Of a DNA stretch of 64,000 nucleotides, positions 1 to 64,000 are shown piece by piece. The DNA comes from Patescibacteria group bacterium. Its GTDB lineage: Bacteria; Patescibacteriota; Minisyncoccia; UBA6257; GWB1-50-10. How positions within the stretch are numbered: position 1 is the stretch's first letter; each line of letters begins with the position of its first letter. The notes below the pieces were generated by a model, which saw only the letters and a program-made list of their open reading frames with translations, did not search any database and was not told the origin of the DNA. Location of the stretch: positions 16,739 through 80,738 of the forward strand of contig JAMCYI010000011.1 of the NCBI GenBank assembly GCA_023474215.1, read 5' to 3'. Position numbers and translations under genes: made by a program.

Positions 1-202
1 ACCCCCTGCGGTACGTCGACGAAAGTGCAACACCGCGGGGCGAACAAAGAGCCGCAACCCGAAGGGGATACGGCAGATTTCCCCGCTGCCTTTGTCGCAT
101 TCGTCTCAGCGGATCGCTACGGATACGCCATCGGCTCCGCTTCGCGGCACTCGGTGAAATCTGCCAGTATCGCGGCTCGTGGTATTTTCGAGGTGGGTTC
201 TT

Positions 203-958
203 ATGAGGGGATTTTGCGAACTCATCGATGCGATCTTTGATGTCGTTTTCCCGCCGATCTGCCTTTCGTGCGAAACGATCGTCGGTGAGAATGAAAAAAC
301 ATTGTCGCTCTGCACATCGTGCCGTTCCCGCCTTAAAACAACAAGCGGATTCTTTTGTCCGGCATGTGGCAGGAGACTTCCTGCACCGCATGTTCCTTGC
401 CATGGAGGAGTTCAATTCGTGCTTGCTGCACCGTTTTTTTTCGAAGATCCAGTGATTCGAAAGATTATCCATCTCCTGAAATACAGTCACATCAAGCGAG
501 CGGCTGCTCCGCTTGCCTTTTTCATCGTTTCCTATCTTCAAAGCATCACAAGCATCAAGGATGCGGGCTATGACGACTTCGTGATGATCCCGACTCCCCT
601 CCACTCCTCGCGAGAAAGAAGAAGAGGCTTCAATCAATCGCTCCTCATTGCGCAAGAAATGGAAAAATTTTCAAAGATACTCGATGGCGAGCACCGGCTG
701 CCGAATTTCCGCATTGAAGCCGGCGTTCTTGCAAGAGTGCGAAAAACGGCACCGCAGATCAAGCAATCCTCGCGCGCAGCGAGGGCCGAGAACGTCCGCG
801 GATGTTTTGCCATCCGAGACGCCTCGAAGATAGCAGGGAGGAACATATTCCTCGTCGACGACGTTTTTACTTCAGGCGCCACCATGGGAGAGCTTGCAAG
901 ACTCCTCAAAACAAACGGAGCAAAGAAGATCATCGCCATCGTTGCCGCAAAAGCGTAA
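203..958 (+). CDS. comF: ComF family protein (phosphoribosyltransferase domain; competence protein ComFC-like)
   Basis: N-terminal CxxC...CxxC zinc-finger-like motifs. C-terminal PRTase signature LVDDVFTSGATM. ATG at 203 is in frame inside ORF 179..958. Confidence 0.7.
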   Translation: MRGFCELIDAIFDVVFPPICLSCETIVGENEKTLSLCTSCRSRLKTTSGFFCPACGRRLPAPHVPCHGGVQFVLAAPFFFEDPVIRKIIHLLKYSHIKRAAAPLAFFIVSYLQSITSIKDAGYDDFVMIPTPLHSSRERRRGFNQSLLIAQEMEKFSKILDGEHRLPNFRIEAGVLARVRKTAPQIKQSSRAARAENVRGCFAIRDASKIAGRNIFLVDDVFTSGATMGELARLLKTNGAKKIIAIVAAKA

Positions 959-969
959 GTTCCCTTGAT

Positions 970-3153
970 TTACTTTTCTTGGAAGAGGTTGTTCACGCGG
1001 CCGACATTGATGCAGTCGGCATTCGTAAGGCACTGCCCTTCGGATTTTTCAACTTGCGATCCGCTTTGCTGCGGCTGAAGGCCGAAGCCGCTCAAGTCGG
1101 ATGATTGCGCACCAGTGATGCTTTGATTACAAACGCTGTTCGCGGTGCAAATGGGTACCGGCGTGCCCGTCGAGCTTGCGCCGGAAACGAGCGTCTTGAC
1201 CGCAGCCCACGTTGACCACGCGCTGTCCGGGTTCGCTCTTCCGTCCGTATAGTGCACCTTCACGCGGTACGCATAGATCGTGTCCGGCGAAAGACCGCTG
1301 TCTATAACCACGGGATTCGTCGTCGTTGTAACGGATATGAAGTATGGATCATATGGCGTCGTTTGCCCTTCCGCGGTCGAAGGGGTTGTGAAGAGGGCGA
1401 TCACCTTTCCGAAGCCGGAAGCTATGCCTTGCACCGCATTGGAAACCGCCGACGCAACGCTCTTCGCCACACCGTCAAAAAACCCGGCGACCGACGACAT
1501 GATCGCATGAAGAGCGATCTTCCCGCTCACGCCGGGGGTGAAACTGCCATAGGCGCTCGAAACAAAGGTCGATGTCACGGTGGCCGTTCCGCTCAAGTGA
1601 TACTGAGGGCCGTAACTGCTCCCGCAATTGCCGGAACACGACCATGAACCAAAGACATAGTTGACCGCAGGGCTCGCATTCAAGGCGACCTGCGTGCCGT
1701 TCAAAAAGCTCGCTGAACAACTGTTCTTGCCGCCGCCGCAATCGATGCCCGAAGGATTGCTCGCCACCGATCCTCCTCCAGTAGGGCTTATTTTCACGCT
1801 GACAATAAAGTTGGTCGTTGCAGACGATGCATTGCTCTGATTCGAACATGCCGTGACCCTGTTCCCCTTCACGGCATCGTATCCGATATAGCATGCCCGC
1901 ACGGTGTAGGAATGCGTCGTATCGGATGATAGGCCGGTATCCGCGTATGACGTCGTCGAAGACGACATCGTAGACAAAAGCGATCCGTCCCGCCAAACCT
2001 CGATATATGAGGCCCGCCCTGAGTTATTGGTCCAGCTCAAATCGATCTCAGACGTGCCGTTTGCCGAAACCGTGAGATTCGTCGGCGCATAAGGCGGCGT
2101 GGTCACTGAAAAGGCGGTGGACGGCCACGTGCATGCGATGTTCGGTTGACCATCGGGTCCAGCATTCAAAACGGCATTTCCGGTGCTTGAAGCATAGAGA
2201 CCGCTAAGTCCCAATGTCGAACATTCGCGGACACGGTAATAGTAGGTTGTCGCCTCGCTCAAAGATCCGTTTGTCACCCCGTCGGTCTTACTGAAACTCT
2301 TCGTGGGATTCATGGAATCGGGAATCCACGGCGTATCGGTTATTTTCGAAAGCACGGGTACTTGGGAATTGTTCTCGTAGTGAAATTGATTCGTCGTCAC
2401 AAAATATGTCGAAGTGCTTCGTTCGATCAAGCCATAGTAGGTTGTCGAAGTCGTGTTATCTTTCCAACTCACTGTGGTAAAGACGTCGGTCGGTGTATCT
2501 TCGGTCGCACTCGCCGAAGTCGACGTCGGATTGTTCGGTGTTACTTTCATCCGCTGCACGACGAACTGGTACGATCCGGCGGTCGATGTTGAATTGTCTT
2601 TCCAATTCAAGTAGACCGTCGAGGGGCTGTTTGCGAACGCTTGCACCAGGGTCGGCGCATCGCTCGTTGTCGGACCCTGCGACCCACCAATCGAGCACGT
2701 CGTCTGATTGCTGTAGCTGAAGTTACGAGGACCTTGAACTAACCGAAGAACGTAGGTATAACTTCCCGGTGCCGGCGGATAATCGCTATACGTATAACTC
2801 CCCCCCTGCGATTGTGGAGCATACCATATGGAACTTGTCGTTACGGAACCCGTGATGTAACCGGAGGGGGTTATGGGAACATAGTTGCCGGAAACTCTTA
2901 AAAGGTCCACCTCTTGCACTGCGGAATTCGAGCCGGTCCACGTCGTAAAGATGGCACTGTTGTAAGACTGGCAACTAACGGTATATGGCACCGGCGGTTT
3001 AGGCGGAGGTGTCGGGGATGTCTGGACGGTTATCGTATCGGAATCGCAATAGCTACTATTGCACATGCCGGCCCAAACCTTCACGGCAACAAAGCCGGTC
3101 AGGATAACGAGCACTCCAACGAAAACGATTGAAGAAATTTTCTTCCCCGTCAT
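970..3153 (-). CDS. large exported Ser/Thr-rich surface protein with repeated beta-sandwich (FN3-like) segments
   Basis: ORF 970..3219. Internal Met at 3153 gives a signal/anchor peptide MTGKKISSIVFVGVLVILTGFVAV, and an aaggaa RBS precedes it. Composition is S/T/N/G-rich throughout. Confidence 0.5.
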   Translation of the reverse strand: MTGKKISSIVFVGVLVILTGFVAVKVWAGMCNSSYCDSDTITVQTSPTPPPKPPVPYTVSCQSYNSAIFTTWTGSNSAVQEVDLLRVSGNYVPITPSGYITGSVTTSSIWYAPQSQGGSYTYSDYPPAPGSYTYVLRLVQGPRNFSYSNQTTCSIGGSQGPTTSDAPTLVQAFANSPSTVYLNWKDNSTSTAGSYQFVVQRMKVTPNNPTSTSASATEDTPTDVFTTVSWKDNTTSTTYYGLIERSTSTYFVTTNQFHYENNSQVPVLSKITDTPWIPDSMNPTKSFSKTDGVTNGSLSEATTYYYRVRECSTLGLSGLYASSTGNAVLNAGPDGQPNIACTWPSTAFSVTTPPYAPTNLTVSANGTSEIDLSWTNNSGRASYIEVWRDGSLLSTMSSSTTSYADTGLSSDTTHSYTVRACYIGYDAVKGNRVTACSNQSNASSATTNFIVSVKISPTGGGSVASNPSGIDCGGGKNSCSASFLNGTQVALNASPAVNYVFGSWSCSGNCGSSYGPQYHLSGTATVTSTFVSSAYGSFTPGVSGKIALHAIMSSVAGFFDGVAKSVASAVSNAVQGIASGFGKVIALFTTPSTAEGQTTPYDPYFISVTTTTNPVVIDSGLSPDTIYAYRVKVHYTDGRANPDSAWSTWAAVKTLVSGASSTGTPVPICTANSVCNQSITGAQSSDLSGFGLQPQQSGSQVEKSEGQCLTNADCINVGRVNNLFQEK

Positions 3154-3234
3154 TTCCTTTATTATAGCAAATCGATACGCCGAGAAACATGAAACCCCAT
3201 GAGGTAGATACACACTCATGGGGTTTGCTTGTTG

Positions 3235-4539
3235 CTAGTGAACGAGATAGACCGGCGACTGGCTCGCGGTCACGGTGCATTGCCCGTTTTGAACGGTTAC
3301 GGTTTGGCTGCTCCCGGTAAGCGTCGTGAGCGTTGCGCTTGATCCCGCGATGTTCCCGACCGTTACCGTCTGTGGAGTATTTGCCGTAGTCCAAATGGCA
3401 TCTATCGTCTTCTGATTCCCAGAAAAACGGTATTCGAAGATCCCGTTTCCGAAGCTATTGCTCTCGAAAGTCGCTCCACCGAGGATTCCCGTAAGAGTCT
3501 GGTAGGCATCGTAGTCCTCTTTTGAAGACAGCGCCCGATCGCGATGAACGAGACCGAAGTTATCCTCGTAAGGATCGCCCGTCCCGTCATCCCGGAAATC
3601 GTACCAAAATACCTTTTGGACTTCCGGCAGAGCGAGCAGTTGGACATATGCGCGGACCAGGTAGTCGGCTTGCTGGCTTTCTGATACGTAAGACACTCCC
3701 GTCGTCCATCCTATCTCGGTAATCCATAGGGGCTTATCCGGAAACAAGTCGTGGAAACCGGCGATCTGTCCGACGAGCATGCTGGGATAGGTGGTGTCGC
3801 CGCGCACCGTGATATCGGGTGCCACGCCGGGATACAAATCGACCGCAAGGATATCGAAATAGCTCGACCCGCCTGCGGCGTATACCTGGCTCACAAAAGA
3901 TGTGTCGGTTCCGACAACGCCTCCCATAAGAATATGGCTTTCCGGCGCAACGCTCATGATTGCTTCGTAACTTGCCCTCAAGAGCCGTACATAATCGTTC
4001 GCGTTGGGGGTTGGATGCCAGAACATCGAGAAATCTTCTTCGCTCCAGATTTCCCAGTAGTGAATCTGGTTTTTGTACCGACCCACAACTGTTTCCACAT
4101 AGCTGCTCCATTCAGCGAGCATGGTATCGGTCAAGGAAGACATATCCTTGTGATTGTTGGCTGCGCCCCACCATGACGCTCCATAGCAGAGCATCCCCAA
4201 CACGTTGATCTTCGCCTTCAGTTCCCCATTTACCGCCTTGTCGAACGGTGACCAATTGAATTGGTTCTTCTTCGGCTCGAGAACCGTCCACTCGAAAGAT
4301 TCCCGCTGCCATCGAATTCCGGCATCTGCCATCTTCGCGATAGCGGTACCAATGAGCGCGGTGTCGCTCCCCTGGTAACGGGTTGCAAGACAAGTAGTGG
4401 CGCCAAAAGGCCAACTTTCATATTCCGAGGCGAAGGTTGGGGAATCGGGAGGGTTCGGATTTGGATTCGGAGACGGAGCATCCGGCGGCTTGCATCCTGC
4501 AAGGGTAGCCACCAAGAGCATAAAAACTAATCGATTCAT
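3235..4539 (-). CDS. lipoprotein glycoside hydrolase (TIM-barrel, clan GH-A-like)
   Basis: Lipobox LVATLAGC followed by a PNPNPNPP linker. NQIHYWEIWSEED and LWITEIGWT motifs are typical of retaining GH-A nucleophile and acid/base regions. Confidence 0.55.
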   Translation of the reverse strand: MNRLVFMLLVATLAGCKPPDAPSPNPNPNPPDSPTFASEYESWPFGATTCLATRYQGSDTALIGTAIAKMADAGIRWQRESFEWTVLEPKKNQFNWSPFDKAVNGELKAKINVLGMLCYGASWWGAANNHKDMSSLTDTMLAEWSSYVETVVGRYKNQIHYWEIWSEEDFSMFWHPTPNANDYVRLLRASYEAIMSVAPESHILMGGVVGTDTSFVSQVYAAGGSSYFDILAVDLYPGVAPDITVRGDTTYPSMLVGQIAGFHDLFPDKPLWITEIGWTTGVSYVSESQQADYLVRAYVQLLALPEVQKVFWYDFRDDGTGDPYEDNFGLVHRDRALSSKEDYDAYQTLTGILGGATFESNSFGNGIFEYRFSGNQKTIDAIWTTANTPQTVTVGNIAGSSATLTTLTGSSQTVTVQNGQCTVTASQSPVYLVH

Positions 4540-4699
4540 GAATTACCTCCTGTTCAAGAAATTCTTTTTCGTTATAAATATATGTAAATGTTCTTTTATC
4601 TCAGGCAAAACTTCTGTAAAAATCATACAATAAATGCGTCATGTTGTCAAAAACGGAAAAGAGGTTCAACTTTTTAAGCTGAACCTCTTTAAACAATGA

Positions 4700-6082
4700 T
4701 CACTTGAGAAGAACCATCTTCTTGGTTTGAGTGTAGTTTCCTGCACTCAAGCGATAGAAGTAGGTGCCGCTGGGAAGTGTTCCAGCAGCGAAGGATATTT
4801 CATGAACTCCTAGGTTCATTTCATCCTCGACAAGAGTTTTAACTTCTTGACCGAGAACATTGTAAACCTTGAGTGTCACGAAAGTCCTTTTCGGAATTTC
4901 GAATCGAATCGTGGTCGTCGGATTGAAGGGGTTCGGGTAGTTCTGAGACAGGGCAAAGGTGCTCGGGTTGTGAGTTGGCTCGTCAACAGCAGTCACGGTT
5001 GTTGACGACACGACGTACACGCCATCATCGGTACCGACGAGAACGCTGTCTTTCCCGTAAGGATACAGACAACTTACGTTTTTCCCGATGAAGTCGACGT
5101 CCTGCCACGTGGTACCCGAATCGGATGAATAGTAAAGACCTCCGTCTCCAGCGATACCGGTTCCGATATCGTTATGGAAGGCGGCCCATACTTTTCCATC
5201 TACAGCAAGAACGGCAGAGGCATACATGGGCATGGGAGTTTTTCCCGTCACCTGTGCCCAACTTATGCCGTCATCCGTCGAACGGAAAACACCTTCTCCA
5301 TCGGTCGCCGCGAAGACGAAACCAGTCGAAGAATCTGAGGTAAGACCCCAAATGTTATAGCCGTTGGCTTTCATCGTTCCGTCGGGATTCGTGCTACCGT
5401 CTCCGATAGTACCGATCTCGCCGATTAAACCGCTGTCGGATTTTATCCAACTACCGCTATCACCATTGGCGGTGGAACGATAGATGCCCTCGACATAACC
5501 TTGAGGGTCACCATTACCGGTACCCGCAATGACTGTTCCTTTTGGCGTGACAGTTACGGCACGGAATCCCCCGATTGGAGGATTGAGCACATCGGACCAA
5601 CTTGAACCATTATCGCTCGAACGATAAATGGAACCGCCAAAGCTCGTTCCTACAAATATGTTGGAATCCTTCACCGCTATTGCTAACGGGCTCGGAGAAC
5701 TCATTTTAGAAACGGAGTTCCAAGAATTACCATTGTCAGTGGAATTAAAAAGATCTCCTCCCGTTCCCAAAAACAAGGTTCCGTTTGAACTCGCCTCGAT
5801 CGCATACGCAGAGGCAAACGGCATATTGGCGCCCTTCAGACCATTCATTAAATGGACCCAGGTGCTCCCCCCATTTGAGGAACGATAAAGATAATCGGTT
5901 CCGGTACCCACGAAAATAGTTCCTGTTCTGTCCACAAAAAGACATTGGGCAGCGGCATTGACCTTCACTCCGTCCAATACCCGATCCACGCCGAAATTCG
6001 TCGTAGCACTTTGCTGTGCCACGGCATCTACCGGCATCATGCTCGCAAGGAGCACAAAAGCCGAAAGAATGATTGCTTTCAT
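4700..6082 (-). CDS. exported BNR/Asp-box repeat protein with T9SS-type C-terminal sorting domain
   Basis: Signal peptide present. At least five SxDxGxTW Asp-box repeats (SSNGGSTW, STDNGNSW, SSDNGSSW, STDDGISW, SSDSGTTW). C-terminus NYPNPFNPTTTIRF...VYNVLGQEV...GTYFYRL...KKMVLLK matches the Por secretion system CTD consensus. Confidence 0.7.
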   Translation of the reverse strand: MKAIILSAFVLLASMMPVDAVAQQSATTNFGVDRVLDGVKVNAAAQCLFVDRTGTIFVGTGTDYLYRSSNGGSTWVHLMNGLKGANMPFASAYAIEASSNGTLFLGTGGDLFNSTDNGNSWNSVSKMSSPSPLAIAVKDSNIFVGTSFGGSIYRSSDNGSSWSDVLNPPIGGFRAVTVTPKGTVIAGTGNGDPQGYVEGIYRSTANGDSGSWIKSDSGLIGEIGTIGDGSTNPDGTMKANGYNIWGLTSDSSTGFVFAATDGEGVFRSTDDGISWAQVTGKTPMPMYASAVLAVDGKVWAAFHNDIGTGIAGDGGLYYSSDSGTTWQDVDFIGKNVSCLYPYGKDSVLVGTDDGVYVVSSTTVTAVDEPTHNPSTFALSQNYPNPFNPTTTIRFEIPKRTFVTLKVYNVLGQEVKTLVEDEMNLGVHEISFAAGTLPSGTYFYRLSAGNYTQTKKMVLLK

Positions 6083-6216
6083 TTTGAATCGCTCCTTTCG
6101 AGCTTTTATCCAGTTAAAATCAGTTAATTAAAATTTTTTCACAAGGATTAAAAGCTACTTAATCCTTGACTATCAAGTATTATACCATAAATCTCGAAAA
6201 AAAGGAAGGGGTCGAT

Positions 6217-8475
6217 TTAGTGCAGTAATCCTCGCACTTTTACGTAGTAGGTGGTGTTGGCGTTAAGATTGGTTATGGGCTGCACGTAAGTGCCTGTCGC
6301 CGTAGAGTTTAGCACGTTGAGAGTATTCCATATCGACGGATTACTTGAAGTTGCATAGAGCACTTGGTCGTCTTTTGCATAGCTCTGCGGATTGGTCCAC
6401 TGCACCGTGAAGCTGTTCGATGTCACGCTTCCCGGCTGAATGGTGACGTTCGTCGGCCACGTGTTCGATGCCACAGGAGTGGTGGACGACGTCTGTACGC
6501 AGTAAAGCCCGTTTTGCGGATCGCTCACGTGGCTCGGATCGCAGAAAGAAATTTGCCCTATGACGTTCGCGGGAGTCGTCGCTCCCGAAAACGTGCCGGA
6601 AGCGAGAGCAAGCGATACGCCGGAAAGATTGACGTAGCCGTCAGCCGATCCAAGCGAGGGATCGGAAGTCAAAAATCTTGCATAGCCGGAAAGGGCGCCC
6701 GTACTCATGTTCACCGTCGGAAGATTGAAGCCCGGATACGTCGGATCCATGTCCCCTTCGTTGAACGAGAGCCAGCCGTAGCCGCAGCTCGGACGCGTGT
6801 CGCCTGAGAGGCATGAATTGCCGCTCCATGCATATCCCATTAGCCTCCCGGTATCGGGATTCAGGTAAACGCCGTAAGAAATCGGGCTCGTGCCGCTCAA
6901 GTTCGGCGAAACGGTATCGGAACTGAACTTCACCCAGCCGACGGCATTTGCCGCCGATGAGGGGATTGTGGAGCTGCCGGCCCACGCCCAGCCCTTCACG
7001 GGCGACATTTTGCTCAAATCGAGCGTTATCGAAGACCGGGGAACGATGATGACCGGCGTTGCATCGCCCGGGTTCAATTGATAGCTCGTTATACGGTACT
7101 GAACCGTCTGGCCGATGGTTGGCGAATCGATGTAGCAGTTGAGGGACTGAGCACCGGGACACTGCACGGTGAGTAATTGCCATGTCTGGCCGTTATCGGT
7201 GCTCTTTTGCGGATTGAACGATTGGAACTGGCCGGCCGAACTCCACAAGACCGGCACCGTGACGGTATTGTTCGAATTCACGTTTTGCACGACGGCCCGG
7301 AAGTTGCCGATCACATAGGCAGTTGTGATCGAGGTTTGTCCCGCAAATGAGCAGCCGTTCATGCTGCACGCCGATATGGAGTACGTGTAACCGGTCCCGT
7401 AGCTTGCCTGGTTATCCGTGAAACTCCTTGCGCTGCCGGAAACTGTTGCTAAAGGAACAAAACTTCCTTGGCCCGTTGCACGCTGCAAGACAAAGTGATC
7501 CACGTAGCTCGAGGGGCTCGCATCGCTCCACGTGAGCTTCACGGCAACCTGGCCCTGGTCGGGATGAAGGCCCGTACCGGTCGTCGTCGCGGAAAGTCCC
7601 GTCGGCGTGCGCGGTACGATGACGGTCGATACGCCGGACGCAATGGTCACCTGGTTCGAATCTTTCACCGTCACGCTGTTTCCGGAAACCGTATCGTCGG
7701 AAAACGGATGACAGTACAAATCCGTTTGGTAGTAGTTGATCGAGTAAATGCTGTCGCCGTTGAAAGAAACATTGCTGTCGGGAACGATGAGCGAGCCGCC
7801 GCTGAATATGCTGGATGCGCTGTATCTCGTGAGCCCCCATTGATTGGGGCCGCTTTTGCTGATCATGATGCCGAAGGTCTTGAGGTCCCGTCCGCCGAAT
7901 TCCGGATCGATCGGGATGTTGATACTGACCGAACTCCCGCCGGTCGTCGAAAACGTGGCGCCTTGCGGCCCGTTTTGATTGATCGACGGCAGGGCAGGCG
8001 TCGTTGCCGACGCTGAAACTTTGACGCCCGTTTGATAGCTGACCGGTTGCGATGAATCGACCGGCCATATCGAATAATTAATCTGCATATTGGGGTCGAG
8101 GCCGACGTAATTCGAGAGATTCGACGAACCCGGGGCGCACTGCTGGATATTAGTGAGGCCCGTGGCCGCCGTGCCATTCACGCTCGCTCCCAAAGCATCG
8201 TCGATGCAAACTTTCGGCGAGGTGTTTTGGGGATCATTCCCCAAATTGAACCCTTGCGAGGTATTGATGCTCCCCGATCGCGAAAACCAAAATGAAACGC
8301 TTGGTTGATTGGGGTTGCTTTGCCAGCCAAGTTCGATGGCGCAGGCCGAAACGGGAGTTGCCGTGAAATTGGAGATCGACGGCGTCGTTTGAGCTTTCAC
8401 CTCTGTGTGCAACCACAAGCCGGCCGCGAAGACGACGGCAAGGAGTATAAAAAATGAAATTTTTAACTTGCTCAT
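6217..8475 (-). CDS. large exported protein, S/T/N-rich (possible FN3-like repeats)
   Basis: ORF 6217..8499. Start at 8475 (MSKLKISFFILLAVVFAAG signal peptide) gives an ATGA stop/start overlap with the upstream gene. Last gene of a four-gene exported-protein operon. Confidence 0.5.
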   Translation of the reverse strand: MSKLKISFFILLAVVFAAGLWLHTEVKAQTTPSISNFTATPVSACAIELGWQSNPNQPSVSFWFSRSGSINTSQGFNLGNDPQNTSPKVCIDDALGASVNGTAATGLTNIQQCAPGSSNLSNYVGLDPNMQINYSIWPVDSSQPVSYQTGVKVSASATTPALPSINQNGPQGATFSTTGGSSVSINIPIDPEFGGRDLKTFGIMISKSGPNQWGLTRYSASSIFSGGSLIVPDSNVSFNGDSIYSINYYQTDLYCHPFSDDTVSGNSVTVKDSNQVTIASGVSTVIVPRTPTGLSATTTGTGLHPDQGQVAVKLTWSDASPSSYVDHFVLQRATGQGSFVPLATVSGSARSFTDNQASYGTGYTYSISACSMNGCSFAGQTSITTAYVIGNFRAVVQNVNSNNTVTVPVLWSSAGQFQSFNPQKSTDNGQTWQLLTVQCPGAQSLNCYIDSPTIGQTVQYRITSYQLNPGDATPVIIVPRSSITLDLSKMSPVKGWAWAGSSTIPSSAANAVGWVKFSSDTVSPNLSGTSPISYGVYLNPDTGRLMGYAWSGNSCLSGDTRPSCGYGWLSFNEGDMDPTYPGFNLPTVNMSTGALSGYARFLTSDPSLGSADGYVNLSGVSLALASGTFSGATTPANVIGQISFCDPSHVSDPQNGLYCVQTSSTTPVASNTWPTNVTIQPGSVTSNSFTVQWTNPQSYAKDDQVLYATSSNPSIWNTLNVLNSTATGTYVQPITNLNANTTYYVKVRGLLH

Positions 8476-9113
8476 TGTTTTACACATGTATAAACCCAAC
8501 CGTTCGGCGCATCATAATTGCTATGGGAACCCATGAAACCTTCCAATATTTTTACCATGGTATAACCAGCAGCACAGCCGTTAGCACTCGAAAATTGATT
8601 GGAGACGCCAACAGCGGAATCGTTGAAGCCGCCGTTATTGTCGCATTGACTTATTGTAGCTTGACCCGTTCCAGCGATACCGCAAACATCACCCTGCGGT
8701 GGAAGGACAAGCGACCCAACCGTTACATTACCGCTCATTTTGAAAAGTCCGCCGCTTAAAACCAAATTACCGGTCTGCCCGTCTTCATACGAAGAAAAAT
8801 GCGTTTGGCCGTTCGCGACGGAAAGCATCGACTGCTGGGGAAAATTGATGAACGTATTGCTACCAAAAGAAAGGGTTCCGGGAACTTGAAGTCCAAAAGA
8901 GTTGCCACCCAATACGCTGACCGACCCAACAGAGAAATTTCCGGTTTTTACTTGAGCCGAAGGACCTTCGTCGACGGGAATGACGCCCCCGCCGCCGGCT
9001 ACATACGGAGGAACGGTCGGTTCGATAAAGGAAGCTCTCACCAAACCGAAGTAGGCCACTTGAACCGCAAGGAAGATCGCAACGATGATCAAATAGCTCG
9101 TTTGTTTTTTCAT
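8472..9113 (-). CDS. exported protein, paralog family member (Cys-rich C-terminal domain ...CAAGY...CVKQ)
   Basis: Signal/anchor MKKQTSYLIIVAIFLAVQVAYFG. C-terminal motif is shared with the two upstream genes. Confidence 0.5.
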   Translation of the reverse strand: MKKQTSYLIIVAIFLAVQVAYFGLVRASFIEPTVPPYVAGGGGVIPVDEGPSAQVKTGNFSVGSVSVLGGNSFGLQVPGTLSFGSNTFINFPQQSMLSVANGQTHFSSYEDGQTGNLVLSGGLFKMSGNVTVGSLVLPPQGDVCGIAGTGQATISQCDNNGGFNDSAVGVSNQFSSANGCAAGYTMVKILEGFMGSHSNYDAPNGWVYTCVKQ

Positions 9114-9117
9114 AATT

Positions 9118-10047
9118 TTATGTTTTCACGCAAACATGGATATCGTTAGTGCCACCGTCGATCACATACTTACCGAAGTCGACACGCTGGTATCCGGCGG
9201 GGCAGCTTTGATAAGCACCGTTGGGGTTATAGCCGCCGCAATCGTAGACCAAGTGGTCGGTATAGAGCCCGCACCATTCACCCTTAATCGGGAAATCGTT
9301 TTTGTTCACCATGACCGTACCCGCCTGAATGTTCACTCCCCCACCCATCGGCTGATAGACGAGCTCCGCATAATTATCATATTGAATTATCTGACCGATC
9401 ACTCTGCCGTACTGATCAACGCAATTTCCGCTTCCATCGGAACTGGCCCCCGAACCGTAGAGAGTTTGGCAATCCAAAAATATTTTTTCATAATCATACC
9501 CGTAACTTCCTATCGGCGGAGGCGTCGATTGACCCTTGTATGGAGCATTCACGGCACCGCTGCAATCGATGTTGTCGGTCGTGTCACAAGAAAGTATCTC
9601 GGACTGCTGCGCCGCCGTCATGGAAGAGGTCGATACGTACACCCCATCCTCTTGCCAAACACCGAAACCGGAGATCGCTTGGCTTATCAAGGTACTCACG
9701 CTGCCGTCGGTCCCAATGGTAAACCCAATGTCTTGTCCGGTCACCGGCGCCGGGAAGAAAACGTTCAATTCGTTGTTCCCGAAACCTATCCGATTGCTCC
9801 CGCCGTTCGGGGCACAGCCTTGATTGCCGTTGCCGCTGAATATGATGCATCCCCCGTTCGCCTTGAAGGTGACGCTGTCTTGGGGCGTCTGGAAGGAAGA
9901 TTGGCTCATCGATAGATCGCCTGATTTCGTTTGTCCCGAAGAATTGGTCGTAACGGGCATCGGCGATTGCTGCGCGCTCGCCAAAAGAGTCGCCCCCTCA
10001 ACGAGAATGATGGCGATAAAGAGTGCGATGAGCGATTTTTGTTTCAT
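9118..10047 (-). CDS. exported protein, paralog family member (C-terminal WCG...CPAGY...CVKT domain)
   Basis: ORF 9118..10275 trimmed to the Met at 10047 (MKQKSLIALFIAIILVEGATLLASAQ signal peptide). The longer ORF would overlap the upstream gene by about 200 nt. Confidence 0.5.
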   Translation of the reverse strand: MKQKSLIALFIAIILVEGATLLASAQQSPMPVTTNSSGQTKSGDLSMSQSSFQTPQDSVTFKANGGCIIFSGNGNQGCAPNGGSNRIGFGNNELNVFFPAPVTGQDIGFTIGTDGSVSTLISQAISGFGVWQEDGVYVSTSSMTAAQQSEILSCDTTDNIDCSGAVNAPYKGQSTPPPIGSYGYDYEKIFLDCQTLYGSGASSDGSGNCVDQYGRVIGQIIQYDNYAELVYQPMGGGVNIQAGTVMVNKNDFPIKGEWCGLYTDHLVYDCGGYNPNGAYQSCPAGYQRVDFGKYVIDGGTNDIHVCVKT

Positions 10048-10057
10048 AAGTTCCGGT

Positions 10058-11416
10058 TTACTTCTTAAAGCAGGTATCGACGGTATCTGGCCCATACGTC
10101 CACTGTTTATGCTCATACCCCGCGGGGCAGCCGTTTGACGGCAATATCCCTTGGCACGCTTCGGATCCGAATATTTTACTCCCCGTGCTTGCCAAATTAC
10201 CGTTACTGTCGTGGGCGTAGGCATCTTGAGATACGAATCCGCACCACGTTCCGCGCATCGGAACCGGGATTCCATTCACCGTCAAAGCGCTGCCTCCGGG
10301 GACCGATAAGACGGTTCCGGTCGGTTCCCATTTCTTGACAAGATAGGTCGTAGCAGCGTTGTTCGGCGTCGGATAACATCCGGCAGGATAGCCGATCTTG
10401 TACGGCCCGCTGGGGCAATAGCTGCACGATCCGGCTCCGTTATTGCCGCCCGAGGAATTATAGTAGTAGGTACAGCTTGCCACGTACTGCGGAACATATT
10501 CGGTATCTCCGAAAGCCGGGCAGCCCCCTCCTCCGAATGCGTTATTACCGACATAGCTTTGTGTGCTTACTTGAACCCATTGCCCCACGGCGCTCGTAAT
10601 GTCTATATTCCCCGCGCTGTCGAACGACATTCCGCATCCCCATTCCGGAGATCCGGAGAAGCTGTCGGTTGTAGCGGTAATGTAGAAATTTTTCCCGTAG
10701 CTGTCATAGTACATTCCTCCCTTCGGGTTGTAGCTCAAGGGGTCGATCAAATCGACCGCTCCACTGGGAAGTAAACTGATGCCGATACTGCTCAACGAAC
10801 TGTTCGCAATGCTCAATGTCCCCGACTTGACCTGCGTCGTCGAACCAATATCAAGGAAGTTCCCGACTTGGTTCTTCGGTGCGTAGTTCGGATTGTTGAT
10901 CGTCGGGCCGGTTGGGCCGGTTCCGGTACTCAAGTTGAAGCTGACGACTTTCACGCTCGAGAGATTGGTGGTAGGGCCAAGATATATTCCGTATGCTTCG
11001 ATTTGGCTGGCGTTCGCCACGGTGTCGGAAAAGGAAACGATCATGTTGGCATTACTCTGATAGGGATTAATACTGCCGCTTCCCACAAGTGTTGCGTTCG
11101 ATTTCGAGAACTGATTTTCGGAGCGATAGATCCAGTACGGCTGGATCGTCGAGTTGGGATTGTAAAACTTTATGGTAAGGGTAACGGTCGATGCATAGAG
11201 AGACGTGTTCGTCGCTACCGTGACCACCGCCGATTGCGGGTGCGTCGTCTTATTGCCGCCATTCCCATTATTATTGCAATTGGGGTTCGTTGGGGGGCAC
11301 GGCTCTTGAGGGACAACGGGTGCGCCGAAAACTCCTCTCGGCGCCGACACCAACACGCCGATTCCCAAAACCAAGAGGAGCGTCACGGCAAAAATTTTAA
11401 AGTTTCTTGGAAACAT
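10058..11416 (-). CDS. exported protein, paralog family member (C-terminal WCG...CPAGY...CFKK domain)
   Basis: Signal peptide MFPRNFKIFAVTLLLVLGIGVLVSA. C-terminal about 70 aa share the GTWCG / CPAGY / C-x-K pattern with the two downstream genes. Confidence 0.5.
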   Translation of the reverse strand: MFPRNFKIFAVTLLLVLGIGVLVSAPRGVFGAPVVPQEPCPPTNPNCNNNGNGGNKTTHPQSAVVTVATNTSLYASTVTLTIKFYNPNSTIQPYWIYRSENQFSKSNATLVGSGSINPYQSNANMIVSFSDTVANASQIEAYGIYLGPTTNLSSVKVVSFNLSTGTGPTGPTINNPNYAPKNQVGNFLDIGSTTQVKSGTLSIANSSLSSIGISLLPSGAVDLIDPLSYNPKGGMYYDSYGKNFYITATTDSFSGSPEWGCGMSFDSAGNIDITSAVGQWVQVSTQSYVGNNAFGGGGCPAFGDTEYVPQYVASCTYYYNSSGGNNGAGSCSYCPSGPYKIGYPAGCYPTPNNAATTYLVKKWEPTGTVLSVPGGSALTVNGIPVPMRGTWCGFVSQDAYAHDSNGNLASTGSKIFGSEACQGILPSNGCPAGYEHKQWTYGPDTVDTCFKK

Positions 11417-11451
11417 TTTTAAACTTGAATATGATATAATGATTATACCAT

Positions 11452-11946
11452 ATGCAACAGAATAAATTTAAGGTGATCATATACGTCTTAGCCGGCATCT
11501 TGATTTTAGTCGTCGGATTCATTGTTGGTTTTTACGCCGGCAGGCAAAACGGGCAAGCGATCGGCGAAGCGGCCGGCCAATCGCAGTACAAAGCATTGGT
11601 TGACTTTGCCTACCCTGCTCCAGCTCAAGAAATTCACGAAATATCCGGCGCCGTCAAATCGATCACCGCGAATTCGGTCACCTTTGTGGCAAGAGATCCG
11701 AACGATTACTTGCCGCACACCGACGGCTCTCCCTTCAGGCAAATCACCCTTACGGCAAATACGACCGCAAGCACCACGATCATGTCGGTCGACTATTCCA
11801 CGCTTGACAAGAATGGCAATCCGAAGACCGCCATCATCAGCTTGAACGACCTGAAGATCGGACAGATCATCACCGTCGACAGCAACGCCAATATACGCGA
11901 CGTTTCAAGCTTCGACGCGACCGTGATACGGGTGGTCAACCATTAA
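11452..11946 (+). CDS. membrane-anchored hypothetical protein
   Basis: N-terminal TM helix KVIIYVLAGILILVVGFIVGFYAG. No recognisable catalytic motif. Confidence 0.4.
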   Translation: MQQNKFKVIIYVLAGILILVVGFIVGFYAGRQNGQAIGEAAGQSQYKALVDFAYPAPAQEIHEISGAVKSITANSVTFVARDPNDYLPHTDGSPFRQITLTANTTASTTIMSVDYSTLDKNGNPKTAIISLNDLKIGQIITVDSNANIRDVSSFDATVIRVVNH

Positions 11947-11955
11947 TAAAGGAAC

Positions 11956-12552
11956 ATGAACTTAATACCAACGGTTATTGAAAAATCGTCGTACGGTGAA
12001 CGCGCCTACGATATCTATTCCCGCCTCCTTATGGAGCGGATCATCTTTCTCGGCGGACCCATCATGGACGATGTCGCAAACAGCGTTATCGCCCAGCTTC
12101 TCTTCTTGGACCACGAGGACCAAAAGAAGGACATCAAATTGTATTTGAATACGCCGGGTGGATCCGTGACGGCAGGTCTTGCCATTTACGACACGATGCA
12201 GCATGTAAAGGCGCCGGTCTCGACGATTTGTGTCGGCATGGCTGCTTCCATGGGCGCGGTGCTCCTCGGCTCCGGGCAAAAAGGAAAGCGGTTTGCGCTC
12301 CCCAATTCCGAGATCTTGCTTCACCAGGTAATGGGCGGCGCGGAAGGCCAAGCCATCGAAATCGAGATCACTGCACGGCAAATCGTAAAAATGAAGGATA
12401 AACTGAACCAAATCCTCGTCAAGCACACCGGACAGAAGGTGGACAAGATCGAGCGCGATACCGACCGCGATTTCTATCTCACGCCCCAAGAAGCAAGAGA
12501 TTACGGATTGATCGATGAGATCATCAAGACGAAAAATAATTTTAAGGCATAG
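11956..12552 (+). CDS. clpP: ATP-dependent Clp protease proteolytic subunit ClpP
   Basis: Near full-length match to the ClpP pattern: [10 protein letters not shown]...[20 protein letters not shown]...[11 protein letters not shown]...LHQVMGG. Confidence 0.9.
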
Positions 12553-12587
12553 GGATTAGGGTATAGGGTATAGGGTATAGGGTATAG
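12550..12587 (+). repeat. tandem heptamer repeat TAGGG(A/T)T-A, about 5 units, G-quadruplex-prone
   Basis: tagggat tagggta tagggta tagggta tagggta tag begins at the clpP stop codon. It contains four or more GGG tracts spaced by 4 nt. Confidence 0.7.
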
Positions 12588-12596
12588 AAAATAGAT

Positions 12597-12628
12597 GGAG
12601 CCGCCGCAAGGCGGCTTTTGGTTTTACC
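12597..12628 (+). terminator. Rho-independent terminator after clpP
   Basis: Hairpin gccgcc-gcaa-ggcggc followed by ttttggtttt. Confidence 0.6.
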
Positions 12629-12677
12629 TCAACCTCTTCCTTCGAACTTTCTCTTTTTCTGTGATAAAATTTTAATC

Positions 12678-13841
12678 ATGCGAAACAAAGAAGAACTGAT
12701 CCGGAGGATTCTGAACCGGGGCGTTGAAGAAATCATCGAAAAGGAGAGTTTAACAAAGAAACTCGATTCCGGAAAGAAGCTGCGAGTCAAGTTCGGCATC
12801 GATCCCACAAAGCCGGATATTCATCTCGGCCACACTGTTCCCCTCTTGAAGCTCCGTGAATTCCAGGAACTGGGGCATAAAGCTGTGCTCATAATCGGTG
12901 ATTTCACGGCTCAAATCGGCGACCCATCCGGCCAGTCAGCTGAACGGAAGCCGCTGACCGAAAAAGAAGTGAAGATGAACATGAAGCACTACCTCGAGCA
13001 GGCGGGGAAAGTTATCGACATCAAGAAAGCGGAGGTGCGGTACAACAGCGAATGGCACAAGAAAGAGGGTCTTATGTCCATGTTGACTATGGCGAGAGCC
13101 GCCAGTATCCAACAAGTCATGAAACGGAGAGAATTCAAAGAAAGGATCAACGCTGGCGGCGACATAACACTTCTTGAATTCTTATATCCCCTCTTCCAAG
13201 GGTATGACTCGGTGAAAATAAAATCCGATGTCGAAATCGGCGGCACTGATCAGAAATTCAATCTCCTGATGGGCCGACGGGTGCAGCGCCACTTCGGCGT
13301 TCCGGAACAAGATATCATAACCGTACCGCTCATCGAGGGTACGGACGGTATTCGCAAAATGAGCAAGAGTTTTGGAAATTATATAGGCATAGCCGAGGCG
13401 CCCAATGATATATTCAGTAAGGTCATGTCCGTACCGGACGCCTTGCTCGCAAAGTATTTCGAAAATCTTACGGAAACAAAACCGACGAGCAACGATCCTT
13501 ACCAATCAAAAATGCTCCTTGGGGAAACAATTGTCCGGATGTACCACGGCCAAAAAGCCGCGGAAAAGGCGAAGGAGAACTTCGTAAAAACGTTCTCAAA
13601 AAAAGAAATGCCGGACGAGATCGAAATAAAGACGGTTTCTTCTGATGCCCTTTCAAGCGGCACCACCGCGATGCTCGTCGCTATTGGAGCAGCGAAGAGC
13701 AATAGTGAAGCCCGAAGGTTAATTGATCAAGGCGCGGTGAAAGTTGACGGAAGGACGGTTAGCGACCCCAATGAAAAAAGAAAAGATGGCGAGGTCTTAA
13801 AAGTGGGTAAGCACCGTTTCTTTAAACTAAGGAAGAAATAA
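12678..13841 (+). CDS. tyrS: tyrosyl-tRNA synthetase (class I, with C-terminal S4 domain)
   Basis: HLGH-type motif (PDIHLGHTVPL), KMSKS motif, C-terminal S4-like RRLIDQGAVKVDGRTV. ATG at 12678 is inside ORF 12618..13841. Confidence 0.85.
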   Translation: MRNKEELIRRILNRGVEEIIEKESLTKKLDSGKKLRVKFGIDPTKPDIHLGHTVPLLKLREFQELGHKAVLIIGDFTAQIGDPSGQSAERKPLTEKEVKMNMKHYLEQAGKVIDIKKAEVRYNSEWHKKEGLMSMLTMARAASIQQVMKRREFKERINAGGDITLLEFLYPLFQGYDSVKIKSDVEIGGTDQKFNLLMGRRVQRHFGVPEQDIITVPLIEGTDGIRKMSKSFGNYIGIAEAPNDIFSKVMSVPDALLAKYFENLTETKPTSNDPYQSKMLLGETIVRMYHGQKAAEKAKENFVKTFSKKEMPDEIEIKTVSSDALSSGTTAMLVAIGAAKSNSEARRLIDQGAVKVDGRTVSDPNEKRKDGEVLKVGKHRFFKLRKK

Positions 13842-13842
13842 A

Positions 13843-14520
13843 TCAGTTCAAGATGAGCTTGCCGACGACGCCGGCTTGAGCACGTCCCGGTACGTCGTCA
13901 TGAAATCCGTAAATACCCGGCTTCATAATGACAAACGTGAGGAGCCGCGCACTCGAAGGCCCCACGCCGACGCTGATTGAAGAAAGGCTTGGATTGTCGA
14001 ACTTGAAGACGTGCGTATTATCATCGCTTGAAATGATCGCAAGCGTAATAATGCCACCCGCTTGGCCTGTAATGACGACCGGCGAAAAGCCGGTCGAGCT
14101 CACAGTGAGCTTCACCGCATTCGATGGTATTTGATCCTGCCCGATTTGACCCGATTGGCTGATCAGCCTGTAATCGCCGGAGGACAAACTCGGACCCGTG
14201 ATGCTCGCCCCCGCCGACGATCCGCCGGATGACGGGGTTTGCTCGCTGGGGGTTTGATTTCCGGTACTTGTGGCCGGTGCGGTCTCCGCGGGCTGACTCG
14301 GCGTTTCCACGGGAGGAGTTGTTCCTTGGCCTTGATTCCCGTTCGGAGTTTGCTGGTTCAAAGGAGGCAGAGTTACGGTTTCAGTCGATGTCGACTTGCC
14401 CCCCAAAAGACCCCCGACGTTTCCGAGCGGGGCAAGAAAGAAGATACCAAAGAAGACGATCGCGACGACAATGAGACCGATAAAAAGAAGGATGATGATG
14501 AGACGAATGGCATCTTCCAT
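13843..14520 (-). CDS. membrane-anchored hypothetical protein, Pro/Thr/Ser-rich linker, cupredoxin-like C-terminal fold without copper ligands
   Basis: N-terminal TM helix. C-terminus KPGIYGFHDDVPGRAQAGVVGKLILN resembles plastocyanin-like strand topology but has no Cys. Confidence 0.35.
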   Translation of the reverse strand: MEDAIRLIIILLFIGLIVVAIVFFGIFFLAPLGNVGGLLGGKSTSTETVTLPPLNQQTPNGNQGQGTTPPVETPSQPAETAPATSTGNQTPSEQTPSSGGSSAGASITGPSLSSGDYRLISQSGQIGQDQIPSNAVKLTVSSTGFSPVVITGQAGGIITLAIISSDDNTHVFKFDNPSLSSISVGVGPSSARLLTFVIMKPGIYGFHDDVPGRAQAGVVGKLILN

Positions 14521-14633
14521 GGGAAGGTTGCGTTCAATTTAACTTTATCAGATTTGCAAGGAAATAGGAACGGAAGTTTTCCCGACCCATTTCCCGAGTT
14601 CGATTCTCACTGACATTAAGGAATATAGAAGAC

Positions 14634-14683
14634 CCACTACAAGAGTGGGCTTTGTATTTTGTGCGGCCAGGGAGAATCGGCTT
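14634..14683 (-). repeat. about 50-bp direct repeat copy 1 (hairpin cccact/agtggg plus the tRNA-Gly 3'-terminal 18 nt); the second copy is 14812..14861
   Basis: acccactacaagagtgggctttgtattttgtgcggccagggagaatcg occurs twice. The second copy overlaps the 3' end of the intact tRNA-Gly. Confidence 0.8.
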
Positions 14684-14811
14684 CGCCTCTCGCTGCGCTC
14701 GGGCTAGCCACCGCCTCGCGTCCCTCGACAAGCTCGGGGCATGCTCCGGCGTTCGATTCCCCACGTGAGCCAAGCAGTTAGCTCACTCTGGCCAGGCATA
14801 GAAAATACAAA
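14684..14811 (-). repeat. tRNA-attached GC-rich element, copy A (T-type family)
   Basis: Reverse complement contains the conserved core GGGGAATCGAACGCCGGAGCATGCCCCGAGCTTGTCGAGGGACGCGAGGCGGTGGCTAGCCCGAGCGCAGCGAGAGGCGAAG. It lies between tRNA-Gly and the duplicated tRNA-Gly 3' end. Confidence 0.7.
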
Positions 14812-14841
14812 ACCCACTACAAGAGTGGGCTTTGTATTTTG

Positions 14842-14912
14842 TGCGGCCAGGGAGAATCGAACTCCCGTCTCATCCTTGGCAAGGACGTGTTCTACCACTA
14901 AACCATGACCGC
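14842..14912 (-). tRNA. tRNA-Gly (anticodon GCC)
   Basis: Manual cloverleaf: GCGGTCA acceptor, anticodon loop TTGCCAA, T-arm GGGAGTTCGATTCTCCC, 3' TGGCCGC-A. CCA is not encoded. Confidence 0.8.
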
Positions 14913-14920
14913 ATCCGCTT

Positions 14921-15124
14921 CTATTGCAATGTTCCCGGCGGAGGTAACGTTGGTCCCTTGACATAGGGTACCGATCCTGCCGGTGGCCCGACAAAATTTG
15001 TCGAAGTTGCCGCGTTGCCGCTCTTTTCGGAAGAATTACTCGTTCCAATATACGATAAAACGACAAGTAAGGCAATGAGAAAGAGAAGGATGCCTAAAAG
15101 ATAAAATATGATTTTTCTCTGCAT
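14921..15124 (-). CDS. possible small membrane protein (67 aa)
   Basis: Single TM helix IIFYLLGILLFLIALLVVLSYI. Short ORF between tRNA-Gly and tRNA-Leu, weak support. Confidence 0.2.
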   Translation of the reverse strand: MQRKIIFYLLGILLFLIALLVVLSYIGTSNSSEKSGNAATSTNFVGPPAGSVPYVKGPTLPPPGTLQ

Positions 15125-15152
15125 TTTGTGTTTACACTGAGCTTGTCGAAGT

Positions 15153-15236
15153 GTGCCCGGAGTCGGACTCGGACCGACACGCCCTTGCGGGCAACAGATC
15201 TTAAGTCTGTCGCGGCTGCCAATTACGCCATCCGGG
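15153..15236 (-). tRNA. tRNA-Leu (anticodon TAA), class II with long variable arm
   Basis: GCCCGGA acceptor, anticodon stem ACAGA/TCTGT with loop CTTAAGA, variable arm GCCC-GCAA-GGGC, T-arm GTCGG-TCCGAGT-CCGAC (C at position 55, unusual). Confidence 0.7.
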
Positions 15237-15273
15237 CAGTTTCAATTCAGTTTAACGGGTTACCGACTAAGTT

Positions 15274-16002
15274 TCAATGTTGTTTACTATTATGCGACTT
15301 ATGAATTTGATAGTCGGGTATCCTAGAAAGGAATATGGCTTTGCGCTCCAGTCCTATTGGGAACCCAGGATAATACATATAGCGCAATAACTCATCGGAA
15401 TCTTTCATCCCATACCCCAACTTCAAAGAGGCGCCATTATTAAACACACCCAGCGCTTTCAATGGGAGATTGATTTCTTTCTTAAGGATGAACATAAGCT
15501 CTTCGAGAAACTTTCTGCTACCTGACGTAAAATTGGTCCTTAATTCACGAGCAGGTCGACCGTCCTTTGTTCTAATATACTCAACGAAGAAAACACTACC
15601 GTCGCCATCAAAATAGCCCCTTATAAAATCTCTTAAATATTTTCTTGGCACACGAGGAAAGGTAATGGTTTTACTTTTACGCCTGAATCCACCAAGTTTA
15701 GTTAAAGATCCATAGAGATGTTTCGAGTGAAAACTAACATGCCAAGCATCGTCCCCCTTGCTCCTCCTCACTGGATTAGTAGAGCTCATCGCAGACCTTA
15801 TATCCATCAGAATGTGCTTATCATTAGAGCACAACACCACCCTATATGATCGCTCCTTCCTCATATAACCGTCCGCAAACCAGAAACCAAGAATGTAAGC
15901 CATGGACGATGACCACTTATCAAAGAACTTCTCATTGAGGGTATACTTTCTACTGTGATATTTGCCTTGGGTTAATATCTTCACAAAAATATTATATCTC
16001 AA
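15274..16002 (-). CDS. LAGLIDADG homing endonuclease (double-motif)
   Basis: Two LAGLIDADG motifs, ILGFWFADGY and RGYFDGDGSV, about 100 aa apart. The longest ORF starts at TTG. MAYILGFWFADGY (Met at about 15904) is an alternative start. Confidence 0.8.
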   Translation of the reverse strand: MRYNIFVKILTQGKYHSRKYTLNEKFFDKWSSSMAYILGFWFADGYMRKERSYRVVLCSNDKHILMDIRSAMSSTNPVRRSKGDDAWHVSFHSKHLYGSLTKLGGFRRKSKTITFPRVPRKYLRDFIRGYFDGDGSVFFVEYIRTKDGRPARELRTNFTSGSRKFLEELMFILKKEINLPLKALGVFNNGASLKLGYGMKDSDELLRYMYYPGFPIGLERKAIFLSRIPDYQIHKSHNSKQH

Positions 16003-16063
16003 TGAGGCTTAAATAGGAATCGAACCTAACAACTAATAAAAAGGTTTTCATCGTTGTCTTTTG

Positions 16064-16135
16064 AGGCGGCAGCCGGAGTCGGACCGGCGCATAGTGGTTT
16101 TGCAGACCACCGCGTTACCGTTTCGCCATGCCGCC
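16064..16135 (-). tRNA. tRNA-Cys (anticodon GCA)
   Basis: GGCGGCA acceptor, anticodon loop CTGCAAA, discriminator U73 as expected for Cys, T-arm GCCGG-TCCGACT-CCGGC (C55, as in the neighbouring tRNA-Leu). Confidence 0.7.
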
Positions 16136-16139
16136 AGTT

Positions 16140-16430
16140 TTATTTCGCTTGGTCGATGGAGAATTCGAGCTTCGGCATCGGCTTTATGTTCATTTTCCGA
16201 AGAAGCCTGCCTTGGATCTCGCGCCTCCGTCCTTCGATTATTTTATACACTTCTATCTCTTTTTCAAAGGGGAGGACGGAAACCTTGACCCTCGCGGCCG
16301 ACATGTCTTCCGCGACCTCGACCGACGTGATCGTTGCGAGCGCACCTCCGAAATCGAAATCGCTCTGGAAGATCTTATTCAGTTCTCCTTGGATGACGCT
16401 CCCCACTTTCAAATTTCGGTACGGCCTCAT
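16140..16430 (-). CDS. rbfA: ribosome-binding factor A
   Basis: 96-aa KH-like RbfA pattern (ELNKIF...VTSVEVAEDMSAARV). Classic position directly downstream of infB. Confidence 0.75.
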   Translation of the reverse strand: MRPYRNLKVGSVIQGELNKIFQSDFDFGGALATITSVEVAEDMSAARVKVSVLPFEKEIEVYKIIEGRRREIQGRLLRKMNIKPMPKLEFSIDQAK

Positions 16431-17842
16431 AACAAGAAGAGTAAAAGATAACCTGCTTTGATCGGCGCATCGCTTTGAACCAAAAGGCCGACTTCCGTAT
16501 CCGTAGAAGCTTCCGCGGCATCTTTCCGCCCTGATTGCAAATTCAAGATTTTCCCCTCGCCGAGTTTCCGCTTATCGCTCCATACCTCAAATGACTCCTG
16601 ATTCTTGACCGGCCCTAAAACGATCTTCCCTCCGACGACCTGTTCCTTGCCTTTTGCCGCACCGAACGTTTTCAAAATTTCGATCCTTCGCATTTCCCGC
16701 GGGGTCGATTTTTCGATGTATTCCTTGATGCTCTTTTCGAGTTCATACACGATCGGCGACTCGATGATATTCACCTTTTGCGTCTTTGCGAGATTTTCCG
16801 CCGACTTATCCGTCTTTGTCTTGAATCCAAGAACCAAAGCGTTGAAAGCGGCGGCATCCTTCACATCGTTTTCAGTGATGTTGCCGACTCCCTCTTGAAT
16901 GATCCTGACTGGAACCTGAAAATTCGTGTTTTGAATGATCGTTTTCAAGGCCTCAAGTGACGCCATTTCGTCGGACTTCAAAACGAGATTCAAATGTTCA
17001 CGGCTGTCTGATTCGACGGCTTCTTTTTCTTCGATCTTTTCCACTCCAGCGCTCTTGACCTCGAGATTGAACGACGCATGGAATTCTTCGCCGACGACCG
17101 GCATTTTTTCAAATCCAATAATGACAACTGGGGAACTCGGCGACGCCGACGGAACATTTTTCCCCAAAAAATCGTTGATTTGCCGCACCTTGCCGCTCGC
17201 ACTCTCCGCTTTGATGATTTGGCCGGTTTGGAGCGTCCCGTCCTTCAAAATGCCGCTTGCAACCACCCCTTTCCGGGGATCCTTCGTACTCCGAAGGATG
17301 ATGCCGGACGCATCATGCGACGGATCGTACTCCAAATCTTCCATTTCGGCCGCAAGAGCAATGAGATCAAGGAGCTCCGGAACGCCTTCGCCCGTCTTCG
17401 CCGATATTTCTTGCCACGAAACATTCCCGCCGTATCCTTCGAGCAGCACGCCCGCTTGCGCTAGATCCTTTTTTGTTTTCTCGATGTTGGCGTTCGATTT
17501 ATCGATCTTGTTCACGGCAACGACAAAGGGGGTTTTTGTGTTTAATGCGATTTGAATCGCTTCTTTCGTCTGCGGCTGAACGCCGTCATCCGCCGCAACG
17601 ATCAAGACCGCAATGTCCGCGACCCGCGCTCCATATTGCCGCATGTTCGAAAAAGCCTGATGGCCCGGCGTGTCGATGAACGTCATCTTCGTTCCCTTAT
17701 GTTCGATCTCGTAAGCACCGATCGATTGCGTAATGCCGCCGGCTTCCCGCGCAGCGAGGTTCGTTTTCCGAATATAATCAAGGAGCGTGGTTTTTCCGTG
17801 ATCCACGTGACCCATGATGACGATGATAGGAGGCCTCCTCAT
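16427..17842 (-). CDS. infB: translation initiation factor IF-2 (minimal form lacking N-terminal domains)
   Basis: G-domain IVIMGHVDHGKTTLLD, DTPGHQAF, NKID. Start trimmed to MRRPPIIVIMGH inside ORF 16427..17881. Confidence 0.9.
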   Translation of the reverse strand: MRRPPIIVIMGHVDHGKTTLLDYIRKTNLAAREAGGITQSIGAYEIEHKGTKMTFIDTPGHQAFSNMRQYGARVADIAVLIVAADDGVQPQTKEAIQIALNTKTPFVVAVNKIDKSNANIEKTKKDLAQAGVLLEGYGGNVSWQEISAKTGEGVPELLDLIALAAEMEDLEYDPSHDASGIILRSTKDPRKGVVASGILKDGTLQTGQIIKAESASGKVRQINDFLGKNVPSASPSSPVVIIGFEKMPVVGEEFHASFNLEVKSAGVEKIEEKEAVESDSREHLNLVLKSDEMASLEALKTIIQNTNFQVPVRIIQEGVGNITENDVKDAAAFNALVLGFKTKTDKSAENLAKTQKVNIIESPIVYELEKSIKEYIEKSTPREMRRIEILKTFGAAKGKEQVVGGKIVLGPVKNQESFEVWSDKRKLGEGKILNLQSGRKDAAEASTDTEVGLLVQSDAPIKAGYLLLFLL

Positions 17843-17907
17843 AACACTGGTAAAATTACCAGATAAATGATATAAATACAAGCAGTTCGCGGATTTTTTC
17901 GGAGTGT

Positions 17908-17994
17908 GGAGGCGTGGCCGAGTGGCTTAAGGCAGCATCCTGCTAAGATGTTAGGGGAGCAATCCCCTCGAAGGTTCGAATCCTTCCGCCTCCG
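17908..17994 (+). tRNA. tRNA-Ser (anticodon GCT), class II
   Basis: GGAGGCG acceptor, anticodon loop CTGCTAA, long variable arm GGGGAGCAATCCCCTC, T-arm GAAGGTTCGAATCCTTC, 3' CGCCTCC-G. Confidence 0.8.
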
Positions 17995-17996
17995 CA

Positions 17997-18136
17997 GGAG
18001 CGCATGCACGTGAACCGCTTCACGTGCATGAAGATTCGAACGCCGGAGCGTGTCCCGAGCTTGTCGAGGGACGCGAGGCGGTGCCCAGCCCGAGGCGCAA
18101 AGCCGAGAGGCGAGGGAGAATCCTTCCGCCTCCGCA
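17997..18136 (+). repeat. tRNA-attached GC-rich element, copy B (T-type), ending in an 18-nt duplicate of the tRNA-Ser 3' end
   Basis: 12-bp palindromic hairpin catgcacgtgaa-ccgc-ttcacgtgcatg. Conserved core AAGATTCGAACGCCGGAGCGTGTCCCGAGCTTGTCGAGGGACGCGAGGCGGTGCCCAGCCCGAGGCGCAAAGCCGAGAGGCGAGGGAG. Then aatccttccgcctccgca at 18119..18136, identical to the tRNA-Ser 3' terminus. Confidence 0.75.
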
Positions 18137-18141
18137 TTGAT

Positions 18142-18213
18142 GGCCTTATCGTCTAACGGCTAGGACAACGCCCTTTCACGGCGTAAATCCGGGTTCGATT
18201 CCCGGTGAGGCTA
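18142..18213 (+). tRNA. tRNA-Glu (anticodon TTC)
   Basis: TCGTCTAACGGCTAGGACA D-region, anticodon stem ACGCC/GGCGT with loop CTTTCAC, T-arm CCGGGTTCGATTCCCGG. The acceptor stem needs G1:U72 and U6:G67 wobble pairs. Confidence 0.7.
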
Positions 18214-18233
18214 CAAAAAGTTATAATTGACTT

Positions 18234-18713
18234 ATGGACGACGAAAAGAAAATAACGTGGGAGGCGCCGGAATTCGATTATGTCGAGAAGAGCGTCGGAT
18301 GGTATTTCATTTTCGGCGTTGTGTTCTTTGCCATGATCGTCTTCGGATGGTTCAGCCGCAATTTTTTCTTTATGATCTTCCTCTTGATCGCCGGCATTCT
18401 CGTTGTTGCATTGAGCAACCGGAAACCGGAAAAGGTGAAATTCATCCTCGGAGAGGAAGCGTGTACCATCGGAGCTTCAAAGACGCCCTACCGCTATTCC
18501 GAAATGAAGGGATTCGCCATTGTGGAACGCGAACACCGGAATAACCTTCTTGTTTTCCGGCGAAACGTCGCGGTGAACCAATATTTGAAATTGCCGCTCG
18601 AGAAGGGTATAACAAGCGAGGTACGCAGCTTCTTAAAAGAGAAGCTCGCCGAAGGAAGTTACGAAGAAGGCCTCTTGGACGTTCTCATCGATCGAGTAGG
18701 TCTGGGGTCATAA
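18234..18713 (+). CDS. hypothetical membrane protein
   Basis: Two TM helices (WYFIFGVVFFAMIVFGWF, FFMIFLLIAGILVVAL). No recognisable domain. Confidence 0.4.
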   Translation: MDDEKKITWEAPEFDYVEKSVGWYFIFGVVFFAMIVFGWFSRNFFFMIFLLIAGILVVALSNRKPEKVKFILGEEACTIGASKTPYRYSEMKGFAIVEREHRNNLLVFRRNVAVNQYLKLPLEKGITSEVRSFLKEKLAEGSYEEGLLDVLIDRVGLGS

Positions 18714-18716
18714 TTT

Positions 18717-18788
18717 GCCCTCGTCGTCCAACGGACAGGACGCGAGATTGCGGATCTCGAAATAGAGGTTCGATTCCTCTCGAGGGCA
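18717..18788 (+). tRNA. tRNA-Arg (anticodon reads GCG, unusual)
   Basis: GCCCTCG acceptor (same as the tRNA-Arg CCT at 35709), anticodon stem CGAGA/TCTCG with loop TTGCGGA, T-arm AGAGGTTCGATTCCTCT, discriminator A. Confidence 0.65.
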
Positions 18789-18937
18789 CAATAAAGTAAA
18801 TTGAGAAGCGCGCAAACTGCTTTGCGCGCGTTTGGAATCGAACGCCGGAGCATGTCCCGACCTCGCCGAGGGACGCGAGGCGGTGCCCAGCCCGAGGCGC
18901 GAGCCGAGAGGCGAGGGAGATTCCTCTCGAGGGCACA
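18789..18937 (+). repeat. tRNA-attached GC-rich element, copy C (T-type), ending in an 18-nt duplicate of the tRNA-Arg 3' end
   Basis: Hairpin gcgcgcaaa-ctgc-tttgcgcgc. Core GGAATCGAACGCCGGAGCATGTCCCGACCTCGCCGAGGGACGCGAGGCGGTGCCCAGCCCGAGGCGCGAGCCGAGAGGCGAGGGAG. Then attcctctcgagggcaca at 18920..18937, which equals the tRNA-Arg 3' end. Confidence 0.75.
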
Positions 18938-18940
18938 AAA

Positions 18941-18980
18941 ATCCCGCCGGTCCATTGACCGGCGGGATCTTTTTGTATTC
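18941..18980 (+). terminator. Rho-independent terminator
   Basis: atcccgccggtc-cattg-accggcgggat followed by ctttttgtattc. Confidence 0.65.
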
Positions 18981-18995
18981 GCTGTTTTTTCTATC

Positions 18996-19403
18996 CTATT
19001 GTCCTTGCCCGAATGTTTGCGGTCCGCCTGACGTTTGGCGCAACTGGATCGAATTTGCAGTCACGCTGCCATCCGCATTCGGCGTGCCGACCACAACGAC
19101 TCCCTCGCCCGCGGTAAGATCGGACGACGAAGCCGCAACCGATTTCATGATCGGCGTCGATGTCGAATAGAAGACAATTTCCGACCCTCCGTTCGGAAGC
19201 GACACAGTAATGCTGTTCGTCGCGACCTCACTCACGGTCCCCACAACACCCGATCCGTTTTGGCCGTTCCTTGTGAACTGCCGCGTGCCGTTCGAAGACA
19301 ACGTTTTGTTGCCGGCCGATCCGCCGCGGATCAAGATGCCGAGACCGAGACCGACGACCAGACAAATGACGCCGACAATGATGGCTGTTTTATTTTTTTG
19401 CAT
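18996..19403 (-). CDS. membrane-anchored exported hypothetical protein (paralog of 23063..23575)
   Basis: N-terminal anchor [19 protein letters not shown]. Gly/Ser/Thr-rich beta-strand-like C-terminal region similar to the gene flanking the other side of the efflux cluster. Confidence 0.4.
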
Positions 19404-19434
19404 AGTCTCTTGTTATCATTCTGCGACCTTTTCC

Positions 19435-20658
19435 CTATTCATATCGCAGCGCTTCGATTGGATTCAACTGCGAGGCCCTGCGGGCTGGATAGTAGCCAAA
19501 GAGAATGCCGATGCCTGCCGAAACGCCGAATGCGAGAATGATCGAGAAAAGCGAGACTTGTGTCGTAATGCCGGCGAGAAGAGAGAGGAGAAGCGCAAGG
19601 ATCCATCCGAGAAGGATGCCGACAAACCCCCCGGAGAACGTGATGGCCACGGATTCGACGAGAAACTGATAAATAATGTCCTTCCGCTGGGCGCCGATCG
19701 CTTTCCGAAGGCCGATTTCCCGCGTCCGTTCGGTGACCGTCGTCAGCATCATATTCATGATGCCGATGCCGCCGACAAGGAGCGAGATGCCGGCAATCGA
19801 CGCAAGAAGCATGGTAAACGTGTTTGTGATGGTCGATGCCGTTGCGACGATCTGCGCTTGGTTATAGACGCTGAAGTCCGCCAAGGCTGGGTTTGAAATT
19901 TTGTGCCGCTGGAGCAAGAGATTCGTGATGCCCTGCTGCACGGCATCCATAACTTGGGAGTTCGCCGCCTCGACGCTCACCTGGCTGATGTACGTATCTC
20001 CCGCAAGATATTGCTGGGCGGTCGTCAAAGGTACATACACCATGTCGTCGGGACTGTTGAATCCGCTGCCTCCTTGCGAAACCGTGATGCCGATGATGCG
20101 GAACGGCACCTCGTTGATCTTGATGCTTTTTCCGACGGGATCCGTTCCCGTGGCAAAAAGGTCGCTCTCGACGGTCGGTCCAATGACCGCAACGCGCTCG
20201 AAGGATTGAAGATTGGCGTTCGAAATGAACGACCCTTCGGCAATCTGGACATTCCTTACGTTTGCGTAATCCGGCGTGGTTCCGACGATCTGCGTGTTGG
20301 TGTTGGTTCCTGGCGCGGTTATTTGAAATCTCAAGTTAAGGGCCGGTGCAACGGCCGCGACCGAGGGCACTTGAGAAGCGATCGCGTCCGCATCGGCCTG
20401 TGTCAGAGTTTGTGCGCTCCCCCGCCCGCCTGACACTTGGATGCCGACGCCTTTTTGAGTGCCCGGCACGACAAAGAGCAAATTGGAGCCAGCCGACTGG
20501 ATGCTCGCTTGGATACTCGCCTGAGTGCCCTCACCGATCGCGATCATTGCGATGACCGATGCGATGCCGATCACGATGCCAAGCATCGTGAGAAACGTCC
20601 GCGCTTTATTCGCGGTCAGGGCCCAATAGGTTTCTTCCAAAAGATCAATGGTTTTCAT
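19435..20658 (-). CDS. ABC transporter permease, MacB/FtsX family
   Basis: N-terminal TM helix, large periplasmic domain, C-terminal FtsX-like three-TM bundle (LLVGGIGIMNMMLTTVTERTREIGLRKAIGA). Confidence 0.8.
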   Translation of the reverse strand: MKTIDLLEETYWALTANKARTFLTMLGIVIGIASVIAMIAIGEGTQASIQASIQSAGSNLLFVVPGTQKGVGIQVSGGRGSAQTLTQADADAIASQVPSVAAVAPALNLRFQITAPGTNTNTQIVGTTPDYANVRNVQIAEGSFISNANLQSFERVAVIGPTVESDLFATGTDPVGKSIKINEVPFRIIGITVSQGGSGFNSPDDMVYVPLTTAQQYLAGDTYISQVSVEAANSQVMDAVQQGITNLLLQRHKISNPALADFSVYNQAQIVATASTITNTFTMLLASIAGISLLVGGIGIMNMMLTTVTERTREIGLRKAIGAQRKDIIYQFLVESVAITFSGGFVGILLGWILALLLSLLAGITTQVSLFSIILAFGVSAGIGILFGYYPARRASQLNPIEALRYE

Positions 20659-21340
20659 GGCGTTTGACTAATTCATCGCTCAATATTTTTCCATCCTTGA
20701 TATGAATGATGCGCTTCGCGTGCATTGCGACGTCGGGTTCGTGCGTAATAAGGACGATCGTCCTCCCCTCGTCGTTCAATTTCTTGAATGTACCGAGGAC
20801 GATCTCGCCGGTCTGCGTGTCGAGATTGCCGGTCGGCTCGTCCGCAAGCACGATGGTTGGGTTATTCACGAGAGCGCGCGCGATCGCAACGCGCTGCATT
20901 TGGCCGCCGGACAATTGGTTCGACCGGTATGAGAAATGCGCTTCATCAAGGCCTGCGGCGAGGATCGCCCGTTCTGCGCGCTTGTTCCGCTCTTCTTTCG
21001 GTACGCCGGCATAAATGAGCGGAAGGGAAACGTTCCGGACGACGGTCGCGCGCGGCAGGAGGTTGAACGCCTGAAAAACGAAACCGATGCGCTCCTTTCG
21101 GATATTCGCAAGTTCTTCTTCGGAGAAGGATGAGATATCTTTGCCGTCCAAAAGATACTGCCCTGCCGTCGGCGTATCGAGCGCTCCCAAGATATGCATC
21201 AAGGTCGACTTGCCGGACCCCGAAGGCCCCATGATCGCGACATACTCGCCATCTTTGATGGTGAAAGAGACACCCTTCAAAGCGTAGGTCGAAATGTCGC
21301 CATTGCTGTAGACCTTCGTAATGTCGCGGCATTCTATCAT
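20645..21340 (-). CDS. ABC transporter ATP-binding protein (MacB/LolD-type)
   Basis: Walker [13 protein letters not shown] signature [15 protein letters not shown], Walker [12 protein letters not shown]. Confidence 0.9.
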
Positions 21341-21345
21341 ATTGA

Positions 21346-23055
21346 TTATCCGCCGATGCGGAATATACCGCCGCCGGGGCCGCCGAACCGTCCCGCACCT
21401 CCCGCTTGAGTCGCCGAGACGGTGCTTGCAGAAGAACTGTTGGTTTGCGTTACGACGATGTCCCCCTCCGAAAGTCCATTTGTCACTTCGGTGTTTGAAT
21501 CATCAGCCGCACCAGTTTGCACGACCGTTTCTTTCGGGGCAGCCGAAGAAACAACGAGAGAGCTTTCCGCAGCGGCCGGCGTTATCGTCGACTTGTCGAG
21601 CGTTTCCACATAACTTATGGAGCCTTGCGACTTCACTGCGGCATTGGGGACGACGAGGACGTTTTGATGGACGCCGGTCACGATATTCGCCGTCACGCTC
21701 ATGCCGGCGCGAATGGAAGGATCCTGCGTTTCAAGCGATATTTTTACGTTGTAATTCACGACGCCTTGCGTGACGGTTCCCACGTTGTCGATCTCCGCGA
21801 CTTTCCCGACGACAGTGAGATCGGGCAATGCATCGAACGTCACGGTCGCAAGGTCGCCGATCTTAATGTTCGCCACATCGGCTTCATTCAGCGTCACTTC
21901 GGCGATCTTTTGATTTGCGACGATCGTCCCGATCTCCGTGGAACCGGTGGTTCCCGCGACCGTCGATCCGGTGATGAGGTCGCCGACTTGAATGTTCAAG
22001 ATAGCGACCTCACCGGAAAAGGGCGCCGTAATGATGTTGTTGTTGTAATTGGTTTGGGCATTCTGCACCGACGCTTCCGCATTCAAAACGGAGGCTTGAG
22101 CCGCTTTGATGTCGGCATCCGTTGGCGGCGCCGTCAGTTGCGCAAGCGAGTTTTCCGCCGACGCGAGCGAATTTTTGCCGCTTTGAATGCTTTGCATGTC
22201 AGAAATGACGGTCGAAATGTTCCCTTCGACGCTCGTGACGGCAGATGCAACGCTCGACCGATCGGATGCGATGGTCGTTGCACTGAACGAAGGAGAAGCA
22301 ATCGCATTCACGAGCGAATTTTCCAAATCGAGGAAAAATGTTTTGATCGCCGAGAGATGGTTCAGCGACGCTTGGGCTTCCGCATCGAATGCACTCGAGG
22401 TCGCCGTCGGACTGAGCGCCTGGAGTTCGCTCTGCCATGCGGCAAGGTCGCTGTTCACCGCAGCCCGGTCGTTTTGGGCGTTGATCTGGGACTGCATGTC
22501 GTTCGTCGAGTAAATGAGCGTTGGAAGGGATGTGTTGGGATTGTTGAAAAGGCTGTCCGTCGTATTGTGAACAGAGCTCCAAACGGTCGTATACACGGAG
22601 TTCAAGTCGTTATACAAGCTTACGTATTCGTGGTTCAGCGAGTTTTCCGCCGAATCGACGGAAAGCTGCGACGCCTGAACCTGCAAACTGGTCGGTCCTG
22701 CAATGAGTTTTTCATAGTTCGCCTCTGCGCTTGCAAGAGCTGCCTTTGCTTGGCCAACGGAAGACGACGCTGCCGATTCGTCGAGAACGGCGATCACTTG
22801 TCCGGCTTTTACATAATCCCCTTGCTTGACCTCGACGGCCGTCACTTTTCCGGACGCCAAGGGCGTGATATTCACCTGATTCTCCCCCGAAACCTGCCCC
22901 GTACCGCTCACATATGAAACGATGGTTCCCCGCGAGGCCGTCGCGATCGCGTACGTCGTGACGGTGCTCTTCTTCAAGAACAAGAAGTAACCGGCGACTA
23001 AAACGACGACAATGACGACTGCAAGAGCCCACTTCTTTTTGAAAATTTTCAACAT
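21346..23055 (-). CDS. HlyD-family periplasmic adaptor (membrane fusion protein) with long coiled-coil
   Basis: N-terminal anchor ALAVVIVVVLVAGYFLF, biotinyl/lipoyl-like and beta-barrel segments (VKQGDYVKAGQVIAVLD; VLVVPNAAV), very long Ala/Ser/Asn-rich helical hairpin region. Confidence 0.7.
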   Translation of the reverse strand: MLKIFKKKWALAVVIVVVLVAGYFLFLKKSTVTTYAIATASRGTIVSYVSGTGQVSGENQVNITPLASGKVTAVEVKQGDYVKAGQVIAVLDESAASSSVGQAKAALASAEANYEKLIAGPTSLQVQASQLSVDSAENSLNHEYVSLYNDLNSVYTTVWSSVHNTTDSLFNNPNTSLPTLIYSTNDMQSQINAQNDRAAVNSDLAAWQSELQALSPTATSSAFDAEAQASLNHLSAIKTFFLDLENSLVNAIASPSFSATTIASDRSSVASAVTSVEGNISTVISDMQSIQSGKNSLASAENSLAQLTAPPTDADIKAAQASVLNAEASVQNAQTNYNNNIITAPFSGEVAILNIQVGDLITGSTVAGTTGSTEIGTIVANQKIAEVTLNEADVANIKIGDLATVTFDALPDLTVVGKVAEIDNVGTVTQGVVNYNVKISLETQDPSIRAGMSVTANIVTGVHQNVLVVPNAAVKSQGSISYVETLDKSTITPAAAESSLVVSSAAPKETVVQTGAADDSNTEVTNGLSEGDIVVTQTNSSSASTVSATQAGGAGRFGGPGGGIFRIGG

Positions 23056-23062
23056 TTTATTT

Positions 23063-23575
23063 TTATTGACTGGTCCCCGTTGCGCGATAGAGCATCACGG
23101 GACCGCTTCCACCGGACGGCAACGTCGCGTCTGTCGGAAAGATCCGGATAAGTTTCGCTTCGATCTCGCCCGTCGAACTCGGCTCGCCGATCACGACCAG
23201 CGGGTCTCCCACGTGGATATCTCCGATGGCGGCATTCGACGCACCGGCCCGGATTACGGTACTCGTATCGACGGCGATGGTTTTTTCGTTATTGTCGTTC
23301 GATTTGATGACGATCGTGCTCGATCCGACGGAAATCACCGTTCCGGCATTCCCGAAAGCACTCCGCAAACCGCTTCCCCCGCCGGACGAAACGAAGAAGC
23401 CCGGTCTCGGCTCACCGAAGAAGCGCCCGTAATTTCTTCCCCAATTCTCATTGAAATTCGCCTTTCGGATCCCCATAACGACGCCGAATCGGAAAACCAA
23501 AAGAAGGAGGATGATCTCGAGAATCCCTCCGACAACGACCCAAAACCACTTCATTTTAAGAATGTCGTGATGCAT
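23063..23575 (-). CDS. membrane-anchored exported hypothetical protein (paralog of 18996..19403)
   Basis: TM anchor WFWVVVGGILEIILLLLVF. C-terminal GTVISVGSSTIVIKS...VDTSTVI region resembles the 18996 gene. Confidence 0.4.
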   Translation of the reverse strand: MHHDILKMKWFWVVVGGILEIILLLLVFRFGVVMGIRKANFNENWGRNYGRFFGEPRPGFFVSSGGGSGLRSAFGNAGTVISVGSSTIVIKSNDNNEKTIAVDTSTVIRAGASNAAIGDIHVGDPLVVIGEPSSTGEIEAKLIRIFPTDATLPSGGSGPVMLYRATGTSQ

Positions 23576-23990
23576 ACGTTAATTTTGTCTTGACGGCCTT
23601 CTTGAAATTTTTGATTGCAAAAATCAAAGAAATGAAAAGGACGAGCGCAAGGGCAAGAAAACCGATGACGGGGAGGATGGGAAGCGATTCCGCGAGAGAC
23701 GCAAAATAATCGCCGAAATTTGCTATGACGGTCCCGAAATCCGAAAAGAGAAGTGGAAAGATCTGCGATGTTCCCGCCGTTGAAAATGCCGCCCCTGCCG
23801 ACTGGATCACAAAGTAAAGCCCCGCAATCGATCCGGCCGCAAAGATGCCGAAAATCGTCGCTTTTCTTTCCGCAAGCTGCTTTCTCTTCTTTTCCAAAGC
23901 AAAAATGATCCGATCGGCAAGGCCGGAAACGGTCCGATAATCCAAATCAGAGAGTATTTTCCCCAAGCGATCGGTATACCTTTCCATCAA
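23556..23990 (-). CDS. putative anti-sigma factor / membrane protein downstream of the ECF sigma gene
   Basis: Cytoplasmic N-terminal helix followed by several TM helices. Position immediately after the ECF sigma gene, 4-nt spacing. Confidence 0.35.
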   Translation of the reverse strand: MMERYTDRLGKILSDLDYRTVSGLADRIIFALEKKRKQLAERKATIFGIFAAGSIAGLYFVIQSAGAAFSTAGTSQIFPLLFSDFGTVIANFGDYFASLAESLPILPVIGFLALALVLFISLIFAIKNFKKAVKTKLTYASRHS

Positions 23991-24008
23991 AGATGGATAC
24001 GAGAAACC

Positions 24009-24578
24009 CTAAGGTTTCGGTGCATCCCCTGCCTCCAGTTTCTTTTTGAGCTCCTGGAGAGCCCTTCGATGTCTGCTCCGCACCGTGTTTTCGGAGATAC
24101 CCGTCGCTTCGGCGATCTCCCGGAAATTCATTTGATTCTCATAGTAGAGCACGAGGACCGACCGGTACGCCGGCGAAAGTTCTTCGAGCATCTTCCCAAT
24201 CATTATTTTCACCTCCTTCCGTTCCAGAACCTCGCTCGGGCTTTCGTTGTCATCCTCGACATTCTCCACGATGCTTTCGTTGTCTTCGGCCTCGATATCT
24301 GAGAATTTGAGTTCTCTTCGTTTCCGGAGATGGTCGATAATGGCATTCCGCGCGATTTGGAAAATCCACACCTTGAATTTCCGTTTCGTATCGAATTTCG
24401 TGAGGTTCTTCCAAACGCGGAAGAAAACATCCTGCGTCAGATCTTCCGCTTTTCCTTCGTCTTTGATGTATTGATGGATGAAGTTGAAAATATGGTCGGC
24501 ATACCGCTTGACGAGCACATCGAAAAGATGCTCCTCTCCCTGAAGGCAGAGTTCCACCAATTTTTCATCCGACCCCAT
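24009..24578 (-). CDS. RNA polymerase sigma factor, ECF (sigma-70 family, regions 2 and 4)
   Basis: Region 2 LTQDVFFRVWKNL...IARNAIIDHLRKRR. Region 4 YRSVLVLYYENQMNFREIAEATGISENTVRSRHRRALQEL. Start trimmed to MGSDEKLVE at 24578, since ORF 24009..24830 extends over the upstream gene. Confidence 0.8.
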   Translation of the reverse strand: MGSDEKLVELCLQGEEHLFDVLVKRYADHIFNFIHQYIKDEGKAEDLTQDVFFRVWKNLTKFDTKRKFKVWIFQIARNAIIDHLRKRRELKFSDIEAEDNESIVENVEDDNESPSEVLERKEVKIMIGKMLEELSPAYRSVLVLYYENQMNFREIAEATGISENTVRSRHRRALQELKKKLEAGDAPKP

Positions 24579-24586
24579 GGAGGAGA

Positions 24587-25447
24587 TTATCGCACGAACC
24601 GGAGATAAATGCCCGACGGAACGATCCGGTCGGATGTTCTTTCGCGAATCGCGATCTCGCCGAATTCTGCGTTCTTCGCTTCGGGAAATGATCCTCCGAC
24701 TGCTTGGAGGAACGACTGCGGCGAGTACCCGGCAGCATACCCATTCAAAAGAAAAAATGATCCTGGCTTCTTCGCGAGAAGTTTCGCAAGAACACCGAGA
24801 AGTTTTTGAATATCCTCTTCGATGCGCCACACTTCATTTTCCGGCCCGCGGCCGAATGCCGGCGGATCAAGAACGATTCCTTCATAAACGTGGCTGCGCC
24901 TCACTTCCCGCTCGGCGAATCTCAAGGCATCATCGAGAAGGACCCGCATCGCGCCCTCCGGGACATCGGAAAGCTTTGCGTTTTCCTTCGCCCACAAATT
25001 GCTCTGTTTCGACGCGTCGATGTGCGTGACCGTCGCGCCGTTTTTTGCCGCAACGATCGATGCGATCCCCGTGTACCCGAAGAGATTCAAGACCTGCGGC
25101 TCTTTGAGCGCGGCGACGCGCGCGGCAAGCCATTCCCAGTTCACCGATTGTTCGGGGAAAATTCCCGTGTGCTTGAAGGACGTCAAGCGCGCCGTGAAGC
25201 GAACATCGCCCCATGACATTTCCCACGATTCGGGAACGCCTTTGTTCTTCCACGCTCCTTTCCCGCCATTCCAGGCAAATTCCGCTTGCGCTTCCTTCCA
25301 TTCCGCGGGCCGGCTTGGTTTCCAGATCGCCTGCGTTTCCGGCCGTATCACGATATATTTGCCGTACCGCTCGAGTTTTTTATTGTCTCCCGAATCGATG
25401 AGCTCGTAATCACTCCACGGTTCCGCCATAAGATCAACATTTTTCAT
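24587..25447 (-). CDS. class I SAM-dependent RNA methyltransferase (RlmI/RlmK-like)
   Basis: LNLFGYTGIASIVAAKNGATVTHIDASK (SAM-binding fold), DPPAFGRG motif typical of RNA m5C/m2G methyltransferases. Confidence 0.6.
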   Translation of the reverse strand: MKNVDLMAEPWSDYELIDSGDNKKLERYGKYIVIRPETQAIWKPSRPAEWKEAQAEFAWNGGKGAWKNKGVPESWEMSWGDVRFTARLTSFKHTGIFPEQSVNWEWLAARVAALKEPQVLNLFGYTGIASIVAAKNGATVTHIDASKQSNLWAKENAKLSDVPEGAMRVLLDDALRFAEREVRRSHVYEGIVLDPPAFGRGPENEVWRIEEDIQKLLGVLAKLLAKKPGSFFLLNGYAAGYSPQSFLQAVGGSFPEAKNAEFGEIAIRERTSDRIVPSGIYLRFVR

Positions 25448-25577
25448 AATAAATTCTAAATTCAAAATCTTAAATCCTAAATAAATCCAAATGTCCTAAA
25501 TCTAAAAATACTAAACACGTGTTTTGGTCATTGTTATTTTGAATTTCGGTCATTGTTTAGGATTTAGTGCTTAGAGC

Positions 25578-26390
25578 TTAGGATTTCGAAGCACCAAGAT
25601 GCTTCGCGCTCCACGCATAGAGAACGACGGCCGCGGAGACCGAGGCGTTCAGCGATTCGCATACGGGGTCCATTGGGATCCGAAGTCGTACGTCGCAAAG
25701 TTCCAGGGTCTTCTCGCGAATCCCCCGCCCCTCGTTCCCGACAATGAAAAGCGCAGGCGCATCGAATGGTTCGTCCGCAATGTTCGTGGAACCGTTCATC
25801 ACAAGACCGTAGGTTTTGAATCCCATCTCCTTGAGATCCTGAATCGCATAGTTCACGTTCCCGATCGAGACCAAGGGCACCGAAAAAACCATGCCGGCCG
25901 AGACCTTCACGACGGCGCCCGTGACCGGAGCCTGCCGGTGCTCGGGAATCAAGACGCCCGACGCGCCGAACGCGGCCGCCGACCGGATAACGGCTCCCAC
26001 ATTGTGCGGATCGGTCAGTTCATCTAAGAGGACGAGGATTGTTTCTTCCGTTGGTTTGAGATTCTTTTTAAAAACGCTGAAATCAACGACAAGCGACGTG
26101 GGATCCACAACGGCGATGACGCCTTGGTGTGACGCGTCTTTCCCCACGAGGTGCGCGGCGTCGTTCGATTTCATAATCGAGAACGGAATCCCCCGCTTCG
26201 AGAGGTTCTCCCGGAGATCCCGCTCGCTCGCTTCGGGTGAGAGGAATACCTTCTTGACCGTGTGCGGAGCTTTTGCGAGCGCTTCCTCCAAGGCATGCCG
26301 GCCGTACATATAGATCTTCTCCTGATTATGGGAGGTGCGTCCGTTGAACTTCTCCCGCCTCTCGAACTTCCTTGACCTGAATTTCTTCAT
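25578..26390 (-). CDS. rlmB: TrmH/SpoU-family RNA 2'-O-methyltransferase (RlmB-like)
   Basis: N-terminal L30e-like substrate-binding domain (YGRHALEEAL), SpoU motifs LLDELTDPHNVGAVIRSAAAFGA, IVGNEGRGI, ESLNASVSAAVVLY. The true start may be an internal Met. Confidence 0.75.
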   Translation of the reverse strand: MKKFRSRKFERREKFNGRTSHNQEKIYMYGRHALEEALAKAPHTVKKVFLSPEASERDLRENLSKRGIPFSIMKSNDAAHLVGKDASHQGVIAVVDPTSLVVDFSVFKKNLKPTEETILVLLDELTDPHNVGAVIRSAAAFGASGVLIPEHRQAPVTGAVVKVSAGMVFSVPLVSIGNVNYAIQDLKEMGFKTYGLVMNGSTNIADEPFDAPALFIVGNEGRGIREKTLELCDVRLRIPMDPVCESLNASVSAAVVLYAWSAKHLGASKS

Positions 26391-26604
26391 ATATGCTCAA
26401 GCATACCCTACGCCCACTGGATTTGACAACGTCTTCTCTGTATATAATAGTTAAATCAATGAAATTGACTATTGTAATAGATTCTTGGCATTACCATCAC
26501 CTTTTCTGGCGAAAGGGTGCATAATGCACTTGTTCTCGATAAACGATTTTCCATTATTGAACACCCTCTCGCGAAGCAGGGTGTTTTTATAATTTTCTTC
26601 TTCC

Positions 26605-27258
26605 ATGAAAATAAAACTTATACTTTTCGACATAGACAATACCCTCATATACGGCGAATCCGCTTCCCGGTATTATCGGCAATATTCCCCGCTCCTTGAG
26701 AAAACTCTCGCTTCTTGTCTCGGCATTTCCGTTCCTGAAGCAAAACGAATAGCCGACGAGCACCGGCGGATGTTTCATGGGCGTGGAGAAAAATCATTTG
26801 AGACCTACGGCGTCGGCTTGTCGGAATGGTACGAGTCAATATGCAGCTTAGACCCCCGTCCATTCATAGGCGAAATGCCGCGGGTTCGATCACTCCTCCG
26901 CTCTTTGAGAGAAGCGGGATACGAATTGGGAGCAATAACTGACGGTCCAATCAGCCAAGCGGACAGGATTTTGTCGTGCGCCGGCATTGACAAGAACACC
27001 TTCTCTCTCTTTACCGGCTGGATAAAAGGCAGAGCGATGCCAAAAGGAGGCGAGGAACAAATCTTCAGGAAAATCATAACTAAAAAGAAATTGAAGCCGG
27101 AGGAGATCCTCATGATCGGAGATTCCGTCAATACGGACATTCTTCCGGCACAAAAGTGCGGGATGAATATTCTCCACGTGAAAGGAAATGGCGCGAGCGA
27201 ATTTCCGAGCATATCATCAATCGAGGAATTGTTACAATATTTAAAGACATATGAATAA
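26605..27258 (+). CDS. HAD-superfamily hydrolase
   Basis: Motif I FDIDNTL. C-terminal GDSVNTDI (motif IV). Confidence 0.7.
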   Translation: MKIKLILFDIDNTLIYGESASRYYRQYSPLLEKTLASCLGISVPEAKRIADEHRRMFHGRGEKSFETYGVGLSEWYESICSLDPRPFIGEMPRVRSLLRSLREAGYELGAITDGPISQADRILSCAGIDKNTFSLFTGWIKGRAMPKGGEEQIFRKIITKKKLKPEEILMIGDSVNTDILPAQKCGMNILHVKGNGASEFPSISSIEELLQYLKTYE

Positions 27259-28174
27259 AAGGAAGATCAAAATACCAATCATCATCGACACCGACCCGGG
27301 GCACGACGACGCCCTCGCCATCATGCTCCTTGAAAAATCCGGTGTGGCGGATATTAAAGCCGTTACCACAGTTGCCGGAAACAGTACGATTCAGAATGTG
27401 ACCAATAATGCCCGGTACATACTCGATCTCTTGGGCGTTTCTACTCCTCTCTTTTCGGGATCTTCAAAACCGATTAAACGAAAACTAGTACAGGCCGTCG
27501 TACATGGTAAGAGCGGCCTCGATGGCGCAAAGATCAAAAAACGCGAAAAACTGACGGGTGATGCTGTGGAGAAAATCATATCGATAGTCCGAGAAAATCC
27601 CAGGGAGATTTCGATTGTTGCCATCGGCCCGGAAACCAATCTGGCAAAAGCTTTCATTCGTGATCCGAAACTTCCTTCACTCATCAAACAACTCGTGATC
27701 ATGGGCGGGGCAATTAGTGCTCCGGGAAACAAGAACAGAGTTGCTGAATTCAACGTCTTTGTTGACCCGGAAGCCGCAGACATTGTGTTCAAGACAGCAG
27801 TAAAGAAAGTATTGATACCCCTCGACGTTTGCAACGACATTGTCCTCCGAAAAACCGATTTTGAGAAGTTGAAAAAAACTCTTCTCACTGAATCCGTTTT
27901 AAGAATGATGGATAAGTACATCTACGGTTTGTCGGTCAATGAGAAAGCGAACGGTGCGTTGATGTATGATCCTCTCGCTGCTTACTACCTCATAAATCCT
28001 TCGGCATATAAACTCCAACCTATGGATATTCGGATAGAAACGGCAGGTGAGATCACAAGAGGAATGACGGTTGTGGAACGACGAACATGGGCTCAAAAGA
28101 ACCCCAATGTATTGGTAGCAACCAAAATAGATGGGGGTGTGTTCAAGAAGGATTTCTTAAGGACCCTTCAATGA
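27251..28174 (+). CDS. ribonucleoside hydrolase (inosine-uridine preferring family)
   Basis: N-terminal IIIDTDPGHDDALAIMLL aspartate cluster. Overlaps the HAD gene stop by 8 nt. Confidence 0.8.
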   Translation: MNKRKIKIPIIIDTDPGHDDALAIMLLEKSGVADIKAVTTVAGNSTIQNVTNNARYILDLLGVSTPLFSGSSKPIKRKLVQAVVHGKSGLDGAKIKKREKLTGDAVEKIISIVRENPREISIVAIGPETNLAKAFIRDPKLPSLIKQLVIMGGAISAPGNKNRVAEFNVFVDPEAADIVFKTAVKKVLIPLDVCNDIVLRKTDFEKLKKTLLTESVLRMMDKYIYGLSVNEKANGALMYDPLAAYYLINPSAYKLQPMDIRIETAGEITRGMTVVERRTWAQKNPNVLVATKIDGGVFKKDFLRTLQ

Positions 28175-28191
28175 TCCTCCGAACGGATGCG
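28164..28191 (+). repeat. 28-bp exact direct repeat, copy 1 (copy 2 at 31205..31232)
   Basis: cccttcaatgatcctccgaacggatgcg is identical at both sites. It overlaps the stop codon of the nucleoside hydrolase here, and the last codons of dus at the other site. Confidence 0.85.
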
Positions 28192-28246
28192 CTTTGCGCC
28201 CGCTTTCTCCGTTCTCGCTGCAGCGAGGTGGGATATCCAGGAAAAG

Positions 28247-28285
28247 CACCATAAAAATAACGCGGGGGTTGATCCCGCGTTATTT
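28247..28285. terminator. bidirectional Rho-independent terminator
   Basis: aaaaataacgcggg-ggttgat-cccgcgttattttt, with A-run and T-run on either side. Confidence 0.65.
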
Positions 28286-28311
28286 TTCAGAATCGATTCT
28301 TTCTACCCTTT

Positions 28312-28623
28312 CTACTCGGCGCCGTTAAACTCGTGATTGACGTTTATGCCGTTTGGATCTTGGTGACCAATGCCGGGCACGTCTTTCTCTTTCACTTCAC
28401 CGTTTACCGACCCTTTCTCTCCTTCAATATTCGCCGATTCTTGGGTGGGTTGCCCCTCGCTAACCCCGAGGTTCGCTTGACTGCTCGTCTTTTCTATAAC
28501 CGGCGATTGATTCGCGTTTACCGACGAAGTTTGGGCGAATGACTGAGCCGCTATTGAACCGAGCGATCCCAAACCGGCAAGGGCGACGGCGAGGAGGAGG
28601 GCTGTTTTTTTATTGAATTTCAT
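28312..28623 (-). CDS. small exported hypothetical protein
   Basis: Trimmed to MKFNKKTALLLAVALAGLGSLGSIAAQSFA signal peptide inside ORF 28312..28725. Confidence 0.35.
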   Translation of the reverse strand: MKFNKKTALLLAVALAGLGSLGSIAAQSFAQTSSVNANQSPVIEKTSSQANLGVSEGQPTQESANIEGEKGSVNGEVKEKDVPGIGHQDPNGINVNHEFNGAE

Positions 28624-28714
28624 ACCATAAAACTGATAGTTCTGACATCTCACGCCGACCTTTATATCATGAGATGGTATCAGTTTAACCGACCATTGAT
28701 GAAATCTTTGTGAA

Positions 28715-29737
28715 TCACGTCTCATCCATCAAAGGAAGGGTGATGGTCACAATCGTTCCCTTACCTACTTCGCTTTCTAAAGCAATCGCACCTCCGCATT
28801 TCTCAATAATCTCTCGAGTTATGGAGAGACCCAGGCCGGCTCCCTCCCTCTCGGAATGCGACTCATCAACTCTAAAAAATGGATCAAAGACGCGGGAAAG
28901 CTGCTCGGGTGGTATGCCAATACCGGAATCTTTTACTATCACTTTTCCAACTGCATGCTCCTTCAGGAGAGTAACGGCGACACTTCCGCCGTTTGGCGTA
29001 TATTGAATAGCATTGTGGATGATGTTCGACAACGCCCGCTCAAAGGAAATGGCATCGCCCATGACGAAAATTTCATTGTCCGCGTTTTCATTGACCGCAA
29101 GGGCAATGTGTTTCGCTCGAGCAAGTGGTAATAACTTTTTTACAACCCCCAAAGAACTCTCCGTCACCGAAAAACGTGCCGCGTTCACCTTTGCACCCCC
29201 ACCCTTTATCATTTCCAAGAGATTGTTTGCCAACGCGGTCAATCCATTGATTTCCTCGATGGCACTCTGCACAGTCTTTTTAACCGGCGAGGAAATTTCC
29301 GGCTGACCGCGGAGGGTCACCTCCATCTCCGTTTTCATAACCGCGAGGGGGGTACGGAGTTCATGGGCCGCATCGGCAATAAATCGCCGTTCTCGGTTTG
29401 TTGCTTTCTTGATCGGACGGAGTGTGATACTCGTAACAAAAAAGCCAAAAATGAGCACCAACGCTAGGACAACAATATCGGCAAAGATGATTCTCGCCTC
29501 GAGGGCTCCCGCCGCGTGATTCAGCGCCGCCTGCTGGATAGCATCGGTCGGGAAATCACCGTTCAGCGAGTCATTGAGTTCCTTGAAAAGAGTTCCATAG
29601 AGGAGGTAGCTGAAGATGCCAAGCATCACTGCCGCCGTTCCCACATAAACCGCGGTTAATTTAACGCGGGCAGTGAAAAATTCATCACGCCGCCATTTTG
29701 TAACCAACGCCGCGAATGGTTTGAATAATTTTCCCAT
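28715..29737 (-). CDS. sensor histidine kinase
   Basis: H-box FIADAAHELRTPL, HATPase N/G boxes (IIHNAIQYTPNGG, VKDSGIGI, GAGLGLSI), N-terminal TM helices. The start may be an internal Met (overlap with RR). Confidence 0.8.
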   Translation of the reverse strand: MGKLFKPFAALVTKWRRDEFFTARVKLTAVYVGTAAVMLGIFSYLLYGTLFKELNDSLNGDFPTDAIQQAALNHAAGALEARIIFADIVVLALVLIFGFFVTSITLRPIKKATNRERRFIADAAHELRTPLAVMKTEMEVTLRGQPEISSPVKKTVQSAIEEINGLTALANNLLEMIKGGGAKVNAARFSVTESSLGVVKKLLPLARAKHIALAVNENADNEIFVMGDAISFERALSNIIHNAIQYTPNGGSVAVTLLKEHAVGKVIVKDSGIGIPPEQLSRVFDPFFRVDESHSEREGAGLGLSITREIIEKCGGAIALESEVGKGTIVTITLPLMDET

Positions 29738-30353
29738 TGTCTTTCAATTTTTTGCGGATATTTTTTACGTGGACATCTACCGTATTGCTGAGCGATGAAT
29801 CGGCAAAATCCCAGGCATGATCGTACAGATCATCCCGCGTGATAACTTGGTTCTTGTTTCTCATGAGATACTCAAGTACCATAAATTCCTTCAGCGTGAG
29901 CGCAATTTCTCTCCCTGAAGAGTGCACGCGACGGGTCTGGGGATCAAGGGTGATGTTGCCGGCAGTAAGAAGCATATGCGGTTTACCTTGTGGTCTCCGG
30001 AGAAGCGCACGGACTCTCGCTACAAGCTCATCAAACGAGAAGGGTTTGGCTAGATAATCATCGGCACCTGCATTCAATCCGGAAACCTTGTCGCCAGTAG
30101 CATCGCGCGCAGTAAGCATTAGGATGGGCGTTGTAATGCCTTCGCCGCGCCACGCGCGACAAACCGCGACTCCATCCTTGCCGGGGAGCATCAAATCAAG
30201 CACGATCGTATCATAACTGTCGCGGTTCACCAACACCCTCCTTTCAGCGATCAGTCCGTCAAAAAGACAATCGACCGCGAAGCCTTCCTGCTCGAGGCCA
30301 ATCCGAAGACTCCTCGCGAGTTTTTCATTATCTTCAACAATCAATATTTTCAT
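29685..30353 (-). CDS. response regulator, OmpR/PhoB family
   Basis: Receiver MKILIVEDNEKL...DLMLPGKDG, winged-helix C-terminus (RVDVHVKNIRKKL...IQTIRGVGY). Confidence 0.85.
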   Translation of the reverse strand: MKILIVEDNEKLARSLRIGLEQEGFAVDCLFDGLIAERRVLVNRDSYDTIVLDLMLPGKDGVAVCRAWRGEGITTPILMLTARDATGDKVSGLNAGADDYLAKPFSFDELVARVRALLRRPQGKPHMLLTAGNITLDPQTRRVHSSGREIALTLKEFMVLEYLMRNKNQVITRDDLYDHAWDFADSSLSNTVDVHVKNIRKKLKDNGKIIQTIRGVGYKMAA

Positions 30354-30401
30354 CTCTTTGTACCCTTCTCCATTATAGGTGAAAGTTTTATGAAGCAGTA
30401 T

Positions 30402-31154
30402 CTACAGCTTCCGGGCAAGGAAGTAAACGCTCGGCCCAAAAAAGAACTTAGCGAGCGGCCTTTGAAAATGGTTTTCCATAAGCAATAAAAGTGAAAGAGG
30501 TATTGCCTTCTTCATAAGCGGCGAACGGAAATTCGAAACGCTCAGCGTTGTTTCAATTATGAAGTCATTCCATTCGAGGAGAGAGGCAATGGTACGAGGA
30601 TGGTGATTGACGAAAGGAATATCATCATATGATGAATGGTCGACTGATTCGCGGGACAAGAGATTCCAAAAAAGAGAGGGGGCGTACAAGAGCGCCATAA
30701 GGGCGCGAAGGCGGTTTTTAAAGTGTACCTTGTTGGGAATTTCTAAGATAAGGTATCCGCCCGGCTTCACGACGCGTGAAATTTCAGCTATTGTCTTCCG
30801 CGGATTGTCTATATAGTGAAACATTCTGACGCAGAGGGCGGCATCGCATGAGCCGTTTGGAAGAGGCATATCCCACGAGGAGGCAATAAGGAAACGCACG
30901 TTCTTTCCCTCGGTTACTCTTTCTCTCGCGGCAATCAGTTGTTCTTTTGAAGAATCAAGCAGGATAAATTTTTTCCAATCGTTCTCATAAAGAGAAACCA
31001 TGCGTCCATTGCCAGCCCCGATATCGAGGAGAAGGCCTTTCTGGGACGGCATTGCGGAAAAAAGCTTTTTCACTGCCATGAAATCGGCCTCTTTTTCGTA
31101 GTCGCGGCCGCGCCAAAACTCATCATAGCGATAGTCATCGTACGCAGATGGCAT
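30402..31154 (-). CDS. class I SAM-dependent methyltransferase
   Basis: LLDIGAGNGRM motif I, LLDSS motif II, VKPGGYLILE. Confidence 0.65.
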   Translation of the reverse strand: MPSAYDDYRYDEFWRGRDYEKEADFMAVKKLFSAMPSQKGLLLDIGAGNGRMVSLYENDWKKFILLDSSKEQLIAARERVTEGKNVRFLIASSWDMPLPNGSCDAALCVRMFHYIDNPRKTIAEISRVVKPGGYLILEIPNKVHFKNRLRALMALLYAPSLFWNLLSRESVDHSSYDDIPFVNHHPRTIASLLEWNDFIIETTLSVSNFRSPLMKKAIPLSLLLLMENHFQRPLAKFFFGPSVYFLARKL

Positions 31155-31198
31155 CCTAAAAACATACCAAGAATTTATGAAGATAGCATGAAAGCGTT

Positions 31199-32215
31199 TT
31201 ACCGCCCTTCAATGATCCTCCGAACGGATGCGGCATCTTCCGCTTCCATGAGCTTTATGCGCAATTCTTTCGCGTCGTCGAAACCGGAAACATATGCCTT
31301 GAAATGCTTTTTCATGACCTCGAAATTCTTGATGCGAGCTTCCGTGTTGCTCTTGTAGAGTTTCTCGAAAAGTTCCGTGTGCGTTACTAATCTTTCCAGC
31401 TTCTCGCGGAGATCGGGCACGCGGCCCGAGAAAAACCATGGATTTCCGAAAACGCCGCGCCCCACCATGACGCCATCGAGGCCGGTTTCTTTCGCGCGCC
31501 GCTTCGCTTCGTCGAGCGATGAAATATCGCCGTTCCCCAAGAGGAGCGTCCGAGGCGCGATCTGATTTCTCATTTCCACTATCTTTGGCGCCAAGTCCCA
31601 GTGCGCCGGAACTTTCGACATTTCATTCCGCGTCCGGAAGTGGATAGTAAGCGCGGCAATATGTTCTTTAAGAAGCGCCGGCATCCAGGTTTCGATCTCG
31701 TTTTTCCGGTATCCGATGCGCGTTTTAACCGAGACCGGAAGTTTCCCCGCGCCGCGCTTTGCGGCCCGGATAATTTCCTTTGCGAGTGCGGGGTTCTTCA
31801 TGAGCGCGGCTCCCCCGCCGGATTTTTCAACACTCTTGTCGGGACACCCCATGTTGATGTCGATGCCGTCGAATCCGAGTTTTTGTATCAATGCTCCTAT
31901 TCGCTCAAATTGTTCCGGCTTGCCGCCGAAGAGCTGCGCGACAATCGGGTACTCTCGCTTGTCGTACCAAAGGTCAGGCAAGAGTTTTTGGCGCCCTTTC
32001 GAGAGGAGCCCTTCAACCGAAACGAATTCCGTCCAGAAAACGTCGGGCTTTTTGATTTCCACGAACATCCGCCGGAACGCGGCGTCCGTCACGTTCGCCA
32101 TGGGCGCCATCGCCATGATCGGTTTTTTGAGCTTTGCCCAAAACCCGAGGTTCGGTTCAGTGTCTCGCTTCATATATATGAAGACAGCGTACCATTTCTG
32201 ATACGCTGAGTTCAA
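31199..32215 (-). CDS. dus: tRNA-dihydrouridine synthase
   Basis: MAPMANVTDAAFR, GFDGIDINMGCPDK catalytic Cys motif, TIM-barrel FMN pattern. The start may be the internal Met MKRDTEP. Confidence 0.8.
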   Translation of the reverse strand: MNSAYQKWYAVFIYMKRDTEPNLGFWAKLKKPIMAMAPMANVTDAAFRRMFVEIKKPDVFWTEFVSVEGLLSKGRQKLLPDLWYDKREYPIVAQLFGGKPEQFERIGALIQKLGFDGIDINMGCPDKSVEKSGGGAALMKNPALAKEIIRAAKRGAGKLPVSVKTRIGYRKNEIETWMPALLKEHIAALTIHFRTRNEMSKVPAHWDLAPKIVEMRNQIAPRTLLLGNGDISSLDEAKRRAKETGLDGVMVGRGVFGNPWFFSGRVPDLREKLERLVTHTELFEKLYKSNTEARIKNFEVMKKHFKAYVSGFDDAKELRIKLMEAEDAASVRRIIEGR

Positions 32216-32319
32216 TGAGATACTACCTCACCTAGTGCTCCCTCTCGGCGTCGCGGAGAAGGATCAAGTATCCTTTCTTCCCAATCTTACCAATCTTACG
32301 AAGTCCAACTTCGTAAGAT

Positions 32320-32853
32320 TTACGATACTGCACCGACACCGGCGCGTTGTAAGAGCTTCTCCATGAACTCATCTTTGTGCTTTCGATAGGAGGTGTAGTC
32401 ATTGGGGTATTGGGCATAGAGGTCATTTTTAAAATCGGAGTATGCCCTCACTTCTTCCGGATGCGAACGCAGGTAGTCGCGCAAGGCGAGGATCTCCTGC
32501 ACCTCCGGATTGCCTTTTTCGAAAACATGAACGTTCGACAGGAGAACGTGGTCCTTCATCCGACGGAAGAGATGAGAATCGGACACCACGTACTCCGGCA
32601 GATGTTCATAGCCAAGACGCTTCATTTCCGCCGTATGCCGGTCGGCGGATGTAAGGTCGTCGACCACAATCAAAATATCAATCGTCGGCTTCCCGCTCAT
32701 GCCCGGCACCGAGGTGCTTCCGACGTGCTCAATGGCGAGAACATCACTCCCGAAGATTTTCTTTAATTCTTCCGCCTCTGCCGCAAATCGCTTCGGCCAC
32801 TCCGGGTTGTACGGCCCCACACTGTACCTGCGATTTTGATATTCTGCGTTCAT
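32320..32853 (-). CDS. GrpB-family protein (nucleotidyltransferase fold)
   Basis: HVGSTSVPGMSGKPTIDILIVV pattern typical of the GrpB/UPF0157 family. Confidence 0.55.
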   Translation of the reverse strand: MNAEYQNRRYSVGPYNPEWPKRFAAEAEELKKIFGSDVLAIEHVGSTSVPGMSGKPTIDILIVVDDLTSADRHTAEMKRLGYEHLPEYVVSDSHLFRRMKDHVLLSNVHVFEKGNPEVQEILALRDYLRSHPEEVRAYSDFKNDLYAQYPNDYTSYRKHKDEFMEKLLQRAGVGAVS

Positions 32854-33299
32854 TTACCTAAATACATTCGCACTCCTTCCAGGATGCCGGATGTGAAATA
32901 CTCTGACGGATCGATCACCGCTAAGTCCAACCATTGATAGCCGGCGTGCTCGCTGCTGATCTTCAATTCCCCGCTTAAGTATTTTGCCTCAAAGAAAAGA
33001 TACAACACGTGGACGTCTTTCCCCGAACCGGTCATCGAGGCTGGGATCAAATGCCTGCCCGCGGCAACCGGCTTTTGCCGGAGCTGGAACTCAACATTTC
33101 CGATCTCTTCGGCCACTTCCCTCGCGATGATCTCGGAGAAATCTTTCCCGAACTCGTCCATATCGATCCTGCCGCCCGGCAAATCGTAGAAACCGGCATA
33201 GCTGCCGTCATCGACGGCTTTCAGCGCTAAAATCTTGCCGTCGTTCCTCTTCAGAAAGAGTTTCAGCGAAATTTGGTAGAGATCTTTTTCTTTTCCCAT
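32850..33299 (-). CDS. NUDIX hydrolase
   Basis: Nudix box GGRIDMDEFGKDFSEIIAREVAEEIG. ORF 32850..33716 trimmed to MGKEKD at 33299 because the upstream extension runs through tRNA-Ser. Confidence 0.65.
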   Translation of the reverse strand: MGKEKDLYQISLKLFLKRNDGKILALKAVDDGSYAGFYDLPGGRIDMDEFGKDFSEIIAREVAEEIGNVEFQLRQKPVAAGRHLIPASMTGSGKDVHVLYLFFEAKYLSGELKISSEHAGYQWLDLAVIDPSEYFTSGILEGVRMYLGK

Positions 33300-33305
33300 A
33301 CGAGG

Positions 33306-33392
33306 CGGAAGGTGGAGGATTCGAACCTCCGAGAGGATTGCTCCTCTACCGCATTTCAAGTGCGGCGCGTTAGACCGCTCTGCCAACCTTCC
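33306..33392 (-). tRNA. tRNA-Ser (anticodon TGA), class II
   Basis: GGAAGGT acceptor, anticodon stem CCGCA/TGCGG with loop CTTGAAA, long variable arm, T-arm GGAGGTTCGAATCCTCC. Confidence 0.8.
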
Positions 33393-33436
33393 CAGTGCTG
33401 GTATCATAAACCAGCACGAAGTCCTATGGCAAGAAA

Positions 33437-33820
33437 TTAGTACGGCCGGTGGATTCTGCTGAAAGCGCCGAAGCCGAAGAAGCTTCCCGCAATGCCCGCA
33501 ACACTCAAGATGGCGAAGACGAGGAGTACGATCACTGCAACCACGACGAGGATCTTTCCAGCATAATCGAACACCTTGAAGAATCCGTCGTACTCGGCTT
33601 GATGGTTGAACTGCGGGCTCTTTGCCGCGAGATCGTGGCCTTTCACGCCGAGGTATACCATGAAAACGATAAAGAAAGCAATGTTCACGAGCGGAATGAA
33701 GGCGAGGATGTACCACCAGAGCATCTTGTATTTTTTAATGCCGACCAAAAAGGGCAATGCGAAGAGGAACGCTCCCCACGACCACCCCGACGACGCAACG
33801 ATATGTTTGTTTTCTTCCAT
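33437..33820 (-). CDS. hypothetical integral membrane protein
   Basis: Three or four predicted TM helices. No motif recognised. Confidence 0.4.
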   Translation of the reverse strand: MEENKHIVASSGWSWGAFLFALPFLVGIKKYKMLWWYILAFIPLVNIAFFIVFMVYLGVKGHDLAAKSPQFNHQAEYDGFFKVFDYAGKILVVVAVIVLLVFAILSVAGIAGSFFGFGAFSRIHRPY

Positions 33821-33858
33821 AGAGTTGATTATAGCAGATAAAGATGAATAATTGAGTT

Positions 33859-34476
33859 ATGCTGAAAATCTACCTCGCGCGGCATGGGCAGGATAAAGAC
33901 AATGCCGCGGGCATCTTGAACGGCCGAAGAGACGAATTATTGACCGAACTTGGCTGGGAGCAGGCCCGGACGCTTGCAGCGGAAATCAAAAGTGCCAATC
34001 TTTCATTTGATGCGGTTTATACCTCTCCGCTCAAGCGTGCGGAGACGACTGCCCGGACCGTGACCGACGCACTCGGCGTCGCGCCGCCCATTGTTATGCC
34101 AAATCTCATCGAGCGGAACTTTGGAATCATGACGGGGAAACTTGTAAAAGATATTGCGGCACTTTGCGCACCAAATATTATCCAAGCCGATATCATCACC
34201 TACTTCCTCTCGCCCAAGGGGGCGGAAACATTCCCCGATCTCATCGAGCGAGGAAAGAAAGTAATTGAGGAGGTGCAACACCGGCACAAGGATGGGAACA
34301 TTCTCCTTGTTGGTCACGGCGACATGGGAAAAATGATCTATGCCGCCTACTATCATTTGGATTGGCGGTCGGTTCTCACGATGTTCCATTTCGGCAATTC
34401 GGAACTGCTCCTCCTTTCGGAGGATTCACCATCCGATGCCGCGCACGTTTTTACATTTAAGCAATTCAATCACTAA
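33859..34476 (+). CDS. histidine phosphatase family protein (phosphoglycerate mutase-like)
   Basis: RHG motif LARHGQ, catalytic His in LLVGHGDM, SPLKRAETTA. Confidence 0.75.
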   Translation: MLKIYLARHGQDKDNAAGILNGRRDELLTELGWEQARTLAAEIKSANLSFDAVYTSPLKRAETTARTVTDALGVAPPIVMPNLIERNFGIMTGKLVKDIAALCAPNIIQADIITYFLSPKGAETFPDLIERGKKVIEEVQHRHKDGNILLVGHGDMGKMIYAAYYHLDWRSVLTMFHFGNSELLLLSEDSPSDAAHVFTFKQFNH

Positions 34477-34512
34477 ACAAACACCCATCATAAAGATGGA
34501 TGTTTGTATTTG

Positions 34513-34583
34513 TGGACCTACGGGGAATCGAACCCCGACCTCCTCCATGCCATGGAGGCGTAATACCATTTTACTATAAGCCC
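34513..34583 (-). tRNA. tRNA-Ala (anticodon GGC)
   Basis: GGGCTTA acceptor with G3:U70 Ala identity pair, anticodon loop ATGGCAT, T-arm CGGGGTTCGATTCCCCG. Confidence 0.75.
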
Positions 34584-34611
34584 TTCTTGCCTGCACGCCG
34601 AGCAGGGTCGA

Positions 34612-34683
34612 AATGTGCACCCTGTAGGGATCGAACCTACGGTCTTTACAATGTCAATGTAACGCTTTACCACTAAGCTAAGG
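34612..34683 (-). tRNA. tRNA-Val (anticodon GAC)
   Basis: GCACCCT acceptor, D-region AGCTTAGTGGTAAAGC, anticodon loop TTGACAT, T-arm GTAGGTTCGATCCCTAC. Confidence 0.8.
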
Positions 34684-34690
34684 GTGCAGC

Positions 34691-35005
34691 TTATTTCTTT
34701 TCCTTCAATTTCCTAACAGCTATATTAATGTCATCTTCGGGATAGCGCAAGGAGGCCTCGATGAAATCCTCGATGTTGTATTGGTCGTTTCCGATCGGGA
34801 GCGTCCCGCCGAGTTTCATAATGTAGGTGCTTTTGAAGCTTCCGTCTTTTCTCTTCGTCGTCACGGTGTACACGTCGGGGTTCTCGGTCATCTCGAAATC
34901 GAAACCTTCCGCCTTGAGGCGCGCGACGGTTTTTTTCACTTCTTCCGCAACTTCGTCGGAGATTTTCAATCCTTCCCGCTCCGGCATTTCCCGCTTGATG
35001 GCCAT
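34691..35005 (-). CDS. hypothetical protein
   Basis: 104-aa charged ORF with a clean stop. No motif recognised. Confidence 0.35.
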   Translation of the reverse strand: MAIKREMPEREGLKISDEVAEEVKKTVARLKAEGFDFEMTENPDVYTVTTKRKDGSFKSTYIMKLGGTLPIGNDQYNIEDFIEASLRYPEDDINIAVRKLKEKK

Positions 35006-35085
35006 GGGGCTATGGTATCACAAAGTCCATTGATATATCAAAATAGTACTTGGACGATACTATTTATTCTATACTTAAGGTATAT

Positions 35086-35718
35086 ATGAAATCCATAGAT
35101 GATGAAGTAATACAAAAAATAAAGAAGCTGCGCGCGACGGGCCACAGTATTTCAGAGATTAGTAAGGAATGTAGGATTTCTCCCGCAACAGCATCCCGCT
35201 ACATTAGAGGCGTCACTATAAAGAAACAACATCTAAAAAGATGGTTAGAGCGCCGTAATGCCAGTAAAATTATGTCCGAAAGAAACTGGGAGAAAGCCAG
35301 AGAAACCGCCGATGCCTTGGTGAATAAGCTCACAAGAAAAGAACTGTCACTTATTGGAGTTTCTCTCTACTGGGCAGAGGGCGCCAAACGGGATTTTACA
35401 TTCTCAAATACCGATCCCCGAATGGTTCGGGTTTTTATTACCATCTTGAAAGATATTTTTCAGATTTCAAACGATGACTTTAAAATATCGCTCCGCATAT
35501 ATGAGGATTTGAATAAAAAGGCTTGCCTCACCTATTGGTCGCAAATAACCGGTGTTAACCTAACAACGAGAAAAACGAGTGTAGATGTTCTCAAGGGATC
35601 CAAAAGGGGGAAACTAAAGTACGGGATGTGCCGGATTCGTGTTCGCAAAAGCGGCTTGCTTCTTAAGAAATTTTCTGCAATTATTGATAAAATAGTGGAA
35701 GAAACAAGGCCCTCGTAG
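35086..35718 (+). CDS. HTH-domain protein with I-DmoI-like (LAGLIDADG-family) endonuclease core
   Basis: N-terminal HTH (SISEISKECRISPATASRYIRG). IGVSLYWAEGAKRD closely resembles the second LAGLIDADG motif of I-DmoI (KGLYVAEGDKT). The 3' end overlaps the first 10 nt of tRNA-Arg (CCT). Confidence 0.45.
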   Translation: MKSIDDEVIQKIKKLRATGHSISEISKECRISPATASRYIRGVTIKKQHLKRWLERRNASKIMSERNWEKARETADALVNKLTRKELSLIGVSLYWAEGAKRDFTFSNTDPRMVRVFITILKDIFQISNDDFKISLRIYEDLNKKACLTYWSQITGVNLTTRKTSVDVLKGSKRGKLKYGMCRIRVRKSGLLLKKFSAIIDKIVEETRPS

Positions 35719-35780
35719 CTCAATGGATAGAGTTGCTCACTCCTAACGAGCCGATCGAGGTTCGATTCCTCGCGAGGGCA
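35709..35780 (+). tRNA. tRNA-Arg (anticodon CCT)
   Basis: GCCCTCG acceptor, anticodon loop CTCCTAA, T-arm CGAGGTTCGATTCCTCG, discriminator A. A31:C39 is non-Watson-Crick. Confidence 0.75.
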
Positions 35781-35819
35781 CACTTCAATCCCCTCGTCGG
35801 GGAAAGAAGGGAGATAAAC

Positions 35820-35912
35820 GGAGGAGTACCAAAGCGGTCATAATGGCACCGACTCGAAATCGGCTGGCGGGTCAAAAGCCCCACGTGGGTTCGAATCCCA
35901 CCTCCTCCGCCA
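35820..35912 (+). tRNA. tRNA-Ser (anticodon CGA), class II, CCA encoded
   Basis: GGAGGAG acceptor, anticodon loop CTCGAAA, long variable arm, T-arm GTGGGTTCGAATCCCAC, 3' CTCCTCC-G-CCA. Confidence 0.7.
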
Positions 35913-35978
35913 ATAGAAACTTCGCGACTTGGAAGAGCGGAGCGACATTCAATTTCTGTACCCTCCGCCAATCAAATT

Positions 35979-37391
35979 TTATTGATACGTCGCCTGGATC
36001 CACGAGAGCATGCTTTTTGCATCTTTCGCATAGTCGTCCGATCCCAAAACGATAATCACATACGGCCGCTCTTCGGTTGGAACGGTCGAGGTTACGGTTG
36101 ATATTGTTGGGGTGGACGACGTTGCATCGAGGACTGGGAATTCACCGTTGAATATCGAAACGATGGTTCCGCTCGCCGCTCCATTTTGCCCAATCTTTCC
36201 ACCCACAAAATCCGGGTTGTCGGCGAAGACGTTGAAATTCTGAAGGTGCGAAAAAACGCTCGGGCCGTACGCGTTTGGAGCATTGTTATCCGTCGTCATT
36301 TTCAGGATGAAACTCCGGTTGTTGTAGAGATACCGCGCGAAGAGATAGAGATCGTGCGCCGTCGAGACATCACCCCAGTCGCTCCCCGACACATCCACGA
36401 AATGGGTTTGAGTCATGCCGATCGATTGCGCAGTCTGGTTCATGAGGTTCACGAAATATTTCGGCCCGAGGAAATACGAGATGGCGACGGCCGCTTCGTT
36501 CGATGATTCCCTAAGGAGGGGCTGCAAAAGATCGTAAAGGGAGAGCGTTTCGCCGGGCTTGAGGCGCGGAACGGATGTCGGAACAATCATCTCGGGCGTT
36601 ATCGTGATCGTACGCTCGATATTCACGTATTCCACCGCGACGAGCGCAGTCATGAGCTTCGTTAAGGACGCGACGGAAAGCACTTCGTCGGGATTCTTCT
36701 CCGACATCACGAAATTGCTTTCGAGATCGGCCGCGAGATAGCTCTTCGCGCCGATGCCGGGCCCCTGCACCGTTTCCTGAAAATTATCGCTCTTAAAATC
36801 ATCGCTCACGACCAAAACCGGCGTCCCGACGGAAACCGAATCGTACAGCGCTTTTGCATCGGAAGTCGACAGGCGGATGCATCCGCCGGAATACGTGGAC
36901 CCGACCGGCGTACCGTCCGGATAGTACGGCCAGCCGTGGATTAGGAAGTTCCCCTGAAAATCGAGCGCCCATGGACTATAGACATGGGCGATGCTTGAGT
37001 AGTCGCTTGGGATCTTTGATTCGACTTTATAAAGACCGGTCGGCGTTTCCCACCACGATCCCGGCTTCCCCTTTGAGAGGACGGTCACGTCCTCGGCGAT
37101 GGTGCCGTCTTTGTAATATTCCAGCCGCATCGTCGAGAGGTTGACGTAAATGAAGGTCGCTTTCTCGCCGACGAACGTTCCTAAGATCTGCTCATAAAAG
37201 TTTGCGTTCGAAAGAGCCGGCCAGGCGCCATACTGAAACACAATGCCGCCGGGCGTTCCCGCTGGAAGATTAATCTCATAGTTGTAGACGATCTCGCGGT
37301 AGAACACGAAGGCGCCGACCAAGATTCCCGCGACGATCACGAGCGAGACGATGGCAGCCCACAAAGGAACGCGATAGCGAAATACCCCCAT
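35979..37391 (-). CDS. bifunctional peptidoglycan enzyme: N-terminal L,D-transpeptidase (YkuD) domain fused to C-terminal D-alanyl-D-alanine carboxypeptidase (S11-like)
   Basis: LDT motif HGWPYYPDGTPVGSTYSGGCIRL. Serine-peptidase SxxK motif ASLTKLMT and SxN (SSN) downstream. N-terminal TM anchor. Confidence 0.7.
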   Translation of the reverse strand: MGVFRYRVPLWAAIVSLVIVAGILVGAFVFYREIVYNYEINLPAGTPGGIVFQYGAWPALSNANFYEQILGTFVGEKATFIYVNLSTMRLEYYKDGTIAEDVTVLSKGKPGSWWETPTGLYKVESKIPSDYSSIAHVYSPWALDFQGNFLIHGWPYYPDGTPVGSTYSGGCIRLSTSDAKALYDSVSVGTPVLVVSDDFKSDNFQETVQGPGIGAKSYLAADLESNFVMSEKNPDEVLSVASLTKLMTALVAVEYVNIERTITITPEMIVPTSVPRLKPGETLSLYDLLQPLLRESSNEAAVAISYFLGPKYFVNLMNQTAQSIGMTQTHFVDVSGSDWGDVSTAHDLYLFARYLYNNRSFILKMTTDNNAPNAYGPSVFSHLQNFNVFADNPDFVGGKIGQNGAASGTIVSIFNGEFPVLDATSSTPTISTVTSTVPTEERPYVIIVLGSDDYAKDAKSMLSWIQATYQ

Positions 37392-37411
37392 AGGGATTAT
37401 TATAGAGGAAT

Positions 37412-37780
37412 ATGTGGAATCTCATCAAAAGTTACGGGATTTATTTCCTGACGGGCGGTATCTTTACCGCACTCATCGTTGCACTCGAGGAAAACGGCGA
37501 GCGGCTCCTCTCGGGCTTCGCCACGTTGGTGCCGGTTTTCACCCTCGTTGCCTACTTCTTCATCGGCGAATCGAAGGGTGGCGCAGCTGTGGGGCAGCAT
37601 GCGTGGTTCGTTCTCGTGGGAACGATCATCTCGTGGGTCCCTTATATGATCGTGGTTGCAACGCTCGCGCCAAAGATCGGATCGAAAGCCGCCATCGGCG
37701 TCGGCCTCCTGACGTTCTTCATTTGTGCATTCGCGTATCTCGAGATCGTCCATCACTATCATTTCTTCGGCGAGCCATAA
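37412..37780 (+). CDS. hypothetical membrane protein
   Basis: Four hydrophobic segments. Preferred over the overlapping antisense ORF 37400..37981, which is low-complexity. Confidence 0.35.
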   Translation: MWNLIKSYGIYFLTGGIFTALIVALEENGERLLSGFATLVPVFTLVAYFFIGESKGGAAVGQHAWFVLVGTIISWVPYMIVVATLAPKIGSKAAIGVGLLTFFICAFAYLEIVHHYHFFGEP

Positions 37781-38043
37781 TTCTTCCTCTCCAATCCCAT
37801 AAGCATTTCTCGATTGCTTGCGAGTGAAACTTGTTGAGAACGTCAGAAAAATTCCCAAGCTCGCCGCGGCGCCGAGCCAGGCCCCCCGCCGAACGGCGAG
37901 TTGGGTGGCGAGGAGCGTGCGAGCGCGGAGAATTTTTACGTTCAAAATATTTTTGAATGAACAAGCAGTCGGGAAATGCACCTTTTAAAAGTTATCCACA
38001 GATTTTCTCCGCGAAAAACTCTATAATTAAAGAAGAAGAGGAA

Positions 38044-38072
38044 TTTACTGCGATTGAGGAGTCGACAGTCCA
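38044..38072 (+). promoter_or_regulatory. putative sigma-70-like promoter (TTGAGG-17-TAAATT)
   Basis: ttgagg agtcgacagtccaacgg taaatt lies about 35 nt upstream of the small Lys-rich ORF. Confidence 0.35.
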
Positions 38073-38107
38073 ACGGTAAATTTCGTAAACGAAAAATAAA
38101 AAAACCA

Positions 38108-38176
38108 ATGGCAGCAAAGAAAAAGGCGAAGAAGTCTTCAAAGAAAGCCAAGAAGAGCGGCAAAAAGAAAAGATAA
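38108..38176 (+). CDS. tiny lysine-rich peptide (22 aa, MAAKKKAKKSSKKAKKSGKKKR)
   Basis: ATG..TAA ORF absent from the 60-aa track. A strong terminator follows immediately. Confidence 0.35.
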   Translation: MAAKKKAKKSSKKAKKSGKKKR

Positions 38177-38188
38177 ATTGCTCTTATA

Positions 38189-38226
38189 ATCACCCCTCAT
38201 GAGCGAGGGGTGATTATTTTTATGCC
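38189..38226 (+). terminator. Rho-independent terminator
   Basis: atcacccctc-atgagc-gaggggtgat followed by tatttttat. Confidence 0.7.
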
Positions 38227-38247
38227 TGCTATAATAAGTGAAACCCC

Positions 38248-39282
38248 ATGAGTGACCTTAAAACCGTACGCATCATCAAGAAAACCATGCCGGCAGTCGT
38301 TTCGATCGTCCTTTCGAAGGACGTCGACGATTTAAAAGCGGAACTCCAAAAGGAAGGAAAACGGGGGAAGGTTATAAAAATTCCGGAAGACAAAATATCG
38401 CCGGAAGGCACGGTTGAAATCGGTGGCGGTTCGGGATTTTTTGTCGACAAGAGCGGCATCATTCTCACGAACAAGCACGTCATCGCCGAATCGAACGTGC
38501 GCTACAAGATCACAACCGACGACGAACGGACGTTCGACGCGGAACTCTTGGCGCGCGACCCGATCAACGATATTGCCATATTGAAAACAAAGGGCAGTGA
38601 AGGAAAAACGTTCTCCTTTTTGAAACTCGGCGATTCTTCGAGCCTCGATTTGGGCCAAATGGTCCTCGCCATCGGGAACGCACTCGGCATTTTTAAAAAT
38701 ACGGTTTCCATGGGGATCATTTCCGGCCTCTCGCGTTCCGTAAAAGCAAAACCCGATCCGGAAAAACCGATTCAAGAGCTCCGGGGACTCATTCAAACCG
38801 ACGCCGCCATCAATCCCGGAAATTCCGGAGGTCCTTTGGTCGACATGTCGGGGCGCGTCATCGGCATCAACGCCGCCGTCGTCGCCGGAGCGCAAAATAT
38901 CAACTTTGCGATTCCCGTGAATGCGGCGAAACGCGATATCCATGACCTCAAAAAATTCGGAAGGATCCGCCGGCCGCTCCTCGGCATCCGGTACGTAATC
39001 TTGGACAGTGAACTTTCCCGATCGATGCACACCGCCCTCGGCCACGGCGCGTACGTAACGAAAGAACATCCGCTGGACGACGCCGTCATCGCCGGAAGCC
39101 CTGCTGCAAAAGCAGGTATTAAAGAAAAAGATATCATCACGGAATGGAACGGCAAGCCGATCATGGACGGATCTATCCAAGAACTCTTGGAAAATTCGAA
39201 TGTCGGCGACGAGATCAAATTAAAAGTGGTGAGGAACGGCAAGACGTTCGAGACAAGCGTCGTTCTCGCCGAGCGGAAATAA
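38248..39282 (+). CDS. htrA: HtrA/DegP-family serine protease with C-terminal PDZ domain
   Basis: Catalytic triad context TNKHVI, D(IAIL), GNSGGPLVD. C-terminal PDZ (GAYVTKEHPLDDAVIAGSPAAKAGIKEKDII). Confidence 0.85.
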   Translation: MSDLKTVRIIKKTMPAVVSIVLSKDVDDLKAELQKEGKRGKVIKIPEDKISPEGTVEIGGGSGFFVDKSGIILTNKHVIAESNVRYKITTDDERTFDAELLARDPINDIAILKTKGSEGKTFSFLKLGDSSSLDLGQMVLAIGNALGIFKNTVSMGIISGLSRSVKAKPDPEKPIQELRGLIQTDAAINPGNSGGPLVDMSGRVIGINAAVVAGAQNINFAIPVNAAKRDIHDLKKFGRIRRPLLGIRYVILDSELSRSMHTALGHGAYVTKEHPLDDAVIAGSPAAKAGIKEKDIITEWNGKPIMDGSIQELLENSNVGDEIKLKVVRNGKTFETSVVLAERK

Positions 39283-39286
39283 AGGA

Positions 39287-40225
39287 CTAGTACGTATATT
39301 CGTTCACTAAGAGCCCGTTTTGATCGAGTAAGAGAACTCGGTCGTGTTTCGAATCGAACGACCACATGCCGGGGATCCAAGCGATCCATTGATTCGTCAA
39401 AAATCCGGCGGTATCGACGTTCATGTTATAGCACGATGCATAATTGAACCGGTTGAGGAATTGGACGCAGGCCGGTTCGTTGGAAAAAGAATTGAGCGAT
39501 GAGGCACTCGGCGACTTGCACGATCCCAACGAAAGGATGTAGCTTTGGCAATTGCCCGATAAGGCCGAAATGTCCGACCGATTATACATGGGGATGTAGC
39601 TGCACTGAAGCTGCGGCGAAAACGTGTACGTGTTATTGAGATATCCCATGCACTTGTTGATGCGCAAGTTCTTTGCGATGGGACTTGCCGTATTGTAAAC
39701 ATCCAAACGCCCGCCGCTCGGGAGCACGATGTCCGTCGATGGACTCAAACCCGACGGATTGTAATCATTGACTGCCTGCGGAATTTGCATCGAACCTTCG
39801 TTCGATTTGATGGTCCAGCCGCTCACGTCGATCGGCGACGCTGAACCGTACGCCGAAAGCGAAAGGTGGCTGTTATACCAAACGTACGTATAGAGGGATG
39901 TTATCCTTACGTTGCCGTAGAAGGGAGAAAGGTCCGCTGCCGTGAACCCTGGCGGAGGCGTGACCGTCGGCTTCGCGGGCGCACTTGTTGCGGGGTGCGA
40001 TGGCGAGGACGATCCTCCGCTCGTTGCGCCTCCGTTCTTTACCGTGCTCGTTCCGACGGACACCGATGGCGTTCCGTTGTTTGCGGCCGACGGTGCTTGA
40101 TAATTCAGTTTCAAGAGCGAACCGATGTTTTCGAACTTCATCGACCCCTTGAGCTCAGTCACCACATTCACGACGGCGACCGCAATCACGATGAGGACGA
40201 TGATAAGAAAGATGTATTTTCCCAT
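39287..40225 (-). CDS. exported hypothetical protein (Ser/Thr/Pro-rich linker, Cys-containing C-terminal domain)
   Basis: Signal/anchor YIFLIIVLIVIAVAVVNVV. No recognisable domain. Confidence 0.4.
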   Translation of the reverse strand: MGKYIFLIIVLIVIAVAVVNVVTELKGSMKFENIGSLLKLNYQAPSAANNGTPSVSVGTSTVKNGGATSGGSSSPSHPATSAPAKPTVTPPPGFTAADLSPFYGNVRITSLYTYVWYNSHLSLSAYGSASPIDVSGWTIKSNEGSMQIPQAVNDYNPSGLSPSTDIVLPSGGRLDVYNTASPIAKNLRINKCMGYLNNTYTFSPQLQCSYIPMYNRSDISALSGNCQSYILSLGSCKSPSASSLNSFSNEPACVQFLNRFNYASCYNMNVDTAGFLTNQWIAWIPGMWSFDSKHDRVLLLDQNGLLVNEYTY

Positions 40226-40228
40226 AGA

Positions 40229-42616
40229 TTAGACGACGAGGTTAATGATCCTCCCTTTCACATATACCACTTTTTTGATCTTTGCGCTTCCGAGAGCGGC
40301 GGAAACGGTTTCGAGCTTCATTGCGGCTCCTTTCACTGCTTCTTCTTCCGCATCGTGAGGAACCATAACGCTCCCTCGCCGCTTGCCGTTCACCTGAACG
40401 ACGACTTCCACGGCTTCTTCTTTCAAAAGTTCGGGATCGTATGCTGGCCACGACTCGAAATGCACCGATTTCTTGTTCTTCAAGAGATGCCACAATTCGT
40501 CCGCGAGGTGCGGCGCGAACGGCGCGAGAATTTTCAAAAAATCGCTCCAAACGCCCGCCGGAACGGCCGCTTCGTCGCTTGTAGCATTTATAAAGACCAT
40601 CATGGAGCTTATGGCCGTATGGAACGCCATCTTTTCAATGTCGCCGCCGACCTTCTTCACCGTCGCAGCGAGAAGACGCTCGAGCTTTTCATTCCTCGCT
40701 TTTCCGATCTCTTTTTCGTGCGCAATATCCCACGTGCGCCACAAGAACCGCTTCACCCCTTCGATCCCTTTTGCGTCCCAAGCGATCGCCCGATCGAAAG
40801 GCCCCATGAACATTTCATAGACCCGCGCAACATCGGCGCCGTACGCCTCGACGATGGTATCGGGATTCACGACGTTGCCGCGCGATTTTGACATCTTGAC
40901 GCCCCCTTCCCCAAGGATCATTCCTTGCGCCGTCCGCTTTCGGTATGGTTCGCTCGTCGGGACAAGCCCTTGATCGTGGAGGAAAATGTTCCAGAAGCGT
41001 GAATAGAGCAAATGGAGCGTTACGTGTTCCATGCCGCCGTTGTACCAGTCGATCGGCATCCAGTATTTCAGCTTCTTCATCGAAGCAAATTCTTTCGCGT
41101 TCTTCGGATCGGCATATCGCAAAAAATACCAGCTCGATCCAGCCCAATTCGGCATCGTGTCCGTCTCGCGCTTCGCCTTTCCCATACATTTCGGACATCG
41201 GACGTTCACGAAACTCGCGACGGATGCCAAGGGTGATTCACCGTCATCGCGCGGTTGATAATTTTTGACGGGCGGCAGGACGACCGGCAAATCTTTGTCG
41301 GGGACCGGCACGTAGCCGCACGTTTCACAGTGAATGATCGGGATCGGCTCGCCCCAGTATCTTTGGCGCGAAAAGACCCAGTCGCGCAGATGGTAGTTCA
41401 CCGTCTTTTTTCCGCCGACAAATCTCGTGATCTCCGCTTTCGCCTGCTCGGAATCCATCCCGTCGAACTTCCCCGAATTCATAAGACTCCCCTTTCCCTC
41501 CCAAAGCTCGCCCGGCATTCCTCCCGAAACGACACGGACGACCGGCAGATTGAACTTCTTTGCAAACGCGAAATCGCGCACGTCGTGCGCGGGGACTGCC
41601 ATGATCGCACCCGTACCGTACTCGGCAAGGACATAGTCGGCGATCCATACCGGAATTTCCTTTCCATTCGCCGGATTCACCGCCGTGACGCCCTTGAGCT
41701 CGACGCCCGTTTTTTCCTTGTTCTCTGCGGTCCGCTCTTCTTCCGTTTCTTTCCGTGCGGCCTTCACGTATGATTCAACTTCCTTGAAGTTTGAAATTTT
41801 ATCCTTCAATTTCTCAACGAGTTCGTGTTCCGGCGCGAGGACCATATAGGTCGCGCCAAATAAGGTGTCGGGCCTGGTCGTAAATACCTTCATTCGGAGT
41901 GCGGAGTTCGAAATTCGAAATTCCAGTTCCGCCCCTTCGGATCGTCCAATCCAGTTCATCTGCTGCGCCTTGATCTCATCCAAATAATCGACGTGTTCCA
42001 AACCTTTCAGGAGCTTGTCGGCATACGCGGTGATCTTGAGCATCCATTGCGCCTTTTTCCGCTTCTCGACTTCCGCACCGCACCGCTCGCAATGCCCTGC
42101 GATCACTTCTTCGTTCGCGAGGCCGATCTTGTCATTTGGGCACCAATTGATATCGATTTCCGCTTTGTATGCCAAACCTTTTTTGAAAAATTGAAGGAAA
42201 AGCCACTGCGTCCATTTGTAATACTTCGGGTCGGTGGTGTTCACCTCGCGGCTCCAATCGAACGAAAATCCCAAGCTTTTGAGCTGTTTTCGGAAGGTCT
42301 CGGTGTTCTTTTTCGTCGCGACGCGCGGATCGACGCCCGTTTTGATGGCATAGTTCTCGGTGGGGAGTCCAAAAGCATCCCATCCGATCGGATAGAGCAC
42401 GTTATACCCCTCCATCCGCCGCTTGCGGGATACGATGTCCATGGCCGTAAGGCTCCGGATATGGCCGGTGTGGAGCCCTTGGCCGGACGGGTACGGGAAC
42501 TCGATGAGTGAATACCACTTTTTCTTTTTGGAAAAATCGACGGCCTTCCCGATGCCCAGTTTTTCCCATTCTTTCTGCCACTTCTTCTCGATCTTCTTGA
42601 AGTCGTACTTCGCCAT
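40229..42616 (-). CDS. leuS: leucyl-tRNA synthetase
   Basis: N-terminus KYDFKKIEKKWQKEWEK, HIGH-type PYPSGQGLHTGHIRS, KMSKS (VKMSKSRGN), CP1 editing-domain length. Confidence 0.9.
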   Translation of the reverse strand: MAKYDFKKIEKKWQKEWEKLGIGKAVDFSKKKKWYSLIEFPYPSGQGLHTGHIRSLTAMDIVSRKRRMEGYNVLYPIGWDAFGLPTENYAIKTGVDPRVATKKNTETFRKQLKSLGFSFDWSREVNTTDPKYYKWTQWLFLQFFKKGLAYKAEIDINWCPNDKIGLANEEVIAGHCERCGAEVEKRKKAQWMLKITAYADKLLKGLEHVDYLDEIKAQQMNWIGRSEGAELEFRISNSALRMKVFTTRPDTLFGATYMVLAPEHELVEKLKDKISNFKEVESYVKAARKETEEERTAENKEKTGVELKGVTAVNPANGKEIPVWIADYVLAEYGTGAIMAVPAHDVRDFAFAKKFNLPVVRVVSGGMPGELWEGKGSLMNSGKFDGMDSEQAKAEITRFVGGKKTVNYHLRDWVFSRQRYWGEPIPIIHCETCGYVPVPDKDLPVVLPPVKNYQPRDDGESPLASVASFVNVRCPKCMGKAKRETDTMPNWAGSSWYFLRYADPKNAKEFASMKKLKYWMPIDWYNGGMEHVTLHLLYSRFWNIFLHDQGLVPTSEPYRKRTAQGMILGEGGVKMSKSRGNVVNPDTIVEAYGADVARVYEMFMGPFDRAIAWDAKGIEGVKRFLWRTWDIAHEKEIGKARNEKLERLLAATVKKVGGDIEKMAFHTAISSMMVFINATSDEAAVPAGVWSDFLKILAPFAPHLADELWHLLKNKKSVHFESWPAYDPELLKEEAVEVVVQVNGKRRGSVMVPHDAEEEAVKGAAMKLETVSAALGSAKIKKVVYVKGRIINLVV

Positions 42617-42685
42617 TATCCAACTATTCTAACCAAAAAGGGTCTCTTTTCAAAGCCTTACTCTCAATGCCCCAATAATAAAAAA

Positions 42686-42828
42686 GGAAGGGGGATTGTT
42701 TTCGAGGAAGCTCTCGGAGCTCCGATTCGCTCGGTCCGCCGCAGAGGGGAACCGGAGCGAGAGCGCAGGGCGGCACTTGCCGCCGGAGCAAGTGAACGCC
42801 CGGTCCCGAGAAGACAATCTCCCTTCCG
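42686..42828 (-). ncRNA. structured GC-rich element, copy 1 (C-type family), closing stem plus U-run, upstream of leuS
   Basis: Outer stem ggaagggggattgttttcg / cgagaagacaatctcccttcc. Conserved internal blocks GAGGAAGCTCTCGGAG and GAGAGCGCAGGGCGGC...GGAGCAAGTGAACGCCCGGTCCCGAGAAG. On the minus strand the stem is followed by UUUUUUAUUAUU. Strand inferred. Confidence 0.55.
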
Positions 42829-42829
42829 A

Positions 42830-43501
42830 CTAAAACGTGAGGTCTTCCGGCGCGCTCACTTTTTTCCACCACGTCGCCTTCACGATCTTCACACTCTTCC
42901 CATCCCGCACCATTTGCGCCATGGTTTGCGGCAAACCGAATTCTTTCGAGCCCGGGTCCGCCTGGCGCAAGGGATAATCGAAATAGCTCATATCAAGGAC
43001 GTACGCGGCGGCGTTTTCAAGCATATCCTTTCGCGCTTCCGCTTGTTCGTCGATATCAAGCACGTTCCCCGATGCATCTGTTTTGATCTCCGCCCGATGC
43101 TCGCCCGGCGAGAAACGTTCGAGTTCGGCCGCGAGGATCGAAAGCGGGTATCGGACGAGCTCTTCAAGATCTTCTTTTGCGTACAAATCATCGCCCATCA
43201 AAACGAGAAATCGATCTTTTAAAACCGGCCGGCAAAGTCCGAGCGCGTGGCCCGTACCCTTGAGCTCTTTTTGTTCGATGTACGTTATTTTTTTGCCGGC
43301 ATATATTCCGTCAAAGGTCGCCTTAATCTGGTCGCCGAGGTATCCGATCACCATAACGACCTCCTCGACGGCGTCCGGGAGATTGTTCAACTTATATTCC
43401 AAAAGTGTTTTGTCACCGATCTTCAAAAGCGGCTTCGGCGTCCCTTTCGTGAGCTCCTTCATTCTTGTGCCGAGACCGGCCGCCAGTATGACTGCTTGCA
43501 T
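42830..43501 (-). CDS. sugar-phosphate nucleotidyltransferase
   Basis: N-terminal AVILAAGLGTRM...PKPLL signature. Confidence 0.75.
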   Translation of the reverse strand: MQAVILAAGLGTRMKELTKGTPKPLLKIGDKTLLEYKLNNLPDAVEEVVMVIGYLGDQIKATFDGIYAGKKITYIEQKELKGTGHALGLCRPVLKDRFLVLMGDDLYAKEDLEELVRYPLSILAAELERFSPGEHRAEIKTDASGNVLDIDEQAEARKDMLENAAAYVLDMSYFDYPLRQADPGSKEFGLPQTMAQMVRDGKSVKIVKATWWKKVSAPEDLTF

Positions 43502-43506
43502 GATAA

Positions 43507-44370
43507 TTATTGTATACGAAAAATCCTCGCCGCGTTTGCAACTGTCGCTTCCGCCATCTCGCCGGCAGAAATCCCCTTTATTTCCGCAAGCTTCTTCACG
43601 GTTTCGATGACATATACGGGTTCGTTCCGATGTCCGCGGTACGGAACCGGTGCCACGTACGGCGCATCGGTTTCCGAGAGTATCCGGTCAAGGGGGAGAT
43701 ATTTCACGAGCGTCGCATAATCGGGCATACCGGCCTTCGGCGGATAGGTAACGGTGCCACCGAATGTGAAACTAAAGCCCATCTCAAGGAGCTTTTTCGC
43801 ATCGTCTTCGGTGCCGGTAAAGAAATGGATGATGCCCGGAATGGTATTTAGTATTTTGTAGTTAGCATTAAGTATATGAATTAAATCATTGAAAGCATCG
43901 CGGCAGTGGATCATCAATGGCTTTCCGACATCGTGCGCCAATTTTATCTGCCCGAGAAATGCCTCTTTCTGCCGGTGTTTCATTTCAGCTTCATCTCCTT
44001 CGATATGATAATAGTCGAGACCGCATTCGCCGATCGCGACCGTCTTCTGGTCGAGCGCCAGTTCTTTGTAATATTCGTAATCGAATTCCTCGCCGCGGCT
44101 CGTGAATGCTTTCGCCGCATCTCCCCCGCCCAGCTCATTCTCGTCGTGATGCGATTTTGCGGTATGGACGGGGTGGAGGCCGATCGCAGCATAGACCGGA
44201 TCGCTTTCAAATTCGTTGGCAACTTCCACGGCCCGGCGCGAGGTATCTTTTTGCGTCCCGACGTTCACCAAGCCGACCCCGGCATCAAGCGCCCGTCGAA
44301 TCGTGTCGCGGTAATCGTCTTTGAACGCCGAAAAGTGAGCGTGGGTATGAGCGTCGAAAAATTGATTCAT
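43507..44370 (-). CDS. tatD: TatD-family metal-dependent hydrolase
   Basis: FDAHTHAHF, AIGECGLDYY, HCRDAF, SETDAPY motifs. Start trimmed to MNQFFDAH. Confidence 0.8.
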   Translation of the reverse strand: MNQFFDAHTHAHFSAFKDDYRDTIRRALDAGVGLVNVGTQKDTSRRAVEVANEFESDPVYAAIGLHPVHTAKSHHDENELGGGDAAKAFTSRGEEFDYEYYKELALDQKTVAIGECGLDYYHIEGDEAEMKHRQKEAFLGQIKLAHDVGKPLMIHCRDAFNDLIHILNANYKILNTIPGIIHFFTGTEDDAKKLLEMGFSFTFGGTVTYPPKAGMPDYATLVKYLPLDRILSETDAPYVAPVPYRGHRNEPVYVIETVKKLAEIKGISAGEMAEATVANAARIFRIQ

Positions 44371-44441
44371 GTATTGAATTATAGACGAAATAATTCTACT
44401 ATAGGAACCAGTTTGTTTCACAATATATAAGGACCTTCATC

Positions 44442-45074
44442 ATGTTCAAAATAGTAATCTCCGACCTCGACGGCACCCTCGTGGATTCCGCCGGCTTCTA
44501 CTACCGATCATCGGTAAGCATCTTCAAGACCTTCGGCATTCACCCTCCAAGCTTCCAAACCTTCCGCGGAGAAATAACGGGGAATATACCCGGTTTTTTC
44601 TACCGGCACGGTATGAGCCATTCGGTTGCCCCTGAAACCATAGATAAAATGACTCTTTCCTATGTCCGTGAACATTGGCAGGAATACACCATACACCCCG
44701 GCGCACGAACTGCGCTTGCACTTTGCCGAGGGCTCAATATCCCCTTCTTCATCGTGAGCCATAACCTCGACGGCGTGATCAAGAAGGCTATTAAGAAGTT
44801 CGAGTTAGGGCTTTTCGTCACCGGAGCCATTTCTTCCGGCAATAAGAGCGAGTCTCTCTTTGCCATCGTGCGGAAGTATGGTGTTTCACCTCAAGATGTT
44901 TTGTTTATGGATGACACGGCAAGCGGAATACGGGATGGCAAGAATGCTGGCGTCGCAACGTTGGGTTTCCTCGGTGGGTATGAATCAAAATGGAAGATCA
45001 GCCGGGCCCGACCCGATTTTAAAACCGCCAGTTTTCAGGACGTCATGAAGGTGATCGTCCGGCGTCGGATTTAG
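44442..45074 (+). CDS. HAD-superfamily hydrolase (phosphatase)
   Basis: Motif I ISDLDGTL. C-terminal MDDTASGIRDGKNAG (motifs III/IV). Confidence 0.7.
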   Translation: MFKIVISDLDGTLVDSAGFYYRSSVSIFKTFGIHPPSFQTFRGEITGNIPGFFYRHGMSHSVAPETIDKMTLSYVREHWQEYTIHPGARTALALCRGLNIPFFIVSHNLDGVIKKAIKKFELGLFVTGAISSGNKSESLFAIVRKYGVSPQDVLFMDDTASGIRDGKNAGVATLGFLGGYESKWKISRARPDFKTASFQDVMKVIVRRRI

Positions 45075-46549
45075 CGGAGGCGAGTAAACAACAACTCGCC
45101 TCTTTTCGTTTTTACGCTGCCCTCTTTCCAAACGATACTCTTCGTTATCTTTTCCGCGGTACCAGGTAGAAACGGCCCGATCATGGCGGCAACGTTGTCC
45201 AAGATGGCGATGAGATCGAAAACCGCTTTCTCCTTTTCCCCGTGATCGGAAGCGGCCCATGGCTTTTTATCGTTCACATATCCGTCTCCGAACCCGATGA
45301 GACTCCAAACGGCGCCGAGTGCTTCATGGAATTTGAATTCGTCGAGAGCTGCCGTCATTTTTTTCTTCGTTTCGTCGATCTTTTCCGCAACATCTTCTGA
45401 AACTTCGCGGCTTTTCATTTCACCGAGCCCTTCGCCGAGCGCGAGAACGCGCGCTGCAAAGTTGCCGAGACCGTTCGCCAAATTCGCGTGATAACTTTTA
45501 TCGAACTTGTCCCACGTAAAATCACCGTCTTCAAAGGGAACTAGATCGTGAAGGAGCCAAAAGCGGAGCGCGTCCGTGCCGTATTTTTCGACGACATCGA
45601 ACGGGCCCACGACGTTCCCCAGGCTTTTCGACATTTTTTGGCCGTTTGAATTCACAAACCCGTGGATCAGTATTTGCCGCGACGTCGGGAGACCGGCCGA
45701 CATGAGCATTGCCTGCCACATGGCAGATTGCTGGCGGAGATTGTCCTTGCCGGCGACCTGCAAAGCATTCGGGTGCTCATTCGTCCCCCAAAAGCGTCTG
45801 AAATTTTCTTGATCCTCCGGCCAGCCGAGCGTTGAAACATAGTTCACCAGAGCGTCGAACCAAACGTACATCACATGTTCATCGTCTCCCGGGACCGGCA
45901 CGCCCCACGGCATTTTCGACTTGAGCCGCGAGATGCTGAAATCTTGGAGCCCCGCAGAAACGAAATTCCTTATTTCCGTAAGGCGGTGGGGAGGTAAAAC
46001 GAAATCGGGGTATTTTTCATAGAGATCGAGGAGCGGCTTTTGATATTTCGAGAAACGGAAGAAATAATTTTCTTCTTCAATGACTTCGATCTTCAAATTG
46101 GGATGAATGGGACACATGCCGTCCACGAGCTCCGACTCCGTCTTCTCCAATTCGCAGCCGACGCAGTATTTGATCTGATAATTTTTTTTGTAAATATCGC
46201 CTCTCGCATCACACCGCTTCCAAAACTCCTCGACGGCGGCGACGTGGTGCGGATCCGTCGTCCGAATGAAGTTCGTGTAACTCAAGTCGAGCGCCGAACG
46301 GAGCTTGTCGAATTCAGCCGCTTTTTCGTCGACATACGCCGTTACGTCTTTCCCCGCTTCCTTGGCATTCCGATATATCTTTTGCCCGTGCTCATCCGTG
46401 CCGGTATTGAAAACGACGTTTTCGCCCAAAAAGCCGCGGTGGTAGCGCGCAATGGCGTCCGCTTGGACGATTTCCAAAGCGAAGCCGATGTGCGGTGACG
46501 CATTCACATACGGCAAGGTGGTCGTGATGTAAAAATCTTTCTTTTCCAT
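45071..46549 (-). CDS. metG: methionyl-tRNA synthetase (minimal form)
   Basis: PYVNASPHIGFAL HIGH-type motif, zinc knuckle CVGCELE...CPIHP, KMSKSLGN. Confidence 0.9.
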   Translation of the reverse strand: MEKKDFYITTTLPYVNASPHIGFALEIVQADAIARYHRGFLGENVVFNTGTDEHGQKIYRNAKEAGKDVTAYVDEKAAEFDKLRSALDLSYTNFIRTTDPHHVAAVEEFWKRCDARGDIYKKNYQIKYCVGCELEKTESELVDGMCPIHPNLKIEVIEEENYFFRFSKYQKPLLDLYEKYPDFVLPPHRLTEIRNFVSAGLQDFSISRLKSKMPWGVPVPGDDEHVMYVWFDALVNYVSTLGWPEDQENFRRFWGTNEHPNALQVAGKDNLRQQSAMWQAMLMSAGLPTSRQILIHGFVNSNGQKMSKSLGNVVGPFDVVEKYGTDALRFWLLHDLVPFEDGDFTWDKFDKSYHANLANGLGNFAARVLALGEGLGEMKSREVSEDVAEKIDETKKKMTAALDEFKFHEALGAVWSLIGFGDGYVNDKKPWAASDHGEKEKAVFDLIAILDNVAAMIGPFLPGTAEKITKSIVWKEGSVKTKRGELLFTRLR

Positions 46550-46560
46550 CCTCTTCGAAC

Positions 46561-47592
46561 CTATTCGAAATCAAGTTCCAGACGTTTCGATTTCTTCTCC
46601 GCCAGGTAGTCGAAAATTTCTTGAACAAGGACCGCCACCGGCACGGAAAGGATGATGCCCGTGAATCCCGCAATTTCACCTCCCGCGAGGACCGAAACGA
46701 GAACGATCACCGGGTGCACCCGCATGCTCTTTCCGACGAAAATCGGTATCAAGACGTGGTTTTCAACCTGCTGAATGACAATGAAGAAAATAACCGCGTA
46801 AATCGCCAAGCTCACGGAATACGAGGCTGCGACAACAAACGCAATGAGCCCGGTGACGATCGGCCCGATGACGGGAACGATCTCGAGAATCCCAGCGATG
46901 ACGCCGAGAAGGATCGGGTACTTGACGCCGATCAAGAACATCCCGACGAAAACCGCCATGCCGACGAAAAGAGAAAGTGCGAGCTGCGTCGCAAACCACC
47001 GGCGCATTTTCCGTTCGTAATTTTTGAAGACGGTCATAACCGACCGTTCGTAGGAACCGGGCAAAATAACCTCGAGCATCCGTTCTGCCCCATGGCGCTC
47101 CACCGAAAGATAAAGCGTTACGATGACGGCCGAGAAGACGAGAACAATGTCTGTGATAAGGGACCAAAACGTCGCCGTGATCGAAAAGTTGATGGTGGAA
47201 AGGAACGTCGAAATTTGATCCAGGCCTGATTGGGCGCTTTGAATGGAAGGAAGTACGAACTTGATGCCCGGCAGCGTCGGAATGATCTCATTCAGCCGGC
47301 CGACGAAACCGGAAAATTCGACTATAAGGACGGGGATGACGAGATACAAGAAAAGTCCGACGACCGCGACCGAAAGGATAAAAATGGTGATCGTCGCAAG
47401 GATCCTCCCGAATTTCAATTTCTCGCTCAAAAATCCGACGACCGGTTCAACGCCGAGAGACAAGACGACGCCGACCAAAAGCACCGCGAAAGCGTCCCGC
47501 GCAAAATACAAAAGGAGGGCGAATCCGATGAATATGAAGATGCGCCACAGCGCCGTCCACCCTACTTCCAACTTTTGAGATGATTGGCTCAC
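46561..47592 (-). CDS. AI-2E family transporter (PerM-like)
   Basis: About 8 TM helices with the AI-2E pattern (RKMRRWFATQLALSLFVG...IPILGVIAGILEIVPVIGP). Confidence 0.7.
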   Translation of the reverse strand: MSQSSQKLEVGWTALWRIFIFIGFALLLYFARDAFAVLLVGVVLSLGVEPVVGFLSEKLKFGRILATITIFILSVAVVGLFLYLVIPVLIVEFSGFVGRLNEIIPTLPGIKFVLPSIQSAQSGLDQISTFLSTINFSITATFWSLITDIVLVFSAVIVTLYLSVERHGAERMLEVILPGSYERSVMTVFKNYERKMRRWFATQLALSLFVGMAVFVGMFLIGVKYPILLGVIAGILEIVPVIGPIVTGLIAFVVAASYSVSLAIYAVIFFIVIQQVENHVLIPIFVGKSMRVHPVIVLVSVLAGGEIAGFTGIILSVPVAVLVQEIFDYLAEKKSKRLELDFE

Positions 47593-48899
47593 ACCTTCAA
47601 TATATCAAGAAAGCTTCGTTTCTTGAAGGGGCCGATAACGGCCAAGTTCAACCGATCGTTCCGGATGATCTGCCCCATGACGCTCCGGATCTGGTCCGCC
47701 GTCACGGCATTGATGCTTTTCGCAACTTCCTGGGGGGTCGAAAGCTTCAAACCGAAGATCTCTTGCGCCGCATAAAAAGACGCCAGCTCATCGGATCCCT
47801 CGAGCGCCATGAATAAATTCCCGATGAGGTGCTCTTTGGCGCGCTTCAATTCTTGAACTCCCACCGGTTCTTTCGCTATTCGGTCGAATTCCTTGAGAGC
47901 TGCCTTCAATACCATATCGATCTTTTCATGTTCGACGCCGGCCGACATTTCGAGGAGTCCGTGATCGACATATAAGTCCGCGTCGGTACGCACATAGTAC
48001 GCCGCACCGAGTTCCTCGCGTACTTTTTGAAACAAGCGCGAGCTCATTCCCCCGCCCATGATATCGGCGGCGACTTGAAGGGGGTATCGCCGCTTGTCGA
48101 ACACGTCGAACGCCCGGAATCCCACAATCAAGTGCGATTGATCGACGTCTTTGAATGAAACGAGCTCTTTCGGCCTCCTTTGTGATTCTTTCGTTTTTGG
48201 TTTTGCGCCTTTCTTGCCCGCCGGTAACTCCTTGAAATAACCTTCGGTCTTCTTCAATAAGTCGCGCGTTGCATGCCCGCCGGAGATTGTCACGATCGTC
48301 GATTGCGGTAAGTAATGCCGTCCGCGGTAATCGACGAAGTCGTCACGCGTGAGGCGCCTGATGATCTCTTTCTTTCCGCCGATATCCCAACCAGCTGGCT
48401 GATCGCCATACACCAGATTCATAAAGAGCTCTGCGACCCGCCGCATCGGCGTGTCTTCGTACATATTGAGCTCTTGAATGATGACGCCCCGCTCTTTTTC
48501 GATTTCTTGATGCTCGAACGTCGGATCCAAATACATGTCTGCGACGACGTCCAAGATTTCTGCGGCGTTTTCATTCTTCGCTTTTGCGTAATAACTCGTT
48601 GATTCCTGCGACGTGAAAGCGTTGTATTGCGCGCCGAGCCCGTCGAGTTCGGCTGCAATATCCATTGCCGTGGGGCGCTTGTGCGTTCCCTTGAAGCACA
48701 TGTGCTCTAAGAAATGCGAAAGGCCGTTGATGTTCTTCGTTTCGTATTCCGATCCAGCTTCGACGGAAACCATGACGGTCGTCGTCAAATTTTGCGACTC
48801 CGGCACCAGGATCACCCGGAGGCCGTTTTTCAGTTTGAATCGTTGCGGTTTTGTCATGTGTTCATTATAACTGCTCAAAAAAGAAAACGACAAGCGCAC
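47589..48899 (-). CDS. M16-family zinc metallopeptidase (pitrilysin-like)
   Basis: Inverted zinc motif HFLEHMCFKGT with downstream E residues (EYETKNINGLSHFLEH). Confidence 0.8.
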   Translation of the reverse strand: MRLSFSFLSSYNEHMTKPQRFKLKNGLRVILVPESQNLTTTVMVSVEAGSEYETKNINGLSHFLEHMCFKGTHKRPTAMDIAAELDGLGAQYNAFTSQESTSYYAKAKNENAAEILDVVADMYLDPTFEHQEIEKERGVIIQELNMYEDTPMRRVAELFMNLVYGDQPAGWDIGGKKEIIRRLTRDDFVDYRGRHYLPQSTIVTISGGHATRDLLKKTEGYFKELPAGKKGAKPKTKESQRRPKELVSFKDVDQSHLIVGFRAFDVFDKRRYPLQVAADIMGGGMSSRLFQKVREELGAAYYVRTDADLYVDHGLLEMSAGVEHEKIDMVLKAALKEFDRIAKEPVGVQELKRAKEHLIGNLFMALEGSDELASFYAAQEIFGLKLSTPQEVAKSINAVTADQIRSVMGQIIRNDRLNLAVIGPFKKRSFLDILKV

Positions 48900-48931
48900 G
48901 CTTGTCGTTTCCTCCGTCGAACCAATTGAAT

Positions 48932-49852
48932 TTATTGGAGAGTGAAGACGCTGCTTATGGCCGGCGTTCCGCCCTTCCCGTCGATACCGATGGATATCTT
49001 ATAGCTCCCGCTTGGAATGGAAGGGTCATATCCCCAAGCATAACTTCCCGTATCAGGAATATCGTCCGCAATGACCTTGACGATGTTGCCGCTTGTATTC
49101 AACAGGGTTATGCCGACCGTTTGGCCGGCTACCCCCTTGTCCATCCACTGGATGGTCATGATGACGTCCTTTCCGCCATTGGACCACACGCTGCCCGCCT
49201 GCGGACTTTTAATGACTACCGGCGAAGTAGAAGGCGCCACCCCAAGACTAATCCCCTCTTTGTCGCTACCCAAGACATTCCCGGTTGAGTTATAAGCAAC
49301 GAGACCAAGGGTCACTGTTGCGGGAACGTCCGAGTTATTGATGGCCGGTATGGTGAGTGCAAGATAATCCTGGGTGGGATCGTACATATCGACTGTACTG
49401 AATTTCAGCGTCGTCCCGCAGATATTTTCTCCGTTCTTCCCGGAAACCGTTACCTCTTCGGGGCAGCTGATAGAAAGGTTCCAGTAAGAGACTGCTTTAT
49501 TTTGAGGATATCCGGCAATCGAGACATTCGCGAATGCGCCGTTGGAAGACTGACCCTGGATATTTATCTTGAGAGTCACCGGGACTTGGACTACCGGGGA
49601 CGCCGAGGTGATCGGCGCCGGAATTGGAGCTTGAGGATTCGTCGAATTTACCGCAGTGGCCGTACTGCCCCCCAAAGCAACCTGAACCTTCGCTATCGTA
49701 CTGACATCTGCCCCGAAAGCCTGCAAGAGATTAACGATCGCTTGAATTTGCGACGAGGTGAGGCCGCTCGCGTACGTCTTCCCGCCTACAAAAACGACGC
49801 CGAGAATTATGATGAACGAAAAAACTGCAACGATAAATTTGTTGTGTTTCAT
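48932..49852 (-). CDS. exported hypothetical protein
   Basis: Signal/anchor FIVAVFSFIIILGVVFVGG. Ig-like beta-rich composition. Confidence 0.4.
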   Translation of the reverse strand: MKHNKFIVAVFSFIIILGVVFVGGKTYASGLTSSQIQAIVNLLQAFGADVSTIAKVQVALGGSTATAVNSTNPQAPIPAPITSASPVVQVPVTLKINIQGQSSNGAFANVSIAGYPQNKAVSYWNLSISCPEEVTVSGKNGENICGTTLKFSTVDMYDPTQDYLALTIPAINNSDVPATVTLGLVAYNSTGNVLGSDKEGISLGVAPSTSPVVIKSPQAGSVWSNGGKDVIMTIQWMDKGVAGQTVGITLLNTSGNIVKVIADDIPDTGSYAWGYDPSIPSGSYKISIGIDGKGGTPAISSVFTLQ

Positions 49853-49910
49853 ATTTTGATTTTTAATGTTTTTACTTTTTAACTATCCTTCCCCCGACCT
49901 TTCTTAAGGA

Positions 49911-51248
49911 TCACCTCAAGTGCTCTTTGAGATATGCCTCCAATTCTCCGATCTTCACCCGCTCCTGCCGCATGGTATCGCGGTCGCGGACGGTCACGTC
50001 GTCCTGTTCCAGACTGTCGAAATCGACGGTGACGCAGAAGGGCGTCCCCGCTTCGTCCTGCGTGCGGTATCGCTTGCCGATATTCCCCCGGTCGTCCCAC
50101 GCAACCATCATGTCTTTTTTCAAATCGTCGTAGATCTTCTTCGCGGTTTTCACGAGATCGGGCTTATTCGCGAGGAGCGGAAAGACCGCCGCCTTGTACG
50201 GCGCGAGACGCGGATGCACATGAAGCACCGTCCTCGTTTCTCCCTCTTTCACCTTTTCTTCCTCATATGCATTCATAAGGAAAAAGAGCGTCGCCCGATC
50301 CACGCCGCCGGATGTTTCAATGATGTGCGGCAGGAATTTTTCTTTCGTTTCTTCGTCAAAGTACGCCATATCTTCGCCCGAAAATTCCTGGTGCCTTCTC
50401 ACGTCCCAATCGCCGCGGTGATGGATGCCCTCCATCTCTTTCCACTCGCCCTCCGCGTTATACTCAATATCGAATGCCGCCTTCGCATAGTGTGCAAGCT
50501 CGTCTTTTGCGTGTTCCTTGAGCCGCAAATTCTCCTCCTTCATGCCGAGCGAAACATACCAATCCATCCGTTTTTTCTTCCAGTACTCAAAAACTTCCAT
50601 CGACTGCTTGAGATCGGGACGGACATAATACTGAAGTTCCATCTGTTCGAATTCGCGCGAACGGAACGTGAAGCCGCCGGGCGTGATCTCGTTCCGGAAG
50701 GCTTTGCCGATCTGCGCGACGCCGAACGGGATTTTCACGCGCGTCGAGCTCAAAACATTTTTGAAATTCACGTGGACGCCCTGCGTGATCTCGCCCCGCA
50801 AGTATGTCTTTTGCTTTTCGCCTTCGATGACGCCGAGGTACGTTTCAACCATCAAATTGAACTGCTTCGGTTCCGTCCAGTCACTCGCGCCGCACGTTGG
50901 GCACTTGACGTCTTTCGAAATTCGAAATTCGCCATTCGGAATTCCGATTTCGTCCTCGCGAAATCGGGCATGGCATTTTTTGCACTCGACGAGCGGATCG
51001 GAAAAGGACGTCAAATGCCCCGAGGCTTCCCACACCTTCGGGTTCATGATGATCGCGGCATCGAGGCCAACGACATCGCTTCGTTCCTGGACCATCGATC
51101 TCCAAAATTCGTTCTTGATATTGCGCTTCAGTTCCGCTCCGAGGGGGCCGTAATCCCACGTGCCCGCGAGACCGCCGTAGATCTCGCTCCCGGGAAAAAT
51201 GAACCCGCGGCGCTTGGCCAAACTCGCCACTTTTTCCCAAATGTCCAT
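49911..51248 (-). CDS. glyQS: glycyl-tRNA synthetase (alpha2 dimeric type)
   Basis: RRGFIFPGSEIYGGLAGTWDYGPLG N-terminus, class II motifs. Start trimmed to MDIWEKVASLAKRRGF inside ORF 49911..51317. Confidence 0.9.
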   Translation of the reverse strand: MDIWEKVASLAKRRGFIFPGSEIYGGLAGTWDYGPLGAELKRNIKNEFWRSMVQERSDVVGLDAAIIMNPKVWEASGHLTSFSDPLVECKKCHARFREDEIGIPNGEFRISKDVKCPTCGASDWTEPKQFNLMVETYLGVIEGEKQKTYLRGEITQGVHVNFKNVLSSTRVKIPFGVAQIGKAFRNEITPGGFTFRSREFEQMELQYYVRPDLKQSMEVFEYWKKKRMDWYVSLGMKEENLRLKEHAKDELAHYAKAAFDIEYNAEGEWKEMEGIHHRGDWDVRRHQEFSGEDMAYFDEETKEKFLPHIIETSGGVDRATLFFLMNAYEEEKVKEGETRTVLHVHPRLAPYKAAVFPLLANKPDLVKTAKKIYDDLKKDMMVAWDDRGNIGKRYRTQDEAGTPFCVTVDFDSLEQDDVTVRDRDTMRQERVKIGELEAYLKEHLR

Positions 51249-51577
51249 GTACTCAATTGTAAATGAAAAACTATTCTCTTGCCAAACCGAGGAGACGGAT
51301 TTCCAATGCTCCGGCAATATTCACTCGGGGGGTATTGGAAATCTCAAAAGTAATGGCAACGCCCCCCGAACGAGTATTGCTGGAATGAGCGTCAAAATCA
51401 CCGAAGCTTTGAGGAAGGAGCAGGAAAAGAGGACTGTTTGAATCCCGAAGCGGAGCGAGGTTGAGTTCCGCATTTTCCGTTACGCATGACGATAAGCGAG
51501 GATGATTTTAGCGAATGGAGGCCTATGAGAGAGGAGGGTGTTGCCATTCCCTCTTGAGGAGAAAAATGAAGAAAGTC
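51249..51577 (-). promoter_or_regulatory. about 330-nt untranslated leader upstream of glyQS with long-range pairing potential
   Basis: A 7-bp G/C stem (cgggggg...ccccccg) encloses about 30 nt. The distal aatggcaac segment is complementary to the gttgccatt segment inside that hairpin. No T-box consensus. Confidence 0.3.
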
Positions 51578-53371
51578 CTACTGAGTAACGACGCCGGAAC
51601 CCGGCGCAACGCTCGAGTCGTCCGGCAAAGCCGTCGTCACCGGCCCCGCGGAGATGTTCACGGTCGCGCCCGTAAAGTTATCCGTTGCCTGAAGATTGCT
51701 CGCGCCCAGAAGACCTTCATACGAACCGATAAAATCTGAGCTCGGCGTCGCCGAAACTTGAAACACGGCTTCTGCCGGACCGCCGAGGAACCCGCTTCCG
51801 GCAAAGATATTCCCGATGTTCCACACCATGCTTTCGGTCGACGTGTCGTATGAAATCGAAGATGATGCAACCGTCGTCGTCGCAAAACCAGTCCAGGTAA
51901 CGCCCGTCGGAAGCGGAGCCGACACGACGGCATTGCTCAAGTCGTTCCCAAAATCGCTGATCTTCCAGTGAATCGAGTACTCCGTGGCACTCCCGACGTG
52001 GGGCGGGAAAGGACCCGAGTTTTGCACGGCGGACGACGGATCGTTTGTATAACCTTTTGCGCTGAAGTAAACCAAACTCGAGATCTTCGTTTCTTCCGTC
52101 GTTTCAGCGAACGTTTGATTGCCGGACACGTAGTACGGCACCGACGGCGATGAAAGTACGACATCTGCTTTGACATACAAATTCTTATTCGAAAGTCCCT
52201 GCAGGGAAACGGGCGCGGAGAGCGTCGTCGAAAGGGTAAGGTTCAAACTTCCGACCGTGCTGGGTTCGACGAACGCGAGGGCCGGCGTCGTCGATGAATT
52301 CCACGTCACGGTTCTTGTCGAAGGATTGAAAATTCCGTCCGTCTTCACGCTCGACCAGTCCGCAAAACCGGAAAGGATCGCTTTCACGACGACATCCTTC
52401 AAAGCGATCCCGCTTTGATTGTTGTACTGGATCGAATAGTTCAACGTATCCACCGGCTTTGCGACGTAATTGTCCGATCCGTTCACGGTGACACTCACGC
52501 CGATCGGCGAAGGTGAAAGGGAAAACGTGGCTTGGTAGTCGGCAATGTCGTAGTTTTGGCCGTTCAAAACGGCGTACAGCTTCAAGGGTATCGTAAATGA
52601 AGAGGCGCTTGAGTCGGTGAATACCCCCTTGATGGTTACGGTTCCGGTCGCGTTCGCCGCAGCCGAACCGAGCGCGAAGGTGTTGGCGAGGGTCGCAGCC
52701 GGAGCGCTCGCCGACTTGAATTGAAACGAACTCGGGAAGTCCGCTTCGAGGATCATCGCGGGAAAATTAAAATCGGAACTGTTGGCATAATTGACATCGA
52801 ACGAAAGGGCGGAGCCGTTCAATATTTGATCCGGCTTTGTAACGCTCATTGCGACGGCCGAATTGGATAAAAGAACTTTCACTTCTTGCTTCACCTCGAA
52901 GCGGCTTCCCGTTTGATTGAAATAAAAGAACGAAACGTCCAATGTTTGGCTGGAATTCAAATCGCCGACCGGGATCACTTGATAGCTCTTTTTCACGAGA
53001 TCTCCAACCCCTACGTCGCCTGTATTTTCCGAGTAAACGCTTCCGCTCGTCGTCGAGTTCCAAATCAAAAGTCCGTTCGAGAGGGTTACGGCGATCGACG
53101 AGTTCGTGATCGGATTGCCGGACACGTTCGTTATGTTGAGATCCAGTTCGAAAGGAACCCCGCGCGAGACGTCGGTCGGCGCCGTGACTTCCAAATCGAC
53201 CCCCTTCGGCTGATTCAAGTAGTACGTAATGAACGCAACGCCGGCGATGATCACGGCGAGGCCGACGAAGATCATTCCCCAAAGGACTTTGGGGATCCAA
53301 GCCGAAACCGTCCTCTTGGCGGAGGACTTTCTGAATTTTTTCAATCTTTTTTCTATATCCGAGATTGCCAT
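51578..53371 (-). CDS. large membrane-anchored surface protein with repeated beta-sandwich domains
   Basis: N-terminal anchor VLWGMIFVGLAVIIAGVAFITYYL. S/T/N-rich repeated segments. No catalytic motif. Confidence 0.45.
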   Translation of the reverse strand: MAISDIEKRLKKFRKSSAKRTVSAWIPKVLWGMIFVGLAVIIAGVAFITYYLNQPKGVDLEVTAPTDVSRGVPFELDLNITNVSGNPITNSSIAVTLSNGLLIWNSTTSGSVYSENTGDVGVGDLVKKSYQVIPVGDLNSSQTLDVSFFYFNQTGSRFEVKQEVKVLLSNSAVAMSVTKPDQILNGSALSFDVNYANSSDFNFPAMILEADFPSSFQFKSASAPAATLANTFALGSAAANATGTVTIKGVFTDSSASSFTIPLKLYAVLNGQNYDIADYQATFSLSPSPIGVSVTVNGSDNYVAKPVDTLNYSIQYNNQSGIALKDVVVKAILSGFADWSSVKTDGIFNPSTRTVTWNSSTTPALAFVEPSTVGSLNLTLSTTLSAPVSLQGLSNKNLYVKADVVLSSPSVPYYVSGNQTFAETTEETKISSLVYFSAKGYTNDPSSAVQNSGPFPPHVGSATEYSIHWKISDFGNDLSNAVVSAPLPTGVTWTGFATTTVASSSISYDTSTESMVWNIGNIFAGSGFLGGPAEAVFQVSATPSSDFIGSYEGLLGASNLQATDNFTGATVNISAGPVTTALPDDSSVAPGSGVVTQ

Positions 53372-53384
53372 ATAAGTGCAGCGG

Positions 53385-53921
53385 TCACTTCAAATATAGT
53401 AAATTATTTTCATTTATTTTTGAACCGCAGGATTCGCACAGAAACTCTTGGCTTCCTTCGTTGAAGAACGCGATGTCCGATGCGCCGCACCACGTGCACG
53501 ATGCATGGCGCGGGTCATATCCCAAAACGGAGATGAGGGCGACGAGGTCGAAAGCGCCGGATCGGAGCGAATGAACGAGAAGGTTCCACAACGCGGGATC
53601 AGGAACCGCTTCCGGGGAAATCGTCCGAAGGACGCTTGCCGCCCGCAAAGCTTTTGCAAGAAACTCCTCCTTCCCCTTCGACGCCCTAAAATCATCCTCC
53701 ACGACCGCGTCGGTCAAGGTGAGCGCGTTCTTTTCCACGATCTTCACCGTTGCGAGATTGCATGTGTCCAAATGGGGGGAAAGCTTCGAGACGATTTTTT
53801 TTCCTCCCGGCGCCCGTACGCGAACCCTACCGAGATCCTCCGTATAGAAATCGAAGATCTTGTCGTGCTCCTTGCTGTTTTTGAAGCCGAGAACGATGGC
53901 TCTCGTGACGTATTCGGACAT
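53385..53921 (-). CDS. recO: RecO-like DNA repair protein (short form)
   Basis: N-terminal OB-fold-like region. C-terminal four-Cys zinc motif CTWCG...CESCGS. Confidence 0.5.
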   Translation of the reverse strand: MSEYVTRAIVLGFKNSKEHDKIFDFYTEDLGRVRVRAPGGKKIVSKLSPHLDTCNLATVKIVEKNALTLTDAVVEDDFRASKGKEEFLAKALRAASVLRTISPEAVPDPALWNLLVHSLRSGAFDLVALISVLGYDPRHASCTWCGASDIAFFNEGSQEFLCESCGSKINENNLLYLK

Positions 53922-53927
53922 ATTCGC

Positions 53928-55409
53928 CTAATTGCCTTGCCCCGCCGCTTTCGGCGTCCGCCAATAGCCGAGGCGCGCTTTTCCTCCGATCATGAGCCTT
54001 GTTTGAGCATCGAGTGCCGGAATGGCGCCGAAGAAAATGAAGACGAGCGGCATAAGCGCCCACTCGACGAAATAATAGAAATAATATCTTTTCTTGAAAC
54101 CTTTGATCCGGGGCGCCATAAGAATGAGGCTCAAGACGGCCGAGACGATGATGCCGATCGTCGAAAGATTTAAAATGACGCCCGTCATCCGCGGCAGGTT
54201 ATACGACAAGATCGAGCTTTTGAAATTCTCGTTTCCAAGGATATTCGGGAGGATGCCGAACAAAAAAATGATAAACGAGCTCGTTGACCACGAAAAGAAG
54301 CCGTCGAATTCCGTCCACAGCCAAAATCGCCTGACTCTTTTCGGAATGCCACTCTCTCTTTTTAAATCCCTTGCAAGATACACGAAGTTTTCCGCCCCCC
54401 ACGCCCATCGTCGCTGTTGCTTGTAGAGATTCTTCATGGCCTCGAAAAAATTCTTTCCGACCACTGCGTCCATGTATACCGGATAGAGAAGAGGGACCGT
54501 CCGCCAATCGCCTTTGTAGCGCGCCAAGCATTGGAAGAATATCCGCGCATCCTCCGAAACGAGGTCGGTTTCCCAAAAACCCACATCGACGAGGGCTTTT
54601 AAAGGAAGGCTGTGCGAAGAAAAAGTGACCAGCTGTTCGGGGCGCGAAGATTGCATCAAATGCCAAAAGCTCGACGAAAACCCGACGAGCCGCGCAAAAA
54701 ATTTTGCATCCCCAAGATTGTTCGTGAAAAGCGGAATGGGCTGATAACTCGATCGGAGAGGATTGGGCGCTTTGAGGAAATGATACGCCAAGATGCCGAA
54801 GTAATCGCTCTCCGTTCTCGTGTCGCTGTCGAAAACGGAAACCAAAACATCCTCGTACGGAATGTGGCGTTCGTCGACGAGGACGGGTAAGGCGTGTTTG
54901 ATGGCCCACGTTTCATTGGATCCCTTCCCGGGCAGCTCGCCGGGCAAACCAGCCGGATGGAACGTTGTGGCAAACCCGCCGAATACCGATCTGAACTTTT
55001 TCTCTATCTTTTCCGCCGTCTCGCGATCCGCTTCCCCTCCCCGTTCTTCGCAGGCGAGAAGAACGAATATTTTTTCCTTCGGATAGTTCGCCTCAACCAA
55101 GCTTTCCAAACTTTGATCGACAACGCCGTATGGTTCCTTGTACATCGGCAATATAACGAGGTGGCGGATCCTTTCCCAATCCAACTTTTCCGCTTTCAGT
55201 CTTTCAAGCCAATCGATCTTGAGGTTCTTTCTCATACGCGAGAGGGCGAATCTGAGATGCAAAAACAAATAAAAAAGCTTGAGGAGCCAATAAAGATCGT
55301 AAAGTAAAATAAAAATAACGACCACTTGGGGCAACTTCCACGAAAGAAACGTAAGACCGAGGAGAGTAACCCAAGCAGCCGTGCCGGGAATCAGTTCATA
55401 AATCCGCAT
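53928..55409 (-). CDS. membrane glycosyltransferase family 2 (processive, cellulose-synthase-like)
   Basis: D,D,D motifs with QQRRWAWG (QxxRW) motif, multiple TM helices at both ends. Confidence 0.7.
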   Translation of the reverse strand: MRIYELIPGTAAWVTLLGLTFLSWKLPQVVVIFILLYDLYWLLKLFYLFLHLRFALSRMRKNLKIDWLERLKAEKLDWERIRHLVILPMYKEPYGVVDQSLESLVEANYPKEKIFVLLACEERGGEADRETAEKIEKKFRSVFGGFATTFHPAGLPGELPGKGSNETWAIKHALPVLVDERHIPYEDVLVSVFDSDTRTESDYFGILAYHFLKAPNPLRSSYQPIPLFTNNLGDAKFFARLVGFSSSFWHLMQSSRPEQLVTFSSHSLPLKALVDVGFWETDLVSEDARIFFQCLARYKGDWRTVPLLYPVYMDAVVGKNFFEAMKNLYKQQRRWAWGAENFVYLARDLKRESGIPKRVRRFWLWTEFDGFFSWSTSSFIIFLFGILPNILGNENFKSSILSYNLPRMTGVILNLSTIGIIVSAVLSLILMAPRIKGFKKRYYFYYFVEWALMPLVFIFFGAIPALDAQTRLMIGGKARLGYWRTPKAAGQGN

Positions 55410-55415
55410 GATGAT

Positions 55416-55820
55416 TTACCAAAGAAGAATGCCGAGCAAGCGATCGATGCTCAAAGACCCGCCGCTCAAAAACACGAGAAGCACGGCCGACGCGAGGATC
55501 AAAAGATCGAATTCATAGCCGCCGACGAAACCGCTTTTCCGTTTCACGGCCGCGATGATCACGATGAATTCAATGACGAAGAGTGCCGCGACGATTTGCG
55601 TGAAAAATCCCGCTATCAATGCCAAACCGCCGATGACCTCGAGGATCGCAACAAGCGTCCCCCACAAGCGCCCCGGTTTGAACCCCATGCTGGCAAAGCT
55701 CTCGCCCGTCGCTTTCAAATCCTTCATTTTGGGCAAACCGTGGCGAATGAAAATGAGCCCCAAGACAACCCTCAAGAACAAAATCCCCCAATCGCTCCAA
55801 ATCAACAGCAGTTGAATCAT
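55416..55820 (-). CDS. DoxX-family membrane protein
   Basis: WGILFLRVVLGLIFIRHGLPK pattern and four TM helices. Confidence 0.65.
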   Translation of the reverse strand: MIQLLLIWSDWGILFLRVVLGLIFIRHGLPKMKDLKATGESFASMGFKPGRLWGTLVAILEVIGGLALIAGFFTQIVAALFVIEFIVIIAAVKRKSGFVGGYEFDLLILASAVLLVFLSGGSLSIDRLLGILLW

Positions 55821-55888
55821 AGGGATAGTATACCCCTCCCCTTGAGCGATTTCCAGTTCCTTGATACCTTCTATACTACTGGCTTGCT

Positions 55889-56938
55889 ATGAAAATCCTA
55901 TCGATAGAAACAAGCTGCGACGAAACGTCGATCGCCTTCGTGGAAGCGTCCGGTGGGATCAAGGCCCCCCGCTTTACAGTGCTGCAGAACGTCGTTTCGT
56001 CTCAAATAGCGCTTCACGCCCCTTTTGGCGGCGTCGTTCCGAACATCGCGAAAAGGGAGCATCTGAAAAATTTACCTTTGGTTTTCAATACCATCTACTC
56101 CAAACCCTATTCCCTATCCCCTGATGTCATTGCCGTCACCGTTGGTCCCGGCCTTGAACCGGCGCTCTGGACCGGCGTCAACTTTGCAAAGGAGATCCGC
56201 AAGAAATATTTCCCGAAAGCGAAGCTTGTCGGCGTAAATCACATGGAAGGACACCTGTATTCTTTTTTGCTCGAGCAAAAAAAAATCAAATCCAAAGCTC
56301 AAATGACAAATGCCAAAACCTATCCAGCGGTGGGACTGGTGGTGAGTGGAGGGCACACGATACTCCTCTTACTCAAATCGCTCACGGAATGGAAAAAGCT
56401 CGGCGAAACGAGGGACGATGCGGTCGGCGAAGCCTTCGATAAAGTGGCTCGGATGCTCGGCCTCCCGTATCCCGGCGGGCCCGAAATCCAAAAGGCGGCA
56501 GCACAAGGCGATGCCGGGTCCATAAATTTTCCGCGACCGATGATGAAAGACAAGAACTACGATTTCAGCTTTTCCGGCCTCAAGACGTCGGTACTCTACT
56601 ATATAAGAGACCATAAAGAGCAATCACGAAACAAACATTTCGTCGAAGATGTCGCGGCGAGCTTCCAGGCGGCTGCCGTCGAAACACTCGCCCATAAAAC
56701 GGCCCGCGCCGTGCAAGAATTCAAGGCACAATCGATCATTCTTGCCGGCGGCGTCGCTGCAAACCGATCGCTCCGTGAAACGCTCGAGAGAACAAGCAAG
56801 AAACTCGGCGTGCACTTTTTTGCGCCGCCCATGGCATACAACACCGACAACGCCGCAATGATAGCCGCTGCTGCTTATATCCAAACGCTCAAAAAGAAGA
56901 ACCATCGCATTACAGCACAAGCAAATTTGACCCTTTGA
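55889..56938 (+). CDS. tsaD: tRNA N6-adenosine threonylcarbamoyltransferase TsaD (Kae1/OSGEP family)
   Basis: MKILSIETSCDETSIAF start, HMEGHLY metal-binding His pair, ASKHD-fold motifs GGVAAN. Confidence 0.9.
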   Translation: MKILSIETSCDETSIAFVEASGGIKAPRFTVLQNVVSSQIALHAPFGGVVPNIAKREHLKNLPLVFNTIYSKPYSLSPDVIAVTVGPGLEPALWTGVNFAKEIRKKYFPKAKLVGVNHMEGHLYSFLLEQKKIKSKAQMTNAKTYPAVGLVVSGGHTILLLLKSLTEWKKLGETRDDAVGEAFDKVARMLGLPYPGGPEIQKAAAQGDAGSINFPRPMMKDKNYDFSFSGLKTSVLYYIRDHKEQSRNKHFVEDVAASFQAAAVETLAHKTARAVQEFKAQSIILAGGVAANRSLRETLERTSKKLGVHFFAPPMAYNTDNAAMIAAAAYIQTLKKKNHRITAQANLTL

Positions 56939-56978
56939 AAGCTTTATTTTAGGCGGAAAATCGACCATAATAAGGTAC

Positions 56979-59171
56979 ATGAATGCCGACTTTTCGAAGC
57001 CGTACGATCCAAAGGAAACCGAATCTGGCATTTACCAAATGTGGCTCGATTCCGGGTACTTCAACCCCGATAACCTCCCAGCCGCTAAACCCCATACCCC
57101 ACACCCTAAGCCCTACGTAATCTACATGCCCCTCCCGAACGTGACGGGAACGCTCCATATGGGGCATGCCTTGGATAATACCGGATCGGATATTTTGATC
57201 CGGTATTACCGCATGAAGGGTTTCCGGACGCTCTGGCTTCCCGGAACCGATCATGCCGGTATCGCAACGCAGTACAAAGTTGAAAAAGAATTGCGTAAAG
57301 AGGGCGTTTCCCGGTTCGAGCTCGGTCGGGAAAAATTCATTGAACGCGTCTGGAAATGGAAAGAAGAGTATGGCGGCATCATCATCGATCAGCTCAAAAA
57401 ACTAGGCGCCTCAGCCGACTGGTCGCGCCTCCGGTTCACCATGGACCCGGATTACGCGAAGGACGTCCTCCAAGCCTTCGTCCATTACTACAAAAAAGAT
57501 CTTATCTATCGCGGCCTCCGTACGGTCAACTGGTGCCCGCGATGCGGTACGAGCTTATCGGAGCTTGAATTGGAACACCAGGAAGAAAAGGGGGCACTGT
57601 GGTACATCCGGTATCCAATCTCGAATGAAGGATTTCAAATTTCGAATTACGTGGTGGTTGCCACGACGAGGCCTGAAACGATGCTCGGCGACACGGCCGT
57701 TGCCGTGAATCCGAACGATAAGCGGTATGCGAAGCTCGTCGGGAAAACCGTACGGCTTCCTCTCGCCGACCGCACGATACCGATCGTCGCGGATATGAAA
57801 ATAGATCCCGGATTCGGGACGGGGGCCGTGAAGGTCACGCCGGCGCACGACATTCTCGATTTTGAGATCGGCCAGCGACATAAGCTCCCATCGATCCAAA
57901 TCATCGACGAACGGGGGAAAATGAATGCGAACGCCGGATCATATGCCGGCATGAAAACGGAAGAGGCGCGGAAAGCAATCGTCGAACGACTGGCATCCGA
58001 GGGATTGCTCGAAAAAGAGGAACCTTACGTGCACAACGTTACGATCTGCTATCGCTGTGGACACGTCATCGAGCCGATCCCTTCGATGCAATGGTTCCTC
58101 AAGATGGACAAGCTCGCCCATAGCGCCTTGAAGACGGTTCGATCCGGCACCGTGAACATTCAGCCGGAAAATTTTCAAAAGATTTATTTCGACTGGCTCG
58201 AGAACATACGCGATTGGACGATCTCGCGCCAGCTCTGGTGGGGACACCAACTGCCCGTTTACTTCTGTAAACAGGCAGCGAATGACAAATTCCAAGTTCC
58301 AAGTTCCAAAAACGGAAATAATTTTGTTGTCGCTTCGGAAAAACCGAAAACCTGCCCCTTCTGCGGGGCATGCGACATGGAGCAATCACCGGACGTGCTC
58401 GACACGTGGTTCTCGTCGGCCCTGTGGCCCTTTGCCGGCCTTTCAGAATCCGACCGGAAGAATTATTACCCCGGCAATTTCGTTTCAAATGCACGTGACA
58501 TCTTGAATTTGTGGGATGCCCGCATGATATTTTCCGGACTTGAATTCATGGGGAAGCCGCCTTTTCAAAACGTTTTCGTCCACGGCACCATCCTTACAAA
58601 GGACGGCAAACGCATGTCGAAAAGCTTGGGAACCGGCATCGATCCCCTGAAATACATCGATCAATACGGGGCAGACGCAACCCGCTTTGCTGTCGTTTGG
58701 CAGGCGAACGGACAGGATATCCGCTGGGACGAAGCGGCGGTCATGGCCGGCAGAAAATTTTGCAACAAGATATGGAACGCGAGCCGGTTTGTTCTGGAAC
58801 AAACCGCAACTTCAAAATTCGAGATTCGAAATTCGAAGTTGGCTCCACAAACCGAAGCAGACAAGGAAATCTTAAGCAAGTTGGCTGAAACCAAAAAGCA
58901 AACCGAGCAATACATCGAAACGTTCGAATTTGCGAAGGCTCTTCAAAATCTTTACGACTTCTTTTGGCACAACTTTTGCGACACCTACCTCGAAGAATCG
59001 AAGAAGCAGGTCACTGACGAGAAGATGAGACCTTCCACCCAAACGATCTTGCGGAATACCCTCATCGAATCTCTTAAAATGCTCCATCCGTTCATGCCTT
59101 TTATAACCGAGGCTGTCTATCAAAACCTCAACGAGCAAAGCGATCGATTTCTCATGACAACCGAATGGTGA
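56979..59171 (+). CDS. valS: valyl-tRNA synthetase (lacking C-terminal coiled-coil extension)
   Basis: PNVTGTLHMGHAL HIGH-type motif, editing domain, KMSKSLGT. Confidence 0.9.
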   Translation: MNADFSKPYDPKETESGIYQMWLDSGYFNPDNLPAAKPHTPHPKPYVIYMPLPNVTGTLHMGHALDNTGSDILIRYYRMKGFRTLWLPGTDHAGIATQYKVEKELRKEGVSRFELGREKFIERVWKWKEEYGGIIIDQLKKLGASADWSRLRFTMDPDYAKDVLQAFVHYYKKDLIYRGLRTVNWCPRCGTSLSELELEHQEEKGALWYIRYPISNEGFQISNYVVVATTRPETMLGDTAVAVNPNDKRYAKLVGKTVRLPLADRTIPIVADMKIDPGFGTGAVKVTPAHDILDFEIGQRHKLPSIQIIDERGKMNANAGSYAGMKTEEARKAIVERLASEGLLEKEEPYVHNVTICYRCGHVIEPIPSMQWFLKMDKLAHSALKTVRSGTVNIQPENFQKIYFDWLENIRDWTISRQLWWGHQLPVYFCKQAANDKFQVPSSKNGNNFVVASEKPKTCPFCGACDMEQSPDVLDTWFSSALWPFAGLSESDRKNYYPGNFVSNARDILNLWDARMIFSGLEFMGKPPFQNVFVHGTILTKDGKRMSKSLGTGIDPLKYIDQYGADATRFAVVWQANGQDIRWDEAAVMAGRKFCNKIWNASRFVLEQTATSKFEIRNSKLAPQTEADKEILSKLAETKKQTEQYIETFEFAKALQNLYDFFWHNFCDTYLEESKKQVTDEKMRPSTQTILRNTLIESLKMLHPFMPFITEAVYQNLNEQSDRFLMTTEW

Positions 59172-59866
59172 CCGACTACCTCAATTTGATCCCGGTATTT
59201 GTGATTGCCGCCATCCCGGCTCTCGTCTGGCTTCTTTTTTTCCTCAAAGAGGATCTGCATCCGGAGCCAAAAAAGATGCTCGCTATAACGTTCCTTGCGG
59301 GCATGGCGTCAAGTATCCCCGTCCTCTTCATTGAGCTCGTATTCCAAAAAATAGCGATAAGCCCGCTCCACAGCATCCTTCTCTTCATCGTTGGCATCGC
59401 TATTATCGAAGAGGTTTTTAAATTTTTCGCGACCTATCTCGCGAATGCCGAAAGTAAGTACCTCGACGAGCCCGTCGATGCCATGATCTACATGATCACG
59501 GCCGCTCTTGGATTTGCGACAATAGAAAATTTCTTCGTTGTGAGAAATAGCCTCGATATCGTGAACTTGAAGACCATCTTCGACATGCTGAATGCGGTCT
59601 CCCTCCGCTTCGTCGGTGCCACGCTTCTCCATGCGCTCGCTTCCGGTATCGTCGGTTATTACTGGGCACTCGATCGTTTCAAAAAAAAGCGCGGGGCGGT
59701 TTGGATCGGCCTTCTCATAGCAGCTGCAGTTCACGCCATTTTCAATTTCTTCGTCGTGCAATTCCAATCGAGCGATATTTTTTACCCGACGTTTTTCCTC
59801 GTTTTCATCGCATTTTGGGTTCTTGCCGACTTTGAGCGTACCAAAAGAATAAGCAACGGTGTATAA
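59165..59866 (+). CDS. PrsW-family intramembrane protease-like protein
   Basis: Conserved EExxK (FFLKEDLHPEPKK), IEEVFKF, and AALGFATIENFF motifs across about 7 TM helices. Confidence 0.55.
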   Translation: MVTDYLNLIPVFVIAAIPALVWLLFFLKEDLHPEPKKMLAITFLAGMASSIPVLFIELVFQKIAISPLHSILLFIVGIAIIEEVFKFFATYLANAESKYLDEPVDAMIYMITAALGFATIENFFVVRNSLDIVNLKTIFDMLNAVSLRFVGATLLHALASGIVGYYWALDRFKKKRGAVWIGLLIAAAVHAIFNFFVVQFQSSDIFYPTFFLVFIAFWVLADFERTKRISNGV

Positions 59867-60320
59867 TGGAAATATGGACGAAGAAAATAAGGGCAGTGAT
59901 ATCTTTGTGGAACTCGCCAAGGTGAAGAGCGATCCAGTTCCCATTAAAATCGAGGATGATAAAACTTCCATCTCTTCCGACGAAGGCGAAGGGACGCTGA
60001 CGGTTGACGTGTATGATGACGGCGACGATATCGTGGTTCAATCGACCGTTGCGGGCGTCGATGATGACGATCTCGAGATCAACATCACGACCGAATCAGT
60101 GACTGTGAAAGGCACCCGGAAGCAAGAAAAGAAAATCGAAGAAAAGAATTATTTCTATCAGGAACTTTTTTGGGGATCGTTTTCACGGTCCATCATCCTT
60201 CCTCAGGAAGTCGATCCGGACCACTCGACGGCGAATCTCTCGAAAGGCGTTCTGACCATCCGCATGCCGAAACTCACCCGCTCGAAGACAAAAAAATTGA
60301 AGGTGAAGGCAGCAGACTAG
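59859..60320 (+). CDS. Hsp20/alpha-crystallin small heat-shock protein
   Basis: ACD pattern DVYDDGDDIVVQSTVAGV...ITTESVTVKGTRK...GVLTIRMPK. The start may be MDEENKG at 59874. Confidence 0.75.
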   Translation: MYNGNMDEENKGSDIFVELAKVKSDPVPIKIEDDKTSISSDEGEGTLTVDVYDDGDDIVVQSTVAGVDDDDLEINITTESVTVKGTRKQEKKIEEKNYFYQELFWGSFSRSIILPQEVDPDHSTANLSKGVLTIRMPKLTRSKTKKLKVKAAD

Positions 60321-60379
60321 GGCGGATACGGAGCGGAGATACATGGAGATGAGGAGATACTATCCACAAGTATCAGTTT

Positions 60380-61828
60380 TTATCCATTTGTATCCAACCA
60401 CCTTTTTACGTATCCGTTAAATTTCTCTCCTCTGTCAAACTCGTTTTTGAATTTTTCGAAGCTCGCAGCGCCGGGAGAGAAGAGAACAACCACAGGGTTT
60501 AGGGGATAGGGTTTAGGGGATAGGGTTTTTACCCTTTCCACAATCGATTCGAGATCTTCAAATAGTTGGGGTCCCCCTTTTTTGAAGTAATTCTGCTTCT
60601 TCAGTTCGGCAATAAGCCTTTTCGTCGCGCTGCCGTTCAAGAAAAAAACATCTCCCGACGGAAGCGCGCTCCGTATCTCCTTCGCGAGCGGTTTAAAATC
60701 GAGATTTTTGTCCGTCCCGCCGGTTATTAAGATCAGCCGGCCGTTACCATGGAACCTCCGAATGGCAGCCATCACGGCATCGGGTGACGTTGCCGCCGAG
60801 TCGTTGACCACCCGCAAGCCTTCCTTTTCGAGGATTATCTCCTCCCGGTACTTTATCTCCGGCAAACTCCTCACTGCCGCCGCGATCTCGAACCAAGAAA
60901 TGCCGGCGAGGTGCGCAGCAAGGGCTGCGGCCATGAGATTTATCACATTATGTTCTCCCCTCTTTCGAGTCAACGAAACCGCACCCTCCGATATCACTTC
61001 TTCACTCCGTCCATTTTCTTGGAAAAACAAAGAGCCGTTCTTCAGGAAAATCCCGTTCTTGCTTTTCGATAAGCGTCTCAGGGAAAAGAAATAGATCTTT
61101 GCCTTCGGATGTAGTTTCAGGAAAAATGCGGTCCATCGGCTGTCGCCATTCAAAACCAGCTTTTGATCCTTCTTTTGCCCCTTGAAGATGTTCGCTTTCG
61201 CGCGCGCGTAATCTTCCATTTCTCTATAACGATTCAAATGGTCCGAAGAAAGGTTCGTTATGACGGCGATTTCCGGTGCATACTTCGACCCCGGCAAGCG
61301 TTCCAGATGCCACGACGAAAGTTCAACGACCACCGGCGTTTTCGTGCTTTTCAGCCGATCCGCCAAATCAAGAAGTGCAAGATTTGATGAATTTCCCGCA
61401 GCAGCGACATTTTTATTTCTTGTCCGCAAAAAATGAGCTACCCAATTTGTCGTGGTCGTTTTTCCCCGAGTTCCCGTGACAGCGATCACCGGATTTTCCA
61501 CGACATCAAAGAATATTCGCGCATCATTCACCAAAAGCCGCTTCCGCTTCTTTGCAACGGCGAGGTATTCGCTTTCGCGCCGCACGGCTGGATTCACGAC
61601 AATGATGTCGTTCCATTCAAAATCTTCCTTCCGATGTTCGCCAAGAATGAACTTTATTTTTTTCGCCGCGCTTCCGAGCGATCGGATCGAAGCCTCGAGC
61701 TCGCTTTTCGTCCGCATATCGGTCACCGTGACACGGGCGCCGTGGCGCACGAGCCATTTGGCCGTCGCAACGCCGCCGCCCAGGACCCCGAGTCCCATCA
61801 CTAAAACTTTTTTATCCTTAAGATTCAT
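60380..61828 (-). CDS. murD: UDP-N-acetylmuramoyl-L-alanine--D-glutamate ligase
   Basis: Rossmann N-terminus KKVLVMGLGVLGGGVA, Mur ligase P-loop VTGTRGKTTT, C-terminal LFSPGAASFEKFKNEFDRG. A 36-nt G-rich repeat is embedded in frame near the 3' end (60495..60530). Confidence 0.85.
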   Translation of the reverse strand: MNLKDKKVLVMGLGVLGGGVATAKWLVRHGARVTVTDMRTKSELEASIRSLGSAAKKIKFILGEHRKEDFEWNDIIVVNPAVRRESEYLAVAKKRKRLLVNDARIFFDVVENPVIAVTGTRGKTTTTNWVAHFLRTRNKNVAAAGNSSNLALLDLADRLKSTKTPVVVELSSWHLERLPGSKYAPEIAVITNLSSDHLNRYREMEDYARAKANIFKGQKKDQKLVLNGDSRWTAFFLKLHPKAKIYFFSLRRLSKSKNGIFLKNGSLFFQENGRSEEVISEGAVSLTRKRGEHNVINLMAAALAAHLAGISWFEIAAAVRSLPEIKYREEIILEKEGLRVVNDSAATSPDAVMAAIRRFHGNGRLILITGGTDKNLDFKPLAKEIRSALPSGDVFFLNGSATKRLIAELKKQNYFKKGGPQLFEDLESIVERVKTLSPKPYPLNPVVVLFSPGAASFEKFKNEFDRGEKFNGYVKRWLDTNG

Positions 61829-61846
61829 ACCTTCTATTAATTATAA

Positions 61847-61986
61847 GAAAAACCATGTTATTTTGAGGCAGCTCTCGGAGGCGAGCAAGCTTGGTTCCCC
61901 GGAAGGGATTGCGAGCCGAGAGCGCAGGGCGGCCTTGGCCGCTGGAGCCAAGGAACGTCCGGTGCCGAAAAGTAACATGGTTTTTT
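61847..61986 (-). ncRNA. structured GC-rich element, copy 2 (C-type family), closing stem plus U-run, between the H+-PPase gene and murD
   Basis: Outer stem aaaaccatgttattttg / cgaaaagtaacatggtttt. Same conserved blocks as copy 1 (GAGGCAGCTCTCGGAG; GAGAGCGCAGGGCGGCCTTGGCCGCTGGAGCCAAGGAACGTCCGGTGCCGAAAAG). Minus-strand reading ends in UUUUUCUU just before the murD RBS. Strand inferred. Confidence 0.55.
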
Positions 61987-61988
61987 GC

Positions 61989-63956
61989 TTAAAGGAACGG
62001 AACGATGAGGAGAGCCACAATGTTGATAACCTTGATAAGCGGGTTAATCGCGGGACCTGCGGTATCCTTATACGGATCGCCGACGGTGTCTCCCGTAACG
62101 GCAGCCTTATGAGCATCCGACCCCTTGCCGCCGAAGTTGCCCGATTCGATGTATTTCTTTGCATTATCCCACGCGGCTCCACCAGAAGTCATGGAAATCG
62201 CGATGAAAAGTCCCGAGACGATCGTGCCGATCAAGAACCCGCCGAGGGCCTCCTTTCCCAAAACGAATCCAACGAGGAGCACCATCGCGACCGGCAAAAG
62301 CGCCGGAACAATCATTTCTCGGAGCGCCGACTTCGTCACGATGTCGACGGCCTTCTTATAATCGGGTTTCGCCGAACCCTCGAGAAGTCCCTTGATTTCC
62401 CGAAACTGCCTCCGGATTTCTTCGACAATCGAGCCGGCCGCCTTACCGACCGATTTCATGGCCATCGATCCGAATAGATAGGGAATCGAAGCTCCTAAAA
62501 TGAGGCCGATTAAGACGTATGGGTTTTGAATATCGAACGTGACATTCGAAGAGATTTTTTGAACCGCGTCTGTGTATGCACTAAAAAGCACAAGTGCGGC
62601 GAGCCCGGCCGATGCGATGGCATATCCTTTCGTTACCGCTTTCGTGGTGTTCCCGACGGCATCCAAGGCATCTGTGATCTTCCGGACCTCTTCCGGAGCA
62701 CCGCTCATTTCGGCGATACCGCCGGCATTATCCGTGATCGGCCCAAATGAATCAATGGAAACGATGATGCCGGCAACGGAAAGCATCGAAACAGCGGCGA
62801 TGGCGATGCCATAGATGCCCGCAAGCAAGTATGATCCAATGATGCCGGCAACGATGACAAGAATCGGCAGGAAGGTCGCTTCCATACCAACCGAAAGGCC
62901 AATAATGATGTTTGTTCCATGCCCCGACTTCGAAGCGTCGGCGATGTTCTTCACCGGCTTGTACTTTTTCGAAGTGTAATAATCCGTGATGACGACCATG
63001 AGAGCCGTTACGAGAAGACCGATAAGGCTCGAAAGAAATATATTCATGGCATTCCCTCCCATGAATGACTGAGCGGCAAAATAGAATAAGATCGCTGCCA
63101 CAATCAAGGCGACAGCGAGCCCTTTGTAGAGTGCACCCATAATTGATTCGCTTGTACCGAGCTTCACAAAGAAACTTCCGATGATTGAAGCAATAATCGC
63201 AAGGCCGCCCATGACGAGCGGAAAGATGAGTTGGGCACCGGAAAGCGCAAGTGCGCTTCCGATCAAAATCGAAGCGGTCAAGGTCACCGCGTACGTCTCA
63301 AAAAGATCGGCGGCCATGCCGGCGCAGTCGCCGACATTGTCGCCGACATTGTCGGCGATCACGCCCGGATTCCGCGGATCATCTTCCGGAATGCCGGCTT
63401 CAACTTTCCCGACTAAATCGGTTCCGACATCCGCCGCTTTCGTAAAGATGCCACCGCCGAGGCGGGCAAAAACAGAGATTAAGCTCGCGCCGAATCCAAG
63501 ACCGATCAAACTCCGGACATCATGCGTCAAAAGGAAGAATCCTGAAACCGCAAGAAGACCAAGACCGACGACAAGGAGTCCCGTGACCGATCCGGCCTTG
63601 AAGGCGAGCGAGAGCGCCGATTTCAACCCTCGGCTCGCTGCGTCCGTCGTTTTCGAGTTCGATCGGACGGCGACGCTCATGCCGAGAAATCCCGCGAGAG
63701 CCGAAGCGATCGAGCCGACCAAAAATCCCACGGCCGTCAGCCAGCCGAGCGCGAGGTAAATTGCGACGAAAAGAATGACCGCAACGACCCCAACCGTTTT
63801 GTACTGCCGCCCAAGATATGCGGATGACCCTTCTTGGATCGCTCTCGAAATCTCTTTCATTTTATCGCTCCCCGAACCCTGCTTTTTGAGCCAGAACGCA
63901 AGGTATCCGGTATAGAGAACTGCAAGAATGACGGGGCCGAAAATCAAATAATTCAT
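61989..63956 (-). CDS. hppA: membrane-bound proton/sodium-translocating pyrophosphatase
   Basis: [55 protein letters not shown] is the hallmark cytoplasmic loop. About 16 TM helices. Confidence 0.9.
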
Positions 63957-64000
63957 GATTTTTGATTAATTATTGATAGTATTATTCGACTTCTTTTTTA

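Follow-up and report, generated by a model that had tools for sequence, protein, structure and literature searches.

Insertion of a two-component signalling module into the overlap of convergent dus and nucleoside hydrolase genes very probably duplicated 28 nt in a Patescibacteria genome

The window considered here, a stretch of 64 kb of Patescibacteria DNA analysed as a whole, contains a 28-nt direct repeat whose two copies overlap the ends of two genes with no evident relationship, which raises the question of how one sequence came to serve both. The 28-mer (CCCTTCAATGATCCTCCGAACGGATGCG) lies on the + strand at 28164-28191 and 31205-31232, with 28/28 positions identical and a spacing of 3,041 nt that accommodates four genes. 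The initial annotation placed the left copy over the stop codon of the hydrolase gene and the right copy in the codons for ASVRRIIEG of the tRNA-dihydrouridine synthase (Dus) gene, and called a small exported protein, a histidine kinase, an OmpR-type regulator and a SAM methyltransferase between them, all on the minus strand. Both the placement and the gene calls are borne out, and the features of the locus are as follows.

27251-28174, + strand: inosine-uridine-preferring nucleoside hydrolase gene, intact
28143-28163, - strand: remnant of the detached Dus C-terminus, SLRNPS*, lying antisense within the 3' end of the hydrolase gene
28143-28174, no strand assigned: position of the ancestral 32-nt tail-to-tail dus/hydrolase overlap, conserved in 5/5 empty-site relatives
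28164-28191, + strand: left 28-bp copy, in which the hydrolase gene ends with (T)LQ and its TGA stop; the last 17 nt of the copy are now non-coding
28192-31204, - strand: 3,013-bp module, very probably inserted, in the order methyltransferase (MTase), response regulator (RR), histidine kinase (HK), small secreted protein, terminator
28253-28287, no strand assigned: bidirectional intrinsic terminator hairpin, with an A-run and a T-run flanking its 15-bp stem
28312-28623, - strand: small secreted protein, 103 aa counted from the conserved start
28715-29737, - strand: histidine kinase, HisKA + HATPase_c
29685-30353, - strand: OmpR-type response regulator
30402-31154, - strand: class I SAM-dependent methyltransferase, the first gene of the insert
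31199-32173, - strand: Dus gene, now ending ...IIEGR*
31205-31232, + strand: right 28-bp copy, whose minus strand encodes Dus residues ASVRRIIEG

The repeat pair itself is robust. As the initial annotation had claimed, the repeat is exact and the copies diverge immediately beyond it; identity ends abruptly on both sides and the flanks match at chance level, ruling out a longer, decayed duplication. The claim that chance is an unlikely source also holds, as roughly 3e-8 exact 28-nt pairs are expected in 64 kb and none of 100 dinucleotide-preserving shuffles yielded a match to the 28-mer. Chimeric joins in de Bruijn assemblies can be marked by exact short repeats, but the pair recurs with identical spacing in independent assemblies (NCBI MAG, JGI 3300017831, Logan SRR10244963) that are 100% identical over both junctions, and the left junction is also present in two ENA/JGI strain variants from other samples (99.85-99.9% identical). 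The repeat pair is thus not an assembly artefact, and an origin by misassembly or by coincidence is so improbable as to be negligible. Furthermore, the exact hydrolase protein occurs on eight contigs of the window species, all eight with an occupied left junction, and those contigs long enough to span this junction carry the whole module.

No third copy of the 28-mer, or of its 19-nt core, was found on either strand of the window with up to 3 mismatches, and viral contigs contained no match to the 28-mer. The many dispersed copies that the initial annotation associated with a REP-like repeat are consequently missing from both sets; such repeats are also usually intergenic and palindromic, and this class was rejected. 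A CRISPR-type array, with at least three short repeats and spacers of 25-50 nt, does not fit two copies 3,041 nt apart. A role as structured RNA or terminator was likewise dropped, as the 28-mer folds no more stably than its shuffles (z = 0.01).

The direction of the event is revealed by related genomes. Five relatives with a nucleoside hydrolase 83-90% identical to that of the window (L009, L095, L179-181, L182, L183) lack the module, and in all five the dus and hydrolase genes are convergent and overlap by 32 nt. The site in these genomes is colinear, without indels, with the left flank of the window, one 28-mer and the right flank. The ancestral dus and hydrolase genes shared 32 nt, which is why one sequence can serve two apparently unrelated gene ends. 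This ancestral overlap was missed in the initial annotation. The more distant relatives L011 and L016 have the order dus-SpoU-MTase, also without the module. Across 80 species representatives the Dus C-terminus takes the form ...(I/V)xx(F)L followed by 1-10 residues, while the Dus of the window stops at IIEGR*; the lost tail is still readable antisense beside the left copy, and the relic SLRNPS* is homologous to the FLRNLS*/FLENLS* of the relatives. The final Dus codons, CGG TAA (31199-31204), are derived from the insert and supply a new R-stop after ...IIEG. The hydrolase stop codon is preserved in the left copy and the Dus sequence as far as ...IIEG in the right one, at the cost of the last six Dus residues.

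These comparisons bear on the options that the initial annotation had left side by side. The synteny check that it proposed gives a clear result, with the HK/RR/MTase block absent and a single 28-mer site in the five relatives, as predicted if the repeats mark the attL/attR-like boundaries of a cassette. Of that reading, the integrated block with its empty site stands; the att/integrase mechanism does not find a recombinase, symmetry or recurrence to support it. Gene conversion that copied the dus 3' end is unnecessary because the left copy is the original dus 3' end in situ, and inversion by recombination is impossible between direct repeats.

It is very probable that the module was inserted into the dus/hydrolase overlap with a 28-nt target duplication. 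The fuller account, in which a single foreign insertion of 3,013 bp and four genes produced the duplication in a one-off, recombinase-independent event, is preferred with more reserve. The target would have been the 32-nt zone in which convergent dus and hydrolase genes overlapped. By illegitimate joining or a replication template switch, the incoming DNA would have been attached at its two ends to target positions 28 nt apart (offset joints), and repair synthesis would then have copied the 28 nt onto both sides to give two direct repeats, leaving the hydrolase untouched and Dus without its last six residues. The repeats, the empty site, the ancestral overlap, the truncated Dus tail and the lack of mobility genes in the module are shown directly, and we infer both the joining mechanism and the foreign origin of the module. 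The duplication is probably the reason that the insertion survived, as it spares the hydrolase and costs Dus only its last six residues. At present the repeats probably have no function, although they may allow the module to be lost precisely. Three other indels distinguish the window from L009 (GrpB-NUDIX, His_Phos_1 and a 210-aa ORF), and their flanking repeats measure only 6-9 nt against a background of up to 11; the idea that they arose by the same mechanism as the module was rejected on this basis. Because these indels lack a flanking repeat above background, genes are not generally gained with a duplication in this lineage, which counts against the preferred account.

The content of the module is accounted for by its four genes, which fill the insert and leave no space for another. 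The Pfam domains present are HisKA/HATPase_c, Response_reg/Trans_reg_C and methyltransferase, with the one small protein domain-free; this protein is homologous to proteins of ~110 aa that follow RR-HK pairs in other Patescibacteria. The terminator hairpin came with the insert, and transcription of the hydrolase gene and of the inserted operon now ends there. The module is shown to be restricted to the window species. No close homologue of its genes was found anywhere, the best non-self matches being about 53% identical, compared with 83-90% for the flanking genes. For the methyltransferase and kinase, the protein database holds nothing between 53% and 100% identity, and the hydrolase has relatives at 83-90% in the same database. 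A donor search also found none, with the closest methyltransferase and kinase homologues again about 53% identical. The composition of the module is atypical, with a tetranucleotide distance at the 97th percentile of equal-sized windows and a GC3 of 0.52-0.57 versus 0.62-0.71 for dus, SpoU and GrpB. A phage or plasmid origin was rejected, as there is no phage match and plasmid matches reach only 66-68% over about 200 nt in the regulator domain. Homologous RR-HK-small-protein modules in other Patescibacteria (L089, L093, L177, L178) have no bracketing repeats, and L018 carries RR/HK genes after dus without a dus 3' repeat, which together led to rejection of a dus-targeting cassette family. The order of genes (MTase-RR-HK-small in the window, RR-HK-small-MTase in L092/L093) initially resembled a circular permutation; this clue was dropped, as order varies freely across relatives and related modules are divergent in L177, distant in L089 and absent in L175/L176.

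The length and position of the repeat also invite a site-specific explanation, in which a circular, recombinase-less cassette (CIME- or IMEX-like) with a 28-bp att site identical to the dus 3' end was integrated in trans, by an integrase from another genomic locus or from a helper element, to generate attL and attR. The exact direct repeat lies precisely at both ends of the module, the empty site of the relatives is single-copy, and the insertion lies at the 3' end of a gene for tRNA modification, a kind of gene that integrases often target: SGI1 integrates at the trmE 3' end (PMC8409611), and dusA is a target of other islands (PMC4482086). A length of 28 bp is typical for att cores, which favours a site-specific or homology-based crossover and counts against a recombinase-independent event. 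The window also contains three structured elements of ~105 nt, each lying behind a tRNA gene whose last 17-19 nt are repeated after the element, and a homologue of the element is found in a Taylorbacteria genome. These tRNA-adjacent elements suggest some integration activity in the lineage, but the ends of the module show no similarity to them. No integrase, recombinase or transposase was found by Pfam among the genes of the insert, and precomputed Pfam annotations up to 8 kb either side, where several genes have no Pfam match, contain no recombinase domain. The absence of the 28-mer from the rest of the window and from viral contigs, the absence of flanking repeats at homologous modules elsewhere, and the lack of recurrence of the module at dus among the 80 species representatives also weigh against site-specific integration. 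Moreover, a site borne by the element would have to match at 28/28 nt, even at the six positions where this lineage alone carries a substitution. The 28-mer has no dyad symmetry (arm complementarity 5/11, P about 0.11 by chance) and shares only 6-9/28 identities with E. coli dif, so a dif/Xer site was rejected. Integration of this kind is consequently considered unlikely. A broader version, in which an uncharacterised Patescibacteria integration machinery makes target duplications of 17-30 nt and acts in trans on recombinase-less cargo, with the ~105-nt tRNA-linked elements as its small non-autonomous members, is less probable still. A transposon or insertion sequence was rejected, as there is no transposase, the module has no terminal inverted repeats (best end-to-end match 15/40 at any offset) and the duplication is 28 bp; target duplications of classical transposons are shorter, at 2-15 bp.

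Homologous recombination offers a second route, either as import of the locus from a sister lineage or as one-sided, homology-facilitated illegitimate recombination anchored in dus, such that the repeat was not created in the genome of the window. An empty-site sister species does co-occur with the window species in one sample (ERZ27237177: L004, L181). The distribution of window-specific substitutions is also suggestive: across 2.6 kb of aligned flank they are densest at 28160-28188 (8 in 28 nt), and this cluster breaks off abruptly where the 28-mer ends on its right side. Six of them fall inside the 28-mer and are common to both copies. This pattern counts against the preferred account, as the 28-mer may have come in with the inserted DNA, or the two copies may be undergoing homogenisation. 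On both flanks, identity to L179 and L009 is nevertheless near-uniform at ~0.80-0.87, rising slightly, to 0.87-0.90, over the ~400 nt of dus nearest the repeat, and phylogenetic affinity is unchanged at the junction; a recombination breakpoint there was rejected on these profiles. None of the 80 species representatives is a donor with dus followed by the module, and import would still require the duplication to have arisen, only in a different genome. This route is judged improbable, more so than trans integration. The remaining alternative reverses the direction of the event, with the module and repeats being ancestral and the relatives having lost the module by recombination between the 28-bp repeats. 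Such a deletion would leave exactly the single-copy site of the relatives, and short direct repeats are known to support deletion without a recombinase (PMC5426353). The module is, however, missing from the five relatives and from more distant outgroups, its genes have no homologues of 60-99% identity anywhere in the database, its composition is atypical, and the relatives retain the family-wide, FL-containing Dus tail that is truncated only in the window. Ancestral presence is already largely refuted and carries very little probability.

Insertion with target duplication makes this locus an unusually legible record of gene uptake by a streamlined genome with overlapping genes, in which a 28-nt duplication uncoupled two such genes for only six Dus residues. 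Gene exchange is reported to be common in Patescibacteria (PMC12455944); here, the locus fixes the direction and boundaries of one such event, in which a lineage of this group acquired a two-component signalling module horizontally. If a trans-acting integrase were responsible, this would represent a mobility system not yet described in the phylum. The locus is a well-documented example of gene gain with a clean but fairly ordinary footprint, and not a new principle.

Several known systems resemble the locus in part. Xer/dif-dependent modules (IMEX, pdif) are recombinase-less and flanked by 28-bp sites made up of two partly palindromic 11-bp arms and a 6-bp spacer, while the present 28-mer has no dif-like architecture and lies within coding sequence. 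Illegitimate and homology-facilitated recombination of foreign DNA in naturally transformable bacteria, reportedly described by de Vries & Wackernagel in 2002 and by Prudhomme et al. in 2002, shares the recombinase-free, one-off nature of the gain and has junctions that can delete or duplicate the target; no homologous anchor is evident here. The islands with dusA-specific integrases also target a tRNA-dihydrouridine synthase gene, but they occupy the dusA 5' end in Proteobacteria and encode their own integrase (PMC4482086). In contrast, the present module sits at the dus 3' end, has no integrase and resides in a Patescibacteria host. CIMEs are att-flanked and cis-mobilizable without recombination or transfer genes (PMC5704250, PMC7563491), and thus share flanking repeats and cargo with no recombinase of their own. 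The definition of a CIME requires att sites that a related ICE/IME at the same site recognises through its integrase; neither such an ICE/IME or integrase nor a second element with att sites was found here (64-kb window for the 28-mer, up to 8 kb either side for recombinase Pfam domains). The H47 genomic island of E. coli is similarly small, recombinase-less and flanked by direct repeats, between which host RecA-independent recombination can excise the island (PMC5426353). The H47 repeats are long and imperfect, with four homology blocks, and mobility was shown experimentally (PMC5426353), compared with an exact repeat of 28 nt here. The general class is that of genomic islands and islets at gene 3' ends, whose flanking direct repeats are duplicates of that end (PMC2704930). 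Relative to this class, the module is only 3 kb, integrase-less and known from a single occurrence, its target is a 32-nt overlap of convergent protein genes and not a tRNA gene, and the target end is imperfectly restored, with Dus lacking six residues. What it shares with these islands is the presence of direct repeats at both ends, a one-copy empty site in relatives, target gene(s) left nearly intact, and accessory cargo of atypical composition.

The initial annotation placed an exact 28-bp direct repeat around a two-component-system block, and both copies of this 28-mer (CCCTTCAATGATCCTCCGAACGGATGCG) are confirmed on the + strand, one at the end of the hydrolase gene and one in dus. The genes listed between them are also as described:

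27251-28174, + strand: inosine-uridine nucleoside hydrolase gene
28164-28191, + strand: left 28-mer copy, holding the last hydrolase codons and TGA
28253-28287: strong bidirectional terminator within the insert
between the copies, - strand: class I SAM methyltransferase, OmpR-type response regulator (RR), HisKA/HATPase_c histidine kinase (HK) and small secreted protein
31205-31232, + strand: right 28-mer copy, encoding ASVRRIIEG of Dus
31199-32173, - strand: tRNA-dihydrouridine synthase gene (dus)

Sequence identity between the copies stops sharply at both edges of the 28-mer, in agreement with the immediate divergence reported initially. The view that chance is an unlikely origin also stands, as about 3e-8 exact pairs of 28 nt are expected and shuffles of the window gave no matches; the suggested search for further copies found none in the window on either strand with up to 3 mismatches. 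The structure with both 28-mers is present in a Patescibacteria MAG (GCA_023380715.1, contig JAMCRU010000001.1) and, at 100% identity, in JGI and Logan assemblies of other samples, while the left junction is also found in two strain variants (99.85-99.9% identical). The repeat pair is real, as the JGI and Logan assemblies and the strain variants effectively exclude an assembly artefact, to which we assign a negligible probability.

Dus relatives were searched in one genome per species and hydrolase relatives in metagenome contigs, and the contigs encoding the closest hydrolase homologues were also looked up, yielding five distinct relatives.

Table. Relatives of the window locus: contig, hydrolase identity to the window, gene coordinates
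L009: 83%; dus 1644-2651, hydrolase 2620-3543
L095: 84%; no ORF coordinates, junction matches the composite without indels
L179/L180/L181: 87%; in L179, hydrolase 8001-8903, dus 8872-9804
L183: 89%; the two genes at 46-720 and 689-1789
L182: 90%; the two genes at 24-926 and 895-1482

The HAD, hydrolase and dus genes adjoin in all five relatives, the four-gene block is absent from each, and every junction aligns indel-free to a composite of window left flank, one 28-mer and right flank, which is the single-copy arrangement that the initial annotation proposed looking for. Hydrolase and dus are convergent and overlap by exactly 32 nt (ORF coordinates of L009, L179, L182 and L183). Furthermore, a single L009 site matches both window copies by BLASTN, and L181, with its empty site, comes from the same sample as L004, a contig of the window species. 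We show that the insert comprises 28192-31204 (3,013 bp) and that the 28-mer pair is a target duplication.

Across 80 species representatives, the Dus C-terminus nearly always reads ...(I/V)xx(F)L plus a tail of 1-10 residues past the last helix (IIEGFLRNLS-stop in L009, VIEGFLENLS-stop in L179). The window Dus terminates IIEGR-stop, and the lost tail is legible antisense directly left of the left copy (28143-28190, - strand: ASVRRIIEGSLRNPS-stop). The more distant L011 and L016 lack the block, and there SpoU and another methyltransferase come after dus. Hydrolase relatives in the database reach 83-90% identity; for the block methyltransferase and kinase it contains no homologue between 53% and 100%. 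The block is compositionally atypical, with a tetranucleotide distance at the 97th percentile and a GC3 of 0.52-0.57 versus 0.62-0.71 in adjacent backbone genes. Taken together, the empty sites, Dus tails, distant relatives, homologue gap and composition demonstrate gain of the block by the window lineage; ancestral presence with loss from the relatives is extremely improbable and effectively excluded.

The surroundings of dus vary in other ways. The HAD-hydrolase pair is missing between dus and SpoU in L011 and L016, and is therefore probably an earlier insertion beside dus. The two genes (26605-28174) overlap by 8 nt in the window and are fused in some relatives into single ~510-aa proteins (P0246, P0247, P0253). 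Window segments 32221-33304, 33840-34508 and 35006-35705, which contain GrpB and NUDIX, a His_Phos_1 phosphatase and a 210-aa ORF, are absent from L009, and repeats flanking these three segments do not rise above background. In L179 the slot upstream of dus is occupied by RelA_SpoT and in L183 by small ORFs together with an HTH/SocA_Panacea gene; in L009 it is empty. With these segments and this variable slot, both sides of dus are gene-turnover hot spots.

The insertion retains the native hydrolase end (...TLQ-stop) via the left copy and Dus through IIEG via the right copy, after which the insert adds CGG TAA (R, stop). The terminator now ends the hydrolase transcript on one side and the inserted genes on the other; there is none between dus and the methyltransferase, so read-through from dus into the latter is possible. 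In other Patescibacteria, RR-HK pairs with a homologous ~110-aa secreted protein after them recur in variable order, often near a methyltransferase of the same family, so that the insert is a coherent functional module. In one such genome (L093), a 53-nt direct repeat (83% identical; 2768-2820 and 3569-3621) encloses a PhdYeFM-type antitoxin region just upstream of a homologous RR-HK module.

The initial proposal of att-like boundaries holds in that there is an insertion with single-copy empty sites; recombinase, symmetry and recurrence were not found. The insert contains no recombinase and no terminal inverted repeats, and precomputed Pfam annotations show no recombinase domain within 8 kb on either side, where several genes have no Pfam hit. 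There is no phage match and no meaningful plasmid match, and the 28-mer lacks dyad symmetry, does not resemble dif and folds no better than shuffles. Homologous modules in other genomes are not repeat-bracketed, the dus 3' repeat is absent from L018 (the only other genome with RR/HK after dus), and the three other window-versus-L009 indels lack flanking repeats. Because recombinase, inverted repeats, symmetry and recurrence are all missing, we moderately favor one insertion event, illegitimate or by template switching, in which the two joints would lie 28 nt apart on the target. Such an insertion probably survived because the duplication would have uncoupled the overlapping genes cheaply. Alternatively, an integrase acting in trans could have inserted a recombinase-less circle site-specifically; this would fit the long, exact repeat and the kind of target, and we regard it as unlikely but credible.

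The 28-mer itself differs at 8-10 of 28 positions between the window and each relative, and at 3-4 between relatives (pairs inspected in the junction alignment). The densest window-specific substitution cluster in the 2.6 kb aligned HAD-hydrolase-dus flank lies at 28160-28188 (8 substitutions in 28 nt versus a mean of 1.2). All repeat-internal changes are common to both copies, including 31205-31232, and the next 60 nt of dus carry almost no window-specific substitutions. The shared changes may predate the duplication, the copies may be undergoing homogenisation, or the 28-mer may have come with the insert. Over a wider region, the identity profile shows no hint of a recombination breakpoint. 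Acquisition by import from a sister lineage is doubtful, as is one-sided recombination facilitated by homology, since identity is near-uniform along both flanks.

Two other repeated elements occur in the window. Three copies of a ~105-nt element (17996-18136, 18790-18937 and, on the minus strand, 14621-14840) lie directly 3' of tRNA-Ser(GCT), tRNA-Arg(GCG) and tRNA-Gly(GCC). All three contain a covarying 9-bp hairpin and, after it, a conserved core GGAATCGAACGCCGGAGC...GGGACGCGAGGCGGTG...GAGAGGCGAGGGAG. Behind each copy, the final 17-19 nt of the tRNA it adjoins are repeated in direct orientation; for tRNA-Gly this repeat extends to 71 nt and takes in the downstream terminator. RNAalifold predicts 40 pairs, 11 with compensatory changes, and no Rfam family matches. 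Copy B is absent from L009, and an nhmmer homologue follows tRNA-Gln in a Taylorbacteria contig (L028, 15826-15972, minus strand), also trailed by a tRNA 3'-end-like repeat. One possible reading of the ~105-nt copies is a small insertion element that targets tRNA genes, another a structured RNA. A GC-rich, apparently structured element of ~115 nt (42700-42830 and 61870-61985; 56-nt core 82% identical, each copy within its own inverted repeat) lies just upstream of minus-strand leuS and a MurD-like gene; up to E = 1, Rfam has no match for it.

The locus is a real, well-resolved insertion footprint. It differs from integrase-bearing islands in their defining feature, as it does from dusA-specific islands, which insert at the 5' end and encode an integrase of their own (PMC4482086); it is likewise distinct from transposons and Xer/dif modules. 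Its combination of repeats and no recombinase recalls CIMEs (PMC5704250) and the H47 island (PMC5426353), which is also recombinase-less, and the locus works in the manner of a small genomic islet bounded by att-like direct repeats.

Follow-up and report, generated by a model that had tools for sequence, protein, structure and literature searches.

We analysed a 64,000-nucleotide stretch of a Patescibacteria group bacterium genome (GenBank assembly GCA_023474215.1, contig JAMCYI010000011.1, positions 16,739 to 80,738 of the forward strand), hereafter the window, with a focus on two intergenic elements of about 140 nt, el1 (42686..42827) and el2 (61848..61985). The first-pass annotation of this DNA had picked out both elements, and we verified their coordinates and the sequence that they have in common, namely a 5' block, GAGGNAGCUCUCGGAG, and a 3' block of about 55 nt. 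El1 sits between two minus-strand genes, an NTP_transferase gene (42830..43501), whose stop codon (42830..42832) adjoins it, and leuS (40229..42616), the gene that follows el1 on the gene strand. Read on the plus strand, the element consists of a closing helix, P1, whose 5' strand (GGAAGGGGGATTGTTTTC, 42686..42703) pairs with its 3' strand (42810..42827) and is locus-specific, unlike P1 elsewhere, and of a core unit (AGCUCUCGG ... CCCGAGA, 42709..42811) that forms a three-way junction. Within the core, the P3 arm (42710..42764) carries the bulges GGA and GCUCGGU (the latter at 42729..42735), the P4/P5 arm (42768..42801) is backed by structure and covariation, and the 3' strand of P2 (42804..42807) by covariation of that helix. 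Between the end of P1 and the stop codon of the convergent NTP-transferase gene lie 2 nt; on the minus strand P1 is followed by the U-tract UUUUUU (42680..42685), and 8 of the 10 plus-strand bases upstream of P1 are A. A promoter-like site for leuS, TTGAAA-16-TAGAAT (42626..42653, minus strand), lies downstream of el1 on the gene strand. Judging from this anatomy, P1 and the U-tract would end the NTP-transferase transcript ahead of a separate leuS promoter. The el1 locus is kept in four genomes, across which flanking DNA identity falls to about 70%, and the flanking genes have diverged more than its core.

El2 has a P1 5' strand (AAAAACCATGTTATTTT, 61848..61864) that pairs with 61969..61985, a core unit (61870..61970), and P3 (61871..61923), P4/P5 (61927..61960) and P2 (61867..61870 with 61963..61966), all on the plus strand and the last three backed by structure and covariation. 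The 3' strand of P1 ends 3 nt before the stop codon (61989..61991) of the adjoining minus-strand H+/Na+-pyrophosphatase gene (61989..63956), and on the gene strand the start of a murD-like Mur ligase gene (60380..61828, minus strand) follows el2 after about 20 nt. By the same anatomical argument, P1 and its U-rich tail near 61840 would end the H+-PPase transcript ahead of murD. NusA-PPase-MurD is a conserved synteny of housekeeping genes, and the H+-PPase→murD junction can be compared in relatives, where it holds a 22-nt spacer in one genome (L094), a plain 20-bp hairpin at the el2 site in another (L092) and other elements in two more (L093 and L095). Relatives whose proteins are 86-90% identical do not have this element at the murD junction.

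Copies of the element and the fold of its core

A scan of a genome collection returned 39 matches, among which are about 27 further true copies in about 10 Patescibacteria MAGs, with up to 9 copies per genome. Most copies were recovered by an exact 21-base pattern taken from the 3' block, while three copies inside tgt entered the set via protein homologs. Because the pattern was used to retrieve copies, the constancy of its 21 bases follows in part from the search itself; the fixed pattern bases do not include P1, P2, P3a/b or P5. The family is so far confined to Patescibacteria of the Paceibacteria/Minisyncoccia type. Rfam 15 gave no non-tRNA match at the gathering threshold across the window; at E<=10, el1 had no match, and the matches near el2 were at chance level and outside the element. 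Neither window copy is assigned to a known family by cmscan, and eight related loci had no Rfam match either. BLAST searches of phage records found no match to the element, those of plasmid records found a single marginal partial match, and pattern scans of viral contigs gave chance matches in coding sequence only.

The core unit, about 103-108 nt long, folds on the plus strand as a three-way junction whose bulges and loops are conserved, and the plus strands of el1 and el2 fold more stably than dinucleotide shuffles (z of -5.3 and -5.5). Across the 27 copies from other genomes, 95.1% of the cells that should pair do so (70.2% in shuffles), and the covariation score is 0.715, compared to 0.216 in shuffled sequences and 0.12-0.19 when the pairing partners are slid. 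Both sides have changed in 29 of the 44 pairs of the structure. P4 (GGGCG/CGCCC) and the 7-bp P5 covary strongly, with 10-15 double changes per pair in P5, and the P2 helix, GG[A/C]A / U[U/G]CC, is backed by an AU pair in 14 copies and a CG pair in 10. The proposal of a conserved structured family is thus borne out by covariation in genomes beyond the window. Two details of the fold suggested at first were revised. The middle hairpin had been called fully divergent, and its sequence does vary between copies, but it contains a conserved (A)GCUYGGU bulge and the GGA bulge. The proposed inner hairpin, GGCGGC-tetraloop-GCCGCC, shows no covariation, is equalled by 123 of 500 shuffles and is incompatible with the covarying P4 and P5, and we dropped it. 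Our findings confirm that el1 and el2 are genuine copies of a structured non-coding repeat of ultra-small Patescibacteria that had not been described before.

The constrained strand and related elements

The first reading of the elements was made on the minus strand, which leads into leuS and murD. Both the G·U and A·C counts (70 vs 25, p = 4e-6), which place the plus strand under folding constraint, and the folding energies, which are lower for the plus strand in 28 of 31 copies, favour the opposite strand. This constrained plus strand is antisense to leuS and murD. A corollary of the G·U bias is that P1, when copied into gene-strand RNA, has C·A mismatches; there the stem encloses about 105 nt, bears these mismatches and then runs into the U-tract in el1 and el2. 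The minus-strand U-runs noted at the outset are real in both window copies; overall, only 9 of the 17 intergenic copies have a U-rich tail on the gene strand. The minus strand has at least two open frames in 23 of the 27 copies.

An sRNA gene with its own terminator had also been suggested. On the plus strand, a consistent scan of 17 copies found a sigma-70-like promoter upstream of P1 in none of them and a U-tail after P1 in none, which speaks against such a gene. A plus-strand promoter, TTGAAG-N16-18-CAATAA, had looked plausible by eye in el1 and its orthologs and failed the same scan. Since the constrained strand is not co-transcribed with the neighbouring genes and has no promoter or terminator of its own, the structure is most likely that of folded single-stranded DNA; a rare antisense RNA would be the alternative.

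Some copies lie in a context, 'GCCGCUCGCUCUC...CCGAGACGGUUUG', that we at first suspected to be 23S rRNA. Rfam found no rRNA there, and the context turned out to be a sister family, 'B', on the opposite strand. These 'B' elements (AAACACGCUAU... on the reverse strand) belong to the same family as el1 and el2: the covariance model finds six B copies with E-values of 2e-9 to 4e-6 (33-45 bits), the same order of arms and a more stable plus strand. The element is also found inside a homologous B element, one arm of which houses it in the opposite orientation. The kinship first proposed with a tRNA-attached family of elements did not gain statistical support. Local alignment of the two cores, rotated or not, gave z of about 0 to 3 against dinucleotide shuffles, and covariance model R1 found no match at the tRNA-attached loci. 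Kinship by circular permutation was rejected as well, being not significant against shuffles and pairing predicted helices that do not correspond. The traits that the two families have in common are only architectural, namely a locus-specific closing helix and occurrence in the same genomes. In the tRNA-attached elements, the T arm of the preceding tRNA, whichever it is, recurs as an exact antisense copy, together with a direct repeat of the 3' part of that tRNA.

Closing helices, hairpin sites and copies inside tgt

The outer helices of el1 and el2 (18 and 17 bp) are unlike in sequence and complementary in each element, which had been taken as strong covariation. Our comparisons divide this claim in two. 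Orthologous copies do stay paired while diverging, but most of the variation reflects a different hairpin at each locus: P1 identity between copies averages 0.34, and two copies with identical cores (L006 and L038, 99/99) agree at only 5 of 36 P1 positions. El2 and a copy in a sister genome (L022) are likewise identical at 93 of 95 core positions and 8 of 36 in P1. Such pairs, with identical cores and unrelated flanks, were used to set the boundaries of the core unit. When the core was removed in silico, a near-perfect hairpin of 15-23 bp with a 6-8-nt loop remained in all 27 copies. The long, apparently covarying closing helices can thus stem from lodging in different hairpins and not from compensation in RNA, a caution for motif discovery. 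Plain 15-bp hairpins also occur in this window, one of them with a T-run.

In intergenic copies, the P1 hairpin begins 0-4 nt past the stop codon of an opposite-strand gene. At 9 independent loci P1 adjoins the stop codon of the opposite-strand gene, and it never adjoins that of a same-strand gene. The flanking genes are unrelated between copies and include those for H+-PPase, patatin, DUF4012, Map, M23, transketolase and NTP-transferase. Together, the orthologous sites compared here show that the core has been gained, lost and overwritten, as such sites are filled, hairpin-only or empty. One candidate empty site was set aside: at the site orthologous to the L009 copy, the window has a different 260-nt spacer, which blurs the comparison. 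That all intergenic copies have the same antisense orientation counts against a mobile repeat.

Identical cores on unrelated helices had seemed to prove transposition. We downgraded this argument, as L038 has a mismatch in P2 that fits gene conversion; core replacement can therefore give the same pattern, which could come wholly from gene conversion among old copies without new insertions. Three Colwellbacteria copies have P1 in common (36/36 and 30/36), so that either the helix can travel with the core or these copies are segmental duplicates. No direct repeat indicative of target-site duplication was found at the boundaries of el1, el2, L006, L038 or L022. We also considered that P1 arises by snap-back inverted duplication of the flank, which fits poorly with the Colwellbacteria copies that share P1 and with the nested copies.

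The element also occurs in frame inside tgt, where the ORF is kept open (L043 and about 20 homologs), with a predicted insert of 38-55 aa in Tgt. About 20 of 45 tgt orthologs carry it, all in one surface loop and mostly in antisense orientation, with three in sense. Other tgt alleles are hairpin-only (L044 and L049) or empty (L046 and L050). Because the relatives without the element mostly have no hairpin at all, any pre-existing hairpin target in tgt would be conjectural. In one pair of tgt alleles (P0011/P0008), a stretch of 10 nt is the complement of loop sequence in the hairpin-only allele, a hint of snap-back.

Origin of the repeat

We favour the reading, at a probability of roughly 0.55, that el1 and el2 are copies of a mobile or recombining repeat that is non-autonomous, constrained in its structure and lodged in hairpins of the terminator type. 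Among the three functions first put forward, a MITE-like mobile repeat under RNA-level selection comes closest to this. The core occupies the apical loop of a locus-specific hairpin of 15-23 bp; in about half of the intergenic copies, a U-rich tail on the gene strand gives this hairpin, by its sequence, the form of an intrinsic terminator. A recombinase or transposase encoded elsewhere would act in trans on the folded core, in the manner of REP/RAYT, the ends of IS200/IS605, integron attC or the ssr9 module of ISPpu9, and new copies would arise by insertion into existing hairpin loops or by conversion between copies. A Pfam scan of the 60 window ORFs found no transposase, integrase, RT or HUH domain; the only matches related to recombination or mobility were a LAGLIDADG endonuclease and RecO. 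To our knowledge, descriptions of repeats or mobile elements are scarce for the tiny, streamlined genomes of Patescibacteria. A structure-constrained, multi-copy element that occupies terminator hairpins is unexpected there, as are its in-frame tolerance inside tgt, an essential tRNA-modification gene, and its higher conservation than that of the surrounding genes.

The element resembles Rickettsia palindromic elements (RPE), REP sequences or attC sites, yet matches none of them. RPE, as Ogata et al. 2000 reportedly described them, occur between genes and in frame inside protein-coding genes. Going by this description, the likeness extends to a non-coding repeat of about 100-150 nt that folds into a long hairpin-like structure, to positions both intergenic and in frame in genes (here tgt) with the ORF preserved, to restriction to small-genome bacteria and to the lack of a transposase of its own. 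The differences are that the conserved part here is a branched three-way-junction core within a locus-specific closing helix, that folding is strongly strand-asymmetric, that the preferred site is a hairpin adjoining a stop codon, and that the host belongs to another phylum. Like MITEs (Correia/NEMIS, RUP and BOX), the element is short, multi-copy, non-autonomous and co-transcribed with its neighbours, and can supply or alter terminators. MITEs have family-wide terminal inverted repeats and target-site duplications, whereas here the repeat is locus-specific and there is no flanking duplication.

Systems that lodge in REP sequences offer a further parallel. RAYT and IS200-IS605 Y1 transposases act with REP/BIME sequences (PMC3333891, PMC2817692), and IS1397-type elements insert into REP (PMC1525189). 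The small-RNA module ssr9 of the IS110-family element ISPpu9 is regarded by its authors as selfish in its own right, moving via minicircles (PMC12288879). The parallels are landing sites in extragenic palindromes at the 3' ends of genes, small non-coding modules spread in trans by an IS-encoded enzyme, orientation-specific insertion and, for the Y1 enzymes, strand-specific recognition of folded DNA. In the present family, the core has a fixed position in the hairpin loop. Within a genome, REP stems share their sequence; here it is the insert that is conserved, and each stem is unique. Searches of the 64-kb window and of the surroundings of the copies (loci of 2-12 kb) found no gene for RAYT, IS200/605 or IS110.

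Selection for a host function could also keep the copies, either as a terminator-embedded 3'-end module for the stability or processing of the upstream mRNA or as antisense sRNAs, with homogenisation of the core by gene conversion in either version. We consider this possible, if unlikely. The conserved bulges and loops within covarying stems are as in a protein- or ligand-binding RNA, el1 is retained at an orthologous site in four genomes with P1 paired while diverging, and the flanking coding DNA is less conserved than the core. The regular placement directly past stop codons would suit such a role, and the arm mosaics between copies, like the P2 mismatch in L038, suit gene conversion. However, the strand selected for folding is antisense to the adjoining genes and has no detectable promoter or terminator, and the site is empty or otherwise occupied in close relatives. 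The in-frame tgt copies, present in both orientations, and the nesting in a sister element are hard to reconcile with a locus-specific role.

The reading as a mobile repeat can be taken further, to a new kind of hairpin-loop-homing mobile nucleic acid, whose enzyme would recognise the three-way junction of the core in folded single-stranded form and place it in the loop of any long hairpin. We offer this doubtful extension tentatively; with equal reserve, we suggest that terminators, the arms of the sister element and a coding-sequence hairpin would all be targets of one such process. If true, it would, with the tRNA-attached family, suggest that Patescibacteria have an integration system of their own, either guided by structure or programmed by a guide. 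Should a mobilising enzyme come to light, it might be an integrase of a new type, directed by structure or by a guide and acting on a very small substrate.

We regard as improbable a third explanation, in which the element is no transposon at all and is instead an attC-like, structure-specific recombination site that marks gene-cassette boundaries and is read as a folded single strand. As in attC, the element lies directly after the stop codon of the upstream ORF, the folded strand is antisense to that ORF, the architecture is conserved while the stems vary in sequence, and the size is similar (attC 57-141 nt). GC skew suggests that the folded strand is on the leading-strand template, and in chromosomal integrons the folded strand is likewise on the leading-strand template. 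Every copy that we read, however, lacks the R''/R' boxes (RYYYAAC ... GTTRRRY) at the base of P1, and conservation is apical, opposite to the basal conservation of attC. Copies are single and form no cassette arrays, their flanks are syntenic housekeeping genes (NusA-PPase-MurD) and not cassettes, and neither IntI nor any other integrase domain is present in the window. The attenuator or riboswitch leader of leuS and murD that the first-pass annotation had proposed is hardly tenable: both window copies do precede a minus-strand gene and end in a hairpin and U-run, but a promoter-like site belonging to leuS lies between its start codon and el1, relatives have an empty or otherwise occupied murD junction, the up- and downstream genes differ at all other loci, the constrained strand is the opposite one, and copies lie within the coding gene tgt.

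The covariance model and about 30 sequences are now usable for annotating Patescibacteria MAGs, where the element otherwise lengthens Tgt and inflates ORF calls, as with an 82-aa ORF that overlaps el1.

Architecture and distribution of a new covariation-supported repeat family

The two elements near leuS (el1, 42686..42827) and murD (el2, 61848..61985), each spanning an outer helix plus shared blocks, align as described in the first-pass annotation, with a common 5' block (GAGGNAGCUCUCGGAG) followed by a variable arm and a common 3' block of ~55 nt. The claim that their outer helices are unlike in sequence and still complementary also held, as the 18-bp helix of el1 and the 17-bp helix of el2 are wholly different and each is self-complementary. 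Both elements fold far better than dinucleotide shuffles, and the Rfam comparison suggested in that annotation assigned neither to a family, even at E<=10. Mechanical ORFs of 82 aa and 113 aa run through el1 (42624-42872, minus strand) and el2 (61841-62182, minus strand), respectively, because the minus strand of the element is almost without stop codons (23 of 27 copies have two or more open frames on it), and gene callers may list such ORFs as hypothetical proteins.

The search for further copies, also suggested earlier, was run by scanning one genome per prokaryotic species with the 3'-block pattern, which returned 39 loci. About 27 of these qualify as true copies, showing a span fixed at 45 nt and the complete architecture, and the remainder are chance matches in high-GC genomes. 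All true copies lie in Patescibacteria MAGs (Colwellbacteria, Niyogibacteria, "bacterium" bins, and bins labelled Saccharibacteria), with up to nine copies per genome, and nothing comparable to the element was found in the viral contigs, phage records, and plasmid records searched. Since most copies were fetched through 21 fixed 3'-block bases, the invariance of these bases is partly by construction; three copies in tgt were instead reached via protein homologs.

A MAFFT alignment with RNAalifold and a model-based alignment of 27 copies support a three-way junction. Every pair varies in the outer closing helix P1 (~18 bp), which encloses P2, formed by GG[A/C]A and U[U/G]CC (AU in 14 copies, CG in 10); a P3 arm built, in order, of a GCUCUC/GAGAGC stem that never varies, a GGA bulge, P3a (variable), the conserved bulge (A)GCUYGGU, and P3b (also variable); and a P4-P5 arm with GGGCG/CGCCC, a GAA bulge, a 7-bp P5, and a conserved loop CCGCYGGAG. 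P5 shows 10-15 double changes per pair, paired cells reach 95.1% compared to 70.2% in shuffles, and the covariation score is 0.715 compared to 0.216 when shuffled and 0.12-0.19 with slid partners. On the other hand, the GGCGGC-tetraloop-GCCGCC hairpin proposed earlier finds no covariation support and cannot form together with P4/P5, which covary strongly. Its GGCGGC and GCCGCY segments (42769-42786 and 61928-61945; columns 103-118 of alignment A4) could pair in 88% of cells, a pairing on which covariation cannot decide because neither segment varies much. Copies conserve the potential for either pairing, and the GGCGGC/GCCGCY one may represent an alternative conformation or a tertiary contact.

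Core exchange and turnover at orthologous sites

Comparing copies revealed that cores are exchanged between loci. Two copies in one genome, L006 and L038, are identical at 99/99 core positions and match at only 5/36 in P1, while el2 and the L022 copy agree at 93/95 and 8/36 positions, respectively; the block of core identity runs from AGCUCUCGG to CCGAGA and ends abruptly. The P2 of L038 sets a "GGCA"-type 5' strand opposite a "UUCC" 3' strand, a mismatch indicating that its core was overwritten, and arms are shared among copies in mosaic fashion. Together, these findings indicate that cores move or convert between loci without regard to the closing helix. Copying can also take in the helix, since three copies in one Colwellbacteria MAG (L008:6592-6755, L016:865-1028, and L024:4353-4516) share the whole of P1 (36/36 and 30/36) as well as the core, with different flanks at L016; this seems to be the only such case. 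Our main alternative, which we consider less likely, is an RNA family that serves the host and is kept uniform by conversion. We instead regard the element as a new variant among the palindromic or miniature mobile repeats of other bacteria, set apart by a branched core that is conserved, closing hairpins that differ by locus, and strand-specific folding.

The family model also detected a homologous sister family, "B", which keeps the arm order, is closed by a locus-specific helix of its own, and on the reverse strand reads AAACACGCUAU...GCCGCUCGCUCUC...CCGAGACGGUUUG. Copies lie at L022:1009-1168 (-), L022:3000-3161 (-), L038:4374-4536 (+), L011:605-765 (+), L027:6499-6660 (+), and L006:6364-6536 (+), and none was found in the window. 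At five loci (L009, L013, L026, L027, and L036), an el1/el2-type element is nested in the P3b arm of "B" in opposite orientation.

The element is polymorphic at orthologous sites. Four genomes have a filled el1 site, with flanking DNA identity as low as ~70%, and P1 diverges there yet stays paired. NusA-PPase-MurD synteny is conserved among relatives, while the PPase-to-murD spacer is a plain hairpin of unrelated sequence in L092 (PPase protein identity 90%), a different structured element in L093 (88%), 22 nt without a hairpin in L094 (86%), and a large unrelated element with a different downstream gene in L095 (80%). These differences mark el2 as a lineage-specific occupant of the spacer. 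Further structured intergenic elements were seen at gene junctions (L095:3190-3460, L092:3290-3320, L009:470-560 and nearby, and window 51310-51578), some with closing sequences CCCGUUAGAA...UUCUAACGGG. The window example involves the spacer between a class II aaRS gene (49911..51317, glyS-like by eye) and its neighbor, a spacer with long inverted repeats at 51310-51384 and 51352-51548. Several distinct structured-element families seem to coexist in these genomes.

Hairpins, stop codons, and the constrained strand

After in silico deletion of the core (~103-108 nt), every one of the 27 copies still had a near-perfect 15-23-bp hairpin, its loop 6-8 nt long. At nine independent loci, the end of P1 falls 0-4 nt from an opposite-strand gene's stop codon, and P1 never abuts a same-strand gene. 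The element is lodged in long hairpins beside stop codons; el1 lies 2 nt from that of an NTP-transferase (42830..42832) and el2 3 nt from that of an H+-pyrophosphatase (61989..61991). Plain hairpins the size of an emptied P1 occur at about 4655..4692, where a T-run follows in terminator-like fashion, and at about 48880..48913, and a relative carries a plain 20-bp hairpin at the position of el2. P1 and the U-tract of el1 and el2 would then act as terminators for the genes upstream.

All intergenic copies are antisense, and the plus strand, which carries GAGAGCGCAGGG, is in the window antisense to leuS, murD, and their upstream genes. It is the constrained strand: its fold is the stabler of the two strands' in 28 of 31 copies (as a rule by 6-15 kcal/mol), and helices contain 70 G·U compared to 25 A·C (p = 4e-6). 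Among 17 intergenic copies, the plus strand showed neither a sigma-70-like site upstream of P1 nor a U-rich tail after it (0/17 each), while the gene strand has such a tail in nine; the plus strand is thus without its own promoter or terminator. A leader or riboswitch serving one class of genes, as earlier suggested for leuS and murD, is excluded by this antisense placement, by unrelated neighbors at other copies (patatin, DUF4012, methionine aminopeptidase, M23 peptidase, and transketolase), and by leuS's own predicted promoter (TTGAAA-16-TAGAAT) between el1 and its start codon.

The element also sits in frame within tgt, in both orientations. In L043 and L033 it lies inside the tgt gene (PF01702) with the ORF open, and about 20 of ~45 Patescibacteria Tgt proteins with a delimitable loop carry a 38-48-aa insert in one common surface loop. 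Most are antisense (peptide ...GTGRSS.PA.EAALRS...LREL....), and in three the plus strand is sense (...ERERRAAPAAGAGERLVPRDD...). Core-less alleles have a 16-aa loop; two retain a hairpin at the insertion site, namely a 12-bp perfect inverted repeat in the L044 tgt gene (1501-2682) and an 8-9-bp stem in that of L049 (501-1679), and others have none. In the L044/L045 pair, the two alleles differ in that the filled one additionally contains the core and a 10-nt segment able to pair with the loop that is left. Rickettsia palindromic elements likewise lodge in frame inside genes and keep the ORF open, and the element resembles them in this behavior. Directly upstream of one element-less tgt, a 125-aa ORF (L050:124-501) weakly matches RVT_1 (reverse transcriptase).

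None of the 60 window ORFs contains a transposase, integrase, reverse-transcriptase, or HUH domain, and the only recombination- or mobility-related matches are a LAGLIDADG endonuclease and RecO; the element, if mobile, is non-autonomous. An enzyme acting in trans probably recognizes the structure as folded single-stranded DNA, for which REP/RAYT elements, IS200/IS605 ends, attC sites, and the ssr9 module of ISPpu9 offer parallels (PMC12288879, PMC3333891, PMC1525189).

A separate family attached to tRNA genes

The first-pass annotation was right in its observation and partly supported in its interpretation: a structured repeat is confirmed, a leader is contradicted, and kinship with the tRNA-attached elements is not supported. 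Similarity between the two families is not above chance and the el1/el2 covariance model does not find the tRNA-attached elements, so we keep the families apart. The tRNA-attached copies of the window lie at 17996-18138 (+), 18790-18938 (+), and 14650-14812 (-), follow tRNA-Ser, tRNA-Arg, and tRNA-Gly, and share one plan with 13 metagenomic copies (L054, L056, L060, L062, L065, L067-L070, L072, L077, L079, and L084). An intact tRNA, in some copies a terminator, and a short segment pairing with the acceptor 3' strand are followed by a hairpin, whose loop is usually ACUGCU, and an exact antisense of that tRNA's T arm (positions 53-65), to which the "GAAC" of these elements belongs as anti-GTTC. 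The plan closes with a conserved core and then the 3' part of the tRNA, directly repeated from position 56/57; in the Gly copy, the repeated stretch measures 48 nt and takes in the terminator. This layout looks like an element integrated at the tRNA T loop that may carry its own guide or att mimic specific to the tRNA, and L070 seems to be a tandem pair. A low-GC ORF of 242 aa (15274-16002, minus strand) with a LAGLIDADG_3 domain (E = 1.5e-10) stands free between tRNA-Leu and tRNA-Cys and is a homing-endonuclease-like gene within the tRNA cluster.
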